Program-made: the position numbers and the translations under genes | The notes under the pieces: model-generated | Told to the model about the DNA's origin: nothing | Seen by the model: only the letters and a program-made list of their open reading frames with translations | The model's database searches: none | Part shown: piece by piece, positions 1-64,000 of the stretch | Layout: each line of letters begins with the position of its first letter | How positions within the stretch are numbered: the stretch's first letter is position 1 | Origin: a virus | Lineage: Duplodnaviria; Caudoviricetes | IMG/VR virus record: IMGVR_UViG_2623620552_000001 | Location: 18,464 to 82,463 of that record | DNA length: 64,000 nt | Direction: 5' to 3' (one strand)

Positions 1-678
1 AATGAATACATCAAATCGGGATGCTGTCTCACGGCATAAGTCGCAACTGTAGAAATTGGCTATCGGCTGTATGGGGTATAATCCTATGCCGAGTCCTCTC
101 TCGCAGGCGGAGATAATCTCCCATAGAAGATATCTTATGCCTTTATTGCCGAACTTACGTGCTATGCGGTTATAGCATTTCACTTGGTCGATGTTATGGT
201 AGTACTTCACAAAATCAAGTTTGGAATAGTAAAGTCTTCCTGCTTTCTTGTGCTTGTCTATCCACTTTTCTGTGCGACGGGCGGCGAAGTGCATTCCCTT
301 GCCCTCTATTGAGGCACTGCTGTCGTAGTAGTAGTGTCGCATCAATATCGGCATGATGACACGCATCAGTGCATGGTGTTCTATATGGTCTGGGAAATAC
401 GGCAACTTATGAAGCCGGCGCATCTTTCCACAAGGACACCACTGCTCTACTTCCTGTCCAGGCGATGTATGATAAGTTCCTGTCATTAGCATCTTCTGAA
501 GGTTGTCAAGGTTCTTGTCACGTTCCTTGTCGAAGAGACGGACACCCTTGTGACCTCCTTTGCGCTTGCGAGCCTCACGGTCTGCCTCTATCAGGTTGTA
601 CATCTGCCACACCTGTTCTATGCGTACCTTGCGGTTCTTTCCACGCTTACTATATGTCAGTTCCTTTTCTTCCATCAT
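1..678 (-). CDS. DGR reverse transcriptase (5' part, 226 codons, truncated at window edge)
   Basis: Not in the ORF track. Manual translation from ATG 678 gives MMEEKELTYSKRGKNRKVR...KLPYFPDHIEHHAL...SASIEGKGMH...KLDFVKYYHNID...GLGIGLYPIQPIANFY..., matching RT motifs 2-4. It lies next to a TR. Confidence 0.93.
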   Translation of the reverse strand, partial: MMEEKELTYSKRGKNRKVRIEQVWQMYNLIEADREARKRKGGHKGVRLFDKERDKNLDNLQKMLMTGTYHTSPGQEVEQWCPCGKMRRLHKLPYFPDHIEHHALMRVIMPILMRHYYYDSSASIEGKGMHFAARRTEKWIDKHKKAGRLYYSKLDFVKYYHNIDQVKCYNRIARKFGNKGIRYLLWEIISACERGLGIGLYPIQPIANFYSCDLCRETASRFDVFI

Positions 679-892
679 ACATGATAATTTCTCACGGCCT
701 TCTACACTTTTGGCTACCGAGCGTTCGGTATAGGCGCACAACTGCCTTGCTTACTTGCACAGCGGGACTTTGTTTCATACCCAATGCCTTTTATTTTTGC
801 TCTGTCGGGTGTTACCCCTCCATCGAGACAGGTTCAATCGTGTGACCGGCCCGTAACTTGGGACGCGTCCCCGTATATTTTTTTATAGTGTC

Positions 893-1008
893 GAATTTCA
901 GGCGAGCCCCGATATTGTCATTCGCGTTCGAGAAAGCGTTATTCGAATTCGCGTACGAAAGACCGCATTGCGAACCGTTGTTCGCGTTACTGCCAACAAT
1001 CAGGAGCT
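893..1008 (-). repeat. DGR template repeat (TR)
   Basis: 116-bp ungapped match to 1377-1492. All 24 mismatches are at TR adenines on the - strand; the TR is rich in AAC/AAT codons. Confidence 0.96.
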
Positions 1009-1238
1009 CCACGATATGTCACCTTTTCGGAGGTTCTTTATGCCTCCTCGCCAACGCTATACGTTCCAAGGAAGAAGAAGGTTGTATAAAACTACCTTAG
1101 AACACGTCAGCGTAACTTGTATGTATCTTTCCGTGATACTTTCCTTATGGGTGCAAATTGTCAAAGAGCAACGTTTCTAATCTGGCGATTTTTCTAAATT
1201 GTTAATACTTTTTTGTCATTTCTCTTTTTTTTGTTAGG

Positions 1239-1309
1239 CGGAAGCCTGCCGGATTTTCAGAAAGCGACGCTTCCCGATTTCGCTTTTCGCTTCGCTCCGA
1301 CAGGCTCCG
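1239..1309 (-). promoter_or_regulatory. Nested stem-loop downstream of the DGR target gene (candidate DGR target-recognition hairpin)
   Basis: Arms cggaagcctgccgga (1239-1253) and tccgacaggctccg (1296-1309), with inner aaagcga/tcgcttt. No U-tract follows on the coding strand. Confidence 0.55.
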
Positions 1310-1322
1310 GCCCAATGCTTGC

Positions 1323-3314
1323 CTACGCAAGCATTGACAGAAGTTCCGCTCCGCTAACGATCTCTGGTTCCGAATAGAAGGCCAGGCGAGCCCCGACACT
1401 GACATCCGCGCCCGAGAAAGCGCGATCCGAAGACGCGGACGAAAGACCGCACGGCGAACCGAGGTACGCGGGACCGCCAACAACCAGGAGCTGACCACCT
1501 GTAGCAGCCCAATATCCGTCGCAGTAGTAGGTGGTTTCACTACCGCCTACAGCCTTTGGCAGCATATCCCAATACTCTCCGAGTTCCATCTGTGTTGCGT
1601 ACTGTCCGTTTGCACTTGAAAGCACACCACTGATGTCACGTCCTTCTGCGGTATTGCTTACCACATTGCCGTCATAGACAACAGCATGCCTAACACTTCC
1701 GCTCATATAGAAGCGAATACCAGGACGGAACTCCCACAACTTGCCGAACATGTCCTCAAAGCCGAACAGCTTCGTCACATAGCGTGTAACGTTAGCTCTG
1801 TCCGTTGCTGTCACGCATCCTGTTCCATCACCAAGGCTATCTGCCATACCATGAGCTAAGTCTCTATAAGCATCCCATGACGCACTTGAGCGGGCATTGC
1901 CGTTGGAAAGGAAGCTCTCTGAGTTGAGATTGCCATAGCGTGCCTGATAGAGTGCATTGATAAGACAGTGGAACTGATAGTTAGCCAATCCAAAGTCTGC
2001 GTGAATGGCTTGTGCGTCCTGCCAGAAGGCACTCATCGTCTTAGAGTGTGAAGAGCCTACACCTGCACGGCTATGCCCTCCTGCAGACATCTGATAAGCA
2101 CCCACCCAATGTGGGGATGCAAATACATGTCCTCCGTTAATAGGTGTCATTCCACCGAATTGTAAGGTAGTTCCATTGCCTAAGTAATGACAGTCTGGAA
2201 CATGTATCATACACTCAGTGGCGGCTTTGGCTGCATCTGTCACAGTGCTTCCATCTGCGAACAAACTCCAATTGGAAGGATTTAGTTTGGCGGCATATAC
2301 CTTGCCATCCTTTACGAGGAATAGATAGCCACCCATACGGTTGATATACTGTGCTGCTGCTCCCTGATTGTTTACGGTGAATGTAGGTGATGAACTTCCC
2401 TCAAGCGTGAAATTAGATACAATGGAATCTATTGCATAGGACATGTTAGTCTGTATTTCCTTCACTGATTGCTGTAGGTTATCTATCTGCTCTTCATAAT
2501 CTCCCTCTGGTGTCTGCCAGGTTCCGTCTTCGCGCAAATACTTACTTGTACCACTGCCAGTACCAAGAGCAGACTTAACTTCAGCGGCTGTTGGTGCAAT
2601 ATGCTTCTGAGCACCTGCCTCTATACCGCCTAACTTATTCTTCTCATCTGTTGTATAGTCATTGGTTGACAGTCCCTTACCTGTTACCTTATCAACCTTT
2701 TTGGCAAGTTCGGTATATGCACCACCAGTCGTGAACTTGGTAGTACCTCCTGATACTGGTGTTGCACTATCTCCCGTGTTGACAACATCCCCCAATCCTA
2801 CCTGTACCTTTGTGACACCATGCGGATTGCTTGTGTTGTTGATGTGGTCGTTGACCACCTTTCCATCGGCAGCAGTACCTGTTGTGGTGCCAATCGCAAG
2901 GTCGCCTTTAATCTGAGTATATGCAGAACCACTCCATCTCCAAGAGGTATTGGTTGACTTGTCAACGTAAATCTTTCCTCCCTCACCAGTTGCGGGGAAT
3001 GCTGACTTGGTGTCATACTCCAATACATCATCCACGTAAGACGGAAGTTGCGAAGAAGGCACTTTTCCTGCGGAGTCAAGCGTTGCCACACCAGAAGCAG
3101 CACCCATCTCACTTCTCTTAACCTGTGCATCGTTTGTTACACTGCCAAGACCGACATCGGACTTGCTGACGGTAACATTGCCGCTCAGAGCATGACCATT
3201 GACGGTCGTTGTCTTGTCTACCTTCGGGTCTATCTTGTCCGTCTTGAGCTTCTGCAAAGCCGCTTTGAGGTCTTGGACGTTGATAGCCTCGGTTTCATGT
3301 CCTGTTGTTGCCAT
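1323..3314 (-). CDS. DGR target protein: fibre/adhesin with C-terminal variable (CLec-type) domain
   Basis: 663 aa with phage fibre repeats (GLSTNDYT, NPHGVTKVQVGL), EDMFGKLWEF, and a C-terminal VR ending GARLAF. Confidence 0.9.
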   Translation of the reverse strand: MATTGHETEAINVQDLKAALQKLKTDKIDPKVDKTTTVNGHALSGNVTVSKSDVGLGSVTNDAQVKRSEMGAASGVATLDSAGKVPSSQLPSYVDDVLEYDTKSAFPATGEGGKIYVDKSTNTSWRWSGSAYTQIKGDLAIGTTTGTAADGKVVNDHINNTSNPHGVTKVQVGLGDVVNTGDSATPVSGGTTKFTTGGAYTELAKKVDKVTGKGLSTNDYTTDEKNKLGGIEAGAQKHIAPTAAEVKSALGTGSGTSKYLREDGTWQTPEGDYEEQIDNLQQSVKEIQTNMSYAIDSIVSNFTLEGSSSPTFTVNNQGAAAQYINRMGGYLFLVKDGKVYAAKLNPSNWSLFADGSTVTDAAKAATECMIHVPDCHYLGNGTTLQFGGMTPINGGHVFASPHWVGAYQMSAGGHSRAGVGSSHSKTMSAFWQDAQAIHADFGLANYQFHCLINALYQARYGNLNSESFLSNGNARSSASWDAYRDLAHGMADSLGDGTGCVTATDRANVTRYVTKLFGFEDMFGKLWEFRPGIRFYMSGSVRHAVVYDGNVVSNTAEGRDISGVLSSANGQYATQMELGEYWDMLPKAVGGSETTYYCDGYWAATGGQLLVVGGPAYLGSPCGLSSASSDRAFSGADVSVGARLAFYSEPEIVSGAELLSMLA
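1377..1492 (-). repeat. DGR variable repeat (VR)
   Basis: Adenine-specific divergence from TR 893-1008; encodes LLVVGGPAYLGSPCGLSSASSDRAFSGADVSVGARLAF. Confidence 0.96.
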
Positions 3315-3330
3315 AATATATATCGTTTTT

Positions 3331-3465
3331 TCAAGTTAATTCATTTATGATTGATTCGCAAGTAGCCACGGAGGCATACTCGGTAAGTCCCGGTATCGCA
3401 GGCTTCAGCTTGTCATCCCATAGGGTCTTGAAGTCTTCGAGAGCCATATAATTTTCGCCTGTCAT
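3331..3465 (-). CDS. 44-aa mini protein made of fibre N- and C-terminal helix modules
   Basis: MTGENYMALEDFKTLWDDKLKPAIPGLTEYASVATCESIINELT. The N half matches the N-terminus of 3552-4427; the C half matches the C-terminus of 5014-6516. Confidence 0.8.
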   Translation of the reverse strand: MTGENYMALEDFKTLWDDKLKPAIPGLTEYASVATCESIINELT

Positions 3466-3498
3466 AATCGTTTCTGTTTATTCTTCCTTTATCATGTC

Positions 3499-3540
3499 AA
3501 AAAAGAATCTCGGGGAGAGGAACGCGTCCCCTCCCTGAGA
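3499..3540 (-). terminator. Rho-independent terminator-like hairpin
   Basis: - strand tctcagggagggga-cgcgt-tcctctccccgaga followed by ttctttttt. Confidence 0.7.
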
Positions 3541-3551
3541 AAAAGAGAGCC

Positions 3552-4427
3552 TTAGACTACGAAAGCAGCCAGTTCCTGTGCGGTAACGCGGTTGGGCACC
3601 TCGATGTCAACAGCCTTGTTAGCATCGGGAGTCAGAGCCGTGCCGTTCACCTTCACGCTCTGGATGGCGGTGTCGGCCTTACCACCCTGTGCAGCGGTAG
3701 CGAAGTCAGAAGCCTTCGCGCCTGAGTCTGTCAGGTTGCCGTTGGCATCCAGTCCGGCGAAGTTGCCGTTAGTAGCAGAAGCCACCTTGTCGGCCTTTCC
3801 GCTGATGTCCTGGTGCTGCTGAATAGCAGTATCAGCCAGTGCGAGGGAAGCCTGCACTTCTGCCGTCATGTCGGTAGAAGGAATACCGCCGCTTGGCTTG
3901 TCGTACTTAGCACCCCAGGCAGCCTTGTCGCTGGTGGTCACGTGGATGTCGCTGTTGCCAGTGTGAGAGGCAATGGCAGCTGCGTTGGCAGCACCCTTGG
4001 AACCTTCGTAGGCAGTGCCTGCGGTCTCACCGAGAGCGATGCTTGCGGAAATCTCCGCATAGGCAGTGCCACCCCAACGATAAGTCTTGTTGTCATCGAG
4101 CGTGACATAGATCTTGCCACCCTCACCCTCTGCGGGCAGTGCTGCGAAGTTGGCTGCCTCGATAACGTCGTCAACGAATGAAGGCAGCTGGCTTGATGGA
4201 ACCTTACCGGTAGCATCCAAGGTGGCAACACCACTGTTGGCGCCCTTCTCAGTAGCAGCGATGAACGTGCTCTGGGCGATGTTAGTACCATCAGCCAGAA
4301 CGAGGTTCTTGGCATTGGTGTCAGTACCTGCCAACATCGCAATGAAACCGGCTACGATGTAAGGCTTGAGTTTGCTGGTCCAGAGTTCCTGGACGTCGGC
4401 TAACGCCATGTAATTCTCTTTAGTCAT
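3552..4427 (-). CDS. Phage fibre-like structural protein
   Basis: 291 aa. Shares the GVATLD..GKVPSSQLPS.VDDV domain with the DGR target; also DISGKADKV and GNFAGLDANGNL fibre repeats. Confidence 0.75.
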   Translation of the reverse strand: MTKENYMALADVQELWTSKLKPYIVAGFIAMLAGTDTNAKNLVLADGTNIAQSTFIAATEKGANSGVATLDATGKVPSSQLPSFVDDVIEAANFAALPAEGEGGKIYVTLDDNKTYRWGGTAYAEISASIALGETAGTAYEGSKGAANAAAIASHTGNSDIHVTTSDKAAWGAKYDKPSGGIPSTDMTAEVQASLALADTAIQQHQDISGKADKVASATNGNFAGLDANGNLTDSGAKASDFATAAQGGKADTAIQSVKVNGTALTPDANKAVDIEVPNRVTAQELAAFVV

Positions 4428-4483
4428 GATAATAAAAGAATTAAATTAAACATATAGAGGACTTTCACCTCCGATTACTATAA

Positions 4484-4771
4484 TTACATCATCTGTATGC
4501 ATGCCATAATCTGACCTTTCAGCTCGTCATGGTCGTCGCCTTGCTTGACGGCTTGGTCGAAAAGCATCTTCAGAGTCATGGTAGCACCTATGATATACCC
4601 CTGTGAGGATGCCCTTGGTGCATCGGGTGCTTTCAGTGATGAGTACATCACCATAGCCACCTTCTCAGCCTGCTGTATCTCTTTAGGTACTGCCGGCTTA
4701 GTGTGAGTTCTCTTCCTGCCTCTTGGTGCGGGAGCCTTTGGAGTAGGCTTTGTTGCTGTTCTTGTAGTCAT
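4484..4771 (-). CDS. Hypothetical protein
   Basis: 95-aa ORF in the co-oriented tail operon. Confidence 0.6.
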   Translation of the reverse strand: MTTRTATKPTPKAPAPRGRKRTHTKPAVPKEIQQAEKVAMVMYSSLKAPDAPRASSQGYIIGATMTLKMLFDQAVKQGDDHDELKGQIMACIQMM

Positions 4772-4776
4772 AAGTC

Positions 4777-4998
4777 TTATACGTTAAAGTTGTCCATCTG
4801 TTCCTGTGTCACGCGGTCCTTGTCGGTGATCATCGAGTCCTTCACCGACTTGCCCAGGTCGACCATCTCCACGGATTCGTCCTTTATCTCCTGGCTGCCT
4901 ACGGAGTCAGGTCCCGGCTGGGAGCCACCGCCTCCTCCGTCTAACTCATACTCTTTACCATCATATTCAAAGATAAGCTTGTTTATTTTCTCTGCCAT
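4777..4998 (-). CDS. Small fibre-associated protein
   Basis: 73 aa with a Gly linker; its C-terminus DRVTQEQMDNF resembles NRVTAQELAAF of 3552-4427. Confidence 0.65.
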   Translation of the reverse strand: MAEKINKLIFEYDGKEYELDGGGGGSQPGPDSVGSQEIKDESVEMVDLGKSVKDSMITDKDRVTQEQMDNFNV

Positions 4999-5013
4999 AG
5001 TCGTAATTATTTA

Positions 5014-6516
5014 TTAGTTTAACTCATCAATGATACTCTCACACGTCTCTACCGTTGCGAACACAAGTTCTTCCTTTACCCTGCGGGCGAGGTCTTCCTT
5101 ATCCTCTTCGCTCATAGAATCCCAATCAAGGTCATCACCCGTGGCATAGACGGACTTCTGATAGGTCTTTGTCTGAGCATTCCAGATATACCAATAGTTC
5201 TCATCACCTGTCGTGCCGTCGCCGATAAAAGGAGGATGATCGTTCCAGTCCTTAGCATAGTCACCCTGCGCCTTGGCATAATCGCCTTGCGTGTTGGCAT
5301 AGGTGGCTTTCTCATTGGCTAACGCAGCCTTTTCATTTGCTAACCCTGCCTTATCATTCGCTAACGTTGCCTTATCATTGGCATTAGAAGCAGCATTATT
5401 GGCGAGCGTTGCCTTGCTATTAGCGTTCGATGCTGCTGTATTGGCATTCGACGTAGCGGTCTGTGCGGCCTGTGTCTTGCTGACGACATCAGCCCTAAGC
5501 GTGTTCCAATCCCCACGGACACCACTGCTCTCATCTGTTCCAAAGAAGGAGTTCCATGATGTATTGACACCAGACCAGAAGTCGCCCCATAGCTTCCTTA
5601 CGCCTGTTGGCAATGTGTCACTGAACCAGTTAGTCCAATCGGTCTGACGCTGTGTCTCCGCAGCAACACGGGCCTGCTCGTTGCTCTGGCGTGTCTGCTC
5701 GTTAGCCTCTATCTGCTGACGGCTTATATTGGCGTTATCTGCTGCCGTCTGTGCGAGCGTAGCCTTTTGGTTTGCATTGGTAGCGGCACTATTGGCATCC
5801 GTGGTGGCCTGCTGAATAGCTGGCTTCATATTGGTTAGCCAATCAGCCCACGCTTCCGATGATGCCTGGTCAAGGTCGCAGAGGAAAGTAAAGCTTCCTT
5901 GTGAGTTCTTGCAATACATCTTGGCATTGTCCTCCGATGTCTTGTCGGTGGTAGCAATGATGACGAACTTTCCCTGTGGCACGTTTGCGGCATCGGCATT
6001 CATAGCAGCAACGGAAGGATAGGTGCGATATATATCAAAGCCAATATCAACACTCCGTGACACACCATTTCGGTCTGTGATGGTTACGGTAAACCCTTGC
6101 AATCCTGCGTTGACATTCTCTGCCCCTGCGGTAGCGCCCTGCGCTGCCGTTGCTGCGGTGTTGGCATTGGTGGTAGCCGTCTGCGCATCTACTTTCAATG
6201 TGCCCCATTCAGTAGAGCGTGCCGTGAACCAGTCACTCCATGTCTTGCGCACTCCCTGTTGGTCTGATGTGCCGAACCATGTGTTCCATGCGTTCTGTAT
6301 TGCCGTGACGGTATTATCAAGGTACTGCTTCAGCACAAGGAGTTTCATGCTGACATATCCAGTCATAGAGCCTCCCTGTACACGTATGCCGGGAAGGGTG
6401 ACATCATCGTTTATCTGCGAGACATCATCAATGACATCCTCTTCCTGCTCTACCGAGTACCCTAACTGCTCAAGGGCTTCGCTGACCTGTTCTATAAATT
6501 CGGGTGTTACTGCCAT
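5014..6516 (-). CDS. Tail fibre-like protein with Ala/Asn heptad repeats
   Basis: 500 aa; ANxKAxL repeats and recurring GVRxxWxxW units. Confidence 0.75.
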   Translation of the reverse strand: MAVTPEFIEQVSEALEQLGYSVEQEEDVIDDVSQINDDVTLPGIRVQGGSMTGYVSMKLLVLKQYLDNTVTAIQNAWNTWFGTSDQQGVRKTWSDWFTARSTEWGTLKVDAQTATTNANTAATAAQGATAGAENVNAGLQGFTVTITDRNGVSRSVDIGFDIYRTYPSVAAMNADAANVPQGKFVIIATTDKTSEDNAKMYCKNSQGSFTFLCDLDQASSEAWADWLTNMKPAIQQATTDANSAATNANQKATLAQTAADNANISRQQIEANEQTRQSNEQARVAAETQRQTDWTNWFSDTLPTGVRKLWGDFWSGVNTSWNSFFGTDESSGVRGDWNTLRADVVSKTQAAQTATSNANTAASNANSKATLANNAASNANDKATLANDKAGLANEKAALANEKATYANTQGDYAKAQGDYAKDWNDHPPFIGDGTTGDENYWYIWNAQTKTYQKSVYATGDDLDWDSMSEEDKEDLARRVKEELVFATVETCESIIDELN

Positions 6517-6521
6517 ATCTC

Positions 6522-6923
6522 TTACTGTTTAATATATCTAATCCATGCAAAGGCATCCCTTCTGTCCAAGTACATGAGGTCGTACTGGTTGGCGTATGCC
6601 TCACGCTCCAAACTGATGTTCTTGTATGCCGTCATCATATTGCGGTAGATGCACAGACGGACAAGCCACTCTATGCCGTACCACCAGAAGAAGAGAGGGA
6701 TGGCAAGGAGCGACCACCACCCGCATCCTGCTGCGGCGAGGACGGCGGCAATGATAGCACCTACGACAAGCATCTCCTTCTGCTGTCTGCCGTGCGTTCC
6801 CTCATGGCGCTCTCCTATGGTGTTGAAAGCCCACGCTCTGTCCTTGCGGATAAAGAGGAACGGCCAAATCACCATTGACGTGAATCTTTTCACTGGGAAT
6901 ATGTTGTTATATATCTTTTTCAT
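6522..6923 (-). CDS. Membrane-associated protein with HExxH zincin-like motif
   Basis: HEGTH...SLEREAY with two hydrophobic segments. Confidence 0.6.
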   Translation of the reverse strand: MKKIYNNIFPVKRFTSMVIWPFLFIRKDRAWAFNTIGERHEGTHGRQQKEMLVVGAIIAAVLAAAGCGWWSLLAIPLFFWWYGIEWLVRLCIYRNMMTAYKNISLEREAYANQYDLMYLDRRDAFAWIRYIKQ

Positions 6924-6942
6924 ATCGTCTTTTTCTCCTGCA

Positions 6943-9900
6943 TTAATTACTGTATATCATTGACCAGCACTTTCCATAAGTAGGAATATCACCTAAGTAG
7001 AAGAGAAGTGCAGAAGTCCTATCATTCCAAGTATATGCCTCCCCCGGCTCAATAAGTGCGACATCATCACTTCCATTAAGCACATAGGCATTACTGCTTG
7101 CTTTTAATATCATACTATCTGACATATTCTTGATAATAAATATTGTACCAACAGGCGGGTCCTTTGGCAGAGTAAAGGATTTTGTCCTTATGTTGATTCT
7201 GTCATAATTCTTGGTATCCAATACCTTCAGATAGCCCCAATCATCAACATACACACGTCCTTCAGGATAGGCTTCATTTCTGGTAGGCCAACTATTACTA
7301 TATAAACAAGCTCCGCTATCATCTGAACCAACCTTTAAAGTATATCTGGTGTTGTTATCTTTTGGATATTGGCTCTCTATTATAGGATAGAAAGAATTGT
7401 AGAAAGCATCAATAAATGAACTGTTTTCTGATGATTGTGTTCTCCAGTAGTTTCTAAAATATCCGCCATCAACTTTATCAATTCCACTTTCTTGCTTTAC
7501 AAAAAACAGCCCGCCGCCATAGGAAATGTCTATTCCATCTCCACTATCTCCATCAAATAGTATTTTGATTTTTGACCGTCCATCTTTATCATATCCTGTA
7601 ATTGTAGGAATAGCTATTGAAGTGGTTGCTGTGTGATATGCGGACGGTGCTATTTCCCACCTTCCTTTTCCTTCTGCTATTGAGGTTACCTTTCCTTCAA
7701 AATAGCCGTTTTTGACATTTACATTACCAGCATTATCCCAATTAAAGTTTCCTCTAGCAAAATATCCAGAGCCATCCATGCGGAAAAGTGAAGTTGCCTT
7801 ACCGCTATTAGTTGTGTCATAGGTTTGAGTAGAACTGTTGTATCTATCTTCCATAGAACCACCAAACCATGCAGCAATAGTACTATCATTAAGATAGATA
7901 CCATTCATCCCGCCGTATGTATTGTAATTCTCTACATCTTCCTTGTCTCCAGTTCCTTTATAATGGCGAAGGGCAATAAGTGATGTCAAAAGAAGTCCTC
8001 CATCTATTAACGTTGCACCATTCAAAGCGTCTTTTATGGTATCAAGTAAATCTACTTTATTTTTTGCCCCTTTTGCTAAGCTATAAGCGTCATCTGCAGC
8101 AGCCTGTGCATCATCAGCAACTTTCTTTGCTGCTGTTGCTATGGCGTTCATTATCGTTGTTCTAGCTGTGTAGTAAGCAGATATATTTTCATAATCGCTT
8201 TCTATTGTTATGTCCTCTGGAGAAGATGCAGTGTACTTATCGAAAGCCGTAATAGCATTTCCATATGCCGTTACAAATGCTGTTTTTGAAACACTATACT
8301 TGTCAGCTTCTGAACAAATCTGAGAATACTCCTGAACAATATCGTTCTTTTGCTGCTTGAGAGAAGTCTTTTCTTGTGGTGAAATCTTACCGTCAGAAGC
8401 CCAATTGTTTAGTCTGTTGTTAGCTGTGTTAGCAGAAGTCTGAGCAGCACTTGCTGCATTGGCGGCGTTTGATGCAGCGGTTGCAGCTTCATTTGCAGCG
8501 GACTGTGCTGTTTCTGCGGCACTCTGCGCTGTTGCAGCGGCACCGGCGGCATTTGATATACCTTGGCTTATCTGTCCACCTGTAAGTGCCTGCACATATT
8601 GGTTTGCTTTAAAATCATTGAGTGCAGAGTCGTCAGTGTAATCTATCTCCTCAAAAGTTACAGGAGAGACATTGGTACAACGATACACCTTGCCTTTCTT
8701 ATAAACAACACCGCTCTGTGTCGTATTATCATTTGGTATGAAGAGGTCTCTCACATGAAGATTATTTCCCCATGCTCCCCAATTAACATAGATGTTTGAT
8801 TTTCCGTCAATAGTGTCAAATACACTTTGTGGAATATTCTGCTGCTCCCAATCATAACGTGGACTTGCGCCTTGTCCTTTGTCCTTATAGTACCATGTCG
8901 TTCCGTTACCTGTTTTATACCACAGGTCTCCAACATGCTCTGCTTTTAACTCGTCTGTATTCCAAGCAGATGACGGGTCTGCGTTCTGATACCACGTTTC
9001 GGCTTTCTTGTCCAACTGTAACTCTATGTCATCCGTGATGGCAGTGATGAGATTGTTGATGTAAGTATCCAGGGCTTGATTACCAATAGTGCTTTGTGCG
9101 GAAATCCTCGCCTTTACCTCAAGTAACTTGTTCAATGAGTCATACTTAATGTACGTAGAGTTATCCCTTGCACCGATGAAAGCGTCTCCATAGTCCTCTA
9201 TGATAGGCACACCCGTATTAGGGTTGTAAAGTAACCCAATGATACGTTTGTTCGCCAAGGAGAAATCGTTTATGTCGTGATAGAATTTAAGGGCAGGAGA
9301 GTCTGCATTGCTTACATCTAATGTTATGATATTCTGACGGTTTGTGGTGCGGTCGTTACCGAACTGTACGACATGGTCACCTGCGGCGGGAATGTCAGAA
9401 CCTTCGTCATAGCCTCCATCCACATTGCTGACATCGAACCAATGGTACACCTTTCCGTCTATCAAAGCAGGCTGGCAGTGTGTCGTGTCGGGATTCTCTG
9501 ATGGCTCTTCGGTATTGGATGACACCCTTATCACCTTCCTCCACCAATATACATTGCCTATTTTCGATGAACCTTCAACATAGGTGTTTCTCTTGGAACT
9601 CTTCATATTTATCGTCTGACAGCGTGCAAGGTCACCAATAGCCCACATGTTGTCAATCTCCCTGTCATCATCCTCGGCAAGGAAATAGAGACGGAAAGCC
9701 TTTACGTCCTTCAGTTCCTCTGATGTTATGGTCTTCTTCGTCTTGCGGTTTCTTCCGAAGAACACTCCCTTCAAAAGGAACGGCATCTTCTTCAACAGCC
9801 AAGGCACCTGACGATATACATATCCTACCACCTCACCACTCTCATTGATGAAATCGGTCTTTACAATGATGTTGGCAGCAGAAGAATATACCTGGTTACC

Positions 9901-12507
9901 CGCTATGGCTGTTTCCTTCTTCACCTCCAACTCCTCAAAGGTAGCCTTCTTCCTGACGTGCAGGTTATCGACGGTCAAAGCACTTGAACCCGTGCCGTCA
10001 TCCGAGGTAAGACGGAATCCTGTGTCTGCGATGCCGTCACCCGTATAGTTGGAAGAACGGACGGTATTCATGATACCCTCTGCCGCCCTTAGTTCATCCT
10101 TTAATGTCAGGGAGTTCAAAGAGCCGTTGCCATCGGCATCGAAACCGAACAACCCCTTTGTCTTTATCCATAGTCCTTTGAGGAAACCTATCTCTCCTTG
10201 TGCGGTATCATTATCCGTCTTTGAGAGGAAACGGGTGTTTACATAGTCCTTTACGATATTCAGCACACCGCTTTCAGACATACCGCCACCTGTTCCGCTG
10301 CCACCACCAGAGATAAGCGTCTGCACCTGCTCTTTGAGTTGTGTCTGTGAGCCTTTGATGACCTCATTGCCTATCGTTATCTCCTGCTCGAAGTCATAGT
10401 CCATCTTAGTGACTATCTTCATTACACGGGTCAGCAACGGGTTCTCAGCGGTGTAGTTCACATTATCCGCATACCTTACCTGCTGTCCTATAAAGAGGTG
10501 TGAGTCACGTTCTCCTTGCTGCTCGTCCTCCCTGAACATCTCCTCAAAGGCTATGGGGTCGGACTTGAAAGTATATGAGTTGTTGTCGGTGAATAGGTTG
10601 TCGATATATTTCTCCGTCTCGCTCTCCAACTCCTTCTGCGCAGCCGTTTCAAAAGGCTTGTCGGCAGTGGTGTCCATGACAATGTTATAGAGGTTGACGA
10701 TATTTCCTAACAGTGAAGGCTCGTTAAGTCCTTTCGGGATGATGCCCTGTGACTTGGTGGTAGGCAGTATGTAGTCGTTCTGCTCTTGGAAGACTATCTC
10801 ATAGTAGTTCTCATCTACGGTGCTGCTTGCTCCTGTCAGCGCATCAACGATACCCGTATCTCCTTCTTCCGTCGGTGGAGTGTTGGCAACGGATATATAG
10901 TTCTCGCCCTCAATACCTAATGCTATCAGTCCAAAGCCATAGTTGCCATTATCCCCATCGCCACGTCCGGCGAGCGGTGATGTCTCGGCATTCGGTGTGG
11001 TGTTTGCCTTGAACTGCCCATAGAGGGATTTTCCGTCTATTATCTGCGAATACTCCACAGGGAAACGTGACTTGTCAACACCTGCGGCAAAGGCGATCTT
11101 CTTACCTTCAAAGATAGCATTCTGGAAAGCGGTAAGGTTGGCAAGGCTTGGCTCATCACGGTCATCTTCCGGTGTGTCGCCCGTATACTCAGCATAGAAA
11201 CGGCACTCCCCTTGGTTGAGATAAGACCCGTTGATATAACCTTTTATCGTGATGTTGTCTGCCGTGAGGCTCACGATATATGTTCCACCATAGGACTTTG
11301 ACTCATTTGTGAACAACGATGCGGTGGCATCTATGTCCAGGGTCATTTCGATATTATGATATGCCGTGCTGTTGATAAGGATTTTCTTGATGATGACACT
11401 CATGTCCCTTACCTCCGTAATGTCGTAGTCGTGCCATTCCGTTACCTCTCCCTCTGCGTTCTTCTCTGGATAAGCAAGACGCATATACCAAACGGCATAA
11501 CGCTTGTATACGGGGTTATTGTCTGCATCGTAATGGTCGATAACCTTCTCGTTATTGTCATCAAGGCGGTATCTCTCCCTATACTTTATATTATAAGCAT
11601 AGAGGTCAAGGTGTGGATACACATTCTCAAAGATAAGGCTCTTGACATAAGGCTTCATGCCGAGCAAGTCGAAATGCTCTTTGTCGTAGGTTATTATCTT
11701 ACCCTCACTGTCCCGCTCTCCTAATGAATATATAATACCATCGGAGTAGTCGTTTCTGTTCAGCGACAGGCGGACGTTAGCCTGTACATACTCTCCGCTT
11801 GCTGCCCGACGTGTGATGTTACGTGAAGAACCCTGTGCCTCGAAAGCGTTCCAGTAGCCATCTTTGGTGTTTCGTACCGATGGGATGCCGATATTCTTAT
11901 CAACCTCAAGAAGTAAAGGTTCTTCGCCTTTGCTGAACATGATATGGCCGAAATACAGGGTCTTGCGTTCCCAATCTATGTGCCACTCGCATTTCAATAG
12001 GTTGGCAACGTTCGATAGTGCCGAAAGGATATCCACGGTGGAGAATGTCGTATTTACCACGTTGTCAATCTCTCCGATGACCTGATAGCCGAAAGCCTGC
12101 TTACCCTCTAAGTGGTAGACAGCATTCATCTGGTCGCAGAAATACCCTAATAGCGTTTGTATATCACCAGTATACGGCCAGTCCAAAAGGTTTATGTCGT
12201 TAGCATCTGAATCTTTTGTGGGACGGGAGAACGTTACCTTTCCAAGATACATCTTAGGATGCTGGAAATGCGGCTCATAATGGAATTGTGCCCCGCTTTT
12301 CTGCTCTGGTTTATACGGCTCTAAGAGAGAGTAATGTAACCCGTCCTTGAAAGGTATGATATACGCATCTACGGGGATAACATCACATACCGCATCATCC
12401 CATGACAGTTTCACGAAGTCGGACTTCATCAGTTCCTCTTCGTGCTCTGCTGCTTTCGTGAGAATCACATCATGCAATCTATTCCCGTCTGCGTCGTATA
12501 ATACCAT
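6943..12507 (-). CDS. Tail tip / host-specificity protein
   Basis: 1854 aa directly after Dit and TMP; Bacteroidetes-phage tail-tip-like N-terminus, DIPAAGD..VQFGN segment and an Ala-rich coiled coil. Confidence 0.8.
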   Translation of the reverse strand: MVLYDADGNRLHDVILTKAAEHEEELMKSDFVKLSWDDAVCDVIPVDAYIIPFKDGLHYSLLEPYKPEQKSGAQFHYEPHFQHPKMYLGKVTFSRPTKDSDANDINLLDWPYTGDIQTLLGYFCDQMNAVYHLEGKQAFGYQVIGEIDNVVNTTFSTVDILSALSNVANLLKCEWHIDWERKTLYFGHIMFSKGEEPLLLEVDKNIGIPSVRNTKDGYWNAFEAQGSSRNITRRAASGEYVQANVRLSLNRNDYSDGIIYSLGERDSEGKIITYDKEHFDLLGMKPYVKSLIFENVYPHLDLYAYNIKYRERYRLDDNNEKVIDHYDADNNPVYKRYAVWYMRLAYPEKNAEGEVTEWHDYDITEVRDMSVIIKKILINSTAYHNIEMTLDIDATASLFTNESKSYGGTYIVSLTADNITIKGYINGSYLNQGECRFYAEYTGDTPEDDRDEPSLANLTAFQNAIFEGKKIAFAAGVDKSRFPVEYSQIIDGKSLYGQFKANTTPNAETSPLAGRGDGDNGNYGFGLIALGIEGENYISVANTPPTEEGDTGIVDALTGASSTVDENYYEIVFQEQNDYILPTTKSQGIIPKGLNEPSLLGNIVNLYNIVMDTTADKPFETAAQKELESETEKYIDNLFTDNNSYTFKSDPIAFEEMFREDEQQGERDSHLFIGQQVRYADNVNYTAENPLLTRVMKIVTKMDYDFEQEITIGNEVIKGSQTQLKEQVQTLISGGGSGTGGGMSESGVLNIVKDYVNTRFLSKTDNDTAQGEIGFLKGLWIKTKGLFGFDADGNGSLNSLTLKDELRAAEGIMNTVRSSNYTGDGIADTGFRLTSDDGTGSSALTVDNLHVRKKATFEELEVKKETAIAGNQVYSSAANIIVKTDFINESGEVVGYVYRQVPWLLKKMPFLLKGVFFGRNRKTKKTITSEELKDVKAFRLYFLAEDDDREIDNMWAIGDLARCQTINMKSSKRNTYVEGSSKIGNVYWWRKVIRVSSNTEEPSENPDTTHCQPALIDGKVYHWFDVSNVDGGYDEGSDIPAAGDHVVQFGNDRTTNRQNIITLDVSNADSPALKFYHDINDFSLANKRIIGLLYNPNTGVPIIEDYGDAFIGARDNSTYIKYDSLNKLLEVKARISAQSTIGNQALDTYINNLITAITDDIELQLDKKAETWYQNADPSSAWNTDELKAEHVGDLWYKTGNGTTWYYKDKGQGASPRYDWEQQNIPQSVFDTIDGKSNIYVNWGAWGNNLHVRDLFIPNDNTTQSGVVYKKGKVYRCTNVSPVTFEEIDYTDDSALNDFKANQYVQALTGGQISQGISNAAGAAATAQSAAETAQSAANEAATAASNAANAASAAQTSANTANNRLNNWASDGKISPQEKTSLKQQKNDIVQEYSQICSEADKYSVSKTAFVTAYGNAITAFDKYTASSPEDITIESDYENISAYYTARTTIMNAIATAAKKVADDAQAAADDAYSLAKGAKNKVDLLDTIKDALNGATLIDGGLLLTSLIALRHYKGTGDKEDVENYNTYGGMNGIYLNDSTIAAWFGGSMEDRYNSSTQTYDTTNSGKATSLFRMDGSGYFARGNFNWDNAGNVNVKNGYFEGKVTSIAEGKGRWEIAPSAYHTATTSIAIPTITGYDKDGRSKIKILFDGDSGDGIDISYGGGLFFVKQESGIDKVDGGYFRNYWRTQSSENSSFIDAFYNSFYPIIESQYPKDNNTRYTLKVGSDDSGACLYSNSWPTRNEAYPEGRVYVDDWGYLKVLDTKNYDRINIRTKSFTLPKDPPVGTIFIIKNMSDSMILKASSNAYVLNGSDDVALIEPGEAYTWNDRTSALLFYLGDIPTYGKCWSMIYSN

Positions 12508-12511
12508 TTTC

Positions 12512-12958
12512 TTATAATGTTATCCTATCTTTCGGATTCGGTTCCGTTAAACTGAGTGTAAAGGTAGCCTTTTTATTTCTATACTCTTGCTTTGGTTGGA
12601 TGTCTTTATAAACAAGTTTGAAGATGCGGTATTTTGAAGGTATCTTTAAGTAAAACATTCCATTCGATAACTTATCAATGAATGCTTCTAAGTTATCAAC
12701 AAAATCTCTCTCTGTATCCGCTTCAAAAAGGACTTCTAATGATACTGTATTCTCTGCGAGTTTAGAGTACTCTGCTTTTGCAAGGTATCTTGTTCCATGT
12801 TCTAAGCGGCTTGTATTTGTAACATACTCTTTTGCTTTTCCGTTGCAAAGCAACTTGTAATAACCGCCTTTAATAAATGATACGCCATATTGCTCAAAGA
12901 TGTCGATGTAAGCGGAATCGTCCTCTGTTGGCAGTTTAATAAATGCACTATTCTTCAT
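12512..12958 (-). CDS. Distal tail protein (Dit)-like
   Basis: 148 aa between TMP and tail tip; ends LTEPNPKDR. Confidence 0.7.
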   Translation of the reverse strand: MKNSAFIKLPTEDDSAYIDIFEQYGVSFIKGGYYKLLCNGKAKEYVTNTSRLEHGTRYLAKAEYSKLAENTVSLEVLFEADTERDFVDNLEAFIDKLSNGMFYLKIPSKYRIFKLVYKDIQPKQEYRNKKATFTLSLTEPNPKDRITL

Positions 12959-12970
12959 ATACGGATATTT

Positions 12971-15900
12971 TTATTGTTCGTCAATTTTCTTCCTCATTCT
13001 TACTACCTCGTCGTACATTTCGGGTAATACCCTGGTATTCTCGCTAATTTCGGCAAGATGTGAGTTCATAAGGCCTTGCGTTTCCACCATAGACTGAACA
13101 CCCTCACTGATATTTACTACTCTTGCTCTTGTTTCTCTTATATTGTCGCCTATATCTGTAAGGAGTTCGGTGTGTATCATTGTTTCCGAAAGAGTCTGCT
13201 CTAAGAGAATGGTATGATTCAGTCCGATACCAACAAGGCTGTCTGCTTGGTCGTAGGAAATGTTCTGTATAGAGTTTGCCGTAGCGGATTGTTGGCTACG
13301 AGCATTCTCAATCCTGTCTATGCCTAACTCTCTTAACTGTTCTATTTGGCTGATACCCGAATCAATAACACTTTGGTAACCTCTGTAAAAAGCATCATTC
13401 GCCTCTTGCAAAGCCTTTTTGTCGTTGTTTGCGTTAGCAGCCGATACACTCTTATACCAAGTATCATAGAGAACCTTTAGTTGGTCTTTAAGATTCTGTG
13501 CTACAAGGTTGTTGATAAGCATCCTGTTAACCATCTTCTGCCAACTCTCTGCTATGCTGTCGGTTACATCTTCTACACCATCAGCATAGTCGTAGAGATG
13601 GTTTATCATATCGTCAAAAAGGCTATCAAATGAAGTAGTAAGCATTATCTCGGAAAGTTTCTCCGATGCTTCCTCCATCTCATCGGCGAGGTCAGCCCAT
13701 GCGTTAGCAGCTTTTGAGATACGTCCTTCGTCGTCCCATCCTGTATTAGCAATCTGAAACCATAGTTCTGCGGCTTCGGCATTTCCTTCTTCGGCAAGAC
13801 GACGCAACTCTGCGAGTTTCTTCGCACCTTCATTACCCATCTTAGAAAGTTGTTCAAACAGCCCTTGCCATGCTGTACCATATTCGCCTTCTGATAAGCC
13901 AAGCAAGTTCCTTATTCGCCATACATATCCTCCTTCTCCTTCACCTCCATTCTCGTTTCTATAATACCATTCGCGATGTCGGCGACCATAATAACCCCAA
14001 CCAGCTTCTTGTATCTGACGGTTATACTGTGCAGATTTATTAATGAACTTCTCTAGCAAATCCTCATACTTTGATAATGCGCTTGCACCATAACTTTCTG
14101 ACATCTCGTCAGAAATACGCTTTACACTCTTGTCGATACTTTCAAGGATAGTGTTAGAAGCCTTAATTTCTGCGTCAACTTGCGCTCTTGTATCTTTCGA
14201 GCCAAACCATGAGTCAAAGCCACCAAATGTAACAGCGTTAAGGATATTTCCTATACCTTTCGTTAACGAGCCTGTTATCTGTCCTACAAAATCAAGCGAT
14301 AGAACATTGTCTAAGATACCTGCAACGGCATTTAGAACAGTATCTATGAGATTCGAAATAAGTGTTCCTATTCCGTCTTTTAATATATCAAGAATAGATA
14401 GGATAGCGGAGATTAGTTGTCCGATAAACCCGGCATTGCTAAGAGTGTCGGACAACTTGCTAACAGCCTTTCCTACCTCTCCACCGATATTCAGTTTAGA
14501 GAGGCCATTAAGCATATTCTGAATGCCTTGAAAAGCACCAGAAAGCGTATTGTCGGCAAATCCTCTAAGGCCGTCGGCTACTAAGTTAAGTCCGTCAACG
14601 GTATCTTCTTCTGATTCTCTAAGGCCGTTAGCAAGGTTCTGAACCGCTGTTTGCTGAACTCTAACAGACTCGCTCGCAGCAGTGGCAACTTTTTCCGCTA
14701 AATCAAGACTTATCTTTGCATTTTCAATCTCGGCTTTATTACCAGAATCTAATGCTTTCTTATATCTTTCTTTTGCTTTTTCAAGGTGCTCGGTAGATGT
14801 TATCTCGGCATTCTTTGCTTGTTGGAGCCTATTAATAGCAGCACCAAGACTATCCATCTGCTTCTTTATAGAAGAGAAATTCAGTGTACCTCTGCCCTCA
14901 CCCGTTAGCCCTTTTAATTTTGTTATAGCATCATAGACTACTTTTTGGTCGGCTTCATTCTTCTTTGCAAAACTCGGCTCTCTTACATATTGACGCAGTT
15001 TCTCCAAAGTGGTTCTGAGTTGGTCTCCTAAAAGGTTTGTAAACCCGCCAAGAACAGATTGCCAATCAATACTCTGTTGTAGAGCACTCATATTGACAGC
15101 ATTCTTCTTGCTATTCTCCTCTGCCTTCAACCTAAGAACCTCTCCTTTAAGACCGAGGGCTTCTGCTTTTGCAATCATCTTAGCATACTTCTCAGTAATG
15201 GCAAGTTTTTGTTGTTGGAACGTACCATACTCTATTAGGTATTCTCGCATTGATTGAATTTGCTGTTGCAATTCATTATTCTGCTGACGGGCAATAGTAA
15301 ACTCCTCTAACTTCTTATATTGCTCTTTTATAGCATTAATAGCACTTTGGTCTAACTTTGTTTCATCCCATTGCTCAGGTTTGCCTCCGCGTGCTTTGAT
15401 TATCTTCTCTTGTGCTTCAAACTCGGCTTTTTGACGGGCTCGCTCTGCTTCAATAGCAGCTTTTCGCTGTTCTGCTAACTGCTCTAGTTCTTTTTCAAAG
15501 GAACGATTCTTCTCAGCAAGAACCTTGTCGGCTCCGTCTTTCATTGCAGCAATACGAGCATCAGTGATTCTTTGCTCCATATCCTGCTCTGCTTTTGCTC
15601 TAGCAACGACATTCTTATGGATAATCTCTTCTAACCTTGCCTCGGATTCATCTATCTGCTGTTGCTGACGGGCATCTTTCTTCCCTGCGTTAGCCATTGC
15701 TTTGAGGTTGGACTGTTGCATACGAACAAGCATTCGTGTTGAAGCAGCCCTCTGTGCTTCTAAGGCATAAACAGCGCCTTGTGCTTCTCTTTCTTTTGCA
15801 TAACTTTCGATAGACATTGTATGAAGAGCGTTACGCTCTTTTGTTATGCGGAGAAGTTCTTTCTGAGCCTTAATCTGCCCATCATACTTCTCTTTAAGCA

Positions 15901-18028
15901 TATTCTTTACAAGTTCTATCTGAGCGTCCTTCTCCTTACCTGTGAGGGTGTATATCTTTTCACGCTCTCTGGCAATATCTATTTCAAGTTGTTTTTCTTT
16001 TACCTTGGCTTCAGAAAGTGCTTTCTGTGCGTTAAGTTCTTGTTCTGCTAACTGTGCGGCTTTCTTTGCTCTGCCAAACATATCGGCACCGATAGCACCG
16101 AGGTCAGCTGACCAACCTTGACTAATACCTTCGCCTAAGAGTTTAACTGTTCCTTTTGCTGCTCCGGCAAGAGTGTCCCAACCTGATTTGAGAGTATCAA
16201 CTACCGAGGTGCCTGCTTTCTTTAAATCCTCCCATCCGTTTTTTATTCCTTCTATGGCTTTCTTTGCTTCTGCGACATTCGCTCCTGACGCTATAAGGTC
16301 TATAACGCCTTTGGCAATCTGACCTACACCTGAAAGTGTCTTAGCGACGGCTTTAAGAGGATTAATGACTAAGCCTATTAATCCTTTGCCAAATTGGTTT
16401 AATGCACCTTGTGGGTCGGCGAAAGCGTGGTAAAGATATTTGCCTATCTTTACCGCTATATCCATAAGAGAGGAAAGCAGACTACCGAGATAGGCTGTAA
16501 TCTTAGCAAACGCACGCTGACCTTCCGCATCTTTTTTAAACCACGCAAATATTGCTTGTAATGCTAATACAATAGCACTAAGGACTGCTCCGATAGGTGT
16601 CGCAGCCATCGCCCATAAGGCTTTGGTGAATGCAACGGCACCTCCAGTTGCTGCTGTAAAAGGTGCAACCAGACCGCTAAGAGCGGTTTTCATGTTACCC
16701 AATGAATCTTGGAACTTGCCATTTCTTGTGATTGCATCTACGACACTATTCTTCCATTTTGCGAGGTAGCCACCTGCCCTACCTTCTTCCGACATCTCTT
16801 TCTTTGTGTCGGCAATCTCCTTCTTGAGATTGTTAATCTTTTCTAGAAGTTCTTGTGCTTTCTTAGATTGTTGGTCAAACCCTTGTTTCTCGGCTAACTT
16901 GTCATACTCCTCTTGAAGGGACGCATGCTCTTTCTTAAGGTTCTGTAATCTGTTATGTAACTCGTTAACAGCATTCCATTGTTCTTTGAAAGATGACGAT
17001 GCGGATTGCGAGGACTGATTTTCCTCGTTCTGAGCAGCAGACACTTGTTCCGTAGTAGACAAGAGTCTTGCTTTTGCATCCCTTAATTCATTGAGAGTGT
17101 TGCTATATAGTACGGCTTTCTGCTGTGCCTCTACATAGTCCGCTGACGTTATGTATTCATTCCACTCCTCTCGGCGCTCTCCTTTCTCACCTACGAAGTT
17201 AGTTGTCTTTGCGTTTTCGGCATTGTACAACTCCTGTATCTTAGCAATCAACTCATCGTATTTCTGGATAGCCTTCTGAATATCTCCGTCTTTTGAGAGT
17301 TCTTGGTTTATACTCTCTATCTCCTTATGGAATGGTTGTAGTGCGTCAATAGCCTCTTTTTGGGCTGCCGTTAACTGTTTTTTGCTTTCAACGTTTTCTT
17401 TGGTGGCTTCCGTTTCTTTTGTCATTTCGGAAGCATTAGCAGCGTGCGCACCTGCTTCTACGACAGTAGCAGCAGTTACCGCACCATGAGCGACAGCATT
17501 AGCTGCCGTGCTTACGTTTGCCACACCGAGCATAGAAACGAGTCCGTTATAACCTGCCTCCATTTGCTGAACAACAGCATACTGAGCCTGATAAGCATTG
17601 GTATTGTTATGTATCTGCTGCTCTACACCTGCAATAGAGGTTTTTAACTGATTATACTTCTCTGAGCCTATGACTGAGCCACTTAACTGAGTATTCAGCT
17701 TTGCGAGTTCTTTTTCAAGGTTTGCTGTCGCTGATTCAGTCTGTTGCATCGCTTCTTTGGCAAGACGTATTTGCTCTGGATAGTTTGCAAGTGCCGCTTT
17801 TGCTTCTTCGGTAGCCTGAGCAAACACCTCCATAGCCCGCTTTTGTTTCGTTGCGCTGTCGTCAGTAGACTGTGCTATCTCACGCATTGCATCGCTTACA
17901 CGCTTGCTAAGTGCATCGGTCTTTATGCCAATCTTATCGAGATTGTTTATCATCTCGTTTATAGAGCGGTCTATGTCTGATATATCAAGGTGTCCGCTTA
18001 TACCAAGTATTTCGTCGTTTGCTGCCAT
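12971..18028 (-). CDS. Tape measure protein
   Basis: About 1685 aa, helical/coiled-coil with hydrophobic Gly/Ala patches. Start moved to ATG 18028 (MAANDEILG), just downstream of the promoter at 18054-18062. Confidence 0.88.
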   Translation of the reverse strand: MAANDEILGISGHLDISDIDRSINEMINNLDKIGIKTDALSKRVSDAMREIAQSTDDSATKQKRAMEVFAQATEEAKAALANYPEQIRLAKEAMQQTESATANLEKELAKLNTQLSGSVIGSEKYNQLKTSIAGVEQQIHNNTNAYQAQYAVVQQMEAGYNGLVSMLGVANVSTAANAVAHGAVTAATVVEAGAHAANASEMTKETEATKENVESKKQLTAAQKEAIDALQPFHKEIESINQELSKDGDIQKAIQKYDELIAKIQELYNAENAKTTNFVGEKGERREEWNEYITSADYVEAQQKAVLYSNTLNELRDAKARLLSTTEQVSAAQNEENQSSQSASSSFKEQWNAVNELHNRLQNLKKEHASLQEEYDKLAEKQGFDQQSKKAQELLEKINNLKKEIADTKKEMSEEGRAGGYLAKWKNSVVDAITRNGKFQDSLGNMKTALSGLVAPFTAATGGAVAFTKALWAMAATPIGAVLSAIVLALQAIFAWFKKDAEGQRAFAKITAYLGSLLSSLMDIAVKIGKYLYHAFADPQGALNQFGKGLIGLVINPLKAVAKTLSGVGQIAKGVIDLIASGANVAEAKKAIEGIKNGWEDLKKAGTSVVDTLKSGWDTLAGAAKGTVKLLGEGISQGWSADLGAIGADMFGRAKKAAQLAEQELNAQKALSEAKVKEKQLEIDIAREREKIYTLTGKEKDAQIELVKNMLKEKYDGQIKAQKELLRITKERNALHTMSIESYAKEREAQGAVYALEAQRAASTRMLVRMQQSNLKAMANAGKKDARQQQQIDESEARLEEIIHKNVVARAKAEQDMEQRITDARIAAMKDGADKVLAEKNRSFEKELEQLAEQRKAAIEAERARQKAEFEAQEKIIKARGGKPEQWDETKLDQSAINAIKEQYKKLEEFTIARQQNNELQQQIQSMREYLIEYGTFQQQKLAITEKYAKMIAKAEALGLKGEVLRLKAEENSKKNAVNMSALQQSIDWQSVLGGFTNLLGDQLRTTLEKLRQYVREPSFAKKNEADQKVVYDAITKLKGLTGEGRGTLNFSSIKKQMDSLGAAINRLQQAKNAEITSTEHLEKAKERYKKALDSGNKAEIENAKISLDLAEKVATAASESVRVQQTAVQNLANGLRESEEDTVDGLNLVADGLRGFADNTLSGAFQGIQNMLNGLSKLNIGGEVGKAVSKLSDTLSNAGFIGQLISAILSILDILKDGIGTLISNLIDTVLNAVAGILDNVLSLDFVGQITGSLTKGIGNILNAVTFGGFDSWFGSKDTRAQVDAEIKASNTILESIDKSVKRISDEMSESYGASALSKYEDLLEKFINKSAQYNRQIQEAGWGYYGRRHREWYYRNENGGEGEGGYVWRIRNLLGLSEGEYGTAWQGLFEQLSKMGNEGAKKLAELRRLAEEGNAEAAELWFQIANTGWDDEGRISKAANAWADLADEMEEASEKLSEIMLTTSFDSLFDDMINHLYDYADGVEDVTDSIAESWQKMVNRMLINNLVAQNLKDQLKVLYDTWYKSVSAANANNDKKALQEANDAFYRGYQSVIDSGISQIEQLRELGIDRIENARSQQSATANSIQNISYDQADSLVGIGLNHTILLEQTLSETMIHTELLTDIGDNIRETRARVVNISEGVQSMVETQGLMNSHLAEISENTRVLPEMYDEVVRMRKKIDEQ

Positions 18029-18053
18029 ATTTCTATATTTTTGCGATTTTATC

Positions 18054-18113
18054 GCAAATTTAAGGCTTCTCACGGCGTTTTGGAAATGTTCGAGTATAAG
18101 TATATAAACAAGT
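18054..18113 (-). promoter_or_regulatory. Putative late promoter for TMP: ACTTGTTTA-N42-TAAATTTGC
   Basis: -7 box at 18054-18062 and upstream 9-mer at 18105-18113; the same geometry recurs at six other promoters. Confidence 0.7.
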
Positions 18114-18158
18114 AGCAAAACGCTGTTAGATTGCGTTAAAATAAGTCTTAGGCGGTTT

Positions 18159-18217
18159 ACTTGTTTACTTTGATAAAGTCTAATTTGACTTTATTATAGT
18201 AATATGGTGTACTTTTG
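18159..18217 (+). promoter_or_regulatory. Putative late promoter for the HTH gene leader: ACTTGTTTA-N42-TACTTTTG
   Basis: 9-mer at 18159-18167, -7 box at 18210-18217. Confidence 0.65.
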
Positions 18218-18221
18218 TGAC

Positions 18222-18389
18222 GTAGTGCTTTGGAGAAGTTATATGTAAAGTCCCCCGGCACTACAGAAAGATGCTTCACTAACTTTCAATAGAATTGCCC
18301 TCCGAGGAGGTGCCGAGGGACCGTGTATGTCCTTGCCACTCGCCGGAAGGCAGATAATTCTATTTGTTAGTGAAGCGAGTGCAAATTTA
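18222..18389. ncRNA. Structured 5' leader with overlapping antisense RNA candidate
   Basis: Long hairpin (gcttcactaac 18273-18283 with gttagtgaagc 18366-18376; aatagaatt/aattctatt), alternative pairing 18250-18261 with 18310-18321, and a - strand TAAATTTGC box at 18381-18389. Confidence 0.55.
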
Positions 18390-18406
18390 CTAACTTTAAG
18401 TGATTT

Positions 18407-18646
18407 GTGCAAATGAAAAAGGTTTTATTTTTGAAATTAAACGCTGAAATGTTAAAACTGATGTCAAAATGTGGCCTCAGAGAAGATGACTATAAGTACA
18501 TAAGAGCGTTTGAAGAGTACACTTTCTTAAGGAACGAGAATCAGAAAGTCGATGTCATACTTATGGAACTTTCTAAGAAGTATAGAGTATCTGAAAGCAC
18601 TCTAAAAAGGGCTTTTCGCAGGCTCTCAGGTGAGGTCAGATACTGA
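18407..18646 (+). CDS. Small HTH DNA-binding protein (start may be ATG 18413)
   Basis: C-terminal LSKKYRVSESTLKRAFRRL helix-turn-helix pattern. Confidence 0.75.
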   Translation: MQMKKVLFLKLNAEMLKLMSKCGLREDDYKYIRAFEEYTFLRNENQKVDVILMELSKKYRVSESTLKRAFRRLSGEVRY

Positions 18647-18700
18647 CCTTTGGAATATTATACTTTTGTTGTTTCTTGCCGTTATTCTGTCTAATTTTGC
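18633..18700 (+). promoter_or_regulatory. Palindromic operator AGGTCAG-ATA-CTGACCT plus TAATTTTGC promoter of the Cys-rich operon
   Basis: Perfect 7-3-7 inverted repeat at 18633-18649, ending 42 nt before the -7 box at 18692. Confidence 0.65.
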
Positions 18701-18757
18701 CTCTGTCAAGGTATTGACACAGGTAACATTAGTATTAACAATTTAATTTCTACAACT

Positions 18758-19315
18758 ATGGCATTAGAAATGAATGATTTGATGATGCTGCGAGGTATGG
18801 ATAAGGAAGGGCTTTCTCCTTACGAGCAGTACAAGGTTGGTTTCATGCAACAGAAGAATCACACAAGTGGTATCGGAGTTGCGGGTTTAGTTCTCGGTAC
18901 GGTAGGTACAGCCGCAGCCGTTGGTGCTTGGATTTTCGGTCCGATGTATGGTAATGCAAAGGCTAACCAGGCAAAAGAGGTTGCTAACTCTGCAAAGGAA
19001 CTTGCCAATGTACAGATTGCTGCAAGTCAGCGTCAGCTTGACCAGTTGACAAGTCTGCTTGCATCGGAGCGTAGTGAACGTTTGCAAGGCGACTACACCA
19101 TCAGCCAGACTATCACCGACACTGTTAGCGGTCAGCAGGCTTCAAACCTCACCGCACAGCAGGCCGCAGAGTTGTCTGCCGTGAACTCTGTAATGCAACA
19201 GACCTATTCCGACTTCGTGACAGGTCGTGCCTCTCTGAACCCCACTCCTGTAAGTTTGTACTCGGCTCCCCAGCCTTGTGCTTGCCCCGCAAGTGGATGC
19301 GGTTGTAACGGCTAA
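18758..19315 (+). CDS. Hypothetical protein: Gly-rich hydrophobic segment, coiled coil and Cys-rich tail
   Basis: 185 aa; GIGVAGLVLGTVGTAAAVGAW, ending PQPCACPASGCGCNG. Confidence 0.85.
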   Translation: MALEMNDLMMLRGMDKEGLSPYEQYKVGFMQQKNHTSGIGVAGLVLGTVGTAAAVGAWIFGPMYGNAKANQAKEVANSAKELANVQIAASQRQLDQLTSLLASERSERLQGDYTISQTITDTVSGQQASNLTAQQAAELSAVNSVMQQTYSDFVTGRASLNPTPVSLYSAPQPCACPASGCGCNG

Positions 19316-19324
19316 AAATGGCAA

Positions 19325-19366
19325 TGGGTGTACTTAGGTATTTTCAGGTACTTTTAGGTACACCCT
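19325..19366 (+). terminator. Intergenic hairpin with 10-bp periodic aggta repeats
   Basis: gggtgtacttag...ttaggtacaccc inverted repeat right after the 185-aa gene. Confidence 0.5.
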
Positions 19367-19393
19367 CATTTTCAACAACTTAGAACACGGCAA

Positions 19394-19753
19394 ATGTTAT
19401 GGTTTACAAACAAAAAGAAACGATTGGAGATGATGCAAGGAATAAGACCAACGAGTAAGGCAACGCTGAAATTGCAATGTTTGTTCTGTTGCAAGGGAGA
19501 TATTGACGAGGCTATGAAACTCTATGACTACTTTGCTAAGGATATGCCCGAACTTCCCGACTACGACCCTGTACAGCCAACATGGATGGATAACACCAAA
19601 GAAACTGTAAATGGTCTTATGGGATGGCTTAGAGAAAATCAAGACACTCTGGCACAAGGGTATGACTTTATTCGTGGAATAATCCAGAGCAGGCAACTGC
19701 CACCGATAACTCCCGAAACACCGTCAGCACCACTACCACCAATCAACGAGTAA
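19394..19753 (+). CDS. Hypothetical protein
   Basis: 119 aa; CLFCCKGDIDEA motif and Pro-rich C-terminus. Confidence 0.8.
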   Translation: MLWFTNKKKRLEMMQGIRPTSKATLKLQCLFCCKGDIDEAMKLYDYFAKDMPELPDYDPVQPTWMDNTKETVNGLMGWLRENQDTLAQGYDFIRGIIQSRQLPPITPETPSAPLPPINE

Positions 19754-19772
19754 TTACTAACACGGCAAGAAT

Positions 19773-19988
19773 ATGGAAGAAAAGAGATTAAGAGGTTTCC
19801 CGATAAGTTTCAATATCTATGCGGAGAGCGAGGAAGAGGTTGAAGAGGCTCGTATGGCTATTATTGCTTTCATTGGCTTACACGCTTCACAATGTAGGGC
19901 TGTCACGGCAAAGAAAGTAGCACAAGCCTTATCCAACTGGGATAAGAACCCAATAGTAAAGAATCATATAATCAATTATTTCAAGTGA
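19773..19988 (+). CDS. Hypothetical protein
   Basis: 71-aa ORF in a tightly packed operon. Confidence 0.75.
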   Translation: MEEKRLRGFPISFNIYAESEEEVEEARMAIIAFIGLHASQCRAVTAKKVAQALSNWDKNPIVKNHIINYFK

Positions 19989-19989
19989 T

Positions 19990-20268
19990 ATGGAACAGAC
20001 AAATCAGAATCAGTTTAAGTGTTCGGGCAACTGTCTACAATGTTTGCCTGCACAGAGAGCGTATTGCTCCTCACAGCACGCTTACTCCAATATGAAAGTC
20101 CTTGATATGGTTGCCAAGGCGGTGCTGAGTATGCAAGGAGAGATTAGTGTTATCAAAGAGAAGATAGAGACTATACAGAATAACGAGGCTAACATCTTTG
20201 ACCCTAGTATAGCGCAGAAAGGGGACGGCGCAGTAATAGAGCCCCAAAATAATTCACTTAACATTTAA
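19990..20268 (+). CDS. Hypothetical Cys-motif protein
   Basis: 92 aa; CSGNCLQC...YC followed by a coiled coil. Confidence 0.8.
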   Translation: MEQTNQNQFKCSGNCLQCLPAQRAYCSSQHAYSNMKVLDMVAKAVLSMQGEISVIKEKIETIQNNEANIFDPSIAQKGDGAVIEPQNNSLNI

Positions 20269-20273
20269 CTATT

Positions 20274-20720
20274 ATGGCTTGTAACAATGGAAAGACATTC
20301 GTGGTTAGTTTGACTACGGTGCCTGGCGGTACCGCCGCCAATGCCAACTATCTGTTGGCTCTCGACCACTTTACTTGTGGTAACAAAAAATTATGTATTA
20401 ATGAGTCCTATCCGGTAACGGCTGATCTGAAAGCAACAGCTATCGGTCTGCCTGTCGATGTAGGCAATGGAACGTTCTGTCAAGAGGTGCTTATCAACGG
20501 TACGGTAAACTATATGCCGTTCAAATGTGGGTGCCAGTGTGGAGTATGCCCTGTGACGGAGAGTATTTACTGTTCTATCTGTGTTCCTTGCTCGTCAGCA
20601 GCGACACCGACACTTGCCGTAGGAGCATCGAAAGCTGCACCAACAAACGTTCAGCCCTGTTGCAATGTGACTAACTGCGTGGCTATCACCACAACGCTCA
20701 ACGTAACGACTGGTGCATAG
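20274..20720 (+). CDS. Cys-rich beta-structured hypothetical protein
   Basis: 148 aa with 14 Cys (CGCQCGVC, CSICVPC, PCC), Thr/Val rich. Confidence 0.85.
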   Translation: MACNNGKTFVVSLTTVPGGTAANANYLLALDHFTCGNKKLCINESYPVTADLKATAIGLPVDVGNGTFCQEVLINGTVNYMPFKCGCQCGVCPVTESIYCSICVPCSSAATPTLAVGASKAAPTNVQPCCNVTNCVAITTTLNVTTGA

Positions 20721-21084
20721 TATGGAATGGATTGATATTGCGGGTATCGTCTTTATCTGCGTAACGATGAACCATCTCGGACTGATAAGCAAGATAGAAG
20801 AGATATACGGTGGAAAAATCCCTATCCTCAACTGCCCTAAATGCGCAAGTTTCTGGATAACCTTTATATTCAGTCTATGGGAAGTATCATCGTTTTACGG
20901 AGTGATAAAGGTTCTCGCAATATCTTTCCTCGCAAGTTATATAGCTATATGGCTGGAATTATTAGAAGGATATGTAGATACTTTATATATTAGACTATAT
21001 GGGAAGATTTACGAAACCTCAGACAACACGCCTGCCGCAGATGCCGACAATGGTAATCCCGCAGGCTCCGTGCCCGAATTGTGA
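20713..21084 (+). CDS. Membrane protein with CxxC-xx-FW motif (DUF1360-like)
   Basis: Three hydrophobic segments and ILNCPKCASFW. Confidence 0.65.
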   Translation: MHSMEWIDIAGIVFICVTMNHLGLISKIEEIYGGKIPILNCPKCASFWITFIFSLWEVSSFYGVIKVLAISFLASYIAIWLELLEGYVDTLYIRLYGKIYETSDNTPAADADNGNPAGSVPEL

Positions 21085-21118
21085 AAAGACACAAGTCCGC
21101 AAGCATGGAAAGAAATAG
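20999..21118 (+). CDS. Possible 39-aa CxxC peptide overlapping the upstream gene
   Basis: MGRFTKPQTTRLPQMPTMVIPQAPCPNCEKTQVRKHGKK; not in the ORF track. Confidence 0.4.
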   Translation: MGRFTKPQTTRLPQMPTMVIPQAPCPNCEKTQVRKHGKK

Positions 21119-21268
21119 GTTCTCTTTCTTTTAAAAGTAGGCAGAAAAAAGTGCTGATTTAAGAGAAAAGGATATTGAAAGAAGATAAAAACCGTCTAAA
21201 AATCAGACAGTTACTTATCCTCTGGATTTAGTCCGCAGATAAAATAAAAATTTTAAAATTAAGAAAAA

Positions 21269-21751
21269 ATGACACAAGAAGAGATGAAGAAAGAGTTTAG
21301 TGCCCTCTATGATATGATGGCACGCTCAGAGAAAGTAGAGTATATGCACACCTTTGGTATGGTGCATAGGGAGATGATGGAATGGTTCATACAGAACAAG
21401 CCCGAACTCGCACAGGAATGGCTTGACAAGTTAGAATCTATCCGTTGGAAGAACTACCTCTCTCCGAAGGAAGCAGAAAAAATTGTTGCAAAGATGAATC
21501 CCCAGGCTCCGTGGAGCAAGGAACAGTGGAAACAAGCAATGGAGAAAGAAGGCTTTGAATTAGAGAAAGAACCTTGTTATAACCGTTGCGCTCTTTGGGT
21601 AACTATGGAGATGATTATGTCAGATTCTTCTGAAACGCTTTCAAAGTTTGTGCAAAGCGCAGACATCTTCAAGGTTGTCTATGGTCTTGCCGTTGACAAA
21701 CTTACCGACAAGGATAACGTTTTCAATATCCGACATTATTTTTCTCTCTAA
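21269..21751 (+). CDS. Hypothetical helical protein
   Basis: 160-aa ORF with an A-rich Bacteroidetes-type translation start context. Confidence 0.8.
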   Translation: MTQEEMKKEFSALYDMMARSEKVEYMHTFGMVHREMMEWFIQNKPELAQEWLDKLESIRWKNYLSPKEAEKIVAKMNPQAPWSKEQWKQAMEKEGFELEKEPCYNRCALWVTMEMIMSDSSETLSKFVQSADIFKVVYGLAVDKLTDKDNVFNIRHYFSL

Positions 21752-21754
21752 GCA

Positions 21755-22021
21755 ATGAATTATAGTGAGTTGATGCGAAGGAAACTACTTGAAGACATCT
21801 ACAATAAGATGTCCGACGAGGAAAAACGTACCTTTGTACAACTCACTTTACAAGATAAGAGCCATCAGGAGATTATGGAAGCGCTCTCCCGTCAGAGAGC
21901 ACAACTTGAAAGCATAGAGAAGAAACAGAACTGGGTAACCGATTTCGGTAGCGACGTAGCAGCAAACTTCCTCACTGACGGCCTTATATTCTTCGGGCGA
22001 AAGTTGTTCGGCAAACTATAA
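21755..22021 (+). CDS. Hypothetical protein
   Basis: 88 aa; amphipathic C-terminus DFGSDVAANFLTDG. Confidence 0.75.
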   Translation: MNYSELMRRKLLEDIYNKMSDEEKRTFVQLTLQDKSHQEIMEALSRQRAQLESIEKKQNWVTDFGSDVAANFLTDGLIFFGRKLFGKL

Positions 22022-22024
22022 CCA

Positions 22025-22525
22025 TCACTTTGCCGTGTTGGTTGAGGGTGGCAACTTTGTTTGTCGCCCTCTAACCGATTTATTAAGGATTAACTTAATC
22101 TTTGCTTTTATCTTCTCTGGATTGCGAGCGTCGTGGTTTGAAAGGCGCACAACGTGATAACCTAAACGCCATATCCCGCTACTTCGGTTAGTGTCTAATC
22201 GTCGTTGCTTAGTAGTAAAATGATACCCTCCATCTAATTCTACTATAGTTTTGATTTCTGGAAGATAAAGGTCTGCAAAATAGATGCGCCTACCTGTGTT
22301 TATAGGATACTGCCTAATAACCTTGTAACCGAGAGCGTTAATTGTACGAAATGTTATTCTTTCTGCTTCGGATGACTTTGCCATTAGGTCTGCACGCCTT
22401 AGACGTAGCCATTGCTCAGATATGCGCTTGCAACAACTTTTCTTCCGTTGGGTGTTTGTGGGCTTTGTACTTCGCGTAAGGAGTTTTTCTGAACTCGCAG
22501 CACACTTCGTATTCTTCGTAATCAT
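22025..22525 (-). CDS. DUF559/Vsr-like endonuclease
   Basis: RQYPI...YFADLY....IVELDGGYH...D..R......GYHVVRLSN. Confidence 0.8.
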   Translation of the reverse strand: MITKNTKCAASSEKLLTRSTKPTNTQRKKSCCKRISEQWLRLRRADLMAKSSEAERITFRTINALGYKVIRQYPINTGRRIYFADLYLPEIKTIVELDGGYHFTTKQRRLDTNRSSGIWRLGYHVVRLSNHDARNPEKIKAKIKLILNKSVRGRQTKLPPSTNTAK

Positions 22526-22537
22526 CTTCCATAGTTA

Positions 22538-22777
22538 CTACTTATTAAAAACTCTCGCCCAGAATCCTCGTTCTCTTAACATAGTGATGTTAAAACGCAA
22601 CTCCTCGATAATCTTGGATTTTACTTCTTTCTCTTCTTCTAAACTCTTCACGCAGCTTTCAAGGAACTTGTTCGTAGACTCAGCAGTCTCCAACTTGGAC
22701 TGAACATTACGCAACTCCGACTCCAAAGCACGATACGCTGTTAGAGATGGCCGAAATCTCTTCTTCTTTTCTTCCAT
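22538..22777 (-). CDS. Coiled-coil hypothetical protein
   Basis: 79 aa ending RGFWARVFNK. Confidence 0.7.
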   Translation of the reverse strand: MEEKKKRFRPSLTAYRALESELRNVQSKLETAESTNKFLESCVKSLEEEKEVKSKIIEELRFNITMLRERGFWARVFNK

Positions 22778-22784
22778 AACTATA

Positions 22785-23090
22785 CTATTTATTATATTTG
22801 ATATGCTGCTTTTTCATTAAATCTATGATAAGGTTCTGCATCTTTTCTAATACAAACTCTTTGGTTTCTATCTCTCTGATAAAAAGGGGATGAAAATGAT
22901 ACTTAACATTATTGTAAAAAATGTCGTCTTTCTCTTTTCCTTCTGATACTTTCACCATTATGCGGAACTTAGGAACATAGATGTCCGCTTTAACAGGTGT
23001 CTTGCCTTTGAAAGTAGTAAAGAAATGAATCTTTTTCTCTGTAAGGAAGTTAACAAGAACATCTAATTTTGCTTTTTGGTTATTTGTCAT
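22785..23090 (-). CDS. Hypothetical protein, possibly a degenerate Vsr-like fold
   Basis: KADIYVPKFRIMVKV resembles the ADLYLPEIKTIVEL segment of its neighbours but lacks the ExDG..H motif. Confidence 0.55.
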   Translation of the reverse strand: MTNNQKAKLDVLVNFLTEKKIHFFTTFKGKTPVKADIYVPKFRIMVKVSEGKEKDDIFYNNVKYHFHPLFIREIETKEFVLEKMQNLIIDLMKKQHIKYNK

Positions 23091-23095
23091 TGTTC

Positions 23096-23560
23096 TTATT
23101 GTTTTATGTTAAACTTATTTGCGTTTATCTTCTCGTATATCATCTTAAGTTGTTCTCTTTGTCTCTTTAGCCTCTCTTTTCGGTTTTCACTTAGAACTAC
23201 TTTTTCTTTCTTTTTATTCTTGCTATCTTTAATAGCCTCATATAGGGATTGAACAATTATTCTATCGTAACATTCACTATTTGAGATTCGAAGTGTTTTA
23301 ATACCCTTCTTCTTTAGAATAAAATCCCTTTCTTTGTCCTTTTCTTGTCTCTGAGAATGAGAACTTCCGTCTATCTCTATTGCAACTTTATAATCTTTTA
23401 TGTATATATCAATAAAATACTGGTGCGTTCCGCTTTTTACATAGTATTGGCAAATTGCTTTCTTCTTTAACTTAGGAGGAAGATGTGAAAATATCCACTC
23501 TTCTTCTCTTGTTCTGCTTTCTAAGAGCTTTTTTCTTGTAGTCTTTGCCCAATTATTCAT
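23096..23560 (-). CDS. DUF559/Vsr-like endonuclease
   Basis: YFIDIY....VAIEIDGSSH....KDKERD..L...GIKTLRISN. Confidence 0.8.
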   Translation of the reverse strand: MNNWAKTTRKKLLESRTREEEWIFSHLPPKLKKKAICQYYVKSGTHQYFIDIYIKDYKVAIEIDGSSHSQRQEKDKERDFILKKKGIKTLRISNSECYDRIIVQSLYEAIKDSKNKKKEKVVLSENRKERLKRQREQLKMIYEKINANKFNIKQ

Positions 23561-23589
23561 TATTATATATGTTATAATATTTTACTACT

Positions 23590-23989
23590 GGAAGCCTTCT
23601 GCGAGCATACGAGAGTTTTACAGGGGTTTCATCCCCTCCGAACTCTCATTGCGTGCTTACTGACTGTTGAGCCCCATAGCATCACACACGGCCTAAAGCA
23701 ACATTGCTACTCTTCGGCTAACGGTTTTAGCGGCTTTGTCGCCAGGCACGAGGGTAATCCGTCCAAGTTCCAACCTCTCCGCCGTGTGCTGCCCCTTGCG
23801 GTAGTTTATAGTCCAATGATGCGGGGTCAAAACTCTCAAAAATGCCTTCTTACATCAGACTTAGGAATCATAAAATGAAACCCCGAAAGCACTGGAACTA
23901 CTTTCGAGGTTTTATCGTATAGCCTTTCGGCGATTTACTTCTTATTCTCAGCAATAAGTTCCAGTTATCGCTTTCAAGGTGCAAAATTA
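23590..23989 (-). ncRNA. Candidate large structured non-coding RNA/leader
   Basis: About 400 nt with no ORF in the track, GC-richer than its flanks, with several nested stems and a - strand TAATTTTGCAC promoter at about 23979-23989. Confidence 0.6.
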
Positions 23990-24116
23990 ATAGTAAATTC
24001 TCATTTTAGCAAGGAAATTCTCTAAAAATATCTTAAATATCTCCGTGTTTTACTAAAATAATATTAATTTATTAAGTTTTTTCTCTCAATCTTAATATTA
24101 TCTGAAACATTATTAT

Positions 24117-24195
24117 TAATTTTGGAGTGTAAAAGTTAATAATTAATAGAGAATAGTTTAACAATACATTATTAATATAAGGAGATACAACAATG
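24117..24195 (+). promoter_or_regulatory. Early-type promoter TAATTTTGGAGTG plus AGGAGATACAACA-ATG leader
   Basis: Promoter and/or leader recur at 24322, 29354-29398, 32891-32944, 34489 and, on the - strand, at 48393, 48681 and 61299. Confidence 0.75.
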
Positions 24196-24318
24196 AAAAA
24201 AGACCCAATGAATCCAATGACTTGGAATTCCGACCAATGGAAAGACGCTCTTATCGGAGCAGTATTAACATCCTTCCTTCTTGGAATGGTATCAGTAGTA
24301 ACATTTATTTTTCACTAA
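24193..24318 (+). CDS. 41-aa single-TM peptide
   Basis: MKKDPMNPMTWNSDQWKDALIGAVLTSFLLGMVSVVTFIFH, preceded by the conserved leader. Confidence 0.7.
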   Translation: MKKDPMNPMTWNSDQWKDALIGAVLTSFLLGMVSVVTFIFH

Positions 24319-24336
24319 TTTATAGGAGATACAACA

Positions 24337-25293
24337 ATGAAGATTAATTCTTTCGGCTCAATGCCACAGTCAGAGATTGCTCCCGTAGCAGTAGTAGAGG
24401 AAGTTCGGAACGAGAATCAGTTCTTCGATTTCGAGAAAGCCAAAGTCCAGGAATTATCCTTGGACCAGTTAAAGCGCACCGTAAAGGAGAATCGCGGCGA
24501 TGACCGCACCTGTCCTCACGGTATCTATCATTTCGCCCTTGTTCAGCAGATATTGGATATGTGCGCTGAACACGGCTACAACGCAGAGGTTTACGACCTC
24601 TTTGCCACTAACAACCGAGACAAGCAAACTCCCGGTGTTTCCCTTAACCCTGAGATTGAAGCAAAATACGGTGAGCGTGCCGTAGAGGCTCACACCCTTC
24701 GTCGAATCTATGCCAACATCCGATTGAAGGACTTCGATACAGACGAGGTGACAACCAATCTTGCTGTTGCCTATACTCAGAAAGGTATTCAGTTAGGGTT
24801 CGGACGCAACGTAATGGTGTGTCACAACCAGTGTATGCTGGGTAGCGGACGTTTTATCTCGGATTATCAGTGTCGCAAGGACACAGCGAAAGCAACCTTA
24901 CAAGGTATGCTCCAGACCGTAGGCTCATGGCTTACCAACGCTCAGAATATCACCATTGAGGACGATGCCACTATCGAGAGAATGAAAAGCAGCATTCTTA
25001 CCGCCGAGCAGATCTATACTATCCTCGGTATGCTGATGTCTATCCGTGTCGCCCACGACACCTCTGTAAAGTCTATCCGCTATAACGGCGAGGTCTATCC
25101 TCTGAATCAGGCGCAACTCTCTCAGTTTACCGAGAACCTGCTTGTCAAGCAGAAGGAAGAAGGTCGCATCACCGCATGGTCGTTCTACAATGCGGCTACA
25201 GACCTCTACAAGCCACAGAGTGCTGAAACGAATATGATTATGCCTCAGAACCTCTCAATGATAGAGTTTATGCGAGCACAGGAAATATTCTAA
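24337..25293 (+). CDS. DUF932-like phage protein
   Basis: 318 aa; GRNVMVCHNQC and C-terminal TAWSFYNAAT pattern. Confidence 0.65.
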   Translation: MKINSFGSMPQSEIAPVAVVEEVRNENQFFDFEKAKVQELSLDQLKRTVKENRGDDRTCPHGIYHFALVQQILDMCAEHGYNAEVYDLFATNNRDKQTPGVSLNPEIEAKYGERAVEAHTLRRIYANIRLKDFDTDEVTTNLAVAYTQKGIQLGFGRNVMVCHNQCMLGSGRFISDYQCRKDTAKATLQGMLQTVGSWLTNAQNITIEDDATIERMKSSILTAEQIYTILGMLMSIRVAHDTSVKSIRYNGEVYPLNQAQLSQFTENLLVKQKEEGRITAWSFYNAATDLYKPQSAETNMIMPQNLSMIEFMRAQEIF

Positions 25294-25300
25294 ATCTAAC

Positions 25301-25352
25301 AGGCGAACATCCTCCGGGGCGGGTACTTATAGGCTCGCCTCGGAGAAACGCC
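25301..25352 (+). terminator. GC-rich hairpin
   Basis: ggcg...ctccggggcggg / ctcgcctcggag...cgcc. Confidence 0.5.
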
Positions 25353-25370
25353 GTTAAAACGCGAATAAAA

Positions 25371-25514
25371 ATGGAAAAATCATTTGAAACAGCAAAGTAT
25401 CACAATAAGTGGGTGGTATTTGATAAAGTATCGCGCACTTTTACTGATATAGGCAAAGGACGCAAGTTCTGTGAGAAAAGAGTATTAGAGTTAAACAGTA
25501 TAACAAAAAATTAA
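25371..25514 (+). CDS. 47-aa hypothetical protein
   Basis: MEKSFETAKYHNKWVVFDKVSRTF...; fills the gap before 25519. Confidence 0.55.
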   Translation: MEKSFETAKYHNKWVVFDKVSRTFTDIGKGRKFCEKRVLELNSITKN

Positions 25515-25518
25515 GATT

Positions 25519-25845
25519 ATGGAATTATCAGATTATTTTGGAAGCATCGACTTGACAAAGTTAGGTCAGATTATTCGCTTACACCCAGAGTTAGTAAAAA
25601 CAGTAAACATGAAAGACGGAACGCAGCATAAGTTCCTCAACGTTGACATCAATGCGAAGCAGCAAGCCGACCAATACGGCAATGTCGCGTATCTGAAAGT
25701 GGCTTGCAAGAAAGCTGAGCAGAAGCAAGGCTTGAATTACTATCTCTGCGACCTACGTCTTTCGCAGAACCAGCAGCAGGCCGCCTCTCAACCACCGCAG
25801 CAGGCACAAGCGCCAGCGTCAACCAGTGACGATTTACCATTCTAA
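25519..25845 (+). CDS. Putative single-stranded DNA-binding protein
   Basis: Gln/Pro linker and acidic tail DDLPF. Confidence 0.65.
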   Translation: MELSDYFGSIDLTKLGQIIRLHPELVKTVNMKDGTQHKFLNVDINAKQQADQYGNVAYLKVACKKAEQKQGLNYYLCDLRLSQNQQQAASQPPQQAQAPASTSDDLPF

Positions 25846-25857
25846 TCCCCGTATAGT

Positions 25858-26757
25858 ATGAAAGACGAAAATATTGCCTTATTTAAGAGGTTTCTTAAAA
25901 CCGAAGGGTGCAACACCTTGTATGCCGGGATGTATAATCAATCACACCCCAAAGATGCTCCTGACGATGTAGAGATGTTTTTAAGAGAAGTTGATGCGAA
26001 AGATGCTATTCTTGGTGCTTTTGTATTCCCGGAGGGTAATAGTAACTTCGGTGTAAATTACTGGTTTGAAAAAGCCGTCAAGTGGGAGAAGACACTTGAA
26101 AGTGCTACCGCCAGCCAGTTCTACGCATACTGCTACCATAACAAGGAAAGTGTTTCAAGAGAAGCAGCGAGACCACTTAATAAAGTGAATACCTATCTGC
26201 ATACTTACAGCACAGAAGTAACAGGAATAGAGAGAGCCTTGCAAACTCAGTCAAAAGAAACGAAGAAGCAAAGCGAACCCGTGAAACTTGACGCATGGAG
26301 TAGCAATAGAAAAACCGAAGAGCCCGTAAAACAGCCCGATGTTCCTCTACAACATAGTGTAACAGAAGAGCAGATGGCTCTAAGCGGTTTTAAACTTTTC
26401 TCCATAACAAAGAAAAGCTCTGAGAGGCTCAAAGAGGACGAGGTTACTATCAATACTAAGTCGGGGAACCGCTTCTGCTTTAACAAGAAGCTTTCAGAAG
26501 AGATTAAAGATGCACGTCACGAATACATCCATATATATTCAAAGGAGAACACCATCTACATGCTCTTCGACGACAACGAAAAAGATGCTATAAAGTGGCG
26601 CATAAACAGTTGCAATGTTGTTTTTAGTAGCAAACAGCTTGTTTCAAATATCTGCGAGTTCTTTAATATCAAAGAAGAGCAAACAACTTTGCATATCTCT
26701 AAGAACATGAGCAAGACATCTAACAACTTGTTCTATAAAATCACTAAATCAAAATAA
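25858..26757 (+). CDS. Hypothetical protein
   Basis: 299-aa ORF in the early operon. Confidence 0.8.
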   Translation: MKDENIALFKRFLKTEGCNTLYAGMYNQSHPKDAPDDVEMFLREVDAKDAILGAFVFPEGNSNFGVNYWFEKAVKWEKTLESATASQFYAYCYHNKESVSREAARPLNKVNTYLHTYSTEVTGIERALQTQSKETKKQSEPVKLDAWSSNRKTEEPVKQPDVPLQHSVTEEQMALSGFKLFSITKKSSERLKEDEVTINTKSGNRFCFNKKLSEEIKDARHEYIHIYSKENTIYMLFDDNEKDAIKWRINSCNVVFSSKQLVSNICEFFNIKEEQTTLHISKNMSKTSNNLFYKITKSK

Positions 26758-26766
26758 AAGAAAGCT

Positions 26767-27246
26767 ATGAGAAGTAAAACAGCAACATGGTTCGTCTGCG
26801 GTATTCGTTACGAAAAGACCCTAGAGGACGGAACACAGAAGAAAGTCACAGAACAGTATGTAATTGATGCCCTCTCTTTTACGGAAGCAGAAGAGCGCAT
26901 CACAGAAGAGATGTCCGCATATATTAGCGGCGAGTATGAAGTTAAGACTTGTGCCTTTGCGCCTTTTCGTGAGATATTCTTCTCCGGCGACGATAATGCC
27001 GACAAATGGTATAAAGCAAAGATTGATTTCATTTCTTTCGACGAGAAAAGCGGCAAAGAGAAACGTTCACACAACTACTACCTCGTACAGGCGGGCTCTA
27101 TCGGCAGTGCATTGTCAAACATTGATTTCGTTATGAGCGGTACTATGCTTGACTACGTTGTGATGTCTATACAGGAAACACCCGTCGTAGATGTCTTTGA
27201 ATATAAAGTAAAGCCCGATGACGGAGGAGAGCAGACTGAGGCGTAA
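26767..27246 (+). CDS. DUF4494-like Bacteroidetes protein
   Basis: WF.C.IRYEK..EDG.QKKVTE.Y.IDALSFTEAE signature. Confidence 0.85.
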   Translation: MRSKTATWFVCGIRYEKTLEDGTQKKVTEQYVIDALSFTEAEERITEEMSAYISGEYEVKTCAFAPFREIFFSGDDNADKWYKAKIDFISFDEKSGKEKRSHNYYLVQAGSIGSALSNIDFVMSGTMLDYVVMSIQETPVVDVFEYKVKPDDGGEQTEA

Positions 27247-27409
27247 GCAAAAAGACCATGAGCGTTACATCGCTTCCTGTGAAGAGCGCAAAGAATATCA
27301 ACGCATCTATTACGCAAACCATAGAGAGCGGTGTATCGTTTCTGTAAGAGAAGCCGAAAGAAAACGAAAACTTAGAGAATTATGCAAGAAGAAAGGTTAT
27401 GCCAACTAA
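27218..27409 (+). CDS. Small basic hypothetical protein
   Basis: 63 aa, Arg/Tyr-rich, overlapping its neighbours. Confidence 0.5.
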   Translation: MTEESRLRRKQKDHERYIASCEERKEYQRIYYANHRERCIVSVREAERKRKLRELCKKKGYAN

Positions 27410-27582
27410 AATCTTTCCAAGAGCAGATGAAGACCTTACGGAAAGACGACTCGCTACTAACAGGGGTTACATTTAATACTCTTGCTGGCGATATTAGAAT
27501 AGTAAAGAAAGAAGTTGCTGTCTTCTTGTTGGATAGCGTCATAAAGTATATTAAAGACGAAATTAAATACAACGAAAGATGA
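27382..27582 (+). CDS. Hypothetical protein
   Basis: 66-aa ORF coupled to the next gene. Confidence 0.5.
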   Translation: MQEERLCQLKSFQEQMKTLRKDDSLLTGVTFNTLAGDIRIVKKEVAVFLLDSVIKYIKDEIKYNER

Positions 27583-27794
27583 AAAGACTTGTTAGACTTA
27601 AAGATAAAGAAACAAAGGAGATATACTCTTACTCTTCCATCACCGAACTAATCCGACGTAATGGAGAAGAAGCGCTTGGAATATCCTTGCAATCCCTATA
27701 TAACGCGATGAGTACCAATAAAGGAAGATGGGGGAACGACAGGTATGAGGTATATTACGAAACCATAGAACTTGGTAACAAGGAATGGAGATAG
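27579..27794 (+). CDS. Small HTH-like protein
   Basis: 71 aa; ALGISLQSLYNAM. Confidence 0.6.
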   Translation: MKRLVRLKDKETKEIYSYSSITELIRRNGEEALGISLQSLYNAMSTNKGRWGNDRYEVYYETIELGNKEWR

Positions 27795-27798
27795 GGAT

Positions 27799-28515
27799 AT
27801 GAAAAAGGTTACATATTGCAATCTTACACAGAAAGAGGCTTTGGAATATACTTCAAAACTAGTAGATTTCGGGCTATCTCTACTTATCTATGCTGCACTG
27901 AATGAGTTGCTCACCTCACACAACTATCTTCGGCAAAGCAAGTATTACAAGCAAAAGGTAAAACTTCGGGCAAACGAAGCTTTGCGGCTACGGAATAGAA
28001 AGATTGATGAACTTAGAAACGCCGTTTACCGTAAAGACTTCTCCGAAACCTATTAGGATTCGGTGATAGACATCTGCGAAGATGACGTAAAAACGTTAAG
28101 AAATGCTATTCAGAAAGTTCTTAAAGAAGGAGGTGTCGAAGATGCGGAGTTGTTTAGTCATATTGAAGTTACGAGGATACTATTAGAATCTTCTATCTAC
28201 CACTTTGAGGAGATAATGAATGATTGCACCAACAAGTTCCTTTCGGCGAATAGCAAGGAGATGAAAGGGCTTGAACTAAGGAAAATCTTTGTTGAGTTTA
28301 ACATAGAAAATATCTTCAAAGAATGGGATACAATGTGCGACCTTATCTACGATAGTAAAAAGATTGCAATAGATTTGAATAAAGAAACCATTTCTAATGC
28401 TTTTAATAATATTGCTGACAAGTTTGCAAGAGGTGAGTATATTGATGCTTGTCTTGAAGTTGCAAAGAGAGAATATCCCGAATTTTCAAACGCCAAAGTA
28501 ATTAGAGAAGAATGA
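27799..28515 (+). pseudogene. Hypothetical gene interrupted by one in-frame TAG (28054-28056)
   Basis: ORFs 27772-28056 and 28063-28515 are in the same frame: ...FSETY*DSVIDICEDD... Confidence 0.6.
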
Positions 28516-28913
28516 AGTATGACGAGTTAAAAGCAATGCTGGCGAAAGAAAAGAAGCCACAACGGCACAGACACCTTGAAGGCGATATACAAGAAGCCTG
28601 CGTGAAATACTTTCGCTATGCCTATCCTAACTATATTATCTTTTCTGTTCCTAACGGCGGCACAAGAAATAGTAGAGAGGCTGTTCAATTAAAGCGTGAA
28701 GGTGCCCTTGCTGGTGTAGCGGATCTCGTTGTTGTTATAGAGGGTGCTGTTTTGTTCGTGGAGATGAAAACAAAGAACAATAAGCAACAGGAGAGCCAAA
28801 AGGTGTTCCAGAAGAACGTAGAGCGGTTAGGTCATCAGTATTCCGTATGCCATAGCTTACAAGAATTTCAGTTAGCAATAGAACGTTTTATTAAAGATAG
28901 ATTTGGTATATGA
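28512..28913 (+). CDS. VRR-NUC domain nuclease
   Basis: E..IQ...VPNGG.R....A..LKREG..AGVADL......FVEMK......SQK.F. Confidence 0.88.
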   Translation: MKYDELKAMLAKEKKPQRHRHLEGDIQEACVKYFRYAYPNYIIFSVPNGGTRNSREAVQLKREGALAGVADLVVVIEGAVLFVEMKTKNNKQQESQKVFQKNVERLGHQYSVCHSLQEFQLAIERFIKDRFGI

Positions 28914-29272
28914 TTTACATAGAATTTAGAACATGGTATAAGGCTTCACAATACCGTTTAAAGCAATTCTCAGAAGGTTTCTATGGGTTAGTAGTAAAAT
29001 GCCTACTCTTAGGTTTAATAAGCCTTTTATGCTATTTATATCGCGTTATAAACGCATTCTTTCGGAGAGAAACTATCGCTGGTTGTATTATATCGGTAAT
29101 CCTCTTTGGAGTAAGCTTTAGCTATGCAACGTCTTTTATTAAAGAACGGAAGCTAAGAGTTGAAGCACAATATCGCGCTGATTCTCTCTCTTATGAATTA
29201 AGCAAACTCACCCAAATGTTTGAAAAAGAAGATACACTGATTGTTAATGGCGACACTTTAAGAAGCTGGTAA
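28910..29272 (+). CDS. Membrane protein
   Basis: 120 aa with two TM-like segments. Confidence 0.65.
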   Translation: MIYIEFRTWYKASQYRLKQFSEGFYGLVVKCLLLGLISLLCYLYRVINAFFRRETIAGCIISVILFGVSFSYATSFIKERKLRVEAQYRADSLSYELSKLTQMFEKEDTLIVNGDTLRSW

Positions 29273-29395
29273 TCAGCCACTTAAAAGTTTTAAAGTCATC
29301 TTAAAATGTCTTAAAGTTTTACCTATTATGTTGGAGATACGAATACTAATTTATAAATTTGGAGTGAAGTTTAACTTAACATAGGAGATACAACA

Positions 29396-29833
29396 ATGAG
29401 TAGAGTTACAGAGTACAGAAAGACTACACCTTTCTACATTTACTACAATCCCAATCCATTGGGCAATGAGAAGAAAGCATGGGACAGAGGCGATTGCGTT
29501 ATTCGTGCTTTTGCGGTAGCATTAGACATAACTTGGATAGAAGCTTTTGATATTCTATCAGCAGAGGCAAGGCGCACCTACAACGTTGCTGAAGACGACA
29601 AAGTATGGGATGCCGTTCTAAAGAGTATGGGTGCAATCTATCACGGAATAAAGCCCGAAGCAGGAAAGAAGCGAATAACTGTTGAGGAGTTCTGTAAGAC
29701 GCACCCTAAAGGGAACTACTTTGTTTCTGTATCAGGGCATTGCACCGCCGTTGTCAATGGTGTATGCGTTGACACTTGGAATCCTGCTAAGAAAGCAGTT
29801 TGTCGTTATTATGAGATTAAGTTAAAGAAGTAA
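29396..29833 (+). CDS. Phage protein with Cys/His papain-like (peptidase-like) motifs
   Basis: YNPNP...GDCVIRA...GHCTAV..G...DTWN; preceded by the conserved early leader. Confidence 0.6.
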   Translation: MSRVTEYRKTTPFYIYYNPNPLGNEKKAWDRGDCVIRAFAVALDITWIEAFDILSAEARRTYNVAEDDKVWDAVLKSMGAIYHGIKPEAGKKRITVEEFCKTHPKGNYFVSVSGHCTAVVNGVCVDTWNPAKKAVCRYYEIKLKK

Positions 29834-29836
29834 GCA

Positions 29837-30205
29837 ATGAATAAGAAAGAACTCTTTAAAAAGGACTTCGCCCGCATCCGTCGCAAGATTGAAAAGTACA
29901 ACAAGGAACTTGCCGACTACGTTAAGATGACTGGCGACAACGAAGTGCCCGATATAGATAGTACTATTATCGGCACCTCACCGATGAACCCAATAGAGGT
30001 AAAAGAACTGCCTAATGGTGTTTCATACACAGACGATGGTTGGTGGGAGAACATAACCGTAGAATCGGTATACGGAGAGTATTGGCTATCGGGCGAAGAT
30101 GAACTCGACGACCTGCTGAAATATAACCGCCGCCGACTTCGCAAAGGTGTTCGCGTTTGGAAATCAGAAAACCCAGATATTGAATTAGAAAAAGACGACG
30201 ATTAA
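29837..30205 (+). CDS. Hypothetical protein
   Basis: 122-aa ORF. Confidence 0.7.
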   Translation: MNKKELFKKDFARIRRKIEKYNKELADYVKMTGDNEVPDIDSTIIGTSPMNPIEVKELPNGVSYTDDGWWENITVESVYGEYWLSGEDELDDLLKYNRRRLRKGVRVWKSENPDIELEKDDD

Positions 30206-30207
30206 TT

Positions 30208-30999
30208 ATGAGTATAGAAATTAACGGGAAGAAAATACAGTCGTGCGAAGGTTGCGCACTGTATGAGAATTGCAAGAAAAGCAATAGAGAAAACGATGAA
30301 AGCGGTTGCTTGTGGTCTACTATACATTTCATAGTCAAGGACTATAAGAGAATGTTTAACAGGTTTCAAGAGTTGGAGCCTTCTATTAAGAAGAAGAATG
30401 AGAAACTGAAAGAGGACAGAGATAGGATTATCGAACTTATTCATAAGTTAGACGAGAAGCAAGTAGAGGCAATGTCTGACGAGCGTTTGAAAACAATGTT
30501 TAGAACACTTACTTCTTCTGTAAAGAGGTTGAAAGAAGAAAAGGAAGCGTTACAAAACGAAGTAAAACTACTATATGCTCAGATAGACGAAACCAAGAAT
30601 AGCCGTAACGCTGTTGTCGAAGCGGTAACAGCAGACCTTGAAGAAAAGTTAGAAGAGGCGAATAATAAGATAAAGCTACTTGCGAGTGCGGTAGTAGACC
30701 CAGAGAAAGCAGATTCCGTTTTCTTACAATCTTGCAAAGTTCACACTATAGAAACAGATGACGACAAGAAATGGATGGCGGGCGCAATGAGGCAGTTAGA
30801 GAAAGCGTCTATGAAATTACTTACAGTTGACGAGCGTCTTTCTCGTTATGAAGAAACATTAAAAGAGAATAATGGTGAGTTGACTACGAGCGTTGAAAAG
30901 ATTATAAAGAAAGCAATGAATAGCATCAGTAGTACTATCTCTCATATAGAATGCTTTATGGATAAAGTAGGTAACATAAAAATAGAAGAAGATGAATAA
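30208..30999 (+). CDS. Coiled-coil protein with N-terminal Cys motif
   Basis: CEGCALYENC...C followed by a long coiled coil. Confidence 0.75.
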   Translation: MSIEINGKKIQSCEGCALYENCKKSNRENDESGCLWSTIHFIVKDYKRMFNRFQELEPSIKKKNEKLKEDRDRIIELIHKLDEKQVEAMSDERLKTMFRTLTSSVKRLKEEKEALQNEVKLLYAQIDETKNSRNAVVEAVTADLEEKLEEANNKIKLLASAVVDPEKADSVFLQSCKVHTIETDDDKKWMAGAMRQLEKASMKLLTVDERLSRYEETLKENNGELTTSVEKIIKKAMNSISSTISHIECFMDKVGNIKIEEDE

Positions 31000-31099
31000 A
31001 GAAGAAAGAGTTGACGAGCAGCCCACGCAGCTGCCTGACGAAACTAACGAAGAGTATGCCGAAAGGCTTAGATTCTTAAACCCATACTTTTACTAAGAA

Positions 31100-31294
31100 A
31101 TGAAAAAGATAGAGTTTAGCAAATACCAGTTAACGTTATTTGAAAAAGCCGTGCGGTATATGATAAGTGACCTCCAGTATGAACGGCATCAAGCACTTGC
31201 TCATGGTTGCGCAGGAGGGAGTTATGATAAGGAGATAGAAGAGTATAAACAACTAGAAAATATAATAAGCAATGCAAGGTCAGCAAATGATTAA
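31100..31294 (+). CDS. Hypothetical protein
   Basis: 64-aa ORF. Confidence 0.55.
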   Translation: MKKIEFSKYQLTLFEKAVRYMISDLQYERHQALAHGCAGGSYDKEIEEYKQLENIISNARSAND

Positions 31295-31583
31295 CATAGA
31301 AGAACATAGAGTTCCTAAGTTTACGGAACACCCTAATGGTTTTGAGGTTGTAAGCAATGACGGCTCTATAAAGATAGTTCTTCAACATACTACCGTTATG
31401 AATGGTAGTATGGAAAGTGATTTCTACTCTACTAAAACCTGGATAAAAGAAGAAAGTGGTTGGATAGAGGTTAACGGAACGCAGACATACCCCACCAAAG
31501 AGGCTTTTATAGAGGTTATCCGTGACAACGAAGATTTTACACAAGCAATGAGAGATTACGAAGAATATAAGTTTAACATTTAA
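31272..31583 (+). CDS. Hypothetical protein
   Basis: 103-aa ORF; the true start may be the internal ATG of MINIEE. Confidence 0.6.
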   Translation: MQGQQMINIEEHRVPKFTEHPNGFEVVSNDGSIKIVLQHTTVMNGSMESDFYSTKTWIKEESGWIEVNGTQTYPTKEAFIEVIRDNEDFTQAMRDYEEYKFNI

Positions 31584-31799
31584 AACAATAATGAGATTAT
31601 GAAGAAAGAAAAATGGATTCTAAAAGTTCGCAACCAGTTAGCGAGCCTCGCCATGGAATGCGACAGCGCAGCAGCGATTGAAGGCGCAAAGATGACACCA
31701 GGCGAACGCGAAGATTTACAAAACAAACTACGCGACGCTTATAGGTGGATAGACAAGAAACTTGGTTTTTAATGGTATGTTGTATCCCTATGATGGGAA

Positions 31800-31833
31800 G
31801 TGGCACACAGTCCGCGATGGATAGTGTGCCACT
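31800..31833. terminator. Hairpin between convergent transcription units
   Basis: gtggcacac-agtccgcgatggata-gtgtgccac. Confidence 0.65.
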
Positions 31834-31834
31834 A

Positions 31835-32731
31835 TTATTTTAACACATAGTAAACTGCTTTTAGAGGGAGAAGCAGTCTATCTTCTTCGGAAAGTAGTTC
31901 GTAATTATCAATCCATAACTTTACTAACTCCGTAGAACCTATGAGACGTATGTTGCTTTTGTGTTCTCGGGCAAAACGGATAGCCTCGTTGGTAAATGTA
32001 CCTGAAGAGAAAACAATGCCCGTATCGCCGTCTTTTTTTAGTAATGCCGCAAGGTTACGAACTACGGTAACATCTATTGCGGTAGTTGGCATATGTTTCA
32101 CTTGTGCGATGATGCGCTGCCCTACCCCAGCAGCATTCTCATAAGCTACAATGTCTATTCCTCCGTCTTTGCCTTTAGGCGCAATGAAAGGTGTATAGTA
32201 ACCCATACCACGCAAAAGTGTTGCACATAAGTCCTGGAACTCATAAGGGTTCATCGCTTTTATTCTCTTGCTGATACCTTCTTGTGCCGTACTTTCGGCT
32301 TCCGCTACTATTATTTCGTCTGTCAGTTCCGAAACCTCTTCTACATCTTCGTCTATCGTTTCGTGCTTATCATTCTCTTTCTGATATTGACGATAAGCCG
32401 TATGTGCGATTTCAAACACTTGCTGCGGTGTCAAGGCGAGTGCTTTTTCTCCTTCTTCGGTAAGATACCATACACCTGCGTCTTTTCTTATCAGACCTGC
32501 CTTAACATACTCTACAGAATAGAAAACGGAGTTTACAAACCAACGTGGCTGCGGTGTCTTTTCTGACGTGTTAGCACTCTCCCAATCATTGAATGTTAAG
32601 ATAGTTGGTATCTTCTCCTTGATTGCCGCAAAAGACATTGTACCCTCGTTTTGCTTTATCAGCTTCATTGCTTCATACATAGTCCTTGCGACAACGGAAG
32701 CCGACCTTGATAGTTCTTTGTTTTCGCCCAT
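31835..32731 (-). CDS. mrr: Mrr-family (type IV) restriction endonuclease
   Basis: Mrr_N-like winged helix (G.W.LTEEG) and catalytic P.EF.DL....L.GMGY...DGGID...QVK; own TACCTTTGC promoter at about 32756-32764. Confidence 0.85.
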   Translation of the reverse strand: MGENKELSRSASVVARTMYEAMKLIKQNEGTMSFAAIKEKIPTILTFNDWESANTSEKTPQPRWFVNSVFYSVEYVKAGLIRKDAGVWYLTEEGEKALALTPQQVFEIAHTAYRQYQKENDKHETIDEDVEEVSELTDEIIVAEAESTAQEGISKRIKAMNPYEFQDLCATLLRGMGYYTPFIAPKGKDGGIDIVAYENAAGVGQRIIAQVKHMPTTAIDVTVVRNLAALLKKDGDTGIVFSSGTFTNEAIRFAREHKSNIRLIGSTELVKLWIDNYELLSEEDRLLLPLKAVYYVLK

Positions 32732-32941
32732 AGATGATTAAATTTTCTGATTAAAGCAAAGGTATTCATTAGTAAAAGCCAAAATATAAAAATAATAGAT
32801 TTTTTACTTAATGAATCTTAATTTTATTAGTTTTATCCAAATTATTATTAATTTATTACACCAATATTATTATTTATGATACTTTATTATTAATTTTGGA
32901 GTGTAGAAATAATTAATTCACTAAAGATAGGAGATACAACA

Positions 32942-33265
32942 ATGAAGAAAAAGATTAATTTTAACGATGCAAGTTTTAAGGAAGTTATAGGTACTTCTAG
33001 TTACAGAGGTTATGTTAAAACTACCGCAAACGCACTTTCAATGGTGCTCGGTTCTCCAATGTCAGGAGATGGCGACAAGACGACTTATGAATGGTATAAG
33101 AAATACGGCTCAGTAGTATTTACTATCTACGATTACAAGGAGTATGCCGGTATCACTAAGAACACAGAAGTTGAATACCATATTGGTACCAAGTGCCCAG
33201 AAGATACAGGCATCATCGTCGGCATACTCGCAGGTCTTGGTTTTAACGCTTATATCGAAAAATAA
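32942..33265 (+). CDS. Hypothetical phage protein
   Basis: GDKTTYEW...FTIYDYK motif; preceded by the conserved early leader. Confidence 0.8.
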   Translation: MKKKINFNDASFKEVIGTSSYRGYVKTTANALSMVLGSPMSGDGDKTTYEWYKKYGSVVFTIYDYKEYAGITKNTEVEYHIGTKCPEDTGIIVGILAGLGFNAYIEK

Positions 33266-33278
33266 AGGAGAAAAGAAT

Positions 33279-33770
33279 ATGTTACAATCAGAGTTTTTTG
33301 AAAGAACGCATATCACCCTCACAGGCGAGGAATATGCCGACGTGGAGTGCCTTTACAACGCTGTAAAGATGGATAAGGACGAGTTTTGCAAGCGATGGGT
33401 GTCGGAGAAGAAAAACCCACTATTCAAGGAACTTGCGGAGGCTTTTTGCAATGAGTACAGGATGCACCTTTCCGACATCAATCAGATGCAAGCAAACGGA
33501 AAGTCCTACAACGAAGAGATTAACCGCCTCAAAGGCCAGTTAGCAGAGAAAGACCGCATCCGTGAAGAAATGCTTAACGAAGCCAACAAAAGAAATGGTG
33601 AGCATCTTACCGATTTTGCAAAGAAGATAATCCTTTCGGGTGTTGAGGACGAAACCCTATACGACATCATCGAAGAGGAGTGCGGTATCAAGTTTATCAT
33701 ACTCGTTAAGAGGGAGGCTGGAATGCCTTTGTCTGAGAGCGAGATTGACTACATGGTGGGCAAGTTATAA
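33279..33770 (+). CDS. Hypothetical protein
   Basis: Start moved to ATG 33279 (MLQSEFFERT), which follows AGGAG and avoids overlap with the upstream gene. Confidence 0.75.
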   Translation: MLQSEFFERTHITLTGEEYADVECLYNAVKMDKDEFCKRWVSEKKNPLFKELAEAFCNEYRMHLSDINQMQANGKSYNEEINRLKGQLAEKDRIREEMLNEANKRNGEHLTDFAKKIILSGVEDETLYDIIEEECGIKFIILVKREAGMPLSESEIDYMVGKL

Positions 33771-33832
33771 GCCCGCCATGTAACTTGCCAAGAGAACTCG
33801 ATTAAATATGGTTTAACATAAATATTACAACA

Positions 33833-34180
33833 ATGAACAACGGATTTATTTTTAAAAACGGCAGTATCAAGAGAATGCCAATGGAGAACGAAGTAGTTTC
33901 GGCAAGCGGAACAAGTGAAGAACAGAAAAAGGTATGCCCCGGATGCGGACGTGAGTTGCCGTTGTCGGCTTTCAACAAACACCCAAGGTCTGCTGACGGA
34001 CATATGAAAGAATGCAAGGAGTGTACCCGTCGGCGGTTGCACTCTTCTAAAAAGTCGGCTAAAAGCAACCCACTGGCGCAATTCACGGCCAGAGAACTCA
34101 TGAAGGAGTTAAAGACTCGCGGCTATGAGGGCATTCTGGAATACACTACAGTACAAAGGATTAACATTAGTGATATGTAA
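33833..34180 (+). CDS. Zinc-finger protein
   Basis: CPGC...F.......DG....CKEC. Confidence 0.7.
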   Translation: MNNGFIFKNGSIKRMPMENEVVSASGTSEEQKKVCPGCGRELPLSAFNKHPRSADGHMKECKECTRRRLHSSKKSAKSNPLAQFTARELMKELKTRGYEGILEYTTVQRINISDM

Positions 34181-34531
34181 GCCTTATGACAACATCAGAA
34201 CAGAGATTTTTCGATAGCGTTCCTCGCCGGTTAGACGGAATAGAGCGCAACTTGGAGAAGATAAGCGAGTGTTTGGAGAAGATCACCGACATCGTTACTA
34301 TTATCTACGGAAGCAAAGAATAGACAAACAGAAGGGCGGTATGCAAAAACCGCATATCGCCCGAAGTTTAACATACCTCTTACGCTTTTCACAAAGCAAG
34401 AGATACAACAATGAGTTGCAAAAATAAGAATATATTGCGAGATTCGCAAGTTTTTTAAAGATTATTTGGACTTCTGATATATTTTTATTAATTTTGGAGT
34501 TCAAAACTAAAGATAAAGAAAGGGTACAACA

Positions 34532-35290
34532 ATGAGAGGTGCAATTATCGGTGATATTATCGGTTCAAGATTTGAGTTTAACAACCTCAGAGAAAAAGAG
34601 TTCGACTTCTTTACAGAAGAATGTGACTTTACAGATGATACAATATGTACGGTAGCTATAATGGAAGCTATCTTGGAAAATGATTTGGATTACGCAAGGC
34701 ATTTACAGAAGTGGTGTAGAAAATATTCTTTCCCGAAAGGCGGATATGGAGCGTCTTTTGCCCAGTGGGTCAACAATCCCAATCCTCAGCCTTACAACAG
34801 CTTTGGCAATGGTGCGGCAATGAGAGTTAGTCCTGTTGCATGGGCTTTCAATACGGTAGGAGAGACTATTTCTCAGGCTATCGCTACCGCTAACGTATCA
34901 CATAACCACCCCGAAGGCATCAAAGGTGCTATCGCCACTGTTCACGCCATAATGCGCCTTGAAGCATCTAAGGATAAGACACAAGCAATAATTACAGAGC
35001 AGATGTATTACGACCCATTCCAGTCTTATGAAAGAGGGAGGTTCGACGAAACCTGTCAAGGTACAGTTCCCGTTGCTCTAAGAATAATAGACGATAGTTC
35101 TTCTTTTGAAGATGCAATGCAACTCACAATGCAATGGGGAGGAGATAGCGATACGCTCGGTGCTATCGTTGGCGGTATGGCAGAAGCCCTCTATGGCGTA
35201 CCAGAATATCTGTGGTCGCAAGCAGAGGCATTCTTGCCCTTTGAAATGAAGATGATAATTGAAGAGTTTTATAAAAGGTTTGTAATATGA
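34532..35290 (+). CDS. ADP-ribosylglycohydrolase (DraG/ARH family)
   Basis: GAIIGDIIGS, FTDDT, SFGNGAAMR, SHNHPEG and GGDSDT motifs. Confidence 0.93.
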   Translation: MRGAIIGDIIGSRFEFNNLREKEFDFFTEECDFTDDTICTVAIMEAILENDLDYARHLQKWCRKYSFPKGGYGASFAQWVNNPNPQPYNSFGNGAAMRVSPVAWAFNTVGETISQAIATANVSHNHPEGIKGAIATVHAIMRLEASKDKTQAIITEQMYYDPFQSYERGRFDETCQGTVPVALRIIDDSSSFEDAMQLTMQWGGDSDTLGAIVGGMAEALYGVPEYLWSQAEAFLPFEMKMIIEEFYKRFVI

Positions 35291-35616
35291 AAAGAGAAGA
35301 TTTAATCAAGCAATGCCGCTATTACAGCGGAGAAGAGGTGTGTCCTTTTACAGAAGAGAGGATGCAATGGTTCTGGGATATGGAAAGGGTGTATGTAGAG
35401 ACCGAAGGTAAGTTTGTTGGAGAAACGGAGACCTATCATAAACTCGACGGACGGAGATACACAGGCATCCCTCATAACTTACTAATGGTAATGTTCACAG
35501 GATGGGCAAAGTATACCGCTGATATGGAAAAGCATTTAGAGGATTTCTATGACCTTATGGAGGTATATCTTGATATAGTAAGCGACCATATCTCAAAGAC
35601 GGCAATACCGGGTTAG
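35287..35616 (+). CDS. Hypothetical protein, candidate immunity partner of MuF-ART
   Basis: 109 aa (CRYYSGE..CPF...FWDMER); coupled to the hydrolase, and its stop overlaps the MuF stop. Confidence 0.6.
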   Translation: MKREDLIKQCRYYSGEEVCPFTEERMQWFWDMERVYVETEGKFVGETETYHKLDGRRYTGIPHNLLMVMFTGWAKYTADMEKHLEDFYDLMEVYLDIVSDHISKTAIPG

Positions 35617-38273
35617 TAACCGATATTGCTGTCTAATACATAAGAGAGGTCTTTAATCTCTTGACCCACGATTTCAACATCTATATAGGTCTTATATCCG
35701 TCGTTATAGACTTTCGTTATTCTCATTTTTGTTCCTCTCTGGAAGAGCGTTTCATCTTCTCTACTAAACCTTTTATATCTTGTTACTCCGTCCCACTTAA
35801 CGCTTTGGGCTCCTTCTCCAAACTGACTAAAAGGCTCTACATAGGCAGCTTTCGTCCCTTTAGGTGCAAAGATATTAATTACGACTTCATTACTACTGAA
35901 TCCTGAACTACGACGTGAACCAGTACTCATAAAACCGCCCTCTTGCATTGTCATACCAACAAGGTCTTCTATCTTATTGGGCCACTTGCCGCCGGCAAAC
36001 TCTATTCGTGAACGGATAACAGATATATCTCTATCGCCACGCATGAACCACATATCTTTTGGCAGAGGGTTTCTTTCAATGTATCGGGTTATGAGATTGA
36101 CCTTTGTTTCAAAGTTTGTCCTTGATTGGCTGCCTACATAGCGGCGACCTTGCAACGGCTCATTCTTGTCGCAATAATGGTGTGTATATTCATATATCTT
36201 CTCTCGCTCCATTTTTGTTGCTGCTTGCCATGCTTTTGAAGCGGTTGGGAAGAGGGTATCGTCAGCAAGTTGTCCGTTGCCAGTGTCCCATACGGCGGCT
36301 TTCTTTCTCTCTTCGCTGAATATCTCGCTAATACCTTTCCCTTTCTTAGCATAACCTCTATCATATTCTATCTGTTTCTTCTTGGCTTCGGCTTTACTTA
36401 GAAGTTCCTGTGCAGCATTAAGGTCTGACTTACTTGATACAGCAGATTCTATATCGCTCAGTATATTGTTAAACGGTACGCTCTTAGTATCAAAGGCTTT
36501 AAGTTCTGTCAGTGCGCTTTCTATCTTCTGCCAATCAATGATAGATTGTGTTTCCTTTATGAGTTTCAGATATGCGCTCTCGGCAACTTTTGATGTAGGA
36601 TAAAGGTTGTGAGGTTTGAGATAAGTGCTATCAACGACATACAATGCTTCTGAATTAAGTTTAGAGAGCAAGTATTCCTCTAACGAAGCATATTTTGATT
36701 TAAGATAGCTGTTCGTCGCATAGTTGCCGCTCCATTTTGCAACATTATTACTAACAACTTTTTCTACTTCCTTAATATCGGAGAGAGAGAATTGTTTTAA
36801 CCATTCCCTTGCGTCAGGAACTGTCTTTTCTATCAATGCCGCCTCTTTGTTTATTCTTGCTATCTCCTTTGCAAGAGCTCTACTATATTCCCTTGTAGCA
36901 ATAGTATCGCCTTTGATAATAGCATTACGAAGCATTGACTTCATGCCGATTGTTTCGGTGTATTCGAGTTTGTCGGCAACCTGCCAAACATTCTTACCTG
37001 TCTTAATGATAAGGGCATTCTTTGCTTTTCGTTCATCCCAACGGCGCTGAATGTCTGCCTTTTCGGCTTCTGTCTTAACTCTCTTAACCCTTGCGATACT
37101 TGGCTGATAACCCATTTTAAGAAGTTCCTCGGGCGAAAATTGCTTGCCCACATACTTCATATTATCACGCCAAATCCAACCAAGTTTTCCACGTTCACCA
37201 GCGGATATAAACTTATCCCTGTTAGCATCAATCCACTGCTTTGCACGGTCAGGTAAATCTTTGACAGCATTCGGAGAAACATATCCGCTCATATCCTCGC
37301 CAGCAGCCAAACGGCGATAAAATTCCTTCTTCTCCTCTCCTTGTATTGTGATGGGATTAGACATACAAAGGCATTGTGGGTGCCAACCCGTGAAGATAAA
37401 GTCTTTCGGGTAGCGTCCAGCCAGTTCGTCGCACTCGTCTGGTGCAGGGTGTTGTGGCGACAAGTCTATAACAATGCCGATGACAAACGGCTCCATCTGC
37501 CATCGTTCCGCATTGGCACGGTGGTAGGCTCCGTTTATCTCTGTCCGCATCAGTCTGTCAGCGTTCCGCTTTGACGAGCGATAATGACCCATACCGACTT
37601 TTTCCAATGGCTCTTCTACGAAACGTACTTTTCCGTTCTCGTCCACAATACGTCTGCGCCACTTTACAACATCTTTCTTATTGCCTTGTGCATCGACTAC
37701 GGTACGATGATAGCGGCGATACATCATATCGGGGTTATTAAGATACTGACGGACTTGCAAACCGAGTGATGCCGCACTTGTGCCTTTCTTTAATCCGTCA
37801 GCAAGGACATTCGACACTGCCATCTCAAACTCCGCTTTCGTCTGAGAGCAATAGTTCCAAACAAGTTGAGAGAGGTTTAATCCTTCGGAGGTTTTTAGGC
37901 GATTGCGAATAAACGTTTCTGCGGCGGTATTTCTTGCTTGGCTTATTGCTTTATTGGAGAGGATAGAAAAACCCGAGAGAACCGCATTATCGTGCGAATA
38001 CGCCAATGCTACGCCATCTGTTATGCCGGCACGATAGGCTAACATATCCTTTTGAACGTAATCAGAGAAGATTTCGTTGAGTTCCTCACGTAATTCGGGA
38101 TAGTTGCCGAAGCGATAGAGCACATTCTTCTCTAAGAAGTCCTCTACACCAACACCTGACTTATGAGCAATAACGGTAAGGCGGTCTATGAACTTGTCAT
38201 AGAGGGTTTCAAGGCGCTTGGAGTAAGCACCAAACATTGCCGTTAGTTGTTTCCGTTTCTGCTCGTTTGTCAT
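35613..38273 (-). CDS. MuF/SPP1 gp7-like minor head protein with C-terminal ADP-ribosyltransferase toxin domain
   Basis: RLMRTEIN.AY, CDELAG.YPK.F.F.GWHPQC.C (MuF); C-terminal MRG...GFMSTG...REDETL (R-S-E clade ART with ExE). Confidence 0.88.
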   Translation of the reverse strand: MTNEQKRKQLTAMFGAYSKRLETLYDKFIDRLTVIAHKSGVGVEDFLEKNVLYRFGNYPELREELNEIFSDYVQKDMLAYRAGITDGVALAYSHDNAVLSGFSILSNKAISQARNTAAETFIRNRLKTSEGLNLSQLVWNYCSQTKAEFEMAVSNVLADGLKKGTSAASLGLQVRQYLNNPDMMYRRYHRTVVDAQGNKKDVVKWRRRIVDENGKVRFVEEPLEKVGMGHYRSSKRNADRLMRTEINGAYHRANAERWQMEPFVIGIVIDLSPQHPAPDECDELAGRYPKDFIFTGWHPQCLCMSNPITIQGEEKKEFYRRLAAGEDMSGYVSPNAVKDLPDRAKQWIDANRDKFISAGERGKLGWIWRDNMKYVGKQFSPEELLKMGYQPSIARVKRVKTEAEKADIQRRWDERKAKNALIIKTGKNVWQVADKLEYTETIGMKSMLRNAIIKGDTIATREYSRALAKEIARINKEAALIEKTVPDAREWLKQFSLSDIKEVEKVVSNNVAKWSGNYATNSYLKSKYASLEEYLLSKLNSEALYVVDSTYLKPHNLYPTSKVAESAYLKLIKETQSIIDWQKIESALTELKAFDTKSVPFNNILSDIESAVSSKSDLNAAQELLSKAEAKKKQIEYDRGYAKKGKGISEIFSEERKKAAVWDTGNGQLADDTLFPTASKAWQAATKMEREKIYEYTHHYCDKNEPLQGRRYVGSQSRTNFETKVNLITRYIERNPLPKDMWFMRGDRDISVIRSRIEFAGGKWPNKIEDLVGMTMQEGGFMSTGSRRSSGFSSNEVVINIFAPKGTKAAYVEPFSQFGEGAQSVKWDGVTRYKRFSREDETLFQRGTKMRITKVYNDGYKTYIDVEIVGQEIKDLSYVLDSNIGY

Positions 38274-39431
38274 TTACCTCTTCTTTTTCTTTTTCAATGT
38301 ATTCAGAATATACTCCTTACTAACGCTTGCAATAGTGCGAGTATTCTTATTGCTTGCTCTTGTAAAATTGACAAGACATTTGCCAAACTCCTCTGAATTA
38401 ACCGCACCGCTATCCTTGAAAGCCATAGCACGCATGGAGCCACCCCATATCTTATGATTACGAAGAAACTCCGTTCCGCAGCATTCGGCACCGCAACCAT
38501 AACGGCTGCTGATAAGGTTGTCGGCATTGAAGAACTTTACTCCGTGCTTCTTTCCGAGATAGGTATAGGTGGAAAGCATACTACGTTTACTTTCCTCGTT
38601 ATATACCCTATCGCCACTCTCTATCGTTCCATTCTTCTTAAAGTAGCCGAGGACATCATAGCCAAGAGCGTCGCCAATCTTCTTGTAGATTTGCTTCTCC
38701 TTGCCTGATGCGATAACTCTTATCTTCAAGCCTTCCGTTTCAAAGCCCCATGCACCACATTCTTTAAGCATACCAATGAAGCGGTCTGCTACCTTTTCCG
38801 AGTAAGGCAAGATAAAAGGCTGAATACGGACTGTAATACGGAAGCCCATCTCCGATAGTTTCTTAATAGCAGCAAACCTGCGAGAGGGTGATATTGCGCC
38901 ACATTCAATCTGTCGTGCTATATTATCGTCACAGAATGAGCAACTGACATTAAGGGCGATGTTTGAATTCTTAAACTCCTCGGCATAAGAAAGAAATACT
39001 TCGGGGTTCTTGGTGGAAATCTGCACTGGATAGTCAATCTTATCAAACACCTTTAAGCAATCATAGGTGATATGCTCCCATTTCTCTACCACAGGAAAAG
39101 GGTCTGCCGTAGCACCAATCTTTACAGGAATGCGCTCTTTGAAAGCCACTTCGGCTGCTTTGGTGTAGTCATAAGGACTGGCAAGCGTCTTTTCTACCCA
39201 GCGCACAAGCCCTTTCGGGTCATTGCCCTCCAAATATGATTGTTTTCGGTGTTCTTCGCTCTGATTTCTGCGAGTAAACTCAATGAAATCCCTTGCAAAG
39301 CAGAACAAGCAACCATAAGTGCAGCCCCTATAAGTATCGAAATGGAACGGTATCGGACAGACACAGAACTGACTTGTAACACTCGGTGCCCAAAACTTCC
39401 TCTCTATCTTTCTTTCTCTTTCGTCTGCCAT
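38274..39431 (-). CDS. Radical SAM protein (SplB-like)
   Basis: DTYRGCTYGCLFC (CxxxCxxC), G...DPF, STK and RIQP motifs. Confidence 0.85.
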   Translation of the reverse strand: MADERERKIERKFWAPSVTSQFCVCPIPFHFDTYRGCTYGCLFCFARDFIEFTRRNQSEEHRKQSYLEGNDPKGLVRWVEKTLASPYDYTKAAEVAFKERIPVKIGATADPFPVVEKWEHITYDCLKVFDKIDYPVQISTKNPEVFLSYAEEFKNSNIALNVSCSFCDDNIARQIECGAISPSRRFAAIKKLSEMGFRITVRIQPFILPYSEKVADRFIGMLKECGAWGFETEGLKIRVIASGKEKQIYKKIGDALGYDVLGYFKKNGTIESGDRVYNEESKRSMLSTYTYLGKKHGVKFFNADNLISSRYGCGAECCGTEFLRNHKIWGGSMRAMAFKDSGAVNSEEFGKCLVNFTRASNKNTRTIASVSKEYILNTLKKKKKR

Positions 39432-39447
39432 AGCTCTTTTTTTTAAA

Positions 39448-39490
39448 GAGAAAGCGTACCCGAAAGATATGGGTATCAGGCACGCTTTCC
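39448..39490 (-). terminator. Hairpin after portal
   Basis: - strand gaaagcgtgcctga...tcgggtacgctttc followed by tcttt. Confidence 0.5.
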
Positions 39491-39511
39491 AAACTACAGA
39501 TTTTTATATGG

Positions 39512-41005
39512 TTATTCTTCTACTCCGTTACTTGTTCCTCCTATTCCCATAGCTTCTTGTGCCTGTTTGAGTGCTTCGGCTTCCTCTTCTTTAATCTCCT
39601 CTTCAATGAGTGCCGGATCATCATTGATAGGATTAAGAGCGATAGCTCTGCGACGAGAGGTCGTTTGCTTGCCGCCTACGGACTTACTAATAAGCTCCAA
39701 CTCCTCTACCTCATTCTTTGGCATATAGGGCGTAAATACAGGCTCAAAATCCGTTTCATCAGCTACACTCATAGGAATACCACTTTCGATGATTCCTGTA
39801 TTGCATATACCATTGGCAACAATGTTGCTCCGACGGGTAAACATCTCTCCAAAGAGTTCGGTTTCTGTCTGGGCGTCCATGTGAGGGTCGGTAAACATCA
39901 GTCGGATTGCCGCACCACTTGTATTGTTACCAACCTCTTTCATTCGCTCAAAACTGATGTCTGCCGAATGAGTATAAGAATATATCATAGAGAAAAGGTT
40001 AGCAAGTTCACCTGTAACGCTGACGGGGGAGTTATCCCATGACAACATCTTCATATCGGTATCTTTCTCGCCTTGGAAGACAGCGCCCTGCTCTCCTTTC
40101 TCTGCGAAGCCGTTTAGCTTACCTTTGACAAAGTACTTTGGTACTCCGAAGTAATCATTTGTATCTCCCCAGTTGGAGGTCAAATCCTCGGCACGCTCAA
40201 TCTCGGATTGCACATCTTCCCACTTTGCCTGCTCTCTACGGTAGTAGACAATAGGAATCTTTGTAAAGCCGTGCATCTTTGGAGAACCTTCCTGTAGCTT
40301 CCATCCGTTGCTGTCATTAATGAACTGATAGACAAAACGGTCCGTATATACGTCAAAATGCTCTTTAGACACACCCTCTTCGTCATAGACTTTGTACCGA
40401 CGGGCGAATCCGTCCATGTTGTCATAGTCATTGAAATGCGGATAGAGTCTGTCGCCAAGAACAGGAGCAAGCAGCTTGACACGCATCTTGCCTTTTCTAT
40501 TGATAGTTCCATCAGGGTTGGTTTCCATATACCATAATTCGGCGGCTTCCCTCTGACGGAATACTATACGAGCAAGTTTCTTGTCGAAATATCGCATCTT
40601 GTTATGATGATAGACTTTCTTAACTGCGCCAAATAGCGTTTGTTGTTTGTCTGTCGTTTTCTTCAACTCTACACCGTTCTGTGTTATCTTATAATCAGCA
40701 GGTATGCCGAAGAGAAAACCCACAGCTCGCTCTACGATAGATTTCTGTACAGGAATAGCAATGCGAACCCGCTCAACTTTCTTAGTTTTATAAATTGTCT
40801 TACCAGTCTGCGGGTCTTTTTTGTTTGTAGGAACCTGTATTGCTTTCTTTGGACGATAGTTCTCGTCAAAGATTTTGTGTTGTTTGGGGTCGTACTGCGC
40901 CTCTATTTCTTCAAGGGATGTCTTGAAAGGCTTCTTTCTTGCTGTAAGCAGTCGAATGACCTTATCAGGTTCGTTAATATTAACTATTTCTGTAATATTT
41001 CTCAT
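39512..41005 (-). CDS. Portal protein (SPP1 gp6-like)
   Basis: 497 aa; FTKIPIVYY, SGAAIRLMF.D, acidic C-terminus; upstream of MuF. Confidence 0.88.
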   Translation of the reverse strand: MRNITEIVNINEPDKVIRLLTARKKPFKTSLEEIEAQYDPKQHKIFDENYRPKKAIQVPTNKKDPQTGKTIYKTKKVERVRIAIPVQKSIVERAVGFLFGIPADYKITQNGVELKKTTDKQQTLFGAVKKVYHHNKMRYFDKKLARIVFRQREAAELWYMETNPDGTINRKGKMRVKLLAPVLGDRLYPHFNDYDNMDGFARRYKVYDEEGVSKEHFDVYTDRFVYQFINDSNGWKLQEGSPKMHGFTKIPIVYYRREQAKWEDVQSEIERAEDLTSNWGDTNDYFGVPKYFVKGKLNGFAEKGEQGAVFQGEKDTDMKMLSWDNSPVSVTGELANLFSMIYSYTHSADISFERMKEVGNNTSGAAIRLMFTDPHMDAQTETELFGEMFTRRSNIVANGICNTGIIESGIPMSVADETDFEPVFTPYMPKNEVEELELISKSVGGKQTTSRRRAIALNPINDDPALIEEEIKEEEAEALKQAQEAMGIGGTSNGVEE

Positions 41006-41023
41006 AAATTACACGCTTTTTAT

Positions 41024-41083
41024 GCAAAATTAGGTGTTTTAGTGATGTTTTATAAGGTTTTACGTTAGTAGCAATAAACAAGT
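41024..41083 (-). promoter_or_regulatory. Putative late promoter for portal: ACTTGTTTA-N42-TAATTTTGC
   Basis: -7 box at 41024-41032, 9-mer at 41075-41083. Confidence 0.7.
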
Positions 41084-41084
41084 G

Positions 41085-41276
41085 TTACATAAGGCTCTCG
41101 AATAACTGAGACTCATGTTTAAACGATTTCTTTCTTACACCTTTTCTTCTTTCATCTCCCTTGTCATCATCTTCTTTGTCGAAGTTATAGGACGGGATAG
41201 AGCGATTGAGAAGAATGATGTTAAGGTATGAGCGATTAAATACGACCTCTTCGTAACTCATACGGAAATATTTCAT
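41085..41276 (-). CDS. Tail assembly chaperone frameshift extension (lambda gpT-like)
   Basis: Open in the -1 frame from the slippery site at 41363-41372. Confidence 0.7.
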   Translation of the reverse strand: MKYFRMSYEEVVFNRSYLNIILLNRSIPSYNFDKEDDDKGDERRKGVRKKSFKHESQLFESLM

Positions 41277-41725
41277 TACTCCTCCGACTGTTGCCCAAGG
41301 GGAGTCGTTTGCTTCGGCTCTGTCATCGGCTTTGTCTGGTGTAGGAAAATGATAGAGGTTAAGAAAAAATTTGCCGTATATGCTTTTGTTATATGCTCTA
41401 TGACTTTCTGAAAATGTCCTACGGTAAGGCGTTTAAGGATGTATCTTCTAAATATCTTTCGCATCCATCTGTTTCGGAAGGCACAAACGATAAAGATTTC
41501 TTGCATAAGGGGAGCATTTTTATATTTAAGCAACATCTCAGCAATAGTGTTTATTCTAGCATTCACAGACAAGCCTTCGGAGTTTATGTCATTAACAAAC
41601 TCCCCCATTTCAAAGATTTGCCCGAGAGTGATAGGTTTTAAACGTATAGGCAATAGACCAACAGACATCCAAGTAGATTTCTCCGTTAGTGCTGATGCAA
41701 CTTTGCTCTTTTCTTCTGCTGTCAT
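41276..41725 (-). CDS. Tail assembly chaperone (lambda gpG-like)
   Basis: Follows the major tail gene; contains slippery A-AAT-TTT-TTC near its 3' end. Confidence 0.75.
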   Translation of the reverse strand: MTAEEKSKVASALTEKSTWMSVGLLPIRLKPITLGQIFEMGEFVNDINSEGLSVNARINTIAEMLLKYKNAPLMQEIFIVCAFRNRWMRKIFRRYILKRLTVGHFQKVIEHITKAYTANFFLTSIIFLHQTKPMTEPKQTTPLGQQSEE

Positions 41726-41744
41726 AGTTCTTTAATATTAATAA

Positions 41745-41776
41745 GGGTGGAGATTTGTAATGTGTTCTCCACCCTC
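41745..41776 (-). terminator. Hairpin after major tail gene
   Basis: agggtggaga...tctccaccct inverted repeat. Confidence 0.6.
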
Positions 41777-41805
41777 GATTTGTGTATGTACTAACTGTTG
41801 ATTAA

Positions 41806-42360
41806 TTAGTTTGCGTTCACCTTCCAGCGATGACCACTGATAGGCTTGCCGTCTTGGTCTGCGTTCATCTGCTCACGGAACTCCAAATGGAAGTTAGGGA
41901 AGCCAGATTTGCCGATAGTACCAGCACGGGTGACGTTAATCTTCATCTTTGCCCACTGGAAAGTCTTTGCAGGGAAGTCGTCAAGCTTCTTTGTGATAAT
42001 CTGGACGGCTTTGATGAGTTCGCTTGAATTAACAGGCGCATATACCCATCCGTCTGTATTGCCTTCGGTAGGCTTTGTGTACTGGAGAAGAGCAATATAT
42101 GCCTCCTCTGAAAGGTCATAGGTATCCATAGTGAAACCACGGGTATCTACACCATTCTGTAGAGAAGCATAGATGTCGTCGCTATCCTCTACTTCAATGT
42201 CGTTGTCGCCGGCAGCAGAGTCATTGAAACTCAAACTGTCTTTAACAATGGCCTTGAAAGAGAAAGCATCCGCACCATCCCACGAAGTCGGGAAAGCACC
42301 ATTTACTCCAGGATTTGCAAGCGTTACACCTGAAACGCCAAATACTGCTGTCTTTGCCAT
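41806..42360 (-). CDS. Major tail tube protein
   Basis: 184 aa; positioned after the tail terminator and before the chaperones; DIEVED motif. Confidence 0.75.
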   Translation of the reverse strand: MAKTAVFGVSGVTLANPGVNGAFPTSWDGADAFSFKAIVKDSLSFNDSAAGDNDIEVEDSDDIYASLQNGVDTRGFTMDTYDLSEEAYIALLQYTKPTEGNTDGWVYAPVNSSELIKAVQIITKKLDDFPAKTFQWAKMKINVTRAGTIGKSGFPNFHLEFREQMNADQDGKPISGHRWKVNAN

Positions 42361-42366
42361 AATCGT

Positions 42367-42786
42367 CTATCTATTTAAGTTATTAAAAGTCACGTTTAAC
42401 TGAATATTTACATAGTAAGTGCCATCATTGTCAAGGGTTGGGCGGCTATCAGAGAGAAATTCATAATAGGCTTTTGAGAGATACAATGCCTCTGGGTAGA
42501 ATACATCTACTACGGCTTTCGTTATTACGGCAAGCCTCTTGGTAGGAATGTCATTGTTCTTTAGTTTGGGGACGTGAATATTTATATTTACTACCCCCTC
42601 GCCTACTGCGTCTTTGTGAACAAAAGGCAGATGATTGACCGCAATGTATTCTCCGCTGAACTTTTCGGGCTTCTCATACTTATATGCAGTCGGCGCCGTA
42701 GTATTGCTCAAATCAATAACAACCAACGCTTCATTAAGGTATCTTACAACCTCCGTAACTGCCATATCGCCTAACATCACGCTCAT
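42367..42786 (-). CDS. Tail terminator-like protein
   Basis: 139 aa; EYIAVNHL, VNINIHVP; synteny. Confidence 0.65.
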   Translation of the reverse strand: MSVMLGDMAVTEVVRYLNEALVVIDLSNTTAPTAYKYEKPEKFSGEYIAVNHLPFVHKDAVGEGVVNINIHVPKLKNNDIPTKRLAVITKAVVDVFYPEALYLSKAYYEFLSDSRPTLDNDGTYYVNIQLNVTFNNLNR

Positions 42787-42788
42787 AT

Positions 42789-43268
42789 CTAACTACCTTT
42801 TATCTCTTCTATGGTTTCCTCTAATACTTTCCTCATTTCATCTCTTAGGAAGTACTTCGTTAGGTGCAATACATTGTAGCCTTTCTGTTCAACGTGTACA
42901 CCATACTCCATACCTGCTACTATGATAAGGGAATATCCGCTCGGTCTTACAACACCTTCTTCTGAGCAGAACTGCTCTAAGTTGTTAGCCACACCTTTAT
43001 GCTCCTCTGGCGCATTATCAGGTTGCGGAATGTCGCCTACTTGTTGTGTTACCAACTCGCCATCATAGAAAAGAGCGAAAGAGATAGAGTTTTTCAGATT
43101 TGCCGTTCTATCCTTGTAACCCTTGTTGTGTTTTGCGTGAGAAACCGCTTCCTCGGCTAATTGTAGGAGTTTCATGTTAAGGACTCTCTTCATTGCTTCT
43201 TTACGCTCTAAGAGTTTCTGTTGCAATGCCCGTACACCCTCAACCTTAAATTCTGCCTTTATAGCCAT
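42789..43268 (-). CDS. HK97 gp10-like neck protein
   Basis: YKDRTANLKNSI and VAGMEYG.HVE.KGYNVL motifs. Confidence 0.75.
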   Translation of the reverse strand: MAIKAEFKVEGVRALQQKLLERKEAMKRVLNMKLLQLAEEAVSHAKHNKGYKDRTANLKNSISFALFYDGELVTQQVGDIPQPDNAPEEHKGVANNLEQFCSEEGVVRPSGYSLIIVAGMEYGVHVEQKGYNVLHLTKYFLRDEMRKVLEETIEEIKGS

Positions 43269-43591
43269 ATTTTGAGGTAGCGTTTTTTATAAGTAACAAA
43301 CCCTCTCACTTCCATTTCTTTGTCAATAGTACCGTCGGCTTTAACTATCCTAACTCTATCCCCTTCTTTGGGAATATTGCCGTATATCGAAGCCTTTAAC
43401 GGCAAGATAACGTAGTAATTATAGATGTACTCTTGTCCATCGTGAAGATGAATTTTTTGTGCCGAGGAGTTAAAGGAGATAAAGCACTTGGCAAAATCTA
43501 TCCATTCCTCCGTAGGTTCGATAGGGTTATAATCTTCATCATAACCGCCACCGCTTACTTTCAGCACTTTCAGAGTATCTTCAAACGTCAT
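43259..43591 (-). CDS. Head closure/adaptor protein
   Basis: 110 aa; synteny after the head-tail connector. Confidence 0.6.
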   Translation of the reverse strand: MTFEDTLKVLKVSGGGYDEDYNPIEPTEEWIDFAKCFISFNSSAQKIHLHDGQEYIYNYYVILPLKASIYGNIPKEGDRVRIVKADGTIDKEMEVRGFVTYKKRYLKIWL

Positions 43592-43594
43592 ATA

Positions 43595-43942
43595 CTACCA
43601 ACATTTAACTTCTGTAAGATTGTAGTTATCGTCCTCCGCATCGACAAGCGAAGGTGACAAACCAGCAGAAGCAGCAATAGAGGCGATGGCTTGATTGAGT
43701 TTCTGAGTGTCGTAAGTATTGCTAATTACGTCAATCTGTTCTCTTTGCAGCACTTTCATCCTCGCAAGGCAGTACATGGCAGCAAGTGCCACTGTCTGCT
43801 TCATTGATGCCGCAACATATTCATCATCAACACCTGCCTTAACACCAAAGTGGTCGGCACTATCAAGGAATATTTTCTCCAATCCGTTCTCGTCAAGCGA
43901 ATACGGTAGGATTGTTGCTGCTATTGCTTCTCGGTTTGTCAT
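43595..43942 (-). CDS. Head-tail connector protein
   Basis: 115 aa directly after the capsid gene. Confidence 0.6.
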   Translation of the reverse strand: MTNREAIAATILPYSLDENGLEKIFLDSADHFGVKAGVDDEYVAASMKQTVALAAMYCLARMKVLQREQIDVISNTYDTQKLNQAIASIAASAGLSPSLVDAEDDNYNLTEVKCW

Positions 43943-43981
43943 ACTTCTCTTATCTTTACACTAACTTACTTTGACAACATC

Positions 43982-45088
43982 CTACTTTGCAACCTCGTCG
44001 GTTTTGAGGATAAAGTAGTCGTTGATACCGTTGAATACGGGCTGAGCCCACATATCATAGTCGGTATGACGACCTGTGTTATCACGCCAGTAACCTACAA
44101 GGTTATCATCATAAGTAGAGTAAGTCTTGCCAGGCAGCGGATCAACCAACTCCAGCGGGTCTGAAATCTTCATCACAGCCACAGTCGGAGCGCACTGGAA
44201 TACCACGCGGTTGTCAACTGTCATGTTGATGCTCGTTCCGTCTGCGAGAGCGACGAAGCGGTCCGGCTCAATGCTGATAGTCGGCAGAAGAACTGAGCGC
44301 AGATAGATATTCACCTGCTCTACAGAGAGCATAGGAACAGCCTGCTGAACAGTTACCTGTCCGAGGTTCAGACGGAATGTGCTCTTAATCTCGTCAGACT
44401 GACACATATTATAGAATGTATCTTCCGACATACGAACACGCTGGATGGTGCGACCTTTAGACTTTGCATACTTTACAACCTGACGGATGTCAGCAATAGG
44501 AGTAGCATCAGCATCGCCCCACGCTTTACTACCTTTCACGCACTGGAACTTCTTAACGTCAAGGTCAAACTTATAGCTTACGTTAGCCTTTACGTTGTTC
44601 TGACGGCTTACAGTCTGTGTGCCGTTGAACAAGCCCTCAAAATAGAGCATATCAAGACGCTTCTGAGGAGCGATGACAGCCTTTTCAAAAGGACGGAAAG
44701 CAAAGGTAATAAGTTTGTCATACTCGGCGCGATTCTGCTCCTCGGTGTAGTTAGGCCTACGGTTACGGAAACGACCTTCGAGGTAGTTCAACTGCTCGAT
44801 ATAGTCGTTATCCAGTTCCCATTGGTCGCCATAGTGACCGATAGAGCCGAGCAACTCACCAAAGTCGGGCATCTGGTGTACGGGTTTCTCTCCGTTCTTG
44901 GAGATTACCGAACCTGCCAGTGCAGCCTGATACTCTGCCAATGTTGCCTTATACTGCTTGGCTGCCTCATAATCAATCTGATTGATTTCATCCTTCCACA
45001 AAGCCTTGTAAGTGGAGGTTTTCATGTACTCTTGTACGAATGCGTCAAAAGCCTTAGGCTCCTGAATCTGCTTAAGAATTGAATTCAT
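43982..45088 (-). CDS. Major capsid protein (lambda gpE-like)
   Basis: 368 aa; W.DADATPIADI motif; follows scaffold and decoration genes. Confidence 0.82.
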   Translation of the reverse strand: MNSILKQIQEPKAFDAFVQEYMKTSTYKALWKDEINQIDYEAAKQYKATLAEYQAALAGSVISKNGEKPVHQMPDFGELLGSIGHYGDQWELDNDYIEQLNYLEGRFRNRRPNYTEEQNRAEYDKLITFAFRPFEKAVIAPQKRLDMLYFEGLFNGTQTVSRQNNVKANVSYKFDLDVKKFQCVKGSKAWGDADATPIADIRQVVKYAKSKGRTIQRVRMSEDTFYNMCQSDEIKSTFRLNLGQVTVQQAVPMLSVEQVNIYLRSVLLPTISIEPDRFVALADGTSINMTVDNRVVFQCAPTVAVMKISDPLELVDPLPGKTYSTYDDNLVGYWRDNTGRHTDYDMWAQPVFNGINDYFILKTDEVAK

Positions 45089-45105
45089 AGTCTATCCTCC
45101 TTTCC

Positions 45106-45678
45106 TTACTTAATTTTGAACTGATGAAGTGCGCCCAGACCAGCCTTGATGTCGTCGTTAACTGGATAAGGAAGAGTATTTTCCTCAATCTCAAAAGCCT
45201 GGAGAGTGGGCGTTACCTGTGGATAATCGTTATCCTGAAGGTCGGTGGTTTCATAAGCCAGACCGAGGATAATGCCTTTAGCGTTAGCGTCAGCGATAAC
45301 AGCGCCTTGCTCTACTGCTGCTTCAAGTGTCGATACAGTAAGAGTAGATACGCCATCTTCGGTGCTGATAGCAGAGATTGTTGCTCCACCGATAACATCG
45401 CCAACAGCGATAAGGTCATTTGCTTCAATTTTCAAGGTAGTAGCGCCTGCTTCTGCGGCTTCATAGACCTTTGCGGTCTTTACTACCATAGCCATACCGT
45501 TCTCGGTATTGAAAGCGAGAACTGCGCCTTTCGGAAGCCAACGGAAACTTGCGGGCAGGTTAGAGATGTCGAGATCATAGCCACCTTGACGGCGGATACA
45601 ATGCTCTTCCCACCACAGACCTTCCTTAATGCTTGCGGGCTTACCTTTGTGCATAAACATACCATTCTTTGATGCCAT
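45106..45678 (-). CDS. Head decoration protein
   Basis: 190 aa between scaffold and capsid; GGYDLD, VVKTAKV, LPYPV. Confidence 0.7.
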   Translation of the reverse strand: MASKNGMFMHKGKPASIKEGLWWEEHCIRRQGGYDLDISNLPASFRWLPKGAVLAFNTENGMAMVVKTAKVYEAAEAGATTLKIEANDLIAVGDVIGGATISAISTEDGVSTLTVSTLEAAVEQGAVIADANAKGIILGLAYETTDLQDNDYPQVTPTLQAFEIEENTLPYPVNDDIKAGLGALHQFKIK

Positions 45679-45715
45679 AGGAATAATCTTTTAATGTTAA
45701 ACAATACAATCTTTT

Positions 45716-46390
45716 CTATGCTTGGGTCTTTGGAGCATTACGCTCTGAGAATCCTTGCATTGCCGTGACAAAATCATCTGCTTCCGCTTGGGGTGATGAT
45801 GGTGATGGGGCTTCCACAAACTGACCAGACGAAACCATCTCCTGTTTGAAACTAGTAAAGTCTGATTCAATCTGTGTAGCCACAGCGTCAAGGTCTTCCT
45901 CTTTGTCAAGGCTATACTTACCACTGAACGACTTAGGTATGTTCTTTAACTTTTCGTGCCCCATCAGTAAGCCGTTAAGGCGTGCTTTCTCTTGCTGCGC
46001 CAAGAATGGTGCGGTAGCAGCCTTTACAGCGTCGTCAATAGCTTTCTGATTGTCAGCTTTTGACTGTTCTATCAACTTCTGTACTTGCTCAATAGTCAAC
46101 TGACCTTCCGGTGTTGCTGGAGGAGTAGGTGGTACAGGAGGCTCTGCGGGCTTAGGGATATAATCCTTGTACTTGTTCTGAACTTCGGTCGCCTTGCGGT
46201 TACCGACTGATTGCATCATCTCGGCATAGAACTTCGCTCCTTCTACGGCGGTGTTCAATTCCTCGTCGGTTGACTCATCTTTGAGACCGCCAGCGATGTG
46301 TGTTGCCAATTTGTCGAGTTCCTCTGCCTTCAAGCCGAACTTTGCATAGTTTTGCTTAATGGCTGTAAGCGCTCTGTCTTTGATGTTCAT
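45716..46390 (-). CDS. Head scaffolding protein
   Basis: 224 aa, helical with a Pro-rich linker; first gene of the head operon. Confidence 0.7.
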   Translation of the reverse strand: MNIKDRALTAIKQNYAKFGLKAEELDKLATHIAGGLKDESTDEELNTAVEGAKFYAEMMQSVGNRKATEVQNKYKDYIPKPAEPPVPPTPPATPEGQLTIEQVQKLIEQSKADNQKAIDDAVKAATAPFLAQQEKARLNGLLMGHEKLKNIPKSFSGKYSLDKEEDLDAVATQIESDFTSFKQEMVSSGQFVEAPSPSSPQAEADDFVTAMQGFSERNAPKTQA

Positions 46391-46428
46391 ATTACCTTAG
46401 TGTTAAGTGAATAAATATTTTTGTCAAC

Positions 46429-46488
46429 GCAAAGGTAAAATATTATCTTCTTCCTACATATTTAATAATATTATGTGTGTAAACAAGT
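46429..46488 (-). promoter_or_regulatory. Putative late promoter for head operon: ACTTGTTTA-N42-TACCTTTGC
   Basis: -7 box at 46429-46437, 9-mer at 46480-46488. Confidence 0.72.
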
Positions 46489-46499
46489 GCTATACATAA

Positions 46500-46529
46500 T
46501 AAAAAAGCGCCACATTTCTATGCGACGCA
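46500..46529 (-). terminator. Rho-independent terminator
   Basis: - strand gcgtcgcat-agaa-atgtggcgc-tttttt. Confidence 0.7.
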
Positions 46530-46559
46530 ATGAAACTGTTATCCTGTTTTCTTCTTACT

Positions 46560-46760
46560 TTATGTGGACGGCTCGTCTATGATTATCCTTACCGTACCAT
46601 CTTCCTCTTCAACAACTTTAATACTTGTTGCTGCGGGGTAGAACAACCAATAGCGGGCAAGATATTTCTCTGCTACCACTACGTTATTCTCGTCAACATA
46701 CAACTGGCGGTCACCGAGTTGCATCTTCTTGTAGTCGTTTAAATTAATTGTCTTTGCCAT
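46560..46760 (-). CDS. Hypothetical protein
   Basis: 66 aa; third gene of the 47642 operon. Confidence 0.65.
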   Translation of the reverse strand: MAKTINLNDYKKMQLGDRQLYVDENNVVVAEKYLARYWLFYPAATSIKVVEEEDGTVRIIIDEPST

Positions 46761-46767
46761 AATTACT

Positions 46768-47112
46768 TTAACTTAATATCTTTATAATCTTTTTCAAGTA
46801 AGCCTTTGCTTCTCCTGCCTTATGTCCTGTGAACATATCAGCAGAATCGGGGAGCTTATTTAAGATTTCCAAACCTTCCTTGTATGTGCTTACAGGGTGA
46901 CCGAATTTGTACCCGGTGTAGTTAAAGAAGACATTTTCGCTAACACCAATGTTTGATTCTATTTGTGCTTTACTCATAGATGTTCCTTTATTGTAAGAAG
47001 TCTGTCCTCTTAATGCCATTGCCACAGGAGAAGATGGTAATACTCCTGCTGAATTAGCGGCACTCGATTGCGAACTGCCTACATATTTCGTTGTACCCGA
47101 ACCTTTTGCCAT
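46768..47112 (-). CDS. MAKGSG-leader protein 1
   Basis: 114 aa beginning MAKGSGTTKYVGSSQSSAA. Confidence 0.8.
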   Translation of the reverse strand: MAKGSGTTKYVGSSQSSAANSAGVLPSSPVAMALRGQTSYNKGTSMSKAQIESNIGVSENVFFNYTGYKFGHPVSTYKEGLEILNKLPDSADMFTGHKAGEAKAYLKKIIKILS

Positions 47113-47129
47113 AGTTGTTGATATTTATG

Positions 47130-47642
47130 TTACTTCTTCTTAAAGAAAGACGATGAGTTGGCTGTTATATGTTTCGCGCTTACAGAAGAGGAAGAACTGC
47201 TACTGCCACCTCCGAAGAACTTTTGAGGGTTAGACAACCTCTGCTTAGGGTTCTTGCTATATTCATTGATAGCATTCATAACCTTGTCTCTCAGAGTAGA
47301 CATACCAGAAGTGGATATGGTTACTTCATGCACCTGCGACCACAAATCGCCAAATCCAACTTTCTGTATAGAGATTTCGGCTTTAGTATCTGATTGCCCG
47401 TTCATAAATACATTGTATGTACCTGTATCTGTTACCAGACGTCCTTCAAAGAAGCTATGCTCGGGATAACTTCCTTCTTTTGGTATTATCGAATGGGTAA
47501 ATTGAATTCCACCGATATTCACCTTCTCACCGTTTTTAAAGGAATTGAAGTTAGATACAGGGTTGCTTGCTGTATTGGTGGTCCTGCTCGAAGCCGCAGA
47601 ACCGCTTCCAACTGACTTTGTTGTTCCACTACCTTTTGCCAT
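47130..47642 (-). CDS. MAKGSG-leader protein 2
   Basis: 170 aa beginning MAKGSGTTKSVGSGSAASS; late-type promoter (-7 box 47661-47669, variant 9-mer 47712-47720). Confidence 0.8.
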   Translation of the reverse strand: MAKGSGTTKSVGSGSAASSRTTNTASNPVSNFNSFKNGEKVNIGGIQFTHSIIPKEGSYPEHSFFEGRLVTDTGTYNVFMNGQSDTKAEISIQKVGFGDLWSQVHEVTISTSGMSTLRDKVMNAINEYSKNPKQRLSNPQKFFGGGSSSSSSSVSAKHITANSSSFFKKK

Positions 47643-47753
47643 GTTCTTTTCTTTTTAAATGCAAATATACTGCGTTTATACTTTATTATATATAATTATA
47701 CCTCTTCTTTGTAAACTAATGAGAGCGGGCGTTAAAACCCGCTCATTTAACTT

Positions 47754-48395
47754 TTATGCAACCACCTCTGCCGGCACGTCCTCGGGTGAGAAACTTATTA
47801 CATTCTTCTTCGGGATTGAGACCCTTACGGTGACTTTTCTGCCGCTTATCGTCTTTCTTAACTGCTTGCGAGTATAGTCCATATACCTAACAGGGTCGCC
47901 GATAAGTTTTGCGCTCCACATATTCTCCACGGTGAGGTTGCCACTCCTGTCACGTCTGCCTCCCTGTCTTTCCCAAATCCTATCTACTTTCCATTCACCG
48001 ACTTTGATGGTGTCATTGAGGATGTCGCCGTTCTTGGCGAAATGAAGGAATTGCTCAGAAAGAGTTACGGTATACTCCTCGCCCTTTTCCTCTTCTTCGG
48101 TCTGGAAGGAAATCTCTTCCCATCCATAATCGTCGCAATAGTAATACTTCCCGTCAATCTCTACGACATCGCTCATTGAGATAGAGTGTCCTGTGTAACC
48201 TTCAGGCTTTTCGTCTTGAAACTTCATGTAGAGTTGGTCGGGTTCTGAATACTCGCCTTGTGGTTCAAACTCTCCTTCATAAACGAGTTTGTAATCCTCT
48301 AACTTTGGCATGATGTTATGCTCTTTGACAAAACTAAGGCGCATAAACTTTGCGACGTGCCCTACTGGCAACTGATAAACTCTAAAATTCTTCAT
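47754..48395 (-). CDS. YodL-like domain protein
   Basis: YKLVYEG...P.GY.GHSISMSDVV......YYCD..GW; early leader upstream. Confidence 0.75.
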   Translation of the reverse strand: MKNFRVYQLPVGHVAKFMRLSFVKEHNIMPKLEDYKLVYEGEFEPQGEYSEPDQLYMKFQDEKPEGYTGHSISMSDVVEIDGKYYYCDDYGWEEISFQTEEEEKGEEYTVTLSEQFLHFAKNGDILNDTIKVGEWKVDRIWERQGGRRDRSGNLTVENMWSAKLIGDPVRYMDYTRKQLRKTISGRKVTVRVSIPKKNVISFSPEDVPAEVVA

Positions 48396-48437
48396 TGCTG
48401 TATCTCCTATTTATTTATTGTTAAACTAAATTCTTGC

Positions 48438-48683
48438 TTAAAACTGCCCAAAGAACAAAACTTTAAAATTAGCACTGGTTTCGATATAACGGTTCTGTGC
48501 TTTTGCTACATTCCAGGCATTCTTCATCTCCTCTGCGGTTGCATTTACTATCTTCTCCACTTTCGCAAACTTCATCTTCTCTCTGTCGAGACAAATTCTT
48601 GCTCCAACTGGCAGATTAACCTTTGCGGGCTTGTAACCAATGCCTCCTCCTTCTACCTGATAGATAATAAATAACTGCTTCAT
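48438..48683 (-). CDS. Hypothetical protein
   Basis: Start moved to ATG 48683 (MKQLFII), directly after ATAGGAGATACAACA. Confidence 0.7.
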   Translation of the reverse strand: MKQLFIIYQVEGGGIGYKPAKVNLPVGARICLDREKMKFAKVEKIVNATAEEMKNAWNVAKAQNRYIETSANFKVLFFGQF

Positions 48684-48835
48684 TGTTGTATCTCCTATTT
48701 TTAAGTGAATAATTATTATTTTCATTCCAAATTTAATAATTTATTCTCATAGATTAATAATTTCTCTAAGAAATCTATAAGAATTTAAAGGAATTTAAGA
48801 TGATAAGAAGTGATTTTAAGACGTTTTAAGTAAAA

Positions 48836-50026
48836 TTACCCGACAATTCCAAGTATCTCCGATGCGCTCATTCCGCTTCCGTAACCACCCAAAATCTTTT
48901 CAAGTACAACATAACGGATTGCGTCGATACCGTGGTTGAAAGCATCAATAGGCTCATTGAGCCACTTACCCTCTTTGTCTTGACGATAGGTGTAGTTACG
49001 GAACTCCTTAATAAGATTGCTTGAAGTCCTTGTTATACATATTTTATATTCCTTCATCTTCATAAGTCCGGCATTGATTGAACCTGCGTACTTATGAACG
49101 GCTTTAATGTCAAGTCCAGCGTTATAGATTTCGTCTACCATACGAGGGTCGGCACTCTCGGAAATGATTTCGGGCTCCCATTCTATCTCTTTTAACTCTC
49201 TGATAATGTCAGATGTGAGCATATGTGTTTGGTAACACAACTCATTAAGATAGATTGTGTCTTTCCAAAAACATACCTCTATAATTGCCGTGGGGTCTGC
49301 GGCATAACCTAAGTCCATACCACAGAAACGATGTCTTGTCGCCTCTCTTGGTATGCGGTCTACTATCTCTATATGCGGGAACACCAATCCTTCTACGACG
49401 GCACGCTGTCCAAGACCATACACCTGCCAAAGGCTATTATTCTTCCATTGTAGGCTCTCAATTTCGTCAATGACTTTCTGTTCAAGAAATGGATTATCCT
49501 TGTAGGTGGAAATCCAGAAATGAGTGCGCTTTTCAAGGTTTACCTGATTAATCCAATGTTCTTCGGAGAATGAAGGGTTGTAGTCAATGATAGAAAAGGC
49601 AGTTGTGCGCATCTGTAACTGCTGCCATTCAAGGAATGATATTTCGTTTGCTTCATTAACAAAGAGAATCTGACGCTTAGAACCACGAAGTTTCTGCTCG
49701 TCCTCGCAAGAAAAGAACTCTATCCATGAGCCATTACCAAAAGTATAGACAAACTCCGACTTATTCATCTGGCGGTCATTCCATAGACCCCAGTCTATCA
49801 TAATCTCCTTGAAGTCACGGAATACCGACCTTTTTAGTGCAGGCATTGTCTTACGGACGATACTTACCGTAGTGCCTGGCACATCATAGCACATATGGAT
49901 AAGCCACTGAACGTTGGAATAGGTCTTAGAGCTACGCGACGACCCCTGTAAAGAAGCCGTCGTATAACCTTTCCTGTAAGCTGCGTCAAGCCTTACATAG
50001 TTCTTAGTGACATATCCTTGTGGCAT
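48836..50026 (-). CDS. terL: Terminase large subunit (PBSX-like)
   Basis: GSSRSSKT Walker A, ILFVNEANE Walker B, DYNPS, STYKDNPFL, GMDLGY..DP, NHGIDAIRY. Confidence 0.93.
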   Translation of the reverse strand: MPQGYVTKNYVRLDAAYRKGYTTASLQGSSRSSKTYSNVQWLIHMCYDVPGTTVSIVRKTMPALKRSVFRDFKEIMIDWGLWNDRQMNKSEFVYTFGNGSWIEFFSCEDEQKLRGSKRQILFVNEANEISFLEWQQLQMRTTAFSIIDYNPSFSEEHWINQVNLEKRTHFWISTYKDNPFLEQKVIDEIESLQWKNNSLWQVYGLGQRAVVEGLVFPHIEIVDRIPREATRHRFCGMDLGYAADPTAIIEVCFWKDTIYLNELCYQTHMLTSDIIRELKEIEWEPEIISESADPRMVDEIYNAGLDIKAVHKYAGSINAGLMKMKEYKICITRTSSNLIKEFRNYTYRQDKEGKWLNEPIDAFNHGIDAIRYVVLEKILGGYGSGMSASEILGIVG

Positions 50027-50032
50027 TGCTTG

Positions 50033-50509
50033 TTACTTTCCTTCCTTTTCCTCTGTGTTTGGTATTTCGTTCTCTATTTTTTCTAACTCTTCCTTGTTAG
50101 CAACAAAGATAAGTTTCATTGGCTCAGGCTGTAAATCCTTTCCGTTGGTGGTGATGTCGATATGCTGCTGGCTTCCATAGGCACGGTTTACAATCTTATC
50201 CACAACGTCAAGTCCTTTCTTAGAAAGAATACCTCTTGCGATGATACGTGTCATCATAGGCAGCTCTTTGTCGTTGAGAAGTTTCTTCAATTCTTCCTCG
50301 TTCAATGTGGCGATATAGAGATACATCTTTCCCATTTCCTCGTTGGAGGGAACGACAAGACCTGCATCCTCAAACTCCTTTATCATTGTGCGGATAGTGT
50401 TTCGTGGTCTGCCCTTCGGGTTCAGAACGTCACCTTTCTTTGCCATTCCTTTCTTAAGGTTGGCGAGCTGATTGCTCCTTTTCTTCGGGTCTCTGCTTAA
50501 TCCTCCCAT
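50033..50509 (-). CDS. Putative terminase small subunit
   Basis: NPKGRP motif and DITTNGKD tail; immediately upstream of terL. Confidence 0.7.
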   Translation of the reverse strand: MGGLSRDPKKRSNQLANLKKGMAKKGDVLNPKGRPRNTIRTMIKEFEDAGLVVPSNEEMGKMYLYIATLNEEELKKLLNDKELPMMTRIIARGILSKKGLDVVDKIVNRAYGSQQHIDITTNGKDLQPEPMKLIFVANKEELEKIENEIPNTEEKEGK

Positions 50510-50552
50510 ACTCCTAATACACTCCTATTAACATATAACTACATAAAACCGC

Positions 50553-51416
50553 TTAAAACGACATATTTTTCCGTAGATTGCAACAATCGTCCCTGTTCGG
50601 GTTTACCTTGCGCTGCCAGTAATCGTAGTGCTCGCTCACGTCTTCACAAACAGTCAGCTCTTTGAATCCTTTTATCAGGCTAAGATACTTTATCTTCAAC
50701 TCCAGAGGCATATGAATATAGCCACTTTGATTGAAAGTATAGTCGGAGTAATCAATATTGAACCATTTGCGAATCCAAGTGTTCACGCGAAGAAACTCTA
50801 CAAGTATCTTGTCGCATTGAACGTTGTTGATAATACCCATATCCAAGACGCCTTTCTCTATGAACTGAGGAATATAAGGGGAGAGCCGTAGTTGTACGTC
50901 AAACCCTGCTGATTGCAATTTCTCTATCGCTGCTATCCTTTTTGTCGGGGGAGTGGCTTTTTCATACAGCCGACAGAAAGAATCGTCAGTACAGGTTACC
51001 GTAATCTGTATATGAGCGAGGTCTTTTCTCATAAGTGCCATATAATCGTCATCCGCCACCATATCTGATTTGGTGACAATGAGATAACCTATATTCTGCT
51101 TATTCAACTCCTCTATGGTATGGAAAGTGGCTCTATGATGGCGTTCTAATGGCTGAAAGCAATCAGTCATACCTCCAAGACGGACAATATCGCCCTCTTT
51201 AAGGTTACGCCTGATGGTTCTGTGTACTTTCTGTATATTCACTACGGAAGGCTCAGAGGCATTCCATAGCTTGCGGAAATCAAGCAGGCTCTTAGCGTAA
51301 CAGTACTTGCAATCATGCTGACAGCCACAGCCATAAGTATCAAGCCTTGTAGGGTAATGACACTTATTCCCTTCATTCCCTTTAACGGTTTTAAAAAATG
51401 ATTGAAACTCTTTCAT
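50553..51416 (-). CDS. Radical SAM protein (SplB-like)
   Basis: DTYGCGCQHDCKYC, RLGGMTDCFQP, VTKS, RLSP. Confidence 0.85.
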   Translation of the reverse strand: MKEFQSFFKTVKGNEGNKCHYPTRLDTYGCGCQHDCKYCYAKSLLDFRKLWNASEPSVVNIQKVHRTIRRNLKEGDIVRLGGMTDCFQPLERHHRATFHTIEELNKQNIGYLIVTKSDMVADDDYMALMRKDLAHIQITVTCTDDSFCRLYEKATPPTKRIAAIEKLQSAGFDVQLRLSPYIPQFIEKGVLDMGIINNVQCDKILVEFLRVNTWIRKWFNIDYSDYTFNQSGYIHMPLELKIKYLSLIKGFKELTVCEDVSEHYDYWQRKVNPNRDDCCNLRKNMSF

Positions 51417-51422
51417 AACCTG

Positions 51423-51734
51423 TTATCTTGCGTTATCAACGTCTTCCCTTGCCATTGCCCTACATTGACTGAGTACACTTATATATTCGCCCAACTTCCC
51501 GTTAAATAGAAGCATCGCACACTCATTTATGAATGTCGGGTATTCCAACTCCTTATACTTTATCATTTCTTTGGTAGAGCAAGACAGTAGATACTCCATT
51601 ATAAGCACCTTATGAGAGGCTGGAAGGATATTGTTCTCCAATTTCTTGCCAGTCACTCTCTCCAAGATACCTTTCGGGGTTGTCCGTCTATTCCTCTCTT
51701 TCATCGTCTGACTCTGGTGTGCTCTGAATAGCAT
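51423..51734 (-). CDS. Hypothetical protein
   Basis: About 100-aa ORF in the operon. Confidence 0.6.
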   Translation of the reverse strand: MLFRAHQSQTMKERNRRTTPKGILERVTGKKLENNILPASHKVLIMEYLLSCSTKEMIKYKELEYPTFINECAMLLFNGKLGEYISVLSQCRAMAREDVDNAR

Positions 51735-51954
51735 TGTAGAACTTCTCAGAATCCGTAATAGTTATGAGTTTGTTGCAACCGATAACTTTACCATTCTCCA
51801 TCTTGGGCTGTTCGCCTACGGTGTAAGGGATATTATTTGCTTTTAACTGCTTCTCTACTTCGGTAGCGATATTGCTTGCTAATGATGCGGAGAGGTTTTC
51901 GTTAAACATCTCTTTAAGGAGATTACTATCCATGTTTGCTTTCTTTCTTACCAT
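51688..51954 (-). CDS. Hypothetical protein
   Basis: 88-aa ORF after folE. Confidence 0.6.
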   Translation of the reverse strand: MVRKKANMDSNLLKEMFNENLSASLASNIATEVEKQLKANNIPYTVGEQPKMENGKVIGCNKLITITDSEKFYNAIQSTPESDDEREE

Positions 51955-51958
51955 AGTC

Positions 51959-52573
51959 TTATACTTCTGTTACGTTTCCTACTTGGTGCATAAACTCTTC
52001 TCTTACAATCGGGTCGTCACGGAAAGCGCCTTCAATGACCGTTGTTGTCATTATGCCTTTCTTTCTTGCACCGCGACTTTCTTTACACATATGACGACCC
52101 TTCATTACAAGAGCAATTCCGAGAGGCTCAGGTGCGCCGTCTTTCATCAGGGCTTCTTTGAGCATTGCCACGATGTCGTGAGAAAGACGCTCTTGTACTT
52201 GTAACTTTGCTGAACAGTAGTCTACCACACGTCCAATCTTGGAGATTCCGAGGATTCTTCCTTCTGGTGCTGGTATGTAAGCAAACCAGTACTTTCCGAA
52301 GAAGTCCTTCATATGATGCTCACACTGAGAATAGAAATCCCCTTGGTCGATAACCATATTGTCGTAAGTGATTCCGTCCGTTCCGTTAGGGAATGTAGTA
52401 ATCTTCGGTGCTTTTGTTTGGTCGTAGCCACGATAGATTTCTTTGAACATCTTACTAATTCTGTGGGGTGTTCCCTTCAATCCTTCGCGGTCCGGATCTT
52501 CACCTATCTCTATAAGAAGCTGTCGTACCAACTTCTCTATAACCAAATCTTTTTCGCTTCTTTCCTTTTCCAT
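51959..52573 (-). CDS. folE: GTP cyclohydrolase I
   Basis: GEDPDREGL..TP.R, CEHH, GISKI.R, QVQERL, HMC..SRG. Confidence 0.95.
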   Translation of the reverse strand: MEKERSEKDLVIEKLVRQLLIEIGEDPDREGLKGTPHRISKMFKEIYRGYDQTKAPKITTFPNGTDGITYDNMVIDQGDFYSQCEHHMKDFFGKYWFAYIPAPEGRILGISKIGRVVDYCSAKLQVQERLSHDIVAMLKEALMKDGAPEPLGIALVMKGRHMCKESRGARKKGIMTTTVIEGAFRDDPIVREEFMHQVGNVTEV

Positions 52574-52577
52574 AATC

Positions 52578-53177
52578 TTATCTTACTTTAAGTATTTTCT
52601 GTTGTTGAAGAGAAAGTTTCCATTTAGGATGGTTCTTAACCCACTCTACACATTTCTTAATGATATAATCGTTCATCTCCTTGTCGCCAGTGTCGCAAGG
52701 TTGGATATAGTACTCTTTGGCACTTATTCCAAAAGCGTCAGGCTCTTGGACGGCATCATAGACAACTTTTACTTCGTCAGCCTTTGTCAGCCACACGCTA
52801 CCTCCGCTCACATATGCTTTCTTTGGCGATGCCGTAATCCAATTGATGTTTCTCGGAACTTCTCTTGTGGCATTGGTTTCCATTGCCACATAGTATCCGT
52901 TAGCGTGTAGCATATCAACAAAATCTTCCGTTACTTGCAACGTTGGCTCTCCGCCTGTAAGTACGACAAAATTGCATTGACTATACTCTAAGAGTTCTTT
53001 GAGTATGTCTTTTGCTTTCATCTTCTTGTAAGAAGCAAAGTCGGTATCACAGAAAGGGCATTTTAGATTACACCCTGAGAAACGAATAAAAATTGCTGCT
53101 CTTCCGGCCCATCTTCCTTCTCCTTGGAGAGAATAGAAGATTTCATTCACCATGTATTCCTTTTCTATCATATTCAT
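52578..53177 (-). CDS. queE: 7-carboxy-7-deazaguanine synthase
   Basis: EIFYSLQGEG, FIRFSGCNLKCPFCDT, LTGGEP, ETN. Confidence 0.95.
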   Translation of the reverse strand: MNMIEKEYMVNEIFYSLQGEGRWAGRAAIFIRFSGCNLKCPFCDTDFASYKKMKAKDILKELLEYSQCNFVVLTGGEPTLQVTEDFVDMLHANGYYVAMETNATREVPRNINWITASPKKAYVSGGSVWLTKADEVKVVYDAVQEPDAFGISAKEYYIQPCDTGDKEMNDYIIKKCVEWVKNHPKWKLSLQQQKILKVR

Positions 53178-53180
53178 ATC

Positions 53181-53555
53181 TTAGAGAAGTTTATAGATGT
53201 CAAGATGAAAGTCGAGGTCGGTGGCAACGGCAATGTTACCCTCGCTCTCCTGCACCATTGCTTTGTAGCATTCGGGGATTTGCTGAGTGCACCATTTAGC
53301 GATATTCTCTGCCGTAGGGTTAAAGTCGAGGATTTCGTTAAGATTGCCGTGGTCTAAGCGTCCGTGAATCTTCTCTTTGATATGCTTAAAATCACATACC
53401 ATTCCGTCCTTGTTCAACTCTTTTGCAGCACAATACAATGTAATTATCCAGTTGTGTCCGTGAAGGTTCTGACACTTACTTTCATAGGAGAGGTTGAGAC
53501 GATGTGCGCCTGCTATCTCCATACGCTTCGATACGCAATAAATAAAGTTTTCCAT
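53181..53555 (-). CDS. queD: 6-carboxytetrahydropterin synthase
   Basis: AHRL, C.NLHGHNW, LDH..LN, PTAENIA, ES. Confidence 0.95.
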   Translation of the reverse strand: MENFIYCVSKRMEIAGAHRLNLSYESKCQNLHGHNWIITLYCAAKELNKDGMVCDFKHIKEKIHGRLDHGNLNEILDFNPTAENIAKWCTQQIPECYKAMVQESEGNIAVATDLDFHLDIYKLL

Positions 53556-53572
53556 AATTCTTCTTAATTAAT

Positions 53573-53603
53573 TTTGTTATCTGAATCTTTCTTATTAATT
53601 TTG
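53573..53603 (+). promoter_or_regulatory. Consensus Bacteroidetes promoter TTTG-N19-TAATTTTG, antisense to the que operon
   Basis: TTTG at 53573-53576 and TAATTTTG at 53596-53603. Confidence 0.7.
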
Positions 53604-53609
53604 CCCTTT

Positions 53610-53727
53610 GAAAATGGGTATCGGTTGAAACGAAGGCATCTTACGTCCTTTACACGTATTTTCGAGGTAGGCGATGCCGCCTATGACCCTCTTTAAGCCA
53701 GCATAGGGGTGAAAGCCCCCTTTTTTT
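53610..53727 (+). ncRNA. Candidate structured small RNA convergent with the 188-aa nuclease gene
   Basis: Outer GGGT..GG/CC..ACCC stem, GGCATC/GATGCC stem, inner tacgt-cctttac-acgta hairpin, and terminator gggg-tgaaag-cccc plus T-tract. Confidence 0.62.
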
Positions 53728-54292
53728 ATTTGTCGAACTGATGCTCATAGACTTCGCCTTTAGAGTTTACAACTAACACAACTTTTGCCTTGAATTCCCA
53801 TTTCGGTGTAATGCTCTGATAATGCTTCATGCCGTCTTCTATATCCTTTCTATGAAAGAGGTTGTGCCTGTCATATATGAGAGCGATTTCCGAATGCTTT
53901 TTGTTTGCGTGTACGATAGCATTCTTTACTGTCACCTTTGCTTCGTCCTTGATACTCTTAGGCGTTGTCTGCTCATATGTTATCTGACTGACCGTACCTT
54001 CTGAGAATTTGCCTTTTTGCATGTTAGTTGCGTATATCTCGTAGCCCGGTCCTTCGGGGGTCAATACGACGTTGAATCCAGCGTCAGAAAGAGCTTTCGC
54101 AGCTTCCATCTCCTCTATGTGGTATTCGTGGCCTGTCATATAGGCTACATAAGCACCACTTACGGCAGAGATTGACGAATTGGATGGGTCATACTGACCT
54201 GTCGCCATACGAGCGTTGAAATCCGCAAGGTTAGCAGCCTTTCCTGCCGCAGAGGGCTGAACTATCCGAGTGCTACCGAATGCCTTTGCCAT
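53726..54292 (-). CDS. MAKxxGxT-leader protein with CdiA-like PD-(D/E)xK nuclease-type domain
   Basis: E.EAAKAL...G..VVL.PE...K.SEG.V....YEQTTP...AI.HA..K pattern; catalytic residues are variant. Confidence 0.6.
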   Translation of the reverse strand: MAKAFGSTRIVQPSAAGKAANLADFNARMATGQYDPSNSSISAVSGAYVAYMTGHEYHIEEMEAAKALSDAGFNVVLTPEGPGYEIYATNMQKGKFSEGTVSQITYEQTTPKSIKDEAKVTVKNAIVHANKKHSEIALIYDRHNLFHRKDIEDGMKHYQSITPKWEFKAKVVLVVNSKGEVYEHQFDK

Positions 54293-54299
54293 ACCTCAG

Positions 54300-54953
54300 T
54301 TACTCCTCGTACTCTGTCGGGTCGTCGATACCTGCATCCCTTAGAGCCTCTTTGCGCTCTACACAAGTGCCACATTTTCCGCAATGTTTCTCTCCACCTT
54401 TGTAGCAAGACCATGTTTCGGCATAATTGAGCCCGATTGCTTTGCCTCTCTTGGCGATGTCTGTCTTTGATATATTAGTATAGGGAGCGAAGATTTCAAC
54501 GCCCTCATACGTGCCTTTTTTCATTGCATCGGACATTGCATCGACGAACTCCTTTCGGCAGTCGGGGTAGATTGCGTGGTCACCCGAATGGTTTGCTATC
54601 ATTACTCGGTGCAGATTGTTTGATTCTGCTAACCCGCAGGCAATAGCAAGCATAATGCCGTTACGGAAAGGAACAACTGTTGACTTCATATTCTCGTCGG
54701 CATAATGCCCCTCGGGAATAGCGTCCGCACCTTCAAGGAGAGAGGATTTGAAGTATTGGTGCATAAACTCCAGAGGAATGATAAGGTGCTTGATACCTAA
54801 TCTTTCGCAGTGCAGTTTTGCAAAACCAATCTCTTTCTCCGCATGGTTGCTACCGTAGTTAAAAGTAACCGCCATAGCGATTTCGTCTTTAAATTCGTTC
54901 AGGAGAGTTATTGAATCCATACCTCCAGAAACAACAATCAGAGCGTCTTTCAT
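54300..54953 (-). CDS. queC: 7-cyano-7-deazaguanine synthase
   Basis: SGGMDS, VPFRN, YPDCR, TWSCY, CGKCGTC. Confidence 0.96.
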   Translation of the reverse strand: MKDALIVVSGGMDSITLLNEFKDEIAMAVTFNYGSNHAEKEIGFAKLHCERLGIKHLIIPLEFMHQYFKSSLLEGADAIPEGHYADENMKSTVVPFRNGIMLAIACGLAESNNLHRVMIANHSGDHAIYPDCRKEFVDAMSDAMKKGTYEGVEIFAPYTNISKTDIAKRGKAIGLNYAETWSCYKGGEKHCGKCGTCVERKEALRDAGIDDPTEYEE

Positions 54954-54959
54954 TTTCTT

Positions 54960-55433
54960 TTACTCATTACGGAATACTGCTGCCATACGCTGTGTTGCAA
55001 GCGCTTGATACTTCTCATCGCCTACATAGTTAGCGAAAGGATAGATAGAGATACCACCTCTTGGGTTGAAGATGCCGATTACCTCCAGATACTTCGGCTC
55101 CATCAGCTTAACAAGGTCTTTCATAATCATATTGACACAATCCTCATGGAAATCTCCGTGATTACGGAATGAGAAGAGATAGAGTTTGAGTGACTTACTC
55201 TCAACCATCTTCTCACGGGGAATGTAGTTGATGATAATCTTTGCGAAGTCGGGCTGATGTGTCTTAGGGCACAGGCTTGTAAACTCAGGACAGTTGAACG
55301 TCACCACATAGTCATTGTCGGGGTGCTTGTTGATGAACGTCTCCAGTACCTCGGGTGCATAGTCTGTTGGGTACTTCGTGTGCTGATTGCCTAACAGGGA
55401 AACATTTCCTAATTCGTTTTCTTTTCTACTCAT
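54960..55433 (-). CDS. queF: preQ0 reductase (unimodular QueF)
   Basis: EFTSLCP.T.QPDFA, QueF signature [17 protein letters not shown]. Confidence 0.95.
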
Positions 55434-55447
55434 AATCTTCTATATAT

Positions 55448-56194
55448 TTAAATGGTTGGTAAATTCTTTATTGCGTAATCTTGATAGAGTCGCCATTGCT
55501 GCAAGTTATACTTTTCGATGATAGCACCATTAGCTTTGTGGCCTGCGGGACGAGTAACCATCTTCATCACCTTTTTCTCTTTGTCAAAGACACACATAGA
55601 GCCGTAACGTTTTCCCATAGACCATGTGCTGCTATCCACACTGTCGAAATGGAACTTTGGCAGTAGGGAGGTCTTTGTGAAGCCCAACCCGTGTATTTTA
55701 CAATTATGCTGATGGGCGAGTTTAATCATCTTTGGCGCATACTTTTCTGTTACCTTAGTTGATAATCCTTCGGTAAGAAAGAATCCAAGACAGATACGGG
55801 GGTAATCTTTGCAATCTCGCACGAAACTCTCCGTGCCCCTTATAGTATGCCATACAGGGATAGACTGCCAACCTACGAGGTTTTCCAGTTTGTCACGGAT
55901 GCGACGAGTCTGCTCTACTCCTTCTATCTGGTCCACGTCTAACTCTACATAGTCCTTTATCTTATAGTCACGAATGAATGCAGCATAGTTTCTTATATAC
56001 TCGTCCATGTTGACATACTTACCCGAATTAATAAAGGTAAAGATTCCGCTATCAAGTAGAAAGTTGCGCATATTCGGAATCTCCGCAACGAGTTTCGGCA
56101 GGCTCTGACAATAGTAGTAAGACGAAAGCACATCGGCACCTCGCAGACAGTCATACGGCTGTATCAATGATGTTATGGCGAGATATACTATCAT
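55448..56194 (-). CDS. TGT-fold/DpdA-like base-exchange enzyme
   Basis: FLLDSGIFT, ELD, PVWH, IHGLG, FDSVDSSTW; located in the preQ1 cluster. Confidence 0.72.
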   Translation of the reverse strand: MIVYLAITSLIQPYDCLRGADVLSSYYYCQSLPKLVAEIPNMRNFLLDSGIFTFINSGKYVNMDEYIRNYAAFIRDYKIKDYVELDVDQIEGVEQTRRIRDKLENLVGWQSIPVWHTIRGTESFVRDCKDYPRICLGFFLTEGLSTKVTEKYAPKMIKLAHQHNCKIHGLGFTKTSLLPKFHFDSVDSSTWSMGKRYGSMCVFDKEKKVMKMVTRPAGHKANGAIIEKYNLQQWRLYQDYAIKNLPTI

Positions 56195-56195
56195 C

Positions 56196-56822
56196 TTACT
56201 TCTTTATTGTGCATCCTTCCCACTCTTCAAGCGTCACTTTCAGTGCCTCTTTGATGTCATCTACCTTGTCGCCCATTTCGTTAGGAACTTCGATAGTGAT
56301 TGTGATAGGCTTCTCTTTCTGCGTTGCTTCGTGCTCCTCATACAATCCCGACAGGTCCATATCTTCCTCGTCCGAGGTAAGGAACGAAACATCCATACCC
56401 CAATCCTCTAAGTCCGAAACATCCCAATCGTCGTTGGCAAGTGCATCCCAATCGGTGTTACCGAAAGCAATGTTATCCTTGATGACAAACTCTTTCAGTT
56501 TCTCTACGGGCGTTTCTTTCTTGAAGATATAGCAAGGGAACTCGGTTATGCCGACCTCACGACCTGCAAGGAAACGCATATTGCCGCCGATGATAATGTA
56601 GTGTCCGTTATCAAGCGGATAGACCTTCAAGGGGTTGGCTTCAAGGAACTCGGGCGATTGCTCCAGAGAAAGTTTGAGTTTAGCAAACCTCTCGTCCTTG
56701 ATATAACGAGGGTTCTTTGGAAGGCCTTCAAGCTGTCCGTCATTTTGTTCGATTAAGGATGCGGAAAGGACGTGAGTATAGTCCAATTTCTGCGCTTCTG
56801 CGATGTCGTTTTTCTTTGCCAT
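56196..56822 (-). CDS. ParB N-terminal-like domain protein
   Basis: KNPR.I....F..L..S, IIGGNMR, IKDN..FG..DW..L; late-type promoter (-7 box 56849-56857, 9-mer 56901-56909). Confidence 0.82.
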   Translation of the reverse strand: MAKKNDIAEAQKLDYTHVLSASLIEQNDGQLEGLPKNPRYIKDERFAKLKLSLEQSPEFLEANPLKVYPLDNGHYIIIGGNMRFLAGREVGITEFPCYIFKKETPVEKLKEFVIKDNIAFGNTDWDALANDDWDVSDLEDWGMDVSFLTSDEEDMDLSGLYEEHEATQKEKPITITIEVPNEMGDKVDDIKEALKVTLEEWEGCTIKK

Positions 56823-56928
56823 ATCTTTGCTGTTTTATTCAATTTTATGCAAAGATACGGGTATTATATATAGTTTTACGGATTTTAAGGTGTTAGCGTG
56901 TAAACAAATAGGGTTTGCAAGGCTTTAA

Positions 56929-56990
56929 ACTTGTTTATTGTCATCTACCACACTTCTGTCTGCGCTTTTTTCTTTTTCTCTACCTTTGCA
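56929..56990 (+). promoter_or_regulatory. Putative late promoter: ACTTGTTTA-N43-TACCTTTGC
   Basis: 9-mer at 56929-56937, -7 box at 56981-56989. Confidence 0.7.
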
Positions 56991-57002
56991 AGAAAATAGA
57001 AT

Positions 57003-57590
57003 ATGGCAAAAGGAAGTGGAAATACAAGAAGTAGTAATGCTTCTTTATTGAAAGTAAGTCGTAGTACGGCAGGAACGGTGAAATCTGTTACTGTGTATTC
57101 TAAGAACTATGCCTTCATGCAAAATGGCAGATTGGCGAATTCTGCTACAAAGCGATTGGAAAAGATTATTGAAGAAAAGAAAGAAAATGGCTTTAGTAAA
57201 GATACAGCTCCTTTTAAGTTTGGAACATTATCTCCTGTATTAGCAGAAAAGTTTGAAGATATGACAGGAATTCATATAGTAAATAGAGACGCTTACATAG
57301 GACAGAAGTCAATGTTTCATCACCGAACAGGAGATAAAGAAGAAAAGGGGAAAGTTGTTCCTTTAAGTGAGATAGCAAAGATGCCGAAGAAGATAGGAGG
57401 TATGGATATCTATGAACATACTGGCGCTATCATTTTCACAGATTATAAAAATATGTTTGTTCTAAAACCAAACGATAGAGTAACATTAGCAAATGGAAAG
57501 ACTATCGTAACCAATCATGTAAGTAGTTCCGTTGTTACAGATAAGAAGATGTTTGGTATTGAACATGGTTACAAAAGAATAAAAATATAA
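57003..57590 (+). CDS. MAKGSG-leader protein with possible BECR/PBECR-like ribonuclease domain
   Basis: Begins MAKGSGNTRSSNAS; C-terminal half has a S..HH...K...GK...L.EI..MP..I pattern followed by a beta meander. The fold call is tentative. Confidence 0.55.
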   Translation: MAKGSGNTRSSNASLLKVSRSTAGTVKSVTVYSKNYAFMQNGRLANSATKRLEKIIEEKKENGFSKDTAPFKFGTLSPVLAEKFEDMTGIHIVNRDAYIGQKSMFHHRTGDKEEKGKVVPLSEIAKMPKKIGGMDIYEHTGAIIFTDYKNMFVLKPNDRVTLANGKTIVTNHVSSSVVTDKKMFGIEHGYKRIKI

Positions 57591-57678
57591 AGATAGTGTG
57601 ACGAGGGAATCGGACCCTTCCTTCCGCAGAACGTCTGGTTTGTTCCACATATACCAGCATCTATCACACTATCTTTCT
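57589..57678 (-). ncRNA. Candidate tRNA-like small RNA convergent with the 195-aa gene
   Basis: Perfect 13-bp closing stem (57589-57601 with 57664-57676), CUGGU/ACCAG arm, T-arm-like AGGG-UCCGAUU-CCCU; TAAATTTGCAC promoter at 57681-57691 on the - strand. Confidence 0.62.
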
Positions 57679-57790
57679 GGGTGCAAATTTAATAATATTT
57701 TATCAAAGAATATTAGTTTCAATGTTAGAATTATATTTTTTTAAATTGTTTTAAGACGATATACCGCGATATTAAGACGCATTAAGACAA

Positions 57791-58072
57791 TTATTCAGAA
57801 TGTCCATCTTCTATAATTACCTGTGGTTCAGATACTTGTGCCGTTAAACACTCTACTTCATGCCACTTCTCCAGAGGGTAATAATCCGATGTAACGATGG
57901 CATTTTTAGCATCTACATCTACCCAAGAGCCTTCTGGGGTACGACTATCTATCATCCAATCAAATCTCTTGTCATGGGCAAAGACATAGAATGCTTCTTC
58001 TTTTGTCGAGGCTGCAACCAGAATGAGCCCTCCGCTATAACTGCCCTGTCTTTTACATGCAAATACTTTCAT
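57791..58072 (-). CDS. Hypothetical protein
   Basis: 93 aa; YSGGLILVAA....EA motif. Confidence 0.7.
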   Translation of the reverse strand: MKVFACKRQGSYSGGLILVAASTKEEAFYVFAHDKRFDWMIDSRTPEGSWVDVDAKNAIVTSDYYPLEKWHEVECLTAQVSEPQVIIEDGHSE

Positions 58073-59208
58073 ACTACTTTCTTTAATTTGTTACGTTTCT
58101 TTATCTCTTTCATATTTCTCTGTACCAGTTCCACTATCTGCTTATGATAAGGAGTTTCCTTGTTTTGCACGCCTCGGCTCTGAACCACTTTGTAATTAGT
58201 CAGATTCACCTCTACTGTTTCCACTCTCTTGCCGTCAATCTTAGCAGAAAGGATAAGGGAGTTGGGCTTATCATAGTAACCGCCGACACAGTGGCACATA
58301 TGAGCCCCTTCCTCTGCGATACCCATCGCCGTAGGGATAGCTTGTATGACAATGTTATCACATTGTAGTATCATATCAAGGAACTGTTTGCGCTGTTCTC
58401 GGAAGATAGGTTCGTAGGCTTCAATCTTCTCTTTCTCTCTTTCAAGGAAACGTTTCAGGTTTACTTTTGTCGTCCAGTGCAAATGTGCTTCCGAAAGGTA
58501 TTCGGGGCAGATATAGTGCGGATTTCTTGTGTCTAATCCGAGATAATCCAAATCATTTATCATATCTATCCAATCCGACACCTCTTTTTTATCTTCCCAA
58601 TGATAGCCGTGACGGAGAGCGACACGAATAGAGTTCCAGATAGTCTCCGTTAGCTTTTCTTCATGGTAGGCGAAATACCTAAAGAGTAAGTGCTGATGAA
58701 CTTTAAGGAGTGTTTCCATTCGGTTATTCTTTAACAAAGCGAGCGCGAATTTATAAGGACTTACGCCGTGCGTAGTGGTTTTCATTCCTCGCTGTTTCAA
58801 TGCAGGCAGTAATGAACGAACCTTTGCTCTACTCCATCCTATCCTATCCATACCTCCGAGATAAGAGTATCTATAGTGTGCTTCTCTACGGAACCAATCT
58901 TTGATAGTCATTTCAGAATCTCTCTTCCATCTATCAACGCCCATAAAACGCATCTTCGCCATTGCAATAATGCACTCTTCATTGAGCCATACCTGCGCAA
59001 ACTCAAATAGCGTTCTCGGACGTTTGTAGTAATAGCGAATAACCTGCCACTCTTTGCAACGTTCCATTATAAGGTAATAGCATAGGCCTTTCCTTTGATA
59101 GATACGCTTATAATCTTTATCTATCCATTCAATATCTTTTGGACGTATTTCTTTGAGGGTAGCGGATAATTCTACTACTCTACGTTCTTCTGCGTTTCTT
59201 GGTTTCAT
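58069..59208 (-). CDS. PcfJ-like protein
   Basis: EG..M.HCV..Y, LILSA..DG.RVETVEV, VVQSRG. Confidence 0.88.
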   Translation of the reverse strand: MKPRNAEERRVVELSATLKEIRPKDIEWIDKDYKRIYQRKGLCYYLIMERCKEWQVIRYYYKRPRTLFEFAQVWLNEECIIAMAKMRFMGVDRWKRDSEMTIKDWFRREAHYRYSYLGGMDRIGWSRAKVRSLLPALKQRGMKTTTHGVSPYKFALALLKNNRMETLLKVHQHLLFRYFAYHEEKLTETIWNSIRVALRHGYHWEDKKEVSDWIDMINDLDYLGLDTRNPHYICPEYLSEAHLHWTTKVNLKRFLEREKEKIEAYEPIFREQRKQFLDMILQCDNIVIQAIPTAMGIAEEGAHMCHCVGGYYDKPNSLILSAKIDGKRVETVEVNLTNYKVVQSRGVQNKETPYHKQIVELVQRNMKEIKKRNKLKKVV

Positions 59209-59212
59209 AACT

Positions 59213-59728
59213 CTACTGAAATAAATCCATCTGTAATGCCGGTTCTTTTGCCTCTTGCTTTGGCTCTGCGCCCGTTTCTTTTGTATCGGGTATAAGTGTA
59301 GGCGAGGTTGGTTTCTTCGCTTGTGCTGCCTTTTTGCGACGTTCTTCGTCTTTCTTCTTCATTTCGGCTATCACATCGTCTTGATATTTCTTGATAGCCT
59401 CCTGACGCATCTTCTGTTTTTCTTCCTCGCTGAACGTCGTTGCCGCTGCCGACACCAACTTTACGTTGTCGAATCTGTCACCGTCCACCTTGATGTCAGT
59501 GTCGACGTAGTACTGTACTGCGAGGGCGAAGATTTCATCGTCCGACGGTATGACTACCGCCGCACCGCCCTTCTTTTGTTCTTCTGTGACCTTCTCCAGC
59601 ATCTTCGCCTGAATGTAAAGGACACATTCGTCGAGATTCTTCTTAGGGTTGCCGTAGATTTCCATAAAACCCTCGTCCTTGTAGGCTTTCGCCGTAAGGT
59701 ACATACTGATTGCTTGTCTTATTTCCAT
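59213..59728 (-). CDS. PcfK-like protein
   Basis: K.LDEC..YI, DDEIF.LA..YY, C-terminal QMDLF; upstream of PcfJ. Confidence 0.85.
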   Translation of the reverse strand: MEIRQAISMYLTAKAYKDEGFMEIYGNPKKNLDECVLYIQAKMLEKVTEEQKKGGAAVVIPSDDEIFALAVQYYVDTDIKVDGDRFDNVKLVSAAATTFSEEEKQKMRQEAIKKYQDDVIAEMKKKDEERRKKAAQAKKPTSPTLIPDTKETGAEPKQEAKEPALQMDLFQ

Positions 59729-59904
59729 AACTTATAGTTCATTTAGTTGTCGTTCCATTTCTTCCTTTAATGCGTCCATCGCTGCTTTGATGGCATTCGG
59801 GTTCCCAATACCCGATTTCTCTCCGTTAGTCCAGATAAGATGTATTTCTACACATCTGCGATTGTCTAAATCATTCTTTACTCTCAATAATGCTTCTTTC
59901 TTGC

Positions 59905-60156
59905 TCATTGTTCTTTAGTTTTTAATTGTTCGTACTGTTCATTGGTAAACCACCACCATTTGTTGTTATAGCCTTCACAAAGCCAATCGCCTTCTCTTGC
60001 CGACACACTCTTCCCGTCGTCCATTATGAAGCCGTAAGTGTCGTAGAATGCAGCACCAAAGATATCTTTCCTTATTGCTGCCACACAAGGCAATCGAAAG
60101 ATACCTTCTATTGACTTGCTTATCTGAATACATTGCTTAAATCTTATTTCTTTCAT
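59905..60156 (-). CDS. Hypothetical protein
   Basis: 83 aa; IFRLPCV...A..GDWL. Confidence 0.65.
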   Translation of the reverse strand: MKEIRFKQCIQISKSIEGIFRLPCVAAIRKDIFGAAFYDTYGFIMDDGKSVSAREGDWLCEGYNNKWWWFTNEQYEQLKTKEQ

Positions 60157-60323
60157 ATTATATCTATTACGATTTTTTTTATTCTCCCAAGACCTAACTC
60201 TTCAAGACACTCTGCTGTTTCATTGACACGTTCTAATGTAGGGAACTCCGTTGCTTCTTTTACACTCCAATTTCCTTTTTCGCAAAAAAAAGCAATATTA
60301 AATTTCTCTATCTTCATAGTTGT

Positions 60324-61154
60324 TTATCTTTCAATTAATGGTAATATTCCGTGATTCTTTAACCCGTTATAGAGGAATAGACGACCTTTCTGCGTCCACT
60401 CTGTATTCATCTTAACGTCTTTCTTTCCGTTTGTGCGTGTTATCTCCACAGGCTTAGAGTGAACATATCCCTGTGATATAAACGGCGCATAGAGAATCCA
60501 TTGACCGTTTACTTTGTGTTGCACCTTTAATTCTTGTAGGGTCTTATTGAGGGCAACCGCCGACATTCCGTAATCTTGCGCAATCTGGGTGATAGTTACC
60601 GTTTCTTTGGAGGCAAGTATCGTATCGTAGTAACTAAGTTTAGGCTGTAAGGATTCAATCTCAGCAGATAGAGCAAGTACTTGCTTCTCGGCTTCGTCAG
60701 CCCGCCGTGCCTCAATCATCTTCTGCTCATACTGCTCTGCCCATGCCCTTGCAGCCTCTGCCGGGTTGGAGAAATCGGGCAAAGCAGGTGTCTGTGAATT
60801 TGCTACTCTATGGAATACCGCACGATAAACTTCAAATACAGGACGCACTTTTCGAGCGATAAAATACTCCAAGCAAGAAGTTGTAAGGTAATAATCCATC
60901 TTATTCTGCCCTCCTTTCTTCGCTTTGGCATCTTCCAAAGCGATAGGAACTGCTTTGTAATCAATGCCCTCTTCAAATTTCTTCTTCAATGCACCAACGG
61001 CATCACCTTTCTGTCCATACACCAGAGGCCATACCTCGTCAAGATTGACAGGAAACTCCTCACTACTCTTACTTAGTTGTAGTACTCCTTCGAAATACCT
61101 CCGAATATCGCTTTCGGTACTTCCTTTGGTTAAAATAATCTGATTCTCATTCAT
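60324..61154 (-). CDS. Phage antirepressor (AntA-like N-terminus + KilAC/ANT C-terminus)
   Basis: FPVNLDEVW, F.EGIDY, LPDFSNPAEAARAWA, TITQIAQDYG, WTQKGR.F. Confidence 0.9.
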   Translation of the reverse strand: MNENQIILTKGSTESDIRRYFEGVLQLSKSSEEFPVNLDEVWPLVYGQKGDAVGALKKKFEEGIDYKAVPIALEDAKAKKGGQNKMDYYLTTSCLEYFIARKVRPVFEVYRAVFHRVANSQTPALPDFSNPAEAARAWAEQYEQKMIEARRADEAEKQVLALSAEIESLQPKLSYYDTILASKETVTITQIAQDYGMSAVALNKTLQELKVQHKVNGQWILYAPFISQGYVHSKPVEITRTNGKKDVKMNTEWTQKGRLFLYNGLKNHGILPLIER

Positions 61155-61425
61155 TGTTGTACGTTTTATGTTAGACTTCGTATTCTTCTAAAATAAAGAG
61201 TAAGGCGACATTACTGCCGCCCTACTCTCTTGCGGCTCCGTGGCTCGCGTTTGCTTCTACTAACAGATTTTCTGTCTTCCGATTGGATAATGATTATCCA
61301 TTGTTGTATCTCCTATCTTTAAATTCACTCCAAATTTAAATAGAAGAGTTCATCGAAAAAACTTAATTGTGAAAATCTGTTAATTTTTTATATTTCTTTA
61401 ATTAACATACCTTAACATTTAAGAT

Positions 61426-62184
61426 TTATTTGGATTCGATTGCTTTATTCTTGGTAAAATCCTCTAACTGCTTGTCAAAGTGTGTCATCTTTTCAAGGTC
61501 TTTGATAGAAAATTCGTCGTTAAAGAACGCTATTCCTTCATGAATTTTCTTCAATGCTTCTAGTTTTTTCTTTGTCGTTACCACTGGGTTTACATAGATA
61601 CATCCGTGCTCTTGTGCAAACCGCCGACAAGATGCGCCACCTCCATAGATAACAAAGAGTGGTTCTTCTCCTTTTGCCCAGTTTTTTGCTATTTCATATT
61701 CATATTCAAGGTTCTCCAATCTCTCCGAGTATCCGCGAGTGCAAAATGACTTCCATCCCATCGGAACACCGAGCATATTCAACTTATAGAACTTTTGAGC
61801 AACGTTCAAATCTACGAAAATACGAATACCTCGTTCTTGCATTGCACGGGCTATCCATCGTTTTTTATAAATACGTTGCAATCCGAAACTTATAGGCATA
61901 TCGTCAAAGAGGGAATAGTTTGGCTCTACTATATTACGTGGATTGGCTCGGAGTATCTGCTCTGGGTGGTCGTAAAGCGCCGTATAACGGTAATCATCCG
62001 TATAGAAGTGCATAGAGCCAAGACCTAAGAGGTTAGTAGTTCTTTTTTGCTCTCCCCAGCAAAGGAATGGTATTGACAACTCTTCTGCTTGCATATCAAG
62101 CCGTAGGTTTGGTATCTCGGCATCATTGTCCGATGGGAATAAGGTGTCGGGAATCACCTGTTCTAATTCTTTATACTTCTCCAT
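61426..62184 (-). CDS. DUF4417-like protein
   Basis: HFYTDDYRY, PNYSL..DMP, Y..RW....Q..GI, V.YGG. Confidence 0.75.
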   Translation of the reverse strand: MEKYKELEQVIPDTLFPSDNDAEIPNLRLDMQAEELSIPFLCWGEQKRTTNLLGLGSMHFYTDDYRYTALYDHPEQILRANPRNIVEPNYSLFDDMPISFGLQRIYKKRWIARAMQERGIRIFVDLNVAQKFYKLNMLGVPMGWKSFCTRGYSERLENLEYEYEIAKNWAKGEEPLFVIYGGGASCRRFAQEHGCIYVNPVVTTKKKLEALKKIHEGIAFFNDEFSIKDLEKMTHFDKQLEDFTKNKAIESK

Positions 62185-62509
62185 TTTCTATCTGTAGTTT
62201 AATATCTTCTTTTACCTTATTATATATATCCACAGTCATAGAATCTCTTGAACGCAAGAACCCGAGATATTTTCTCTGCTGATTGAGCACATTGCCTCTT
62301 GTCCGATGTATCATTTTTGCTAATCGCCGGGCGTGTACTCCGTTCTCCCAGGCAATGACGCAGCAAACACCCCTAAGAGTATTCATTAATGTACTCTTAG
62401 GTGCAGACAGCAGATGAAAATACGTTATCTTACCTGCCTTACAAACCGCATTAATGATAATATCGGCTCGACGAAACTGTTCACTTGGGCTGTATTCCAT
62501 GAGCAACAC
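62171..62509 (-). CDS. DnaA domain-IV-like HTH protein
   Basis: LLS..K......R......A.E.G.....LA..I.RT...V....RK pattern. Confidence 0.6.
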   Translation of the reverse strand: MLLMEYSPSEQFRRADIIINAVCKAGKITYFHLLSAPKSTLMNTLRGVCCVIAWENGVHARRLAKMIHRTRGNVLNQQRKYLGFLRSRDSMTVDIYNKVKEDIKLQIENGEV

Positions 62510-62620
62510 TGTAGTTTGCTCACAAAATTAATAATATATTATCTTAATTCATAATTTACTATTATTTTATTATTAATATTTAACCAAATTGGTTAAAAAA
62601 TAATAATATATTAATAGTTC

Positions 62621-63832
62621 TTAACTTTCTCTTTTAAACTCACCTTTCTCTAAAATATAATCAATAACACGACGGCTATCTTCATCTATCTTCTTTTGAC
62701 GATATTGGATATAGACTTGCGTTACGGGTTCTCCGTGTGAGTGCGAAAGACCTGCACTAACGTATGCTATATCTATGCCTATTTCGATAGCAAGTGACGA
62801 CCAAGTATGTCGCCCCCAATAAGCGGAGATTGGTTCAGTAATATTTGCTTTAATAGCAGCGTTGCGAATAGACATACGCATTTTATTTCCAAACCTCTTA
62901 TGATACTCTTCGGATGGTCTATGCCCGTCAAAAAATCTCAGTAGATGCTCTTTACCTTTGTATTTTTGAATAATCTCCATTATCTCGGGCTCTACCTTTA
63001 TCTCTATATGCTTACCAGTTTTATCTCTGTTATACTCTATACGTCCGTTTCTTAAATCACTTAGCATAAGTTCTGAAAGGTCTTTCATATTTATACCTCT
63101 CATATAGGTTATTAGAAGAAGAATGTCTATGTAAGTACGTTGTATCTTAGTAGCCTTGCAATTTATCAGCGCCCTTAATTGTTCTACAAGCAAGGAACGT
63201 TTCTTCGTTGTATCTCTCTTAATAGCTATTCTTGGGAACGGGGTTGTCACGTCACCGTTATCATAAGCAAAGTTGTAGATTGCTTTTAGTTTTATGATAT
63301 ATCCTATTATAGTGTTGTTCTTTAACCCTTCTTCTTTTAACTTCTTTCTAAACTCTTCAAGCATCTTCTTAGTAAAGTCTTGCAAGAGAAAAGAATCATA
63401 GTCATAGTGTCTTGAAAGGGCTTTCAAGGCATTGTTATAAGTGTCTATTGTGTCTTTGTTTGTCTTTTCTTTTAAACAGTATTCCGCTTGATAGGAAAGA
63501 AATTGCTTCTTCTCTAAGTTAGACCTATCCATAGACAAATACTCTATAAGTTTCTTATTATCGAACTGACGGAGTAGTCCTTTTAATTGCAAATCCCTTA
63601 TAGTTTGTTCAGCTTGTGACAGCCTTCCTCTTATATACATATTCAATGCCACCCTTTCTTTTACGTTCTTTACATAGTTCTGGTTTCGACCTGTCGCATC
63701 CCAGTCCTCTTCTTTTATCTCAATGCCTAATGGTATATAGAGTGTCTTTCCGTTGCGAGAGATAGACAATTTTACGCTATATTTCCCGTTTGATAACCGA
63801 TAACGTTTATCAAGTTTTACTGAGATTTTCAT
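62621..63832 (-). CDS. int: Tyrosine integrase (Bacteroidetes arm-binding type)
   Basis: N-terminal LDKR....GKY.VKL arm domain; GIN..DL, Y.R.KT, YWGRHTW, LSHS, T.VY catalytic region. Confidence 0.9.
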   Translation of the reverse strand: MKISVKLDKRYRLSNGKYSVKLSISRNGKTLYIPLGIEIKEEDWDATGRNQNYVKNVKERVALNMYIRGRLSQAEQTIRDLQLKGLLRQFDNKKLIEYLSMDRSNLEKKQFLSYQAEYCLKEKTNKDTIDTYNNALKALSRHYDYDSFLLQDFTKKMLEEFRKKLKEEGLKNNTIIGYIIKLKAIYNFAYDNGDVTTPFPRIAIKRDTTKKRSLLVEQLRALINCKATKIQRTYIDILLLITYMRGINMKDLSELMLSDLRNGRIEYNRDKTGKHIEIKVEPEIMEIIQKYKGKEHLLRFFDGHRPSEEYHKRFGNKMRMSIRNAAIKANITEPISAYWGRHTWSSLAIEIGIDIAYVSAGLSHSHGEPVTQVYIQYRQKKIDEDSRRVIDYILEKGEFKRES

Positions 63833-64000
63833 TATTGTTTACTGAAAGGAATTTGCAAGTTTTATTCCATTTAACGCAATATCTTTCCATTTATTGCCTT
63901 CTTGTGCCCGATATTGTCTTTTATACTCTAAAAGTCGGAAATATTGTTAAATAAAGCATATTATAGAGTTAAGACAGAAGAAATTGCACAAAATTTTTGC

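Follow-up and report, generated by a model that had tools for sequence, protein, structure and literature searches.

A self-contained cassette of ten small genes, rich in cysteine motifs, shared by rumen and gut Bacteroidales phages

Ten small plus-strand ORFs (g1-g10), identified from the ORF list at positions 18413-22021 of a 64,000-nucleotide stretch of Bacteroidota phage DNA (the whole of which is referred to here as the window), form a real unit that travels between many rumen and gut phages. Its gene order, variable location, HTH-like gene, closing hairpin and private cis element are best explained by a moron-type autonomous transcription unit that recombines between otherwise unrelated Bacteroidales phages. 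Two of the products are membrane proteins (g2 and g7), and several carry conserved cysteine motifs. Features of the cassette are summarized in Table 1.

Table 1. Features of the cassette and its control regions (window coordinates)
Feature	Position	Strand	Remarks
Control region, tape-measure gene to g1	18240..18400		three (C/T)ACTAAC copies; inverted repeats I4, I5
g1, HTH-like putative regulator, 77 aa	18413..18646	+	alternative start GTG 18407
Candidate host-type promoter and operator before g2	18661..18732	+	read from sequence
g2, 185 aa	18758..19315	+	37-aa conserved N-terminal part, glycine-zipper TM helix, C-terminal CxCPxxGCGCNG
Inverted repeat GGGTGTAC...GTACACCC, g2-g3 gap	19327..19365	+	read from sequence
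Cassette element copy 1, AACACGGCAA	19384..19393	+	ends directly at g3 ATG
g3, 119 aa	19394..19753	+	QCLFCC; Pro-rich tail ending LPPINE
Cassette element copy 2, AACACGGCAA	19759..19768	+	4 nt before g4 ATG
g4, 71 aa	19773..19988	+	two sequence types by eye
g5, 92 aa	19990..20268	+	N-terminal CxGxCxxC-x7-C knuckle (CSGNCLQC)
g6, 148 aa, Cys-rich, all-beta	20274..20720	+	14 Cys, 9.5% Cys
g7, about 120-123 aa, membrane protein	20713..21084	+	likelier start ATG 20722; CPKC
g8, 39 aa	20999..21118	+	overlaps variable g7 tail, +1 frame
g9, 160 aa, all-helical, DUF7841	21269..21751	+	PF25223, 1e-21
g10, 88 aa	21755..22021	+	helical by eye
Cassette element copy 3, inverted exact AACACGGCAA	22030..22039	-	8 nt past g10 stop codon
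11-bp hairpin closing the unit	22044..22071	+	G.U pairs work only on + strand RNA

Organization and distribution of the cassette

The cassette lies head-to-head with the tape-measure gene (12971-18118; phrog_9959, 2.4e-42). An earlier note on this DNA had described a self-contained operon of eight or nine genes placed back-to-back with that gene; the operon and its divergent orientation hold, and the number of genes is raised to ten. The synteny survey that the note had proposed was carried out with tblastn and covered 38 IMG/VR loci on 32 contigs, in every one of which the cassette genes were found in unchanged order. Because the order is the same in 38 of 38 loci, g1-g10 are more than chance ORFs. 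A diverged cassette with the same gene order is present in a cultured phage, BS162P1 of Bacteroides salyersiae, and the description of the genes as a self-contained unit is thus borne out. One locus (L008) carries g1 and g6-g10 and lacks g2-g5.

The flanks vary from locus to locus. The cassette adjoins the tape-measure gene in the window, L005/L027 and L004/L025, and an integrase gene in L012, L013, L020 and L022; it precedes holin-like genes in L020, L029/L032, L030/L031 and L034, while in BS162P1 it lies among genes for replication and nucleotide metabolism. Endolysin and glycosyltransferase-like genes are also found among its neighbours, and the cassette therefore occupies, as a moron does, a variable site between unrelated genes. 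The carrier phages (40-144 kb) are both temperate and apparently non-temperate: a tyrosine integrase is absent from five of the 15 carrier records with a completeness of 90% or more, and from BS162P1, so the cassette cannot be only a lysogen function. Of 401 Bacteroidota genomes scanned, two contain DUF7841, the family of g9, one of them being the genome from which the window comes; such rarity fits the tendency of accessory genes.

The cassette is itself mosaic, with g6 and g4 varying independently of g2, g3, g5 and g10. Identities of g5 and g10, which lie 1.5 kb apart, are correlated (r 0.76), versus 0.04 for the adjacent g5 and g6 and -0.01 for g2 and g6; the identity pattern of g4 is uncorrelated with those of the other cassette genes (r 0.04-0.34).

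Three copies of (C/T)ACTAAC (18275-18286, 18366-18376 in inverted orientation, and 18386-18397) are located in the control region, for which no Rfam match was found. The segment 18020-18420, which includes this region, shares 81% mean column identity with L027 across 426 columns. The first gene of the cassette, g1, matches the PHROG profile phrog_17790 (E 9.6e-12, residues 3-74 of 79) and, weakly, a GntR HTH domain (0.022), and its homologue lies upstream of the cassette in 17 of 30 loci counted without duplicates. The family phrog_17790 has no assigned function. Two TAnnTTTG-like boxes (18661-18668 and 18692-18699), judged against what we take to be the Bacteroides -7 consensus, precede g2, and the second is overlapped by a 19-nt imperfect palindrome, I2 (18691-18709/18714-18732). 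The earlier note had credited the operon with its own HTH regulator and operator: g1, as a putative regulator, answers to the former, while the ACTAAC repeats and the palindrome at 18691-18732 constitute a candidate for the latter.

The sequence AACACGGCAA, reported previously before two of the translation starts, is present as exact copies at g3 and g4, and a third, inverted copy follows g10. Its cassette-specific consensus, CACGGC(A/G)A, occurs at three places per cassette and is absent before g2, g5 and g6 across the cassettes. The sites of copies 1 and 2 are kept with at most two mismatches in 19/30 and 16/29 cassettes, respectively, and that of copy 3 with at most one mismatch in 16/31, despite differing downstream genes. 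Within the window there are ten occurrences of AACACGGCAA with at most one mismatch, versus 3.76 +/- 1.87 expected (none of 100 shuffles reached ten), and three of the 17 exact copies in the genome fall within the 2.7 kb spanned by the three cassette sites. The unit is closed by a hairpin: the segment 22016-22085 folds with -26.3 kcal/mol (z -4.92; none of 200 shuffles folded as well), and GC-rich hairpins are found at the same place after the cassette in other loci.

Predicted cassette proteins

No cassette product matched an enzyme family or any other characterised family in Pfam, PHROGs, NCBIfam or PADLOC, in agreement with the earlier note, which had recognised no enzyme motif; the sole Pfam family match is that of g9. 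All the cysteine motifs quoted earlier were located, in g3, g5, g7 and g8, as was the C-terminal end PCACPASGCGCNG, which belongs to g2. The 148-aa protein with 14 cysteines is g6, and a recount gave the same number.

A hydropathy scan revealed one TM segment in all 29 g2 sequences, and the stretch after it reads as a coiled coil. In the g2 alignment (A2) C176 and C181 are invariant, and C174 and C183 are kept in at least 90% of sequences. Charge at the TM flanks (K+R 2.28 on the N-terminal side versus 1.31 on the other) weakly suggests an N-in, C-out (type II) orientation, the topology calls for g2 and g7 being a crude hydropathy and charge count.

In the g7 alignment (A3) residues N20, H21, G23 and C41xxC44 are invariant, and two to three hydrophobic segments were distinguished in 28 of 31 sequences. 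The description of g7 as DUF1360-like could be upheld in part. The DUF1360 HMM (PF07098) gave no match to g7 at E<=0.1 and none in the genome scan at E<=10. Among the Atlas neighbours of g7, whose Atlas entry starts at residue 4, are one cluster in which 10% of the members are annotated as DUF1360 (feature score 0.91, TM-score 0.81) and another in which 52% are (TM-score 0.57), these TM-scores comparing low-confidence predicted models on both sides. DUF1360 proteins are small membrane proteins to which g7 is similar in size and in having several TM segments, but the family is itself uncharacterised and the NH...CxxC signature is a feature of g7 alone; g7 is at best a remote relative. No match to DsbB (PF02600) or VKOR (PF07884) was obtained for the cassette, g7 included; the weak genome matches lie on other contigs only (C26 at 0.31, C21 at 0.015).

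Structure prediction and fold searches, which the earlier note had recommended, were run on g6 and g9; both gave confident AF2 models (pLDDT 88.6 and 94.5, respectively) and no fold match. Six cysteines of g6 (C35, C69, C89, C92, C103 and C106) are invariant in alignment A1, that is, in the close family, and four of them (C69, C89, C103 and C106) are lost in the wider family and in BS162P1; the cysteine count ranges from 6 to 16. None of the 365 g6 relatives (63 representatives at 50% identity) is named. Protein g9 is a member of DUF7841 (77.8 bits, gathering cut-off 25.2), and the genome scan pointed to the same place; the family has no known function, and its name was not found in the literature searched.

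Among the smaller products, the knuckle of g5 is kept in a 27-sequence alignment and in BS162P1, and the stretch after it reads as helix or coiled coil. Conserved in g8, which is present in 18/30 loci, is TRLPQ..PQAPCPNC followed by a basic tail, and in g10 a C-terminal W..FGSDVAAN.LT....WL..KLF, amphipathic-looking by eye. The family alignments show no conservation of the cysteines in g3 and g4. For g3, g4, g5 and g10, no more than five of 108 members match any one Pfam family, a Sigma70_r4 hint for g10 coming from two of 108. No hydrophobic segment was found in g3, g4, g5, g6, g8, g9 or g10 by the hydropathy scan and no signal peptide was seen by eye in the cassette products, so most cysteine motifs should be cytoplasmic in an anaerobe.

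Possible functions

We tentatively propose that the cassette, as a self-contained accessory unit, specifies a metal- or cysteine-knuckle complex that is anchored in the inner membrane and serves in envelope conflict between phages or between phage and host. Its products would come together at the inner membrane, whether the cell is infected or lysogenic, with g2 as a bitopic anchor whose rod-like segment and four-cysteine tail are probably periplasmic, and g7 as a small polytopic protein with a CxxC loop that is probably exposed to the cytoplasm. To judge from their motifs, g5, g6 and g8 would act in the cytoplasm as CxxC/CxC knuckle proteins, most likely binding metal, and g3, g9 and g10 may be additional helical subunits there. 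The likeliest purpose would be to exclude or outcompete other phages, or to alter the envelope to the benefit of the phage; the independently exchanged g6 could be a subunit under diversifying pressure, and the CACGGC(A/G)A copies putative binding sites for a cassette protein tuning g3 and g4. No defence model of PADLOC-DB 2.0 matched the cassette (only scattered hits of 0.004-0.02 to unrelated long models were obtained), and to our knowledge no known exclusion protein resembles any of its members. Eight to ten genes are also many by comparison with known exclusion systems, which counts against a role in conflict.

It is doubtful that the cassette is a lysis-associated accessory module timing or assisting envelope disruption, in which g2 would be i-spanin- or antiholin-like and g7 of the small holin type. 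In L020, L029/L032, L030/L031 and L034 it is followed by same-strand homologues of the first two lysis-cluster genes; an endolysin homologue lies upstream of it in L009 and a spanin-like gene adjoins it in L012. For g2 the PHROG search gave a weak hit to an Rz-like spanin (phrog_1026, 0.037), and its architecture, with an estimated type II topology, loosely resembles that of an i-spanin; the occurrence of the cassette in integrase-less phages also agrees with a lysis role. However, a full lysis set is located on the same contig of the same phage, about 20 kb from the cassette (L041; positions are those of L041): a TM and coiled-coil gene (16428-16808), a two-TM holin-like gene (16136-16423), an endolysin gene (15496-16119; phrog_181, 2e-75) and a spanin-like gene with a lipobox and C-terminal TM segment (15008-15499), the holin-like and spanin-like roles being our reading of these genes. 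With such a set at that distance, the idea that the cassette is itself the lysis cassette was rejected. No endolysin or muralytic enzyme (Pfam, PHROGs) and no lipoprotein partner were identified among g1-g10, reading of the ORF list having revealed no lipobox ORF in the cassette. Moreover, known lysis schemes offer no place for those of its products that lack a hydrophobic segment, and g2 is unrelated to the TM and coiled-coil lysis gene (hhalign probability 0.4%).

Nor do we consider it probable that the genes encode a new phage-borne envelope machine, i.e. a self-regulated trans-membrane metal/cysteine-knuckle complex with its own control and a specificity conferred by g6. The swapped beta-sandwich g6 would then determine what is sensed, be it a particular rival phage or a periplasmic redox or metal state, and the CACGGC(A/G)A copies, two of them at the starts of g3 and g4 and one at the 3' end, would provide post-transcriptional or looping control.

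Phage membrane organisers of DNA, replication or assembly are exemplified by p16.7 of phi29. That the cassette is such a membrane-tethered organiser, or a periplasmic redox or metal sensor relaying through g2 to the small nucleic-acid-binding proteins that g1, g4, g5, g8 and g10 would then be, seems rather improbable. The architecture of g2, the HTH-like or knuckle motifs of several small proteins, the private cis element at two translation starts and the genomic setting in BS162P1 are consistent with such a role, but no DNA-binding family was recognised among g3, g4, g5 and g10, and independent swapping of g6 is unexpected for a housekeeping organiser.

The earlier note had likened the proteins to spore coat or exosporium components, disulfide-cross-linked into an oxygen-protective coat, inclusion or virion decoration, which is very improbable. 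The cysteine content of g6, the many CxC motifs, the lack of above-cut-off DsbB or VKOR matches in the host genome (so that any disulfides would have to await contact with air) and the same-strand position directly upstream of a tape-measure gene in L004/L025 are outweighed by the following: no likeness to coat, exosporium, capsid-decoration or tail proteins by HMM or fold; no CryBP1 (PF07029) match at E<=10; spore-related Atlas neighbours scoring in the chance range (0.81-0.83); mostly cytoplasmic-looking products without visible signal peptides; unconserved cysteines in g3 and g4 and a variable number in the g6 family; and a variable location and separate regulator, a poor fit for a core virion part. 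The host, a Bacteroidota member marked by 17 SusD matches, lacks Spo0A (Spo0A_C was not found in its 95%-complete genome) and, as the note had supposed, does not sporulate. Nothing supports the spore-coat analogy. The note's other suggestion, a metal- or redox-binding assembly, fits the conserved CxxC/CxC motifs better than a coat.

Significance and comparison with known systems

Few viruses of animals and humans are as abundant as the Bacteroidales phages of rumen and gut, whose accessory genes are mostly unexplained. A cassette kept together so carefully almost certainly does something visible to selection; it has a cis signal of its own, two of its proteins are confidently modelled yet match no known fold, and the diverged copy in cultured BS162P1 makes its function directly testable in Bacteroides salyersiae.

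The two-component spanins Rz and Rz1 of lambda are part of phage lysis cassettes. The N-terminal TM segment, rod-like segment and cysteines of g2, the overlapping g7/g8 pair and the holin-like neighbours in several phages recall such cassettes, although the present one contains no endolysin or lipoprotein gene and the conserved 37-aa N-terminal part of g2 would form a cytoplasmic head. Among the morons and superinfection-exclusion genes known from temperate phages are lambda bor and lom and HK97 gp15. No sequence relation of the cassette to these was found. Like them, it is self-contained, is placed between modules in the vicinity of tail, lysis or integrase genes and has products predicted to lie in the envelope; they consist of one or two genes, whereas in the cassette eight to ten genes are kept in order and most of the products are predicted to be cytoplasmic.

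Gene content and spread of the cassette

The ten ORFs of the cassette (g1–g10) are all on the + strand, divergent from the tape-measure gene (Table). Every Cys motif quoted in the earlier note was found in their products, i.e. QCLFCC in g3, CSGNCLQC in g5, 14 Cys among the 148 residues of g6, CPKC in g7 and CPNC in g8, and g2 ends in PCACPASGCGCNG, as was also quoted there. That note had recognized no enzyme, and none of the ten proteins (0/10) matched one in Pfam, PHROGs, NCBIfam or PADLOC; nor was any characterized family matched in these databases. The sole real family matches were those of g9 to DUF7841 (1e-21) and of g1 to PHROG 17790 (9.6e-12), neither of which has an assigned function. 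When 108 members of the g3, g4, g5 and g10 families were scanned against Pfam, no more than 5 fell on any single family, and searches of PDB sequence profiles with g2, g6 and g7 gave nothing below E 0.068. No fused forms of g9 or g2 were found among longer proteins, which is weak evidence, and an Rfam search returned no match.

Searches of IMG/VR with g6 and g2 yielded 18 and 21 loci, respectively, from 32 contigs. Comparison of all ten proteins by tblastn revealed that gene order and strand do not change across the 38 loci, with identities of 25-88%, so the operon described in the earlier note does co-occur as a unit in other phages. Once duplicates (L021, L024-L028, L031 and L032) had been dropped, 30 loci were counted, in which g6, g7 and g9 are present in 30, g3 in 29, g2 and g4 in 28, g5 in 26, g10 in 21, g8 in 18 and g1 in 17; one locus (L008) carries g1 and g6-g10 only. 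Relatives of the g6 family number 365 among 5.8 billion clusters, none of them named beyond "hypothetical protein" in any listed source, and 63 were recovered when 1.84 billion representatives were searched with a profile. Five species genomes that contain a g6 relative are labelled as Prevotella, Prevotellaceae or Bacteroidales MAGs. Of 401 Bacteroidota genomes sampled, 2 encode DUF7841, one of them being that from which the window derives.

A diverged copy with conserved gene order, whose genes are all annotated as hypothetical, is located at 65.3-68.4 kb of the cultured Bacteroides phage BS162P1 (OP172706.1). Identities range from 27% (g9) to 45% (g3); the E-values of this comparison come from a 16-protein database and are hence generous. 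No mention of DUF7841 or BS162P1 was found in the literature searched, and neither this phage nor the cassette comes up in passages of a 2025 Gut Microbes paper (PMC12694917). In the "phages" database, blastn with window 18100-22100 and tblastn with g6 gave no match. Other cassettes behind g1-like regulators were sought with a single g1 protein, the g1 alignment being too diverse as a query, and just one contig, already known, was recovered; the tape-measure N-terminus retrieved no relatives.

Correlation of pairwise gene identities across cassettes gave high values for g5-g10 (0.76), g3-g10 (0.63), g3-g5 (0.62) and g9-g10 (0.60), an intermediate one for g6-g7 (r 0.48), and low values for adjacent g5-g6 (0.04), g2-g6 (-0.01) and g4 against all others (0.04-0.34). 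On this basis g6 (with g7) and g4 appear to be swapped independently of the co-varying g2, g3, g5 and g10; these correlations describe a pattern and are not a test, since related sequences are non-independent samples. On the same co-variation, g3, g5 and g10 would be expected to contact one another, and g6 to contact g7.

Regulatory signals and the end of the cassette

The g1 product looks like an HTH protein. The region upstream of its gene is well conserved in the nearest relative, L027, the alignment of window 18020-18420 having a mean column identity of 81%. Three ACTAAC repeats lie in this region, as do two inverted repeats, one of 12 nt (92%) and one of 11 nt (100%), which are interleaved; the stem of the first is kept in L027 through base changes, and the repeat region had no Rfam match. 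Two TAnnTTTG-like boxes, the second overlapped by a 19-nt palindrome, lie between g1 and g2 and, read against the Bacteroides promoter consensus, are a candidate promoter.

The 10-mer noted earlier before two of the starts proved to be position-specific and conserved. Across 31 cassettes it was found, with at most 2 mismatches and within 36 nt before the start, at g3 in 19/30 and at g4 in 16/29, and by the same criterion never at g2 (0/29), g5 (0/27) or g6 (0/31). Its reverse complement stands just past the last stop codon in 16 of the 31 (at most 1 mismatch), despite differing downstream genes, and is followed in the window by an 11-bp hairpin (z -4.92). A second cassette subfamily carries TTCACGGCAA at both starts and ATTCACGGCGATAT at the end, which defines the core of the element as CACGGC(A/G)A. 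The genome contains 17 exact copies, compared with 7 of a reversed control, and 3 of the 17 are located within the 2.7 kb of the cassette. Within a single + strand RNA, the g3 and g4 start regions have their complement in the 3′ copy. Pairing between them has no special support: a consistent A-to-G difference at the end copy of the second subfamily would create an A.C mismatch, and pairing is therefore not favoured over sites for DNA- or RNA-binding proteins or over recombination joints.

Two DUF559 endonuclease-like genes separate the cassette from the early genes of the + strand. With its final 20 codons the first of the two crosses the end hairpin and the element, so that it may in fact terminate earlier.

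Coordinates and neighbours of the cassette and other phage features (L041, the part of contig C24 that precedes the window, numbered as in C24; other L numbers, IMG/VR loci carrying the cassette)
Feature	Location	Strand	Basis
Cassette, g1-g10	window 18407-22021	+	ORF listing
Tape-measure gene	window 12971-18118		ORF listing
Interleaved inverted repeats	window 18250-18376		
First DUF559 gene	window 22025-22525	-	
Second DUF559 gene	window 23096-23560	-	
ADP-ribosyltransferase fusion and adjoining glycohydrolase	window 34532-38273		
Radical-SAM genes	window 38274-39431, 50553-51416		
Virion genes	window 39512-50026		
7-Deazaguanine genes	window 51959-56194		
Integrase	window 62621-63832		
Reverse-transcriptase-like ORF	window 1-741, running into L041 17795-18463	-	phrog_1423, 2.6e-15
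Tandem 59-aa membrane ORFs	L041 16812-16991, 17188-17367	-	
TM plus coiled-coil gene	L041 16428-16808	-	own reading of ORFs
Two-TM holin-like gene	L041 16136-16423	-	own reading of ORFs
Endolysin	L041 15496-16119	-	phrog_181, 2e-75
163-aa product, lipobox-like signal and C-terminal TM segment	L041 15008-15499	-	own reading
Tape-measure neighbour, divergent	window, L005/L027		
Tape-measure neighbour, downstream, same strand	L004/L025		
Integrase neighbour	L012, L013, L020, L022		
Homologues of first two lysis-cluster genes, directly downstream	L020, L029/L032, L030/L031, L034		
Endolysin homologue, upstream	L009		

Features of the individual products

The g2 protein has a conserved SPYEQxK head and, in 29/29 homologues, a single glycine-zipper TM segment; another part of it is rod-like, and four Cys are conserved in its tail. 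The K+R content flanking the TM segment (2.28 on the N side vs 1.31 on the other) gives a weak estimate of an N-in, C-out topology. In g7, residues N20, H21, G23, C41 and C44 are invariant, and 2-3 hydrophobic segments were predicted in 28/31 sequences; the CxxC loop probably faces the cytoplasm, because the positive charges sit on it. The description of g7 as DUF1360-like was not borne out by HMM searches, which found no relation; its neighbours in the Atlas give a hint of remote kinship. Neither DsbB nor VKOR was matched by g7, and the host genome also has none above the cut-off. Gene g8 overlaps the poorly conserved g7 tail in the +1 frame and yet keeps TRLPQ..PQAPCPNC, which argues that it is a real gene. 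The CxGxCxxC-x7-C motif of g5 is retained, also in BS162P1, and the Cys residues of g3 and g4 are not conserved.

The g6 model is confident and all-beta (pLDDT 88.6, pTM 0.80). Fold searches revealed no convincing neighbour (best E 0.08 in Foldseek PDB and 0.05 in BFVD); the best VIA wide neighbours (Z 4.7) are CS/HSP20-type sandwiches. Within the wider family the number of Cys varies from 6 to 16, and C35, C41, C87, C92, C129 and C130 are the best-kept columns. Five stretches of protein P0177 (1494 aa), which has PKD/Ig domains and a type IX secretion signal domain (CHU_C), match the g6 profile in its N-terminal half (E 7e-6); composition or an Ig-like relationship may account for this. The g9 model is a helical domain (pLDDT 94.5) for which fold searches gave no match (best E 1.2 in Foldseek; best VIA Z 5.2, on residues 1-63 only).

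Phage context and possible roles

The window covers 18464-82463 of contig C24. The entire 82.5-kb contig is phage by gene content: it starts with an S24 repressor and replication genes, and carries head, tail, 7-deazaguanine and ADP-ribosylation genes. Its host belongs to the Bacteroidota (17 SusD matches in the genome), and Spo0A had no match there. The order of the virion genes is unusual: capsid, connector and putative tail-tube genes come first, the portal and minor head genes follow them, and 17 kb of opposite-strand genes split the tape-measure gene from these. One gene combines a Bxa-type ADP-ribosyltransferase with a minor-head-protein domain in a fusion (phrog_16625, 4e-112) and adjoins an ADP-ribosylglycohydrolase on the other strand. 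Two extra radical-SAM genes lie within the head module; they were rejected as peptide maturases, their scores being PA0069/Rv2578c or spore-photoproduct-lyase-like. The 7-deazaguanine genes form a complete set (GTP cyclohydrolase I, QueE, PTPS, QueC, QueF-like and a transglycosylase-like gene), which points to modified DNA, and the reverse-transcriptase-like ORF beside tail-fibre genes suggests a diversity-generating retroelement. Neither function travels with the cassette, since QueC was found in 1/27 records and RVT_1 in 9/27. An obligate link to lysogeny was likewise rejected: a tyrosine integrase is encoded in 14/27 records (10/15 of those at least 90% complete) and is absent from the 90-130 kb records and BS162P1.

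The cassette is a conserved, mobile and mosaic unit, closed by a hairpin, with its own HTH-like gene and a private cis signal. It encodes two membrane proteins, knuckle-type Cys products without hydrophobic segments and two folds without a known relative. We propose that these products would come together as one complex, located at the inner membrane.

The flanks of the cassette vary from phage to phage. Homologues of lysis-cluster genes occur directly downstream of it in several loci (Table), consistent with an accessory role in lysis, which ranks second among the readings. However, the same contig carries a separate minus-strand run (L041 15008-16808), read as a canonical lysis cluster, whose 163-aa product looks like a unimolecular spanin, and g2 is unrelated to its TM plus coiled-coil protein. 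The cassette was therefore dropped as the lysis cassette of this phage, and we regard the accessory role as rather unlikely. Just upstream of the lysis cluster, two 59-aa membrane ORFs are tandem paralogues that share the stretch KSxFETIWYxIFWPVLIPLY. Slightly less probable still is a membrane-tethered organizer or sensor, in third place. The cross-linked coat proposed in the earlier note comes last of the four and is very improbable.

We tentatively place first a role in envelope-level exclusion or competition, which is possible though far from assured, because accessory conflict genes are the best match for a cassette that is rare, self-contained in layout and located at junctions, and whose g6 is swapped independently.

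Follow-up and report, generated by a model that had tools for sequence, protein, structure and literature searches.

A probably new structured RNA module behind the predicted early leftward promoter of a Bacteroidales prophage

The locus described here lies in a 64,000-nucleotide stretch of viral DNA (the window, meaning the whole stretch that was analysed) that belongs to a temperate siphovirus-like Bacteroidales prophage of gut or rumen type. Directly behind the predicted early-left-type promoter of this prophage lies an RNA, which is followed by small genes (Table 1). The box TAATTTTG at 23989-23982, near the position at which the sequence-only reading had placed a - strand promoter (about 23985), is the sole - strand TAnnTTTG within 23500-24400, and we take this consensus to be the Bacteroidetes-type -7 box. 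By prediction from the box, the transcript should start a few bases past it, at about 23978. The leftward promoter region and that of the divergent rightward promoter show inverted similarity to each other, and the divergent-promoter region adjoining the RNA has 19-26% G+C. The stretch 23585-23990 (- strand, 406 nt) holds no conserved ORF, has a G+C content of 0.52 between A+T-rich flanks, and folds better than shuffled sequence (z -2.65). Together with the covariation reported below, this bears out the earlier description of the region as about 400 nt of structured non-coding sequence.

Two of the small genes behind the RNA encode DUF559/Vsr-like nucleases, scoring above the curated PF04480 cut-off of 20.6 bits and carrying the ExDGxxH motif. 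The 101-aa ORF had no Pfam match and aligned with the 166-aa protein over 39 residues, in which ELDGG is replaced by KVSEG. These results agree with the two ExDGxxH nucleases and one degenerate copy of the earlier reading, the third member being weakly aligned and having lost the motif.

Table 1. Predicted features of the RNA locus and of the genes behind it (window coordinates).
Feature	Position	Strand	Basis
-7 box TAATTTTG, divergent rightward promoter for 41-aa and 318-aa genes	24117..24124	+	Box scan, inverted similarity
-7 box TAATTTTG, leftward promoter	23982..23989	-	Bacteroidetes TAnnTTTG type
Leader, ~100 nt, long irregular hairpin and rival local hairpin	23878..23975	-	Covariation, MFE z, terminator scan
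U-rich tract UUUCAUUUUAU after leader hairpin	23870..23880	-	Sequence, alignment, terminator scan
Core RNA, ~280 nt, nine supported helices including one pseudoknot	23585..23864	-	Alignment of four distinct sequences
Core helix	23861-23853/23818-23810	-	Alignment
Core pseudoknot	23846-23842/23749-23745	-	Alignment; two pairs changed on both sides
Core helix	23785-23782/23691-23688	-	Alignment
Core helix	23763-23759/23724-23720	-	Alignment
Core helix	23744-23740/23732-23728	-	Alignment
Core helix	23717-23707/23701-23692	-	Alignment
Core helix	23681-23678/23657-23654	-	Alignment; compensates change at alignment column 204
Invariant word GGGCUCAACAGUC	23674-23662	-	Alignment
Core helix	23648-23642/23616-23610	-	Alignment
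Core helix	23637-23633/23626-23622	-	Alignment
DUF559/Vsr-like nuclease, 154 aa, 30% G+C	23096..23560	-	Pfam PF04480, E 1.5e-11, 44.6 bits; EIDGSSH
101-aa ORF, probably degenerate DUF559-like	22785..23090	-	BLASTP vs 166-aa protein, E 0.002
79-aa coiled-coil-like ORF	22538..22777	-	Weak coiled-coil Pfam matches below cut-off
DUF559/Vsr-like nuclease, 166 aa	22025..22525	-	Pfam PF04480, E 7e-12, 45.6 bits; ELDGGYH

Homologues were sought widely by exact-pattern scans of viral, genome and metagenome contigs. Only four distinct copies of the RNA were found, the window and three others (L009, L013 and L052), and they represent three related phage lineages. The RNA was present in two of 12 related viral loci, at the same site and divergent from the 318-aa gene, and in one additional metagenome contig. 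It was absent from the remaining ten viral loci and from all five loci that the 318-aa gene, used as an anchor, identified in genome contigs; the RNA is missing from most related loci and so is dispensable. The remaining pattern-scan matches all failed the profile screens, and those inspected were chance matches within coding sequence. The 101-aa gene yielded no relatives as an anchor in viral contigs. No homologue was found by blastn in 50,697 phage records, and 400 host-family genomes gave seven short matches only (20-67 nt, E 4.6e-4 to 8e-3), none of which matched model R1; this model also had no match in 150 genomes of the host order. The rightward operon carries no second copy of the RNA. 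We found no description of it in the portion of the literature covered.

Among the copies the core is 70-83% identical, and its flanks are unalignable. The core model contains 53 pairs, with 98.6% of cells paired in the four distinct sequences. Seven pairs were changed on both sides, compared with 1.7 ± 1.2 in shuffles (0 of 500 shuffles were as high) and 0-2 in slid controls, these counts being biased towards structure because the helices were picked from the same alignment that was used for counting. Collecting homologues to look for covariation, as the sequence-only reading had proposed, was thus informative for the core and also for the leader (see below), the support for structure coming from four sequences in three related phage lineages. 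The words GGGCUCAACAGUC, ACCCCGCAUCA, GACGGAU and AAACCGU are invariant and fall in predicted loops or junctions of the core. Such strong invariance in predicted loops suits a cis-acting module no better than an RNA that works in trans or as a catalyst. The invariant word GAGAGUUU has alternative partners in AAACUCUC, GGAACU or GGGCUC, and GUGC at 23749-23746 could pair with GCAC at 23789-23786 instead of with the pseudoknot strand. Many G-U pairs are conserved in the core; these and the GNRA loops of the leader suggest that the functional form is RNA, made from the - strand.

Two core structures had been proposed before. A second long hairpin (23604-23617 with 23641-23657) was recovered as the helices 23648-23642/23616-23610 and 23637-23633/23626-23622. 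A large nested domain (23667-23692 with 23781-23788 and 23817-23830) did not hold as drawn: its CCCC/GGGG and GCAUC/GAUGC arms showed no both-side changes and had 5 of 36 cells unpaired (6 of 65 for all three tested helices). Its GCACACGG/CCGUGUGU arm, however, is consistent with pairing, which survives one-sided changes and is reduced to 4 bp in L013. A hammerhead-like CUGAUG word was rejected as a motif, since it belongs to a helix that covaries and since L013 has it in changed form. Two further resemblances occur in the window lineage only and were treated as chance: a look-alike of the 11-nt tetraloop receptor (CCUAAG/UAUGG), and a stretch of 10 nt in the leader tail that is complementary to the tip of a core hairpin.

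The leader is closed by an outer helix (GAAAGC 23975-23970 with GCUUUC 23890-23885), within which are a 7-bp helix (CUGGAAC 23964-23958 with GUUCCAG 23898-23892) and an inner GCC-GNRA-GGC hairpin at 23931-23922. The GNRA loops read GAAA, GCAA or GUAA across the three leader-bearing copies, and both sides were changed in five of the seven pairs of the 7-bp helix (three sequences). When folded alone, the leader gave MFE z values of -4.2 to -4.9 in three homologues and -4.7 for the module 23878-23975. A rival local hairpin, CCUCGAAAG 23909-23901 with CUUUCGGGG 23889-23881, is retained wherever the leader occurs (three copies); in the alignment, L052 has an indel there that is compensated. This hairpin and the U-run behind it (23912-23878) were flagged by the terminator scan, and the leader has the G+C-containing hairpin and following U-run of a predicted intrinsic terminator. 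In L009 the U-run is U7, after a stem ending in GGGG. No leader peptide was found in the sequence read. In L013 the leader is absent and the promoter box, TAACTTTG, immediately precedes the core; a box stands directly upstream of the RNA in all four copies. Both pairings that had led to the leader being called switch-like are therefore present, mutually exclusive and kept, but GCUUUC, the 3' strand ahead of the U-run, is paired in both conformers, so a true on/off switch is not evident.

Searches for known RNA families gave no assignment. With Rfam 15 (4227 models) at the gathering threshold there were no matches in the whole window; 23300-24400 and 23580-23880 gave chance-level matches only (E 2-9), and L013, L009 and L052 gave none at E<=1. 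The Infernal comparison suggested by the sequence-only reading thus found no family in the window or its three homologues, the Rfam ribozyme, RNP RNA, intron and riboswitch families included. Group I introns with EDxHD/Vsr-like endonucleases, and GIR1, are alike in having a folded RNA of a few hundred nt with a pseudoknotted core beside a Vsr-like or homing endonuclease gene. The group I model (RF00028, with the conserved P3-P9 core) had no match at E<=10, however, nor did GIR1 match, and the prophage RNA differs in having a nuclease cassette that is outside the fold and arrived later. With a promoter immediately upstream, and with complete genes behind the RNA that vary by lineage, there are no exons; an intron is therefore excluded. 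ROOL (RF03087), GOLLD (RF01998) and HEARO/omega RNA (RF02033) are likewise large conserved multi-helix RNAs of phages or mobile elements, but none matched even at E<=10 and the prophage RNA is smaller. HEARO/omega RNA was also rejected because the scanned ORFs include no IscB/TnpB-type gene, the neighbours being DUF559 or of unknown family. A partner RNA of a retron, DGR or UG-type reverse transcriptase was rejected as well, the sole reverse transcriptase match of the genome being about 23 kb away and part of a DGR. As to an RNA mimic of a CRISPR repeat, the assembled genome contains no array to compare it with.

Covariation, invariant words and the same placement in three lineages indicate a functional structured RNA and not a spacer. 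We consider it highly probable that the - strand encodes a real, self-standing structured RNA module that is new in the sense of matching no catalogued family. If confirmed, it would be a new family among the few large structured RNAs of phages, and a Bacteroidales case of a recurring pattern in which big folded RNAs lie right behind early promoters. The family is rare (four sequences), which restricts statistical proof as well as its general importance.

Our best guess as to function, a tentative one, is an operon-head RNA module that acts in cis on its own transcript. The leader hairpin and its U-run would attenuate or gate transcription, or the hairpin might instead be a processing site. 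Polymerases that pass the leader would transcribe the core and then the small genes; read-through into these genes is expected because the terminator scan found no terminator-like site between the core and the next ORF. The core would be a folded domain that influences elongation, processing or stability of the leftward operon regardless of which gene follows, and it may also be excised as a stable RNA. Because the terminator-like leader is upstream of the core, the core cannot be the leader's sensor. The antiterminator RNAs putL and putR of HK022 resemble the prophage RNA in being folded, right behind a phage early promoter at the head of the leftward operon, and indifferent to the next gene. 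In contrast to the core, with its ~280 nt, pseudoknot and single copy, put RNAs are about 70 nt long, have two stem-loops and occur in both early operons; in the prophage the terminator-like hairpin is upstream of the core and not downstream. The rrn-type boxB-boxA-boxC leaders are also large folded leader RNAs at the start of an operon. BoxA-type antitermination was rejected: none of the four RNAs contains the rrn word of the host genus, GUUCUUUGAAAA, and their closest matches to it have 3-5 mismatches at differing, non-conserved sites. Without a boxA word or a second copy on the rightward operon, known RNA antitermination schemes do not fit.

Nearly as likely as the cis-acting module is a trans-acting RNA or ribozyme. 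A stable non-coding RNA made early from the leftward promoter, serving as a protein-binding scaffold, a decoy or a ribozyme, is possible, if somewhat doubtful; as part of the same proposal it would be freed from the polycistronic transcript by processing, for which the leader hairpin could be the site. The long invariant single-stranded words in predicted loops and junctions, the pseudoknot with two pairs changed on both sides, a size and ornateness usually seen in RNAs whose fold does the work, the interchangeable downstream genes and the L013 promoter immediately ahead of the core all speak for this proposal. Against it, no terminator-like site follows the core, and no conserved complementary target was found in phage or host: 10-mer matches numbered 40 against about 33 expected by our own estimate, which is chance level, and a blastn-short search of the host returned the locus itself only. 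Nor did any Rfam ribozyme or RNP RNA match, and the hammerhead-like CUGAUG, a word that L013 has in changed form, is part of a covarying helix. A bolder and rather unlikely proposal is that the core is the first observed representative of a new class of large phage RNAs that contain a pseudoknot and act through their fold; such an RNA might, for example, be a self-processing ribozyme that gives the early-left transcript its mature 5' end, or it might engage a host factor as decoy or scaffold. If this were true, the RNA would be part of a wider phage habit in which early operons are opened by big structured RNAs that may act in transcription, processing or host takeover.

We regard it as improbable that the RNA is a riboswitch-like element or attenuator, in which a metabolite, an ion or a phage protein is sensed either by the leader (through a three-way junction that competes with the local terminator hairpin) or by the core, and expression of the leftward genes is set accordingly. 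The 5' untranslated position, the hairpin plus U-run and the two exclusive pairings, both kept (one with a covarying 7-bp helix, the other with a compensated indel in L052), would suit such an element. However, the whole leader is missing in L013, neither conformer leaves the 3' half of the terminator stem unpaired, and the long-range form of L009 already makes a perfect G+C-rich stem ahead of U7. The genes to be controlled are heterogeneous and non-metabolic, no known riboswitch family matched, and a leader peptide is absent.

The sequence-only reading had also offered a nuclease-associated RNA, with omega RNA and IscB as the comparison; the DUF559/Vsr-like nucleases would then use the RNA as guide, as cofactor or as partner in mobility. 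In each of the four copies a DUF559-family or DUF559-like gene does stand no more than one gene from the RNA, but these copies all come from related phages with shared synteny, and the next ORF differs: it is the 154-aa DUF559 gene in the window and L052, while L009 has the 101-aa type there and L013 an 80-aa ORF rich in Cys. The 154-aa gene is a discrete insertion of about 460 nt, shared by the window and L052 and lacking at the same junction in L009, and from this comparison it appears to be a free-standing cassette inserted later between the RNA and the next gene. According to the ORF lists, homologues of the 166-type nuclease occur in L009, L013, L010 and L017; an intact DUF559 gene is reached in L009 only about 2.9 kb and seven ORFs away from the RNA, L010 has the nuclease and lacks the RNA, and in L017, the one RNA-less relative read in detail, the nuclease gene has its own promoter box. 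No guide-like variable segment is evident in the RNA, the variable 7-mer of the leader pairing inside it, and the literature searched held no link between DUF559 and a non-coding RNA. A functional partnership with the nucleases is accordingly very unlikely. Since the next gene differs by lineage and the cassette came later, the RNA appears to be an independent module and no appendage of the DUF559 nucleases. An appealing but mistaken connection is thereby set right: the Vsr-like nucleases are phage or mobile genes of an ordinary kind and not partners of the RNA, one being a freshly inserted cassette.

An origin or primer RNA, in which the folded strand or its transcript starts phage DNA synthesis, had been raised as well and has still less to recommend it. 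The RNA adjoins the A+T-rich divergent-promoter region, and it is correct, as had been noted, that no replication initiator is recognisable among the scanned ORFs, though this is no evidence for an origin. No iteron family was found, only A+T-rich look-alikes; G/C skew tracks gene orientation and shows no turn at the locus that would mark an origin; the conserved G-U pairs and GNRA loops favour a function as RNA; and the element is missing from ten of 12 related viral loci, which would be odd for an origin. Least probable of all, and already largely refuted, is a functionless locus (a decayed gene or a chance fold): a + strand frame, the only long one, runs open from end to end of the core in two copies, the window and L009 (93 codons), with a 110-aa ORF and start codon in L009, but it has no usable start in the window, is interrupted by stops in L052 and L013 (two of four copies), suffers frame-shifting indels of 1, 2 and 4 nt, shows no codon periodicity and no Pfam match, corresponds to 1 predicted protein only among 5.8 billion clusters, and is opposed by compensatory changes in core and leader. 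Coding on the opposite strand was rejected on these grounds, and the decayed ORF in relatives envisaged by the earlier reading was not borne out.

The 154-aa cassette may be likened to the free-standing homing endonuclease genes of T-even phages. Both would be low-G+C nuclease ORFs precisely inserted in short intergenic spacers, present in some relatives and absent from others, although the T-even genes are of the GIY-YIG or HNH type and the cassette is DUF559/Vsr-like.

The minus strand of the window at 23585-23975 carries an RNA that is conserved, covarying, promoter-proximal and non-coding; its family is real and new, being absent from Rfam. Contig C24, to which the window belongs, comes from a 3.37-Mb genome (95% complete); the window contains a temperate, siphovirus-like prophage. 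The RNA locus separates a short leftward operon (23560-22025) from small genes, mostly of unknown family, in a rightward block (start 24193/24337). The box TAATTTTG is identified as a promoter by the Bacteroidetes -7 consensus. The G+C content of the core is 0.52 vs 0.19-0.35 in the flanks, and the ORF for a 154-aa nuclease begins 24 nt past it. Folding of the 406-nt stretch was better than that of shuffles (z -2.65), none of 100 being as good. No tRNA or tmRNA is present, and the terminator scan found no terminator-like site after the core. On the rightward side, an identical 18-nt word, AGGAGATACAACAATGAA, occurs at 24180-24197 and 24324-24341, where it precedes and starts both a 41-aa membrane-peptide ORF (24193-24318) and a 318-aa ORF (24337-25293); the pair is a duplicated translation start region.

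Positions of features in the window
Feature	Position	Strand	Remark
-7 box TAATTTTG, Bacteroidetes-type	23989-23982	-	sole such box on - strand in 23500-24400
Mirror-image -7 box	24117-24124		for rightward genes
Leader	23975-23878	-	~100 nt
Rival local hairpin CCUCGAAAG/CUUUCGGGG	23909-23881		within leader
U-rich tract	23880-23870	-
Core	23864-23585	-	~280 nt, G+C-rich
154-aa cassette	23096-23560		L009:3160-3290 is the spacer without it
DGR	1-3314		TR 899-1008; VR 1383-1492
Tape measure	12971-18118
Mrr-type restriction endonuclease	31835-32731	-	Mrr_N + Mrr_cat
ADP-ribosylglycohydrolase-like gene	34532-35290	+
886-aa fusion	35613-38273	-	minor head/Bxa-type ADP-ribosyltransferase
Radical SAM protein	38274-39431	-	PHROG 13321
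Portal	39512-41005
Major head protein	43982-45088
Large terminase	48836-50026
Radical SAM protein	50553-51416	-	PHROG 13321
GTP cyclohydrolase I	51959-52573	-
Radical SAM protein	52578-53177	-	may be QueE-like
QueC	54300-54953	-
Queuine tRNA-ribosyltransferase-like gene	55448-56194	-
Integrase	62621-63832

Relatives of the neighbouring 318-aa gene come from assemblies of Prevotellaceae, Muribaculaceae-type and other Bacteroidales, with one more labelled Faecousia. A homologue search anchored on this gene returned 12 related viral loci. The RNA was at the same place and in the same orientation in two of these, L009 (82.6% identity over 436 nt) and L013 (69.6% over 293 nt). A single metagenome contig, L052, added a close variant, and two more metagenome records had scores equal to those of L009 and L013, with alignments reading identical to them; the total is four distinct sequences in three lineages. 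No further homologue was found in the phage record collection, and none was added from 400 genomes of the family, by a search of 150 genomes of the order with R1, the covariance model of the RNA, by pattern scans (four of viral contigs and two of genome contigs), from five genome-contig loci surrounding the 318-aa gene or by re-screening 44 candidate loci with R1. Pattern matches that were inspected were rejected, their positions being inside coding sequence. Since all other searches added nothing, the family is also rare. The Infernal comparison with Rfam proposed in the sequence-only reading returned no family at gathering score anywhere in the window, only chance-level matches at E≤10 in the RNA region and nothing at E≤1 in the three homologous loci.

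The sole long open frame is on the plus strand, where window 23528-23878 and L009:3269-3601 are stop-free across the whole core; the frame is without a usable start in the window and has a stop in both L052 and L013. Substitutions in the RNA have no codon periodicity, and L013 differs by indels of 1, 2, 3 and 4 nt. A Pfam search of the opposite-strand frame gave nothing, and gene callers had called that strand as protein once, among 5.8 billion clusters of predicted proteins. Such a frame, without stops in two of the four copies, is likely to give rise to a spurious 'hypothetical protein'.

The four-sequence core alignment, A3, was scanned for stacks paired in all sequences, and nine helices, one of them crossing, were assembled. 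The 53 pairs are standard in 98.6% of 212 cells. Seven pairs changed on both sides, vs 1.7 ± 1.2 in shuffles (0 of 500 reached seven), a count made on the same alignment from which the helices were chosen and in which three of four sequences are closely similar. When partners were slid by 1-3 columns, 0-2 doubly changed pairs remained. The RNAalifold nested model has 77 pairs, nine with double changes. The best supported elements are a 9-bp helix, AGUCYGRUG/CAYUGGACU (one double change), a pseudoknot, GGCAU/GUGCC to AGCGU/GCGCU, and a hairpin, UGGCG/CGCUA to GGGCA/UGUCU (two double changes each), a helix around the invariant 13-mer GGGCUCAACAGUC (UGCU/AGCA in the window, GUUCC/GGAAC in L013) and a terminal hairpin with a tip of variable length. 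For several invariant core words, more than one partner is possible. G-U pairs are conserved in many helices and indicate that the minus strand is the functional one. The large nested domain read earlier from the sequence was right only in part: no double changes occurred in the CCCC/GGGG and GCAUC/GAUGC arms, where 5 of 36 cells were unpaired, and the three helices tested had 6 of 65 cells unpaired in total.

The RNA is modular and its leader optional, being present in three of the four copies. In L013 the promoter box TAACTTTG is directly before the core, which is therefore a self-sufficient unit. The leader's long-range pairing joins an invariant GAAAGC and a 7-nt word with complements ~70 nt downstream. 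The window has CUGGAAC/GUUCCAG as its 7-nt helix, L052 has GUUCCAG/CUGGAAC and L009 has GUACCAC/GUGGUAC, so that five of seven pairs are changed on both sides with every cell paired. Inside this pairing is a GCC-GNRA-GGC hairpin with GAAA, GCAA and GUAA loops. In the minimum-energy fold, every leader forms the long-range pairing as a single long hairpin, which ends in GCUUUC(GGGG) and is followed by a U-run (z -4.2 to -4.9). The rival local hairpin is also conserved and was detected by the terminator scan; its pairing persists despite an A-to-G substitution in L009 and, in L052, an insertion that is compensated (CCCUCG.../...CGAGGG). The two forms would be mutually exclusive, with connecting loops of 2 nt. 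Because GCUUUC is paired in both, neither can be assigned as 'on'. The leader could be an attenuator, a constitutive terminator with regulated read-through or a processing hairpin.

We propose that the RNA would be co-transcribed with the leftward genes, that the leader may limit or time polymerase entry and that the core would be a folded domain acting in cis on the transcript. Position and co-transcription give cis action a slight preference; a core released to act as a stable RNA or ribozyme is nearly as likely, and this is favoured by the invariant loops and the pseudoknot.

The sequence-only reading had also suggested a nuclease-associated RNA or an origin, and neither is supported. Its DUF559 calls for the 154-aa and 166-aa proteins were confirmed, and the two are homologous (E 1e-10); the 101-aa ORF is probably their degenerate relative, as had been proposed (E 0.002, motif lost). 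The window and L052 have ~460 nt more than L009 in the short spacer that separates the RNA from the 101-aa-type gene, and this insertion (30% G+C) coincides exactly with the 154-aa ORF. Such a pattern is characteristic of free-standing mobile nuclease genes, and the cassette resembles free-standing homing endonuclease genes. The next ORF after the RNA in L013 is a Cys-rich 80-aa ORF, and the 166-type nuclease occurs in relatives without the RNA, among them L017, where the gene is preceded by a TAACTTTG box of its own and lacks an upstream folded element. Because of this insertion, the differing ORF in L013 and these RNA-less relatives, the RNA is not tied to the nucleases, and it is independent of the downstream gene's identity. 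Against an origin, no iterons were found, G/C skew follows gene orientation and most relatives are without the element.

An intron was rejected (exons are absent), as was an RT-linked RNA, the genome's sole RT being part of a DGR, at the window's left edge. The rrn leaders of two same-genus genomes have GUUCUUUGAAAA in common; boxA antitermination was rejected, the four RNAs coming no closer than 3-5 mismatches to it, at non-conserved places. Antisense target matches were at chance level, and no CRISPR array, looked for with regard to CRISPR-repeat mimicry, is in the assembled genome.

Other features of the prophage were noted. In the DGR, the RT match (G000:C24:18374-18826) runs up to window ~363, and the variable counterpart of the 110-nt template repeat lies 3'-terminally in a 663-aa tail protein gene; the two differ at 21 positions, at each of which the template has A (changed to G at 10, to C at 7 and to T at 4). 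The ADP-ribosylglycohydrolase-like gene adjoins the 886-aa fusion, and an Mrr-type endonuclease gene is also within the prophage. The two PHROG 13321 radical SAM paralogues are on either side of the head-packaging module. A 7-deazaguanine (preQ0) pathway gene set at 51959-56194 suggests modified phage DNA.

What the first reader, a model, noticed from the sequence alone, without database searches (positions are those of the whole stretch)
57003..57691. Putative RNase gene faced by its own tRNA-like RNA: a candidate RNA-antitoxin or decoy system
Seen: the stop codon of the 195-aa MAKGSG protein runs directly into an 88-nt element. The element is closed by a perfect 13-bp stem and contains a CUGGU/ACCAG arm and a T-arm-like hairpin (AGGG-UCCGAUU-CCCU) next to the 3' strand of the closing stem. 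A - strand TAAATTTGCAC box sits just before it, so it appears to be transcribed on its own, convergently. Established: BECR-fold toxins such as colicin D and colicin E5 cut tRNA, and type III toxin-antitoxin systems use RNA antitoxins. Inference: the protein is a tRNase-like effector with no adjacent protein immunity gene, and the RNA is a tRNA mimic that neutralises it.
Basis: partly seen in the sequence, partly recalled or inferred. Interest (0 to 1): 0.85.

Follow-up and report, generated by a model that had tools for sequence, protein, structure and literature searches.

The report
Phage RNase-like gene with tRNA-shaped RNA partner
A phage gene for a predicted RNA-cutting effector is always followed, on the opposite strand, by its own small gene for a tRNA-shaped RNA that lacks an anticodon loop. 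The two travel together as one cassette, which suggests an RNA that binds or disarms the protein.

Summary

- **The element.** It spans window 57589-57676 on the - strand. It has a 13-14 bp closing stem, a D-like arm, a mini-hairpin and a T-arm. A TAnnTTTG box lies 7 nt upstream.
- **Known RNA families.** ARAGORN and Rfam 15 do not recognise it.
- **The protein.** The 195-aa protein hits no Pfam model. Its predicted fold matches MuF-C/PBECR-type domains of phage head-morphogenesis and polyvalent proteins. Distant homologues are fused to Phage_Mu_F.
- **Linkage.** All 37 loci found with an intact domain carry a convergent tRNA-like RNA just 3' of the gene. About 10 RNA sequence types occur, most 88-90 nt. 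In two loci only part of the RNA is visible, because the locus ends there.
- **Covariation.** It is strong: 14 of 19 pairs are compensatory.
- **Controls.** Sister phages with the same MuF but an LPD3 or other C-terminal domain lack this RNA (0 of 22). Their homology with the tRNA-RNA phages breaks exactly around "domain + RNA".

Best reading (confidence about 0.45): a toxin-immunity-like cassette in which an anticodon-less tRNA mimic binds or neutralises the RNase-like domain. RNase activity, transcription and binding are all untested.

The parts
56981..56988 (+). TAnnTTTG-type -7 promoter-like box (TACCTTTG) 14 nt before the start codon of the effector gene
   Evidence: Read. The motif name (Bacteroidetes -7 element) is recalled. 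Its function was not tested.
57003..57590 (+). 195-aa solo effector gene. It has an N-terminal MAKGSGxTR motif and a disordered linker (residues 1-27). An alpha/beta region and a C-terminal helix plus four antiparallel strands follow. The fold is MuF-C/PBECR-like and is a predicted RNase.
   Evidence: ORF. 16 homologues were found, with invariant Y98, H106, H107, G110, K112, K117, D135, D147, N150, N157, H172 and S174-176. AF2 model: pLDDT 83. The ESM Atlas gives TM 0.62-0.72 to C-terminal parts of Mu_F proteins, and one row was named MuF_C. BFVD Foldseek gives 4 hits at E<=1e-3. Pfam: no hit.
57578..57680 (-). Predicted small RNA gene: a tRNA-like, anticodon-less RNA. The core is 57589-57676 (88 nt). 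The ends are inferred from the promoter box and the U-run.
   Evidence: Conserved next to homologues. Covariation. Single copy in its own genome.
57684..57691 (-). -7 promoter-like box TAAATTTG of the RNA gene
   Evidence: A TAnnTTTG box lies within 40 nt upstream of the closing stem in 23 of 24 flank variants. The background rate is 0.017 per 40 nt.
57663..57676 (-). 5' strand of the acceptor-like closing stem (14 bp including one U.G pair)
57635..57657 (-). D-like arm: a 5-bp stem (CUGGU/ACCAG) with a 13-nt loop ending GGAACAA
   Evidence: 3 of its 5 pairs show compensatory changes.
57622..57631 (-). Mini-hairpin in place of the anticodon arm: 3 bp capped by a UGCG tetraloop. This is the most variable part of the RNA.
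   Evidence: In relatives it is 2-6 bp with GNRA/UNCG or other short loops.
57604..57618 (-). T-arm: a 4-bp stem with the 7-nt loop UCCGAUU. Relatives have UUCGAAU or UUCGAUU.
57589..57602 (-). 3' strand of the closing stem. It overlaps the stop codon of the effector gene.
57570..57588 (-). U-rich tract after the closing stem, which gives a terminator-like 3' end to the RNA. It is encoded inside the last Lys/Ile codons of the effector gene.
   Evidence: the 'dn' column. The simple terminator scan did not call it.

Best explanation
The locus is a two-gene cassette.

**Gene 1** encodes a solo version of a phage MuF-C/PBECR-type domain. This is a predicted metal-independent RNase. In related phages it is fused to the head protein MuF, and so is probably carried in the virion and delivered into the next cell.

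**Gene 2** lies on the opposite strand and has its own promoter. It makes an RNA of about 88 nt that keeps the acceptor/T-arm stack and the D-loop/T-loop elbow of a tRNA. Two things differ from a tRNA. The anticodon loop is replaced by a short capped hairpin. The acceptor end is sealed in a 10-17 bp duplex that doubles as the RNA's terminator.

**Proposed mechanism (inferred).** The RNA binds the domain as an uncleavable tRNA look-alike and keeps it inactive. This would protect the producing or lysogenic cell, and perhaps cells superinfected by related phages. The RNA would thus fill the slot that a protein immunity gene fills in other MuF polymorphic-toxin loci.

**Shown here:** the RNA's conservation, covariation, strand, promoter box, strict linkage to the domain, and exchange of the cassette as a unit.

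**Inferred:** RNase activity, transcription, binding and neutralisation.
For: **1. Linkage.** The RNA lies just 3' of the gene and convergent to it in 37 of 37 loci with an intact domain.
- The loci are the window, L002-L006, L276/L277, L279, L280-L306 and L329.
- L290 and L298 show only the 3' part of the RNA, because the locus ends there.
- The linkage spans solo and MuF-fused forms, protein identity down to about 20-26%, and at least four different gene neighbourhoods.

**2. Structure under selection.**
- On the five window-family RNAs, 94.7% of cells pair and 14 of 19 pairs carry changes on both sides. 0 of 500 shuffles reach this, and slid controls pair at 36-58%.
- 19 distinct RNAs all have closing stems of 11-17 bp. 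Total lengths are 82-101 nt, mostly 88-90.

**3. Strand.**
- Closing stems contain 29 G.U pairs against 239 Watson-Crick pairs.
- The strand opposite the gene folds better in 19 of 20 RNAs, by a mean of 4.9 kcal/mol.
- 23 of 24 flank variants have the TAnnTTTG box, ending 1-14 nt (mostly 5-8) before the stem.

**4. Cassette behaviour.**
- L304 and L309 are 90-96% identical on both sides. They are unrelated over L304 3203-3754, which is exactly the C-terminal domain plus the RNA.
- L304 and L287 share essentially only 3226-3796, which is domain + RNA + promoter.
- MuF proteins with LPD3 or CdiA_C-like C-termini have no tRNA-like RNA: 0 of 22, against 12 of 12 in a positive subset.

**5. Protein.**
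- The fold resembles MuF_C/PBECR clusters.
- Phage_Mu_F is fused N-terminally in distant homologues.
- The family conserves a His before the core helix and a Ser/Thr, plus a His in the window's own subfamily, in the last strand. Section 19 of PMC5512222 (read) and passages of the 2026 BECR preprint give this configuration for PBECR and colicin-like RNases.
- 2 of 75 family members hit PBECR3 weakly, best E 0.0027.

**6. Precedent for the slot.** MuF toxins and MuF-linked BECR-Tox3 are reported with protein immunity genes downstream. Here no ORF fills that slot.

**7. Truncated forms.** Truncated forms of the protein recur in the close family (P0022, P0031, P0095). This would fit a costly gene.
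Against: - **No Pfam PBECR or MuF_C model is reached.** 0 of 16 close members hit one, and only 2 of 75 hit PBECR3 weakly. 'RNase' therefore rests on likeness to predicted models and on motifs.
- **No expression data.**
- **The second His is not general.** H172 in the last strand is not conserved in the wider family.
- **L258 keeps the RNA without an intact protein.** There the protein has lost its core through a 279-nt in-frame deletion. The RNA, its promoter box and three of its helices remain intact. The RNA may therefore have a role of its own, or the deletion may be recent.
- **Adjacency alone explains co-transfer.** Co-transfer of domain and RNA would also follow from their being neighbours.
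- **An antisense effect is unavoidable.** The RNA is complementary to the 3' end or intergenic part of the effector (late-operon) transcript, so it will pair with that transcript if both are made.
- **The loci are not independent.** Many come from near-identical phages, leaving about 10 RNA sequence types.
- **Coverage is limited.** Homologues from other assemblies (P0002-P0016) could not be inspected. Exceptions without an RNA cannot be excluded.
Confidence: 0.45

Rival explanations
1. **RNP cargo or partner.** The domain binds, and perhaps processes, its tRNA-like RNA. The complex is the functional unit. It might be packaged with MuF and injected, with the RNA acting in the next cell. It could act there as a decoy for tRNA-targeting host defences or as a cofactor. 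The RNA is not an inhibitor in this reading.
For: - The linkage and cassette evidence is the same as for the best explanation.
- In section 19 of PMC5512222, the authors predict an RNA-binding role for the inactive MuF-C domain of phage Mu.
- The RNA survives intact in L258 although the protein's core is deleted.
- The solo forms carry a conserved N-terminal MAKxSGxTR motif that could be a virion-targeting signal.
Against: - The conserved His and Ser/Thr argue for catalysis rather than binding alone.
- No evidence was found that these virions contain RNA.
- An own promoter reading against the late operon fits expression independent of virion assembly.
Confidence: 0.2
2. **Cis-antisense regulator, like type I toxin-antitoxin pairs whose 3' ends overlap.** The - strand RNA pairs with the 3' end or intergenic part of the effector mRNA and lowers its stability or read-through. 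The tRNA-like shape would serve only RNA stability.
For: - The arrangement is convergent, and the RNA overlaps the stop codon and 3' flank.
- In MuF loci the next gene lies on the + strand, so late mRNA must cross the element.
- The + strand of the element also folds well.
- Other C-terminal domains also have a - strand hairpin unit at the same place behind the same promoter box.
Against: - Antisense action needs no particular shape. Yet about 10 sequence types that share little sequence all keep a four-way junction, a tRNA T-loop consensus, GG in the D-like loop and a length of about 88-90 nt.
- In L276 the RNA lies about 40 nt beyond the stop codon and does not overlap the ORF.
- Type I toxins are small hydrophobic peptides (recalled), not 195-aa soluble domains.
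Confidence: 0.15
3. **Only a transcription terminator or intergenic structural element** between converging genes, or a decayed tRNA gene or attachment-site remnant.
For: - The closing stem plus U-run looks like a terminator.
- In the window, - strand genes (57791-59208) point towards it.
- ARAGORN and the Rfam tRNA model reject it as a tRNA.
Against: - In the 28 MuF loci it sits inside a + strand gene row, with a - strand promoter box right before it. A - strand terminator has no purpose there unless that promoter fires.
- The three internal arms covary and are conserved.
- Its presence tracks one protein domain (0 of 22 against 37 of 37).
- The simple terminator scan finds none on either strand.
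Confidence: 0.05

Closest known systems
MuF polymorphic toxins and PBECR-MuF/portal fusions of phages. Sources: Jamet et al. 2017, PMC5576092 (passages seen). Iyer et al. 2017, PMC5512222 (section 19 read). 2026 BECR preprint 10.64898/2026.08.28.747851 (passages seen).
   Same: The C-terminal effector domain is variable and is swapped between otherwise similar MuF proteins. It sits among virion genes, and solo versions exist in phages. The fold and motifs are predicted-RNase type. A cognate partner gene lies directly downstream inside the swapped cassette.
   Different: The downstream partner here is an RNA gene on the opposite strand, not a protein immunity gene. The domain is not covered by the Pfam PBECR1-5/MuF_C models. 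The window's copy is solo and is not next to MuF. No Phage_Mu_F match was found in its genome.
Type III toxin-antitoxin systems (ToxIN, CptIN, TenpIN). Only search listings and abstract starts were seen. Details are recalled.
   Same: A protein (endo)RNase is paired with a non-coding RNA proposed to neutralise it by direct binding. These systems are also associated with phage-bacterium conflict.
   Different: Type III antitoxins are tandem repeats upstream of the toxin on the same strand, and the toxin processes them. Here the RNA is a single copy, downstream and convergent, with its own promoter. It is tRNA-shaped, and no repeats are present. The toxin fold also differs.
Colicin D and its immunity protein ImmD, which is said to mimic the tRNA substrate (recalled, not read here)
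   Same: A BECR-fold tRNase is blocked by a molecule that imitates tRNA.
   Different: There the mimic is a protein. Here it would be an RNA. The target of the present protein is unknown.
Bacterial Y RNAs (YrlA) with Ro60/Rsr. Source: PMC4201824, listing and abstract start only. Details are recalled.
   Same: A small non-coding RNA with a tRNA-like T-arm/D-arm module is encoded next to its protein partner, sometimes in phages.
   Different: No Rfam Y RNA match was found. In YrlA the RNA ends emerge from the Ro-binding stem, not from an acceptor-like stem next to the T-arm (recalled). The partner protein is unrelated.
tRNA, and non-canonical tRNAs with long acceptor stems. Source: PMC5389517, listing and abstract start only.
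   Same: Cloverleaf-like four-way junction. T-loop consensus U-U-C-R-A with a G-C pair closing the T-stem. GG in the D-like loop. A 5-nt variable region (AUAUC) in the MuF-linked types.
   Different: There is no 7-nt anticodon loop, and the closing stem is 10-17 bp instead of 7-9. No encoded or exposed NCCA end is present. ARAGORN and Rfam RF00005 reject it.

Membership tests
BECR-fold RNase, phage PBECR/MuF-C clade | [quoted passage not shown] | tested here: met
   In the AF2 models, helix 121-133 is followed by strands 135-139, 142-146, 150-161 and 167-177. pLDDT is 83 for the full model and 84 for the domain-only model. The definition comes from PMC5512222 section 19.
BECR-fold RNase, phage PBECR/MuF-C clade | Conserved His in or before the N-terminal helix and Ser/Thr (or His) in the last strand | tested here: met
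   H106/H107, H172 and S174-176 are invariant in 16 close homologues. In the wider family the His is nearly invariant and a Thr/Ser sits in the ITA/VTA motif of the last strand, while H172 is lost. That these residues map onto the true active site is inferred.
BECR-fold RNase, phage PBECR/MuF-C clade | Match to a curated PBECR/MuF_C profile | tested here: not met
   Pfam: 0 families for the window protein and for 16 of 16 close homologues at E<=1. 2 of 75 family members hit PBECR3, best E 0.0027.
BECR-fold RNase, phage PBECR/MuF-C clade | Structural likeness to family members | tested here: inconclusive
   Likeness holds for predicted models. ESM Atlas gives TM 0.62-0.72 to the C-termini of Mu_F proteins, with one row named MuF_C. 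BFVD gives E 8e-6 to 7e-4, including a 'Phage MuF C-terminal domain-containing protein'. Likeness does not hold for solved BECR RNases.
BECR-fold RNase, phage PBECR/MuF-C clade | Occurrence as a C-terminal fusion to MuF or portal, and as solo genes among virion genes | tested here: met
   Phage_Mu_F lies N-terminal of the domain in P0109, P0136 and P0141, in L279 and in 28 viral loci. Solo copies lie next to a 507-aa ORF that looks like a portal protein by eye only; it was not scanned.
BECR-fold RNase, phage PBECR/MuF-C clade | Endoribonuclease activity | not testable with these tools
   Needs an enzyme assay.
Type III toxin-antitoxin system | Antitoxin RNA made of tandem direct repeats, upstream of and co-oriented with the toxin gene | tested here: not met
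   The element is single-copy, downstream and convergent. No tandem repeat family was found in 56800-57900.
Type III toxin-antitoxin system | RNA binds and inhibits the toxin protein | not testable with these tools
   The complex predictor offered takes no RNA.
Type I toxin-antitoxin system | Small hydrophobic toxin peptide, and an antisense RNA acting on its mRNA | tested here: not met
   The protein has 195 aa and is predicted globular. The RNA overlaps only the stop codon and 3' flank. Antisense action itself was not tested.
tRNA | Recognised by tRNA models: 7-bp acceptor, 7-nt anticodon loop | tested here: not met
   ARAGORN found 0 genes in the window and none at the element in 7 loci. 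Rfam RF00005 gives no match at E<=10 or E<=1.
tRNA | T-loop consensus with a G-C closing pair, and GG in the D-loop (elbow) | tested here: met
   The T-loops are UCCGAUU, UUCGAAU, UUCGAUU, UUCAAAU, CUCGAAU, UUCGACC and UUCGAGU, each closed by G-C in all 19 distinct RNAs tabulated. GG is present in every D-like loop. The tertiary contact between the loops is inferred.
Bacterial Y RNA (YrlA) / tmRNA | Match to the family model, and a neighbouring Ro60 gene | tested here: not met
   No Rfam match in the window at gathering scores, nor at E<=10 around the element. ARAGORN finds no tmRNA. Of the neighbours scanned, two hit Pfam families (ParB_N weakly, PcfJ) and neither is a Ro60 family; the 93-aa neighbour matched nothing.
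MuF polymorphic toxin system | N-terminal MuF domain, a variable C-terminal toxin, and a cognate immunity gene directly downstream | tested here: inconclusive
   Relatives meet the first two features. The window protein is solo. The downstream partner is an RNA rather than a protein, and immunity was not tested.

The most novel reading that the evidence does not exclude
Bacteroidales phages may use RNA instead of protein as the immunity half of polymorphic effector cassettes.

- Each MuF-linked or solo effector domain would carry its own convergent small RNA with a constitutive promoter. For the PBECR-like RNase domain, that RNA is an anticodon-less tRNA mimic with a sealed acceptor end.
- The LPD3 domains have other hairpin RNAs at the same place.
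- A second MAK-motif effector in this window shows a convergent promoter-plus-terminator unit. Two chromosomal PBECR3 genes show a convergent promoter box with a U-rich 3' end.
- The mimic may also ride into the virion with the effector.
Probability: 0.3. Interest if true: 0.9.

Novelty: new variant of a known kind. Interest (0 to 1): 0.8.

Why it matters
If the RNA neutralises or partners the domain, three things would follow.
- It would be the first RNA 'immunity' factor for a phage-delivered polymorphic effector.
- It would be a new class of RNA antitoxin that works by tRNA mimicry.
- It would give the still uncharacterised PBECR/MuF-C domains a concrete RNA ligand, pointing to tRNA as their likely target.

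The RNA class is about 88-90 nt and its architecture is sharply conserved. It is absent from Rfam 15, and I found it in no paper searched. The supplementary RNA lists of PMC10690425 could not be opened and may contain it.

The cassette is small and easy to test. One can express the protein with and without the RNA, swap RNAs between cassette types, and break the elbow.

Tried and rejected
- **tRNA, tmRNA or a known RNA family.** Rejected.
- **RNA sequencing evidence.** No RNA holder was listed for window 56900-57800.
- **GenBank phage records.** No DNA or protein match for the window locus, two MuF cassettes or a distant homologue.
- **Loose RNA patterns on viral contigs.** Model R1 then found only loci already known. 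A tighter pattern added L258.
- **Model R1 on the distant RNA in L276.** It scored only 10.7 bits, E 0.35, though at the right place. My motif detector missed L276 because its T-loop is 8 nt long.
- **Alignment A4.** It was too diverse for the search for related loci (error). The smaller A5 was used instead.
- **A single-protein scan with the L279 domain.** It found nothing.
- **The 188-aa ORF at 53726-54292 as a paralogue.** Rejected, apart from the shared N-terminal motif (BLASTP E 0.45). It is also not like the CdiA_C-like domain of L316.
- **One alignment of all RNA types for a formal pair count.** MAFFT put the closing strands out of register between types. Pair statistics are therefore given for the window family only. 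My own helix table covers the rest.
- **Own-genome searches.** One copy of the RNA and no Phage_Mu_F.
- **Earlier notes of this scan.** None for this genome or protein. One note on a portal-PBECR fusion elsewhere.
Full report
**What is at the site.** The window is G000:C24:18464-82463. ORF 57003-57590 (+) encodes a 195-aa protein that starts MAKGSG. Its stop codon lies inside a perfect 13-nt inverted repeat, 57589-57601 / 57664-57676. A U.G pair extends this to 14 bp.

Read on the - strand, the 88 nt fold into four parts (-31.6 kcal/mol, z -3.57, 0 of 200 shuffles as good):
- a closing stem;
- a 5-bp arm with a 13-nt loop ending GGAACAA;
- a 3-bp hairpin with a UGCG loop;
- a 4-bp arm with the loop UCCGAUU, next to the 3' strand of the closing stem.

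A TAAATTTG box sits on the - strand at 57691-57684, 7 nt before the first paired base. A U-rich run follows the stem, inside the last codons of the ORF. ARAGORN finds no tRNA or tmRNA in the window. Rfam 15 has no match around the element at E<=10, and none in the whole window at gathering scores.

**The protein.** Pfam gives nothing for it or for its 15 close homologues. PHROGs gives only weak hits to families of unknown function, best E 0.016. The word-index search found 16 proteins including the query, all 176-208 aa. One is named as coming from a Bacteroidales MAG. Invariant residues are Y98, H106, H107, G110, K112, K117, D135, D147, N150, N157, H172 and S174-176.

AlphaFold2 (pLDDT 83, pTM 0.74) gives a disordered N-terminus (residues 1-27), an alpha/beta part, and a C-terminal helix followed by four antiparallel strands.
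- Against predicted models the picture is clear. The ESM Atlas finds TM 0.62-0.72 to the C-terminal parts of 'phage head morphogenesis' proteins. These come from clusters carrying Phage_Mu_F with PBECR2, PBECR3, MuF_C or LPD3, and in one row the aligned part is named MuF_C.
- BFVD gives four hits at E<=1e-3. They include a 'Phage MuF C-terminal domain-containing protein' and a large protein annotated 'Nuclease'; polyvalent-protein entries follow just below that cut-off.

A profile search of 1.84 billion representatives finds 137 clusters at E<=1e-3. Eleven long proteins carry the match at their C-terminus. Of the ten I scanned, three have Phage_Mu_F above its cut-off and one below it. Across the wider family a His in a 'hxHAxR..K' motif and a Thr/Ser in the last strand are kept. 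Iyer et al. give this His plus Ser/Thr configuration for PBECR RNases (PMC5512222 section 19). A 2026 preprint describes it for colicin-like BECR proteins (passages). Two of 75 family members touch PBECR3 weakly. I therefore call the protein a solo MuF-C/PBECR-like domain and a predicted RNase. Membership rests on fold likeness to predicted models, motifs and architecture. It does not rest on a curated profile or a solved structure.

**The RNA recurs with the protein.**
- Five loci with close homologues all carry the element directly after the stop codon on the opposite strand: L002 and L003 (viral), L004 (metagenome), L005 and L006 (genomes).
- The closing-stem sequences are entirely different. 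In L004 the T-arm has the canonical loop UUCGAAU.
- On the five distinct RNAs, 94.7% of cells pair and 14 of 19 pairs have changes on both sides. 0 of 500 shuffles reach the observed values, and slid controls pair at 36-58%.
- A covariance model (R1) and three pattern scans of viral contigs added one more locus, L258. There the RNA is intact but the protein has lost 93 codons in frame.
- A distant solo homologue, L276/L277, has a tRNA-like RNA about 40 nt past its stop codon. It shares little beyond GGAAC and the T-loop.
- A MuF-fused homologue in another genome of the same order has one directly after the stop (G355, L279).
- A scan with the MuF-fused group returned 51 viral loci. The 28 with the domain all have the RNA, although L290 and L298 are cut by the locus end.

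In total, 37 of 37 loci with an intact domain carry the RNA. They fall into about 10 sequence types. My detector tabulated 33 of the 34 loci given to it and missed L276. It found 19 distinct RNAs, with closing stems of 11-17 bp and lengths of 82-101 nt, mostly 88-90. Many loci come from near-identical phages, so they are not independent.

**Architecture across types.**
- Closing stem, then a 3-5-nt linker (AUG or AGAYR).
- D-like arm of 3-5 bp with GG in the loop.
- A hairpin in the anticodon-arm position. It is 2-6 bp, often with one mismatch, and is capped by GAAA, GCAA, UUCG, UGCG or other short loops.
- A short variable stretch (AUAUC in the MuF-linked types).
- T-arm whose loop fits U-U-C-R-A-N-N and is closed by G-C.
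- The 3' strand of the closing stem follows, at once or after 1-3 nt.
- A U-run follows the closing stem.

So the acceptor/T stack and the elbow of a tRNA are kept. The anticodon loop and a free NCCA end are absent. I note, as inference, that these two parts are where known tRNases cut (recalled).

**Which strand.** Closing stems hold 29 G.U pairs against 239 Watson-Crick pairs. The strand opposite the gene folds better in 19 of 20 RNAs, by a mean of 4.9 kcal/mol; L002 is the exception. A TAnnTTTG box lies within 40 nt upstream in 23 of 24 flank variants, ending 1-14 nt (mostly 5-8) before the stem. Background is 0.017 per 40 nt. L286 is the exception, with a box about 65 nt away. That TAnnTTTG is the Bacteroidetes -7 promoter element is recalled knowledge. 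Transcription itself is not shown, and no RNA sequencing run was listed.

**Cassette behaviour.** The other 23 loci encode the same MuF N-terminal part with different C-termini. One of them, L319, is cut by the end of its locus. Among the rest there are two LPD3 variants (E 1.7e-17 and 9.4e-14), a weak CdiA_C-like domain, and one with an intein-like insert.
- None of the 22 usable ones has the tRNA-like RNA, against 12 of 12 positives. The detector's background is 26 hits in 4.96 Mb.
- They do have other - strand hairpins with U-runs at the same place, behind the same promoter box.
- L304 (tRNA-like type) and L309 (LPD3 type) are 90-96% identical on both sides and unrelated over L304 3203-3754. 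That stretch is exactly the C-terminal domain plus the transcribed RNA.
- L304 and L287 have different MuF backbones and share essentially only 3226-3796, which is domain + RNA + promoter.

This is how toxin-immunity cassettes behave in polymorphic toxin loci, where MuF toxins are reported to have protein immunity genes (passages). Here no ORF fills that slot.

**Interpretation.** I consider it well supported that the RNA is a real gene on the - strand (about 0.9). I also consider it well supported that the RNA is functionally tied to this domain (about 0.85). That the domain is an RNase is plausible (about 0.55).

The best mechanism is that the RNA binds the domain as an uncleavable tRNA look-alike and keeps it inactive (overall confidence about 0.45). 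It would do so in the producing or lysogenic cell, from a promoter independent of the late operon. The rivals are:
- the RNP itself is the functional or packaged unit (0.2);
- the RNA acts as a cis-antisense regulator (0.15);
- the element is a plain terminator or a relic (0.05).

Several results cut against my reading. There is no match to solved BECR RNases. There is no curated-profile match. The RNA in L258 stays intact beside a gutted protein gene. Adjacency alone makes co-transfer likely.

**Comparison with known systems.** The locus works most like a type III toxin-antitoxin pair or a MuF toxin-immunity pair, but it is a member of neither.
- The RNA is a single copy, downstream and convergent, and it is tRNA-shaped rather than a repeat array.
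- The partner is RNA rather than protein.
- It resembles YrlA/Y RNAs in pairing a tRNA-like module with a protein, but matches no Rfam model.

I found no description of such an RNA in five literature searches. The supplementary lists of candidate phage RNAs in PMC10690425 could not be opened.

**Verdict.** This is a new variant of known kinds: an RNA antitoxin or polymorphic-toxin immunity. It is well defined and easy to test. Interest 0.8.

Noticed in passing
window 53569-54292 (ORF 53726-54292 on the - strand; + strand boxes at 53569-53576 and 53596-53603; hairpin 53706-53720 followed by a U-run): A second effector-like ORF of 188 aa starts MAKAFGSTR and hits phrog_36422 but no Pfam family. 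Facing it is a + strand TAATTTTG box and a terminator-like hairpin whose U-run overlaps the ORF's stop codon. This is the same layout as the main finding. A 42%-identical homologue (L332) also has a convergent TATCTTTG box and a terminator hairpin. Neither RNA folds better than shuffles (z -0.35 and -1.5), and they are not tRNA-like.
   Followed up: partly
window 57003-57029 and 54266-54292; proteins P0002-P0108: An N-terminal motif MAKxSGxTR heads the solo forms of this family, including distant ones, and also the unrelated 188-aa neighbour. The MuF-fused forms lack it. The pattern MAK[SGT][SY]G[GN][TVI]R matched 145 stretches in viral contigs, of which only 2 were relatives of the query. My own rough chance estimate is about 10. 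It may be a virion-targeting or processing signal.
   Followed up: partly
L307-L328 (for example L308 3589-3660 and L317 3583-3655, - strand): MuF proteins with LPD3 C-termini carry other - strand RNAs of 70-80 nt at the same place, behind the same promoter box. Each is a long bent hairpin followed by a U-run. The L317 type ends in a 7-nt loop, UUGUAGU, on a stem of about 6 bp, which has the format of an anticodon loop.
   Followed up: partly
L333 (G477:C1, gene about 1501-1851) and L334 (G412:C45): Two chromosomal solo PBECR3 genes lie in other Bacteroidota genomes, between what look like housekeeping genes. Each has a convergent TAnnTTTG box followed by about 70-95 nt with a U-rich end. The two stretches share an ACGUUUYGGACGU hairpin. 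The folds are not better than shuffles (z -1.0 and 0.0).
   Followed up: partly
window 51959-56822: The neighbouring - strand genes look like a 7-deazaguanine DNA-modification set. They comprise a DpdA/TGT-like gene (phrog_887, E 1e-43), QueC-, QueF-, QueD-, QueE- and FolE-like ORFs identified by eye, and a ParB-like nuclease. PcfJ follows at 58069-59208.
   Followed up: no
L258 534-806; proteins P0022, P0031, P0095: Internally deleted or truncated versions of the effector recur in the L004-like lineage. In L258 the RNA's anticodon-arm hairpin has lost its pairing while the other helices are intact.
   Followed up: partly
L006 3891-3975: A genuine tRNA-Leu (CAG) gene lies about 340 nt from the tRNA-like element in this Bacteroidales MAG contig.
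   Followed up: no
L330 about 2501-3268: One MuF gene seems to be interrupted by an intein-like (Hint-type) insert after the conserved NGWNC motif. This was judged by eye from the translation only.
   Followed up: no
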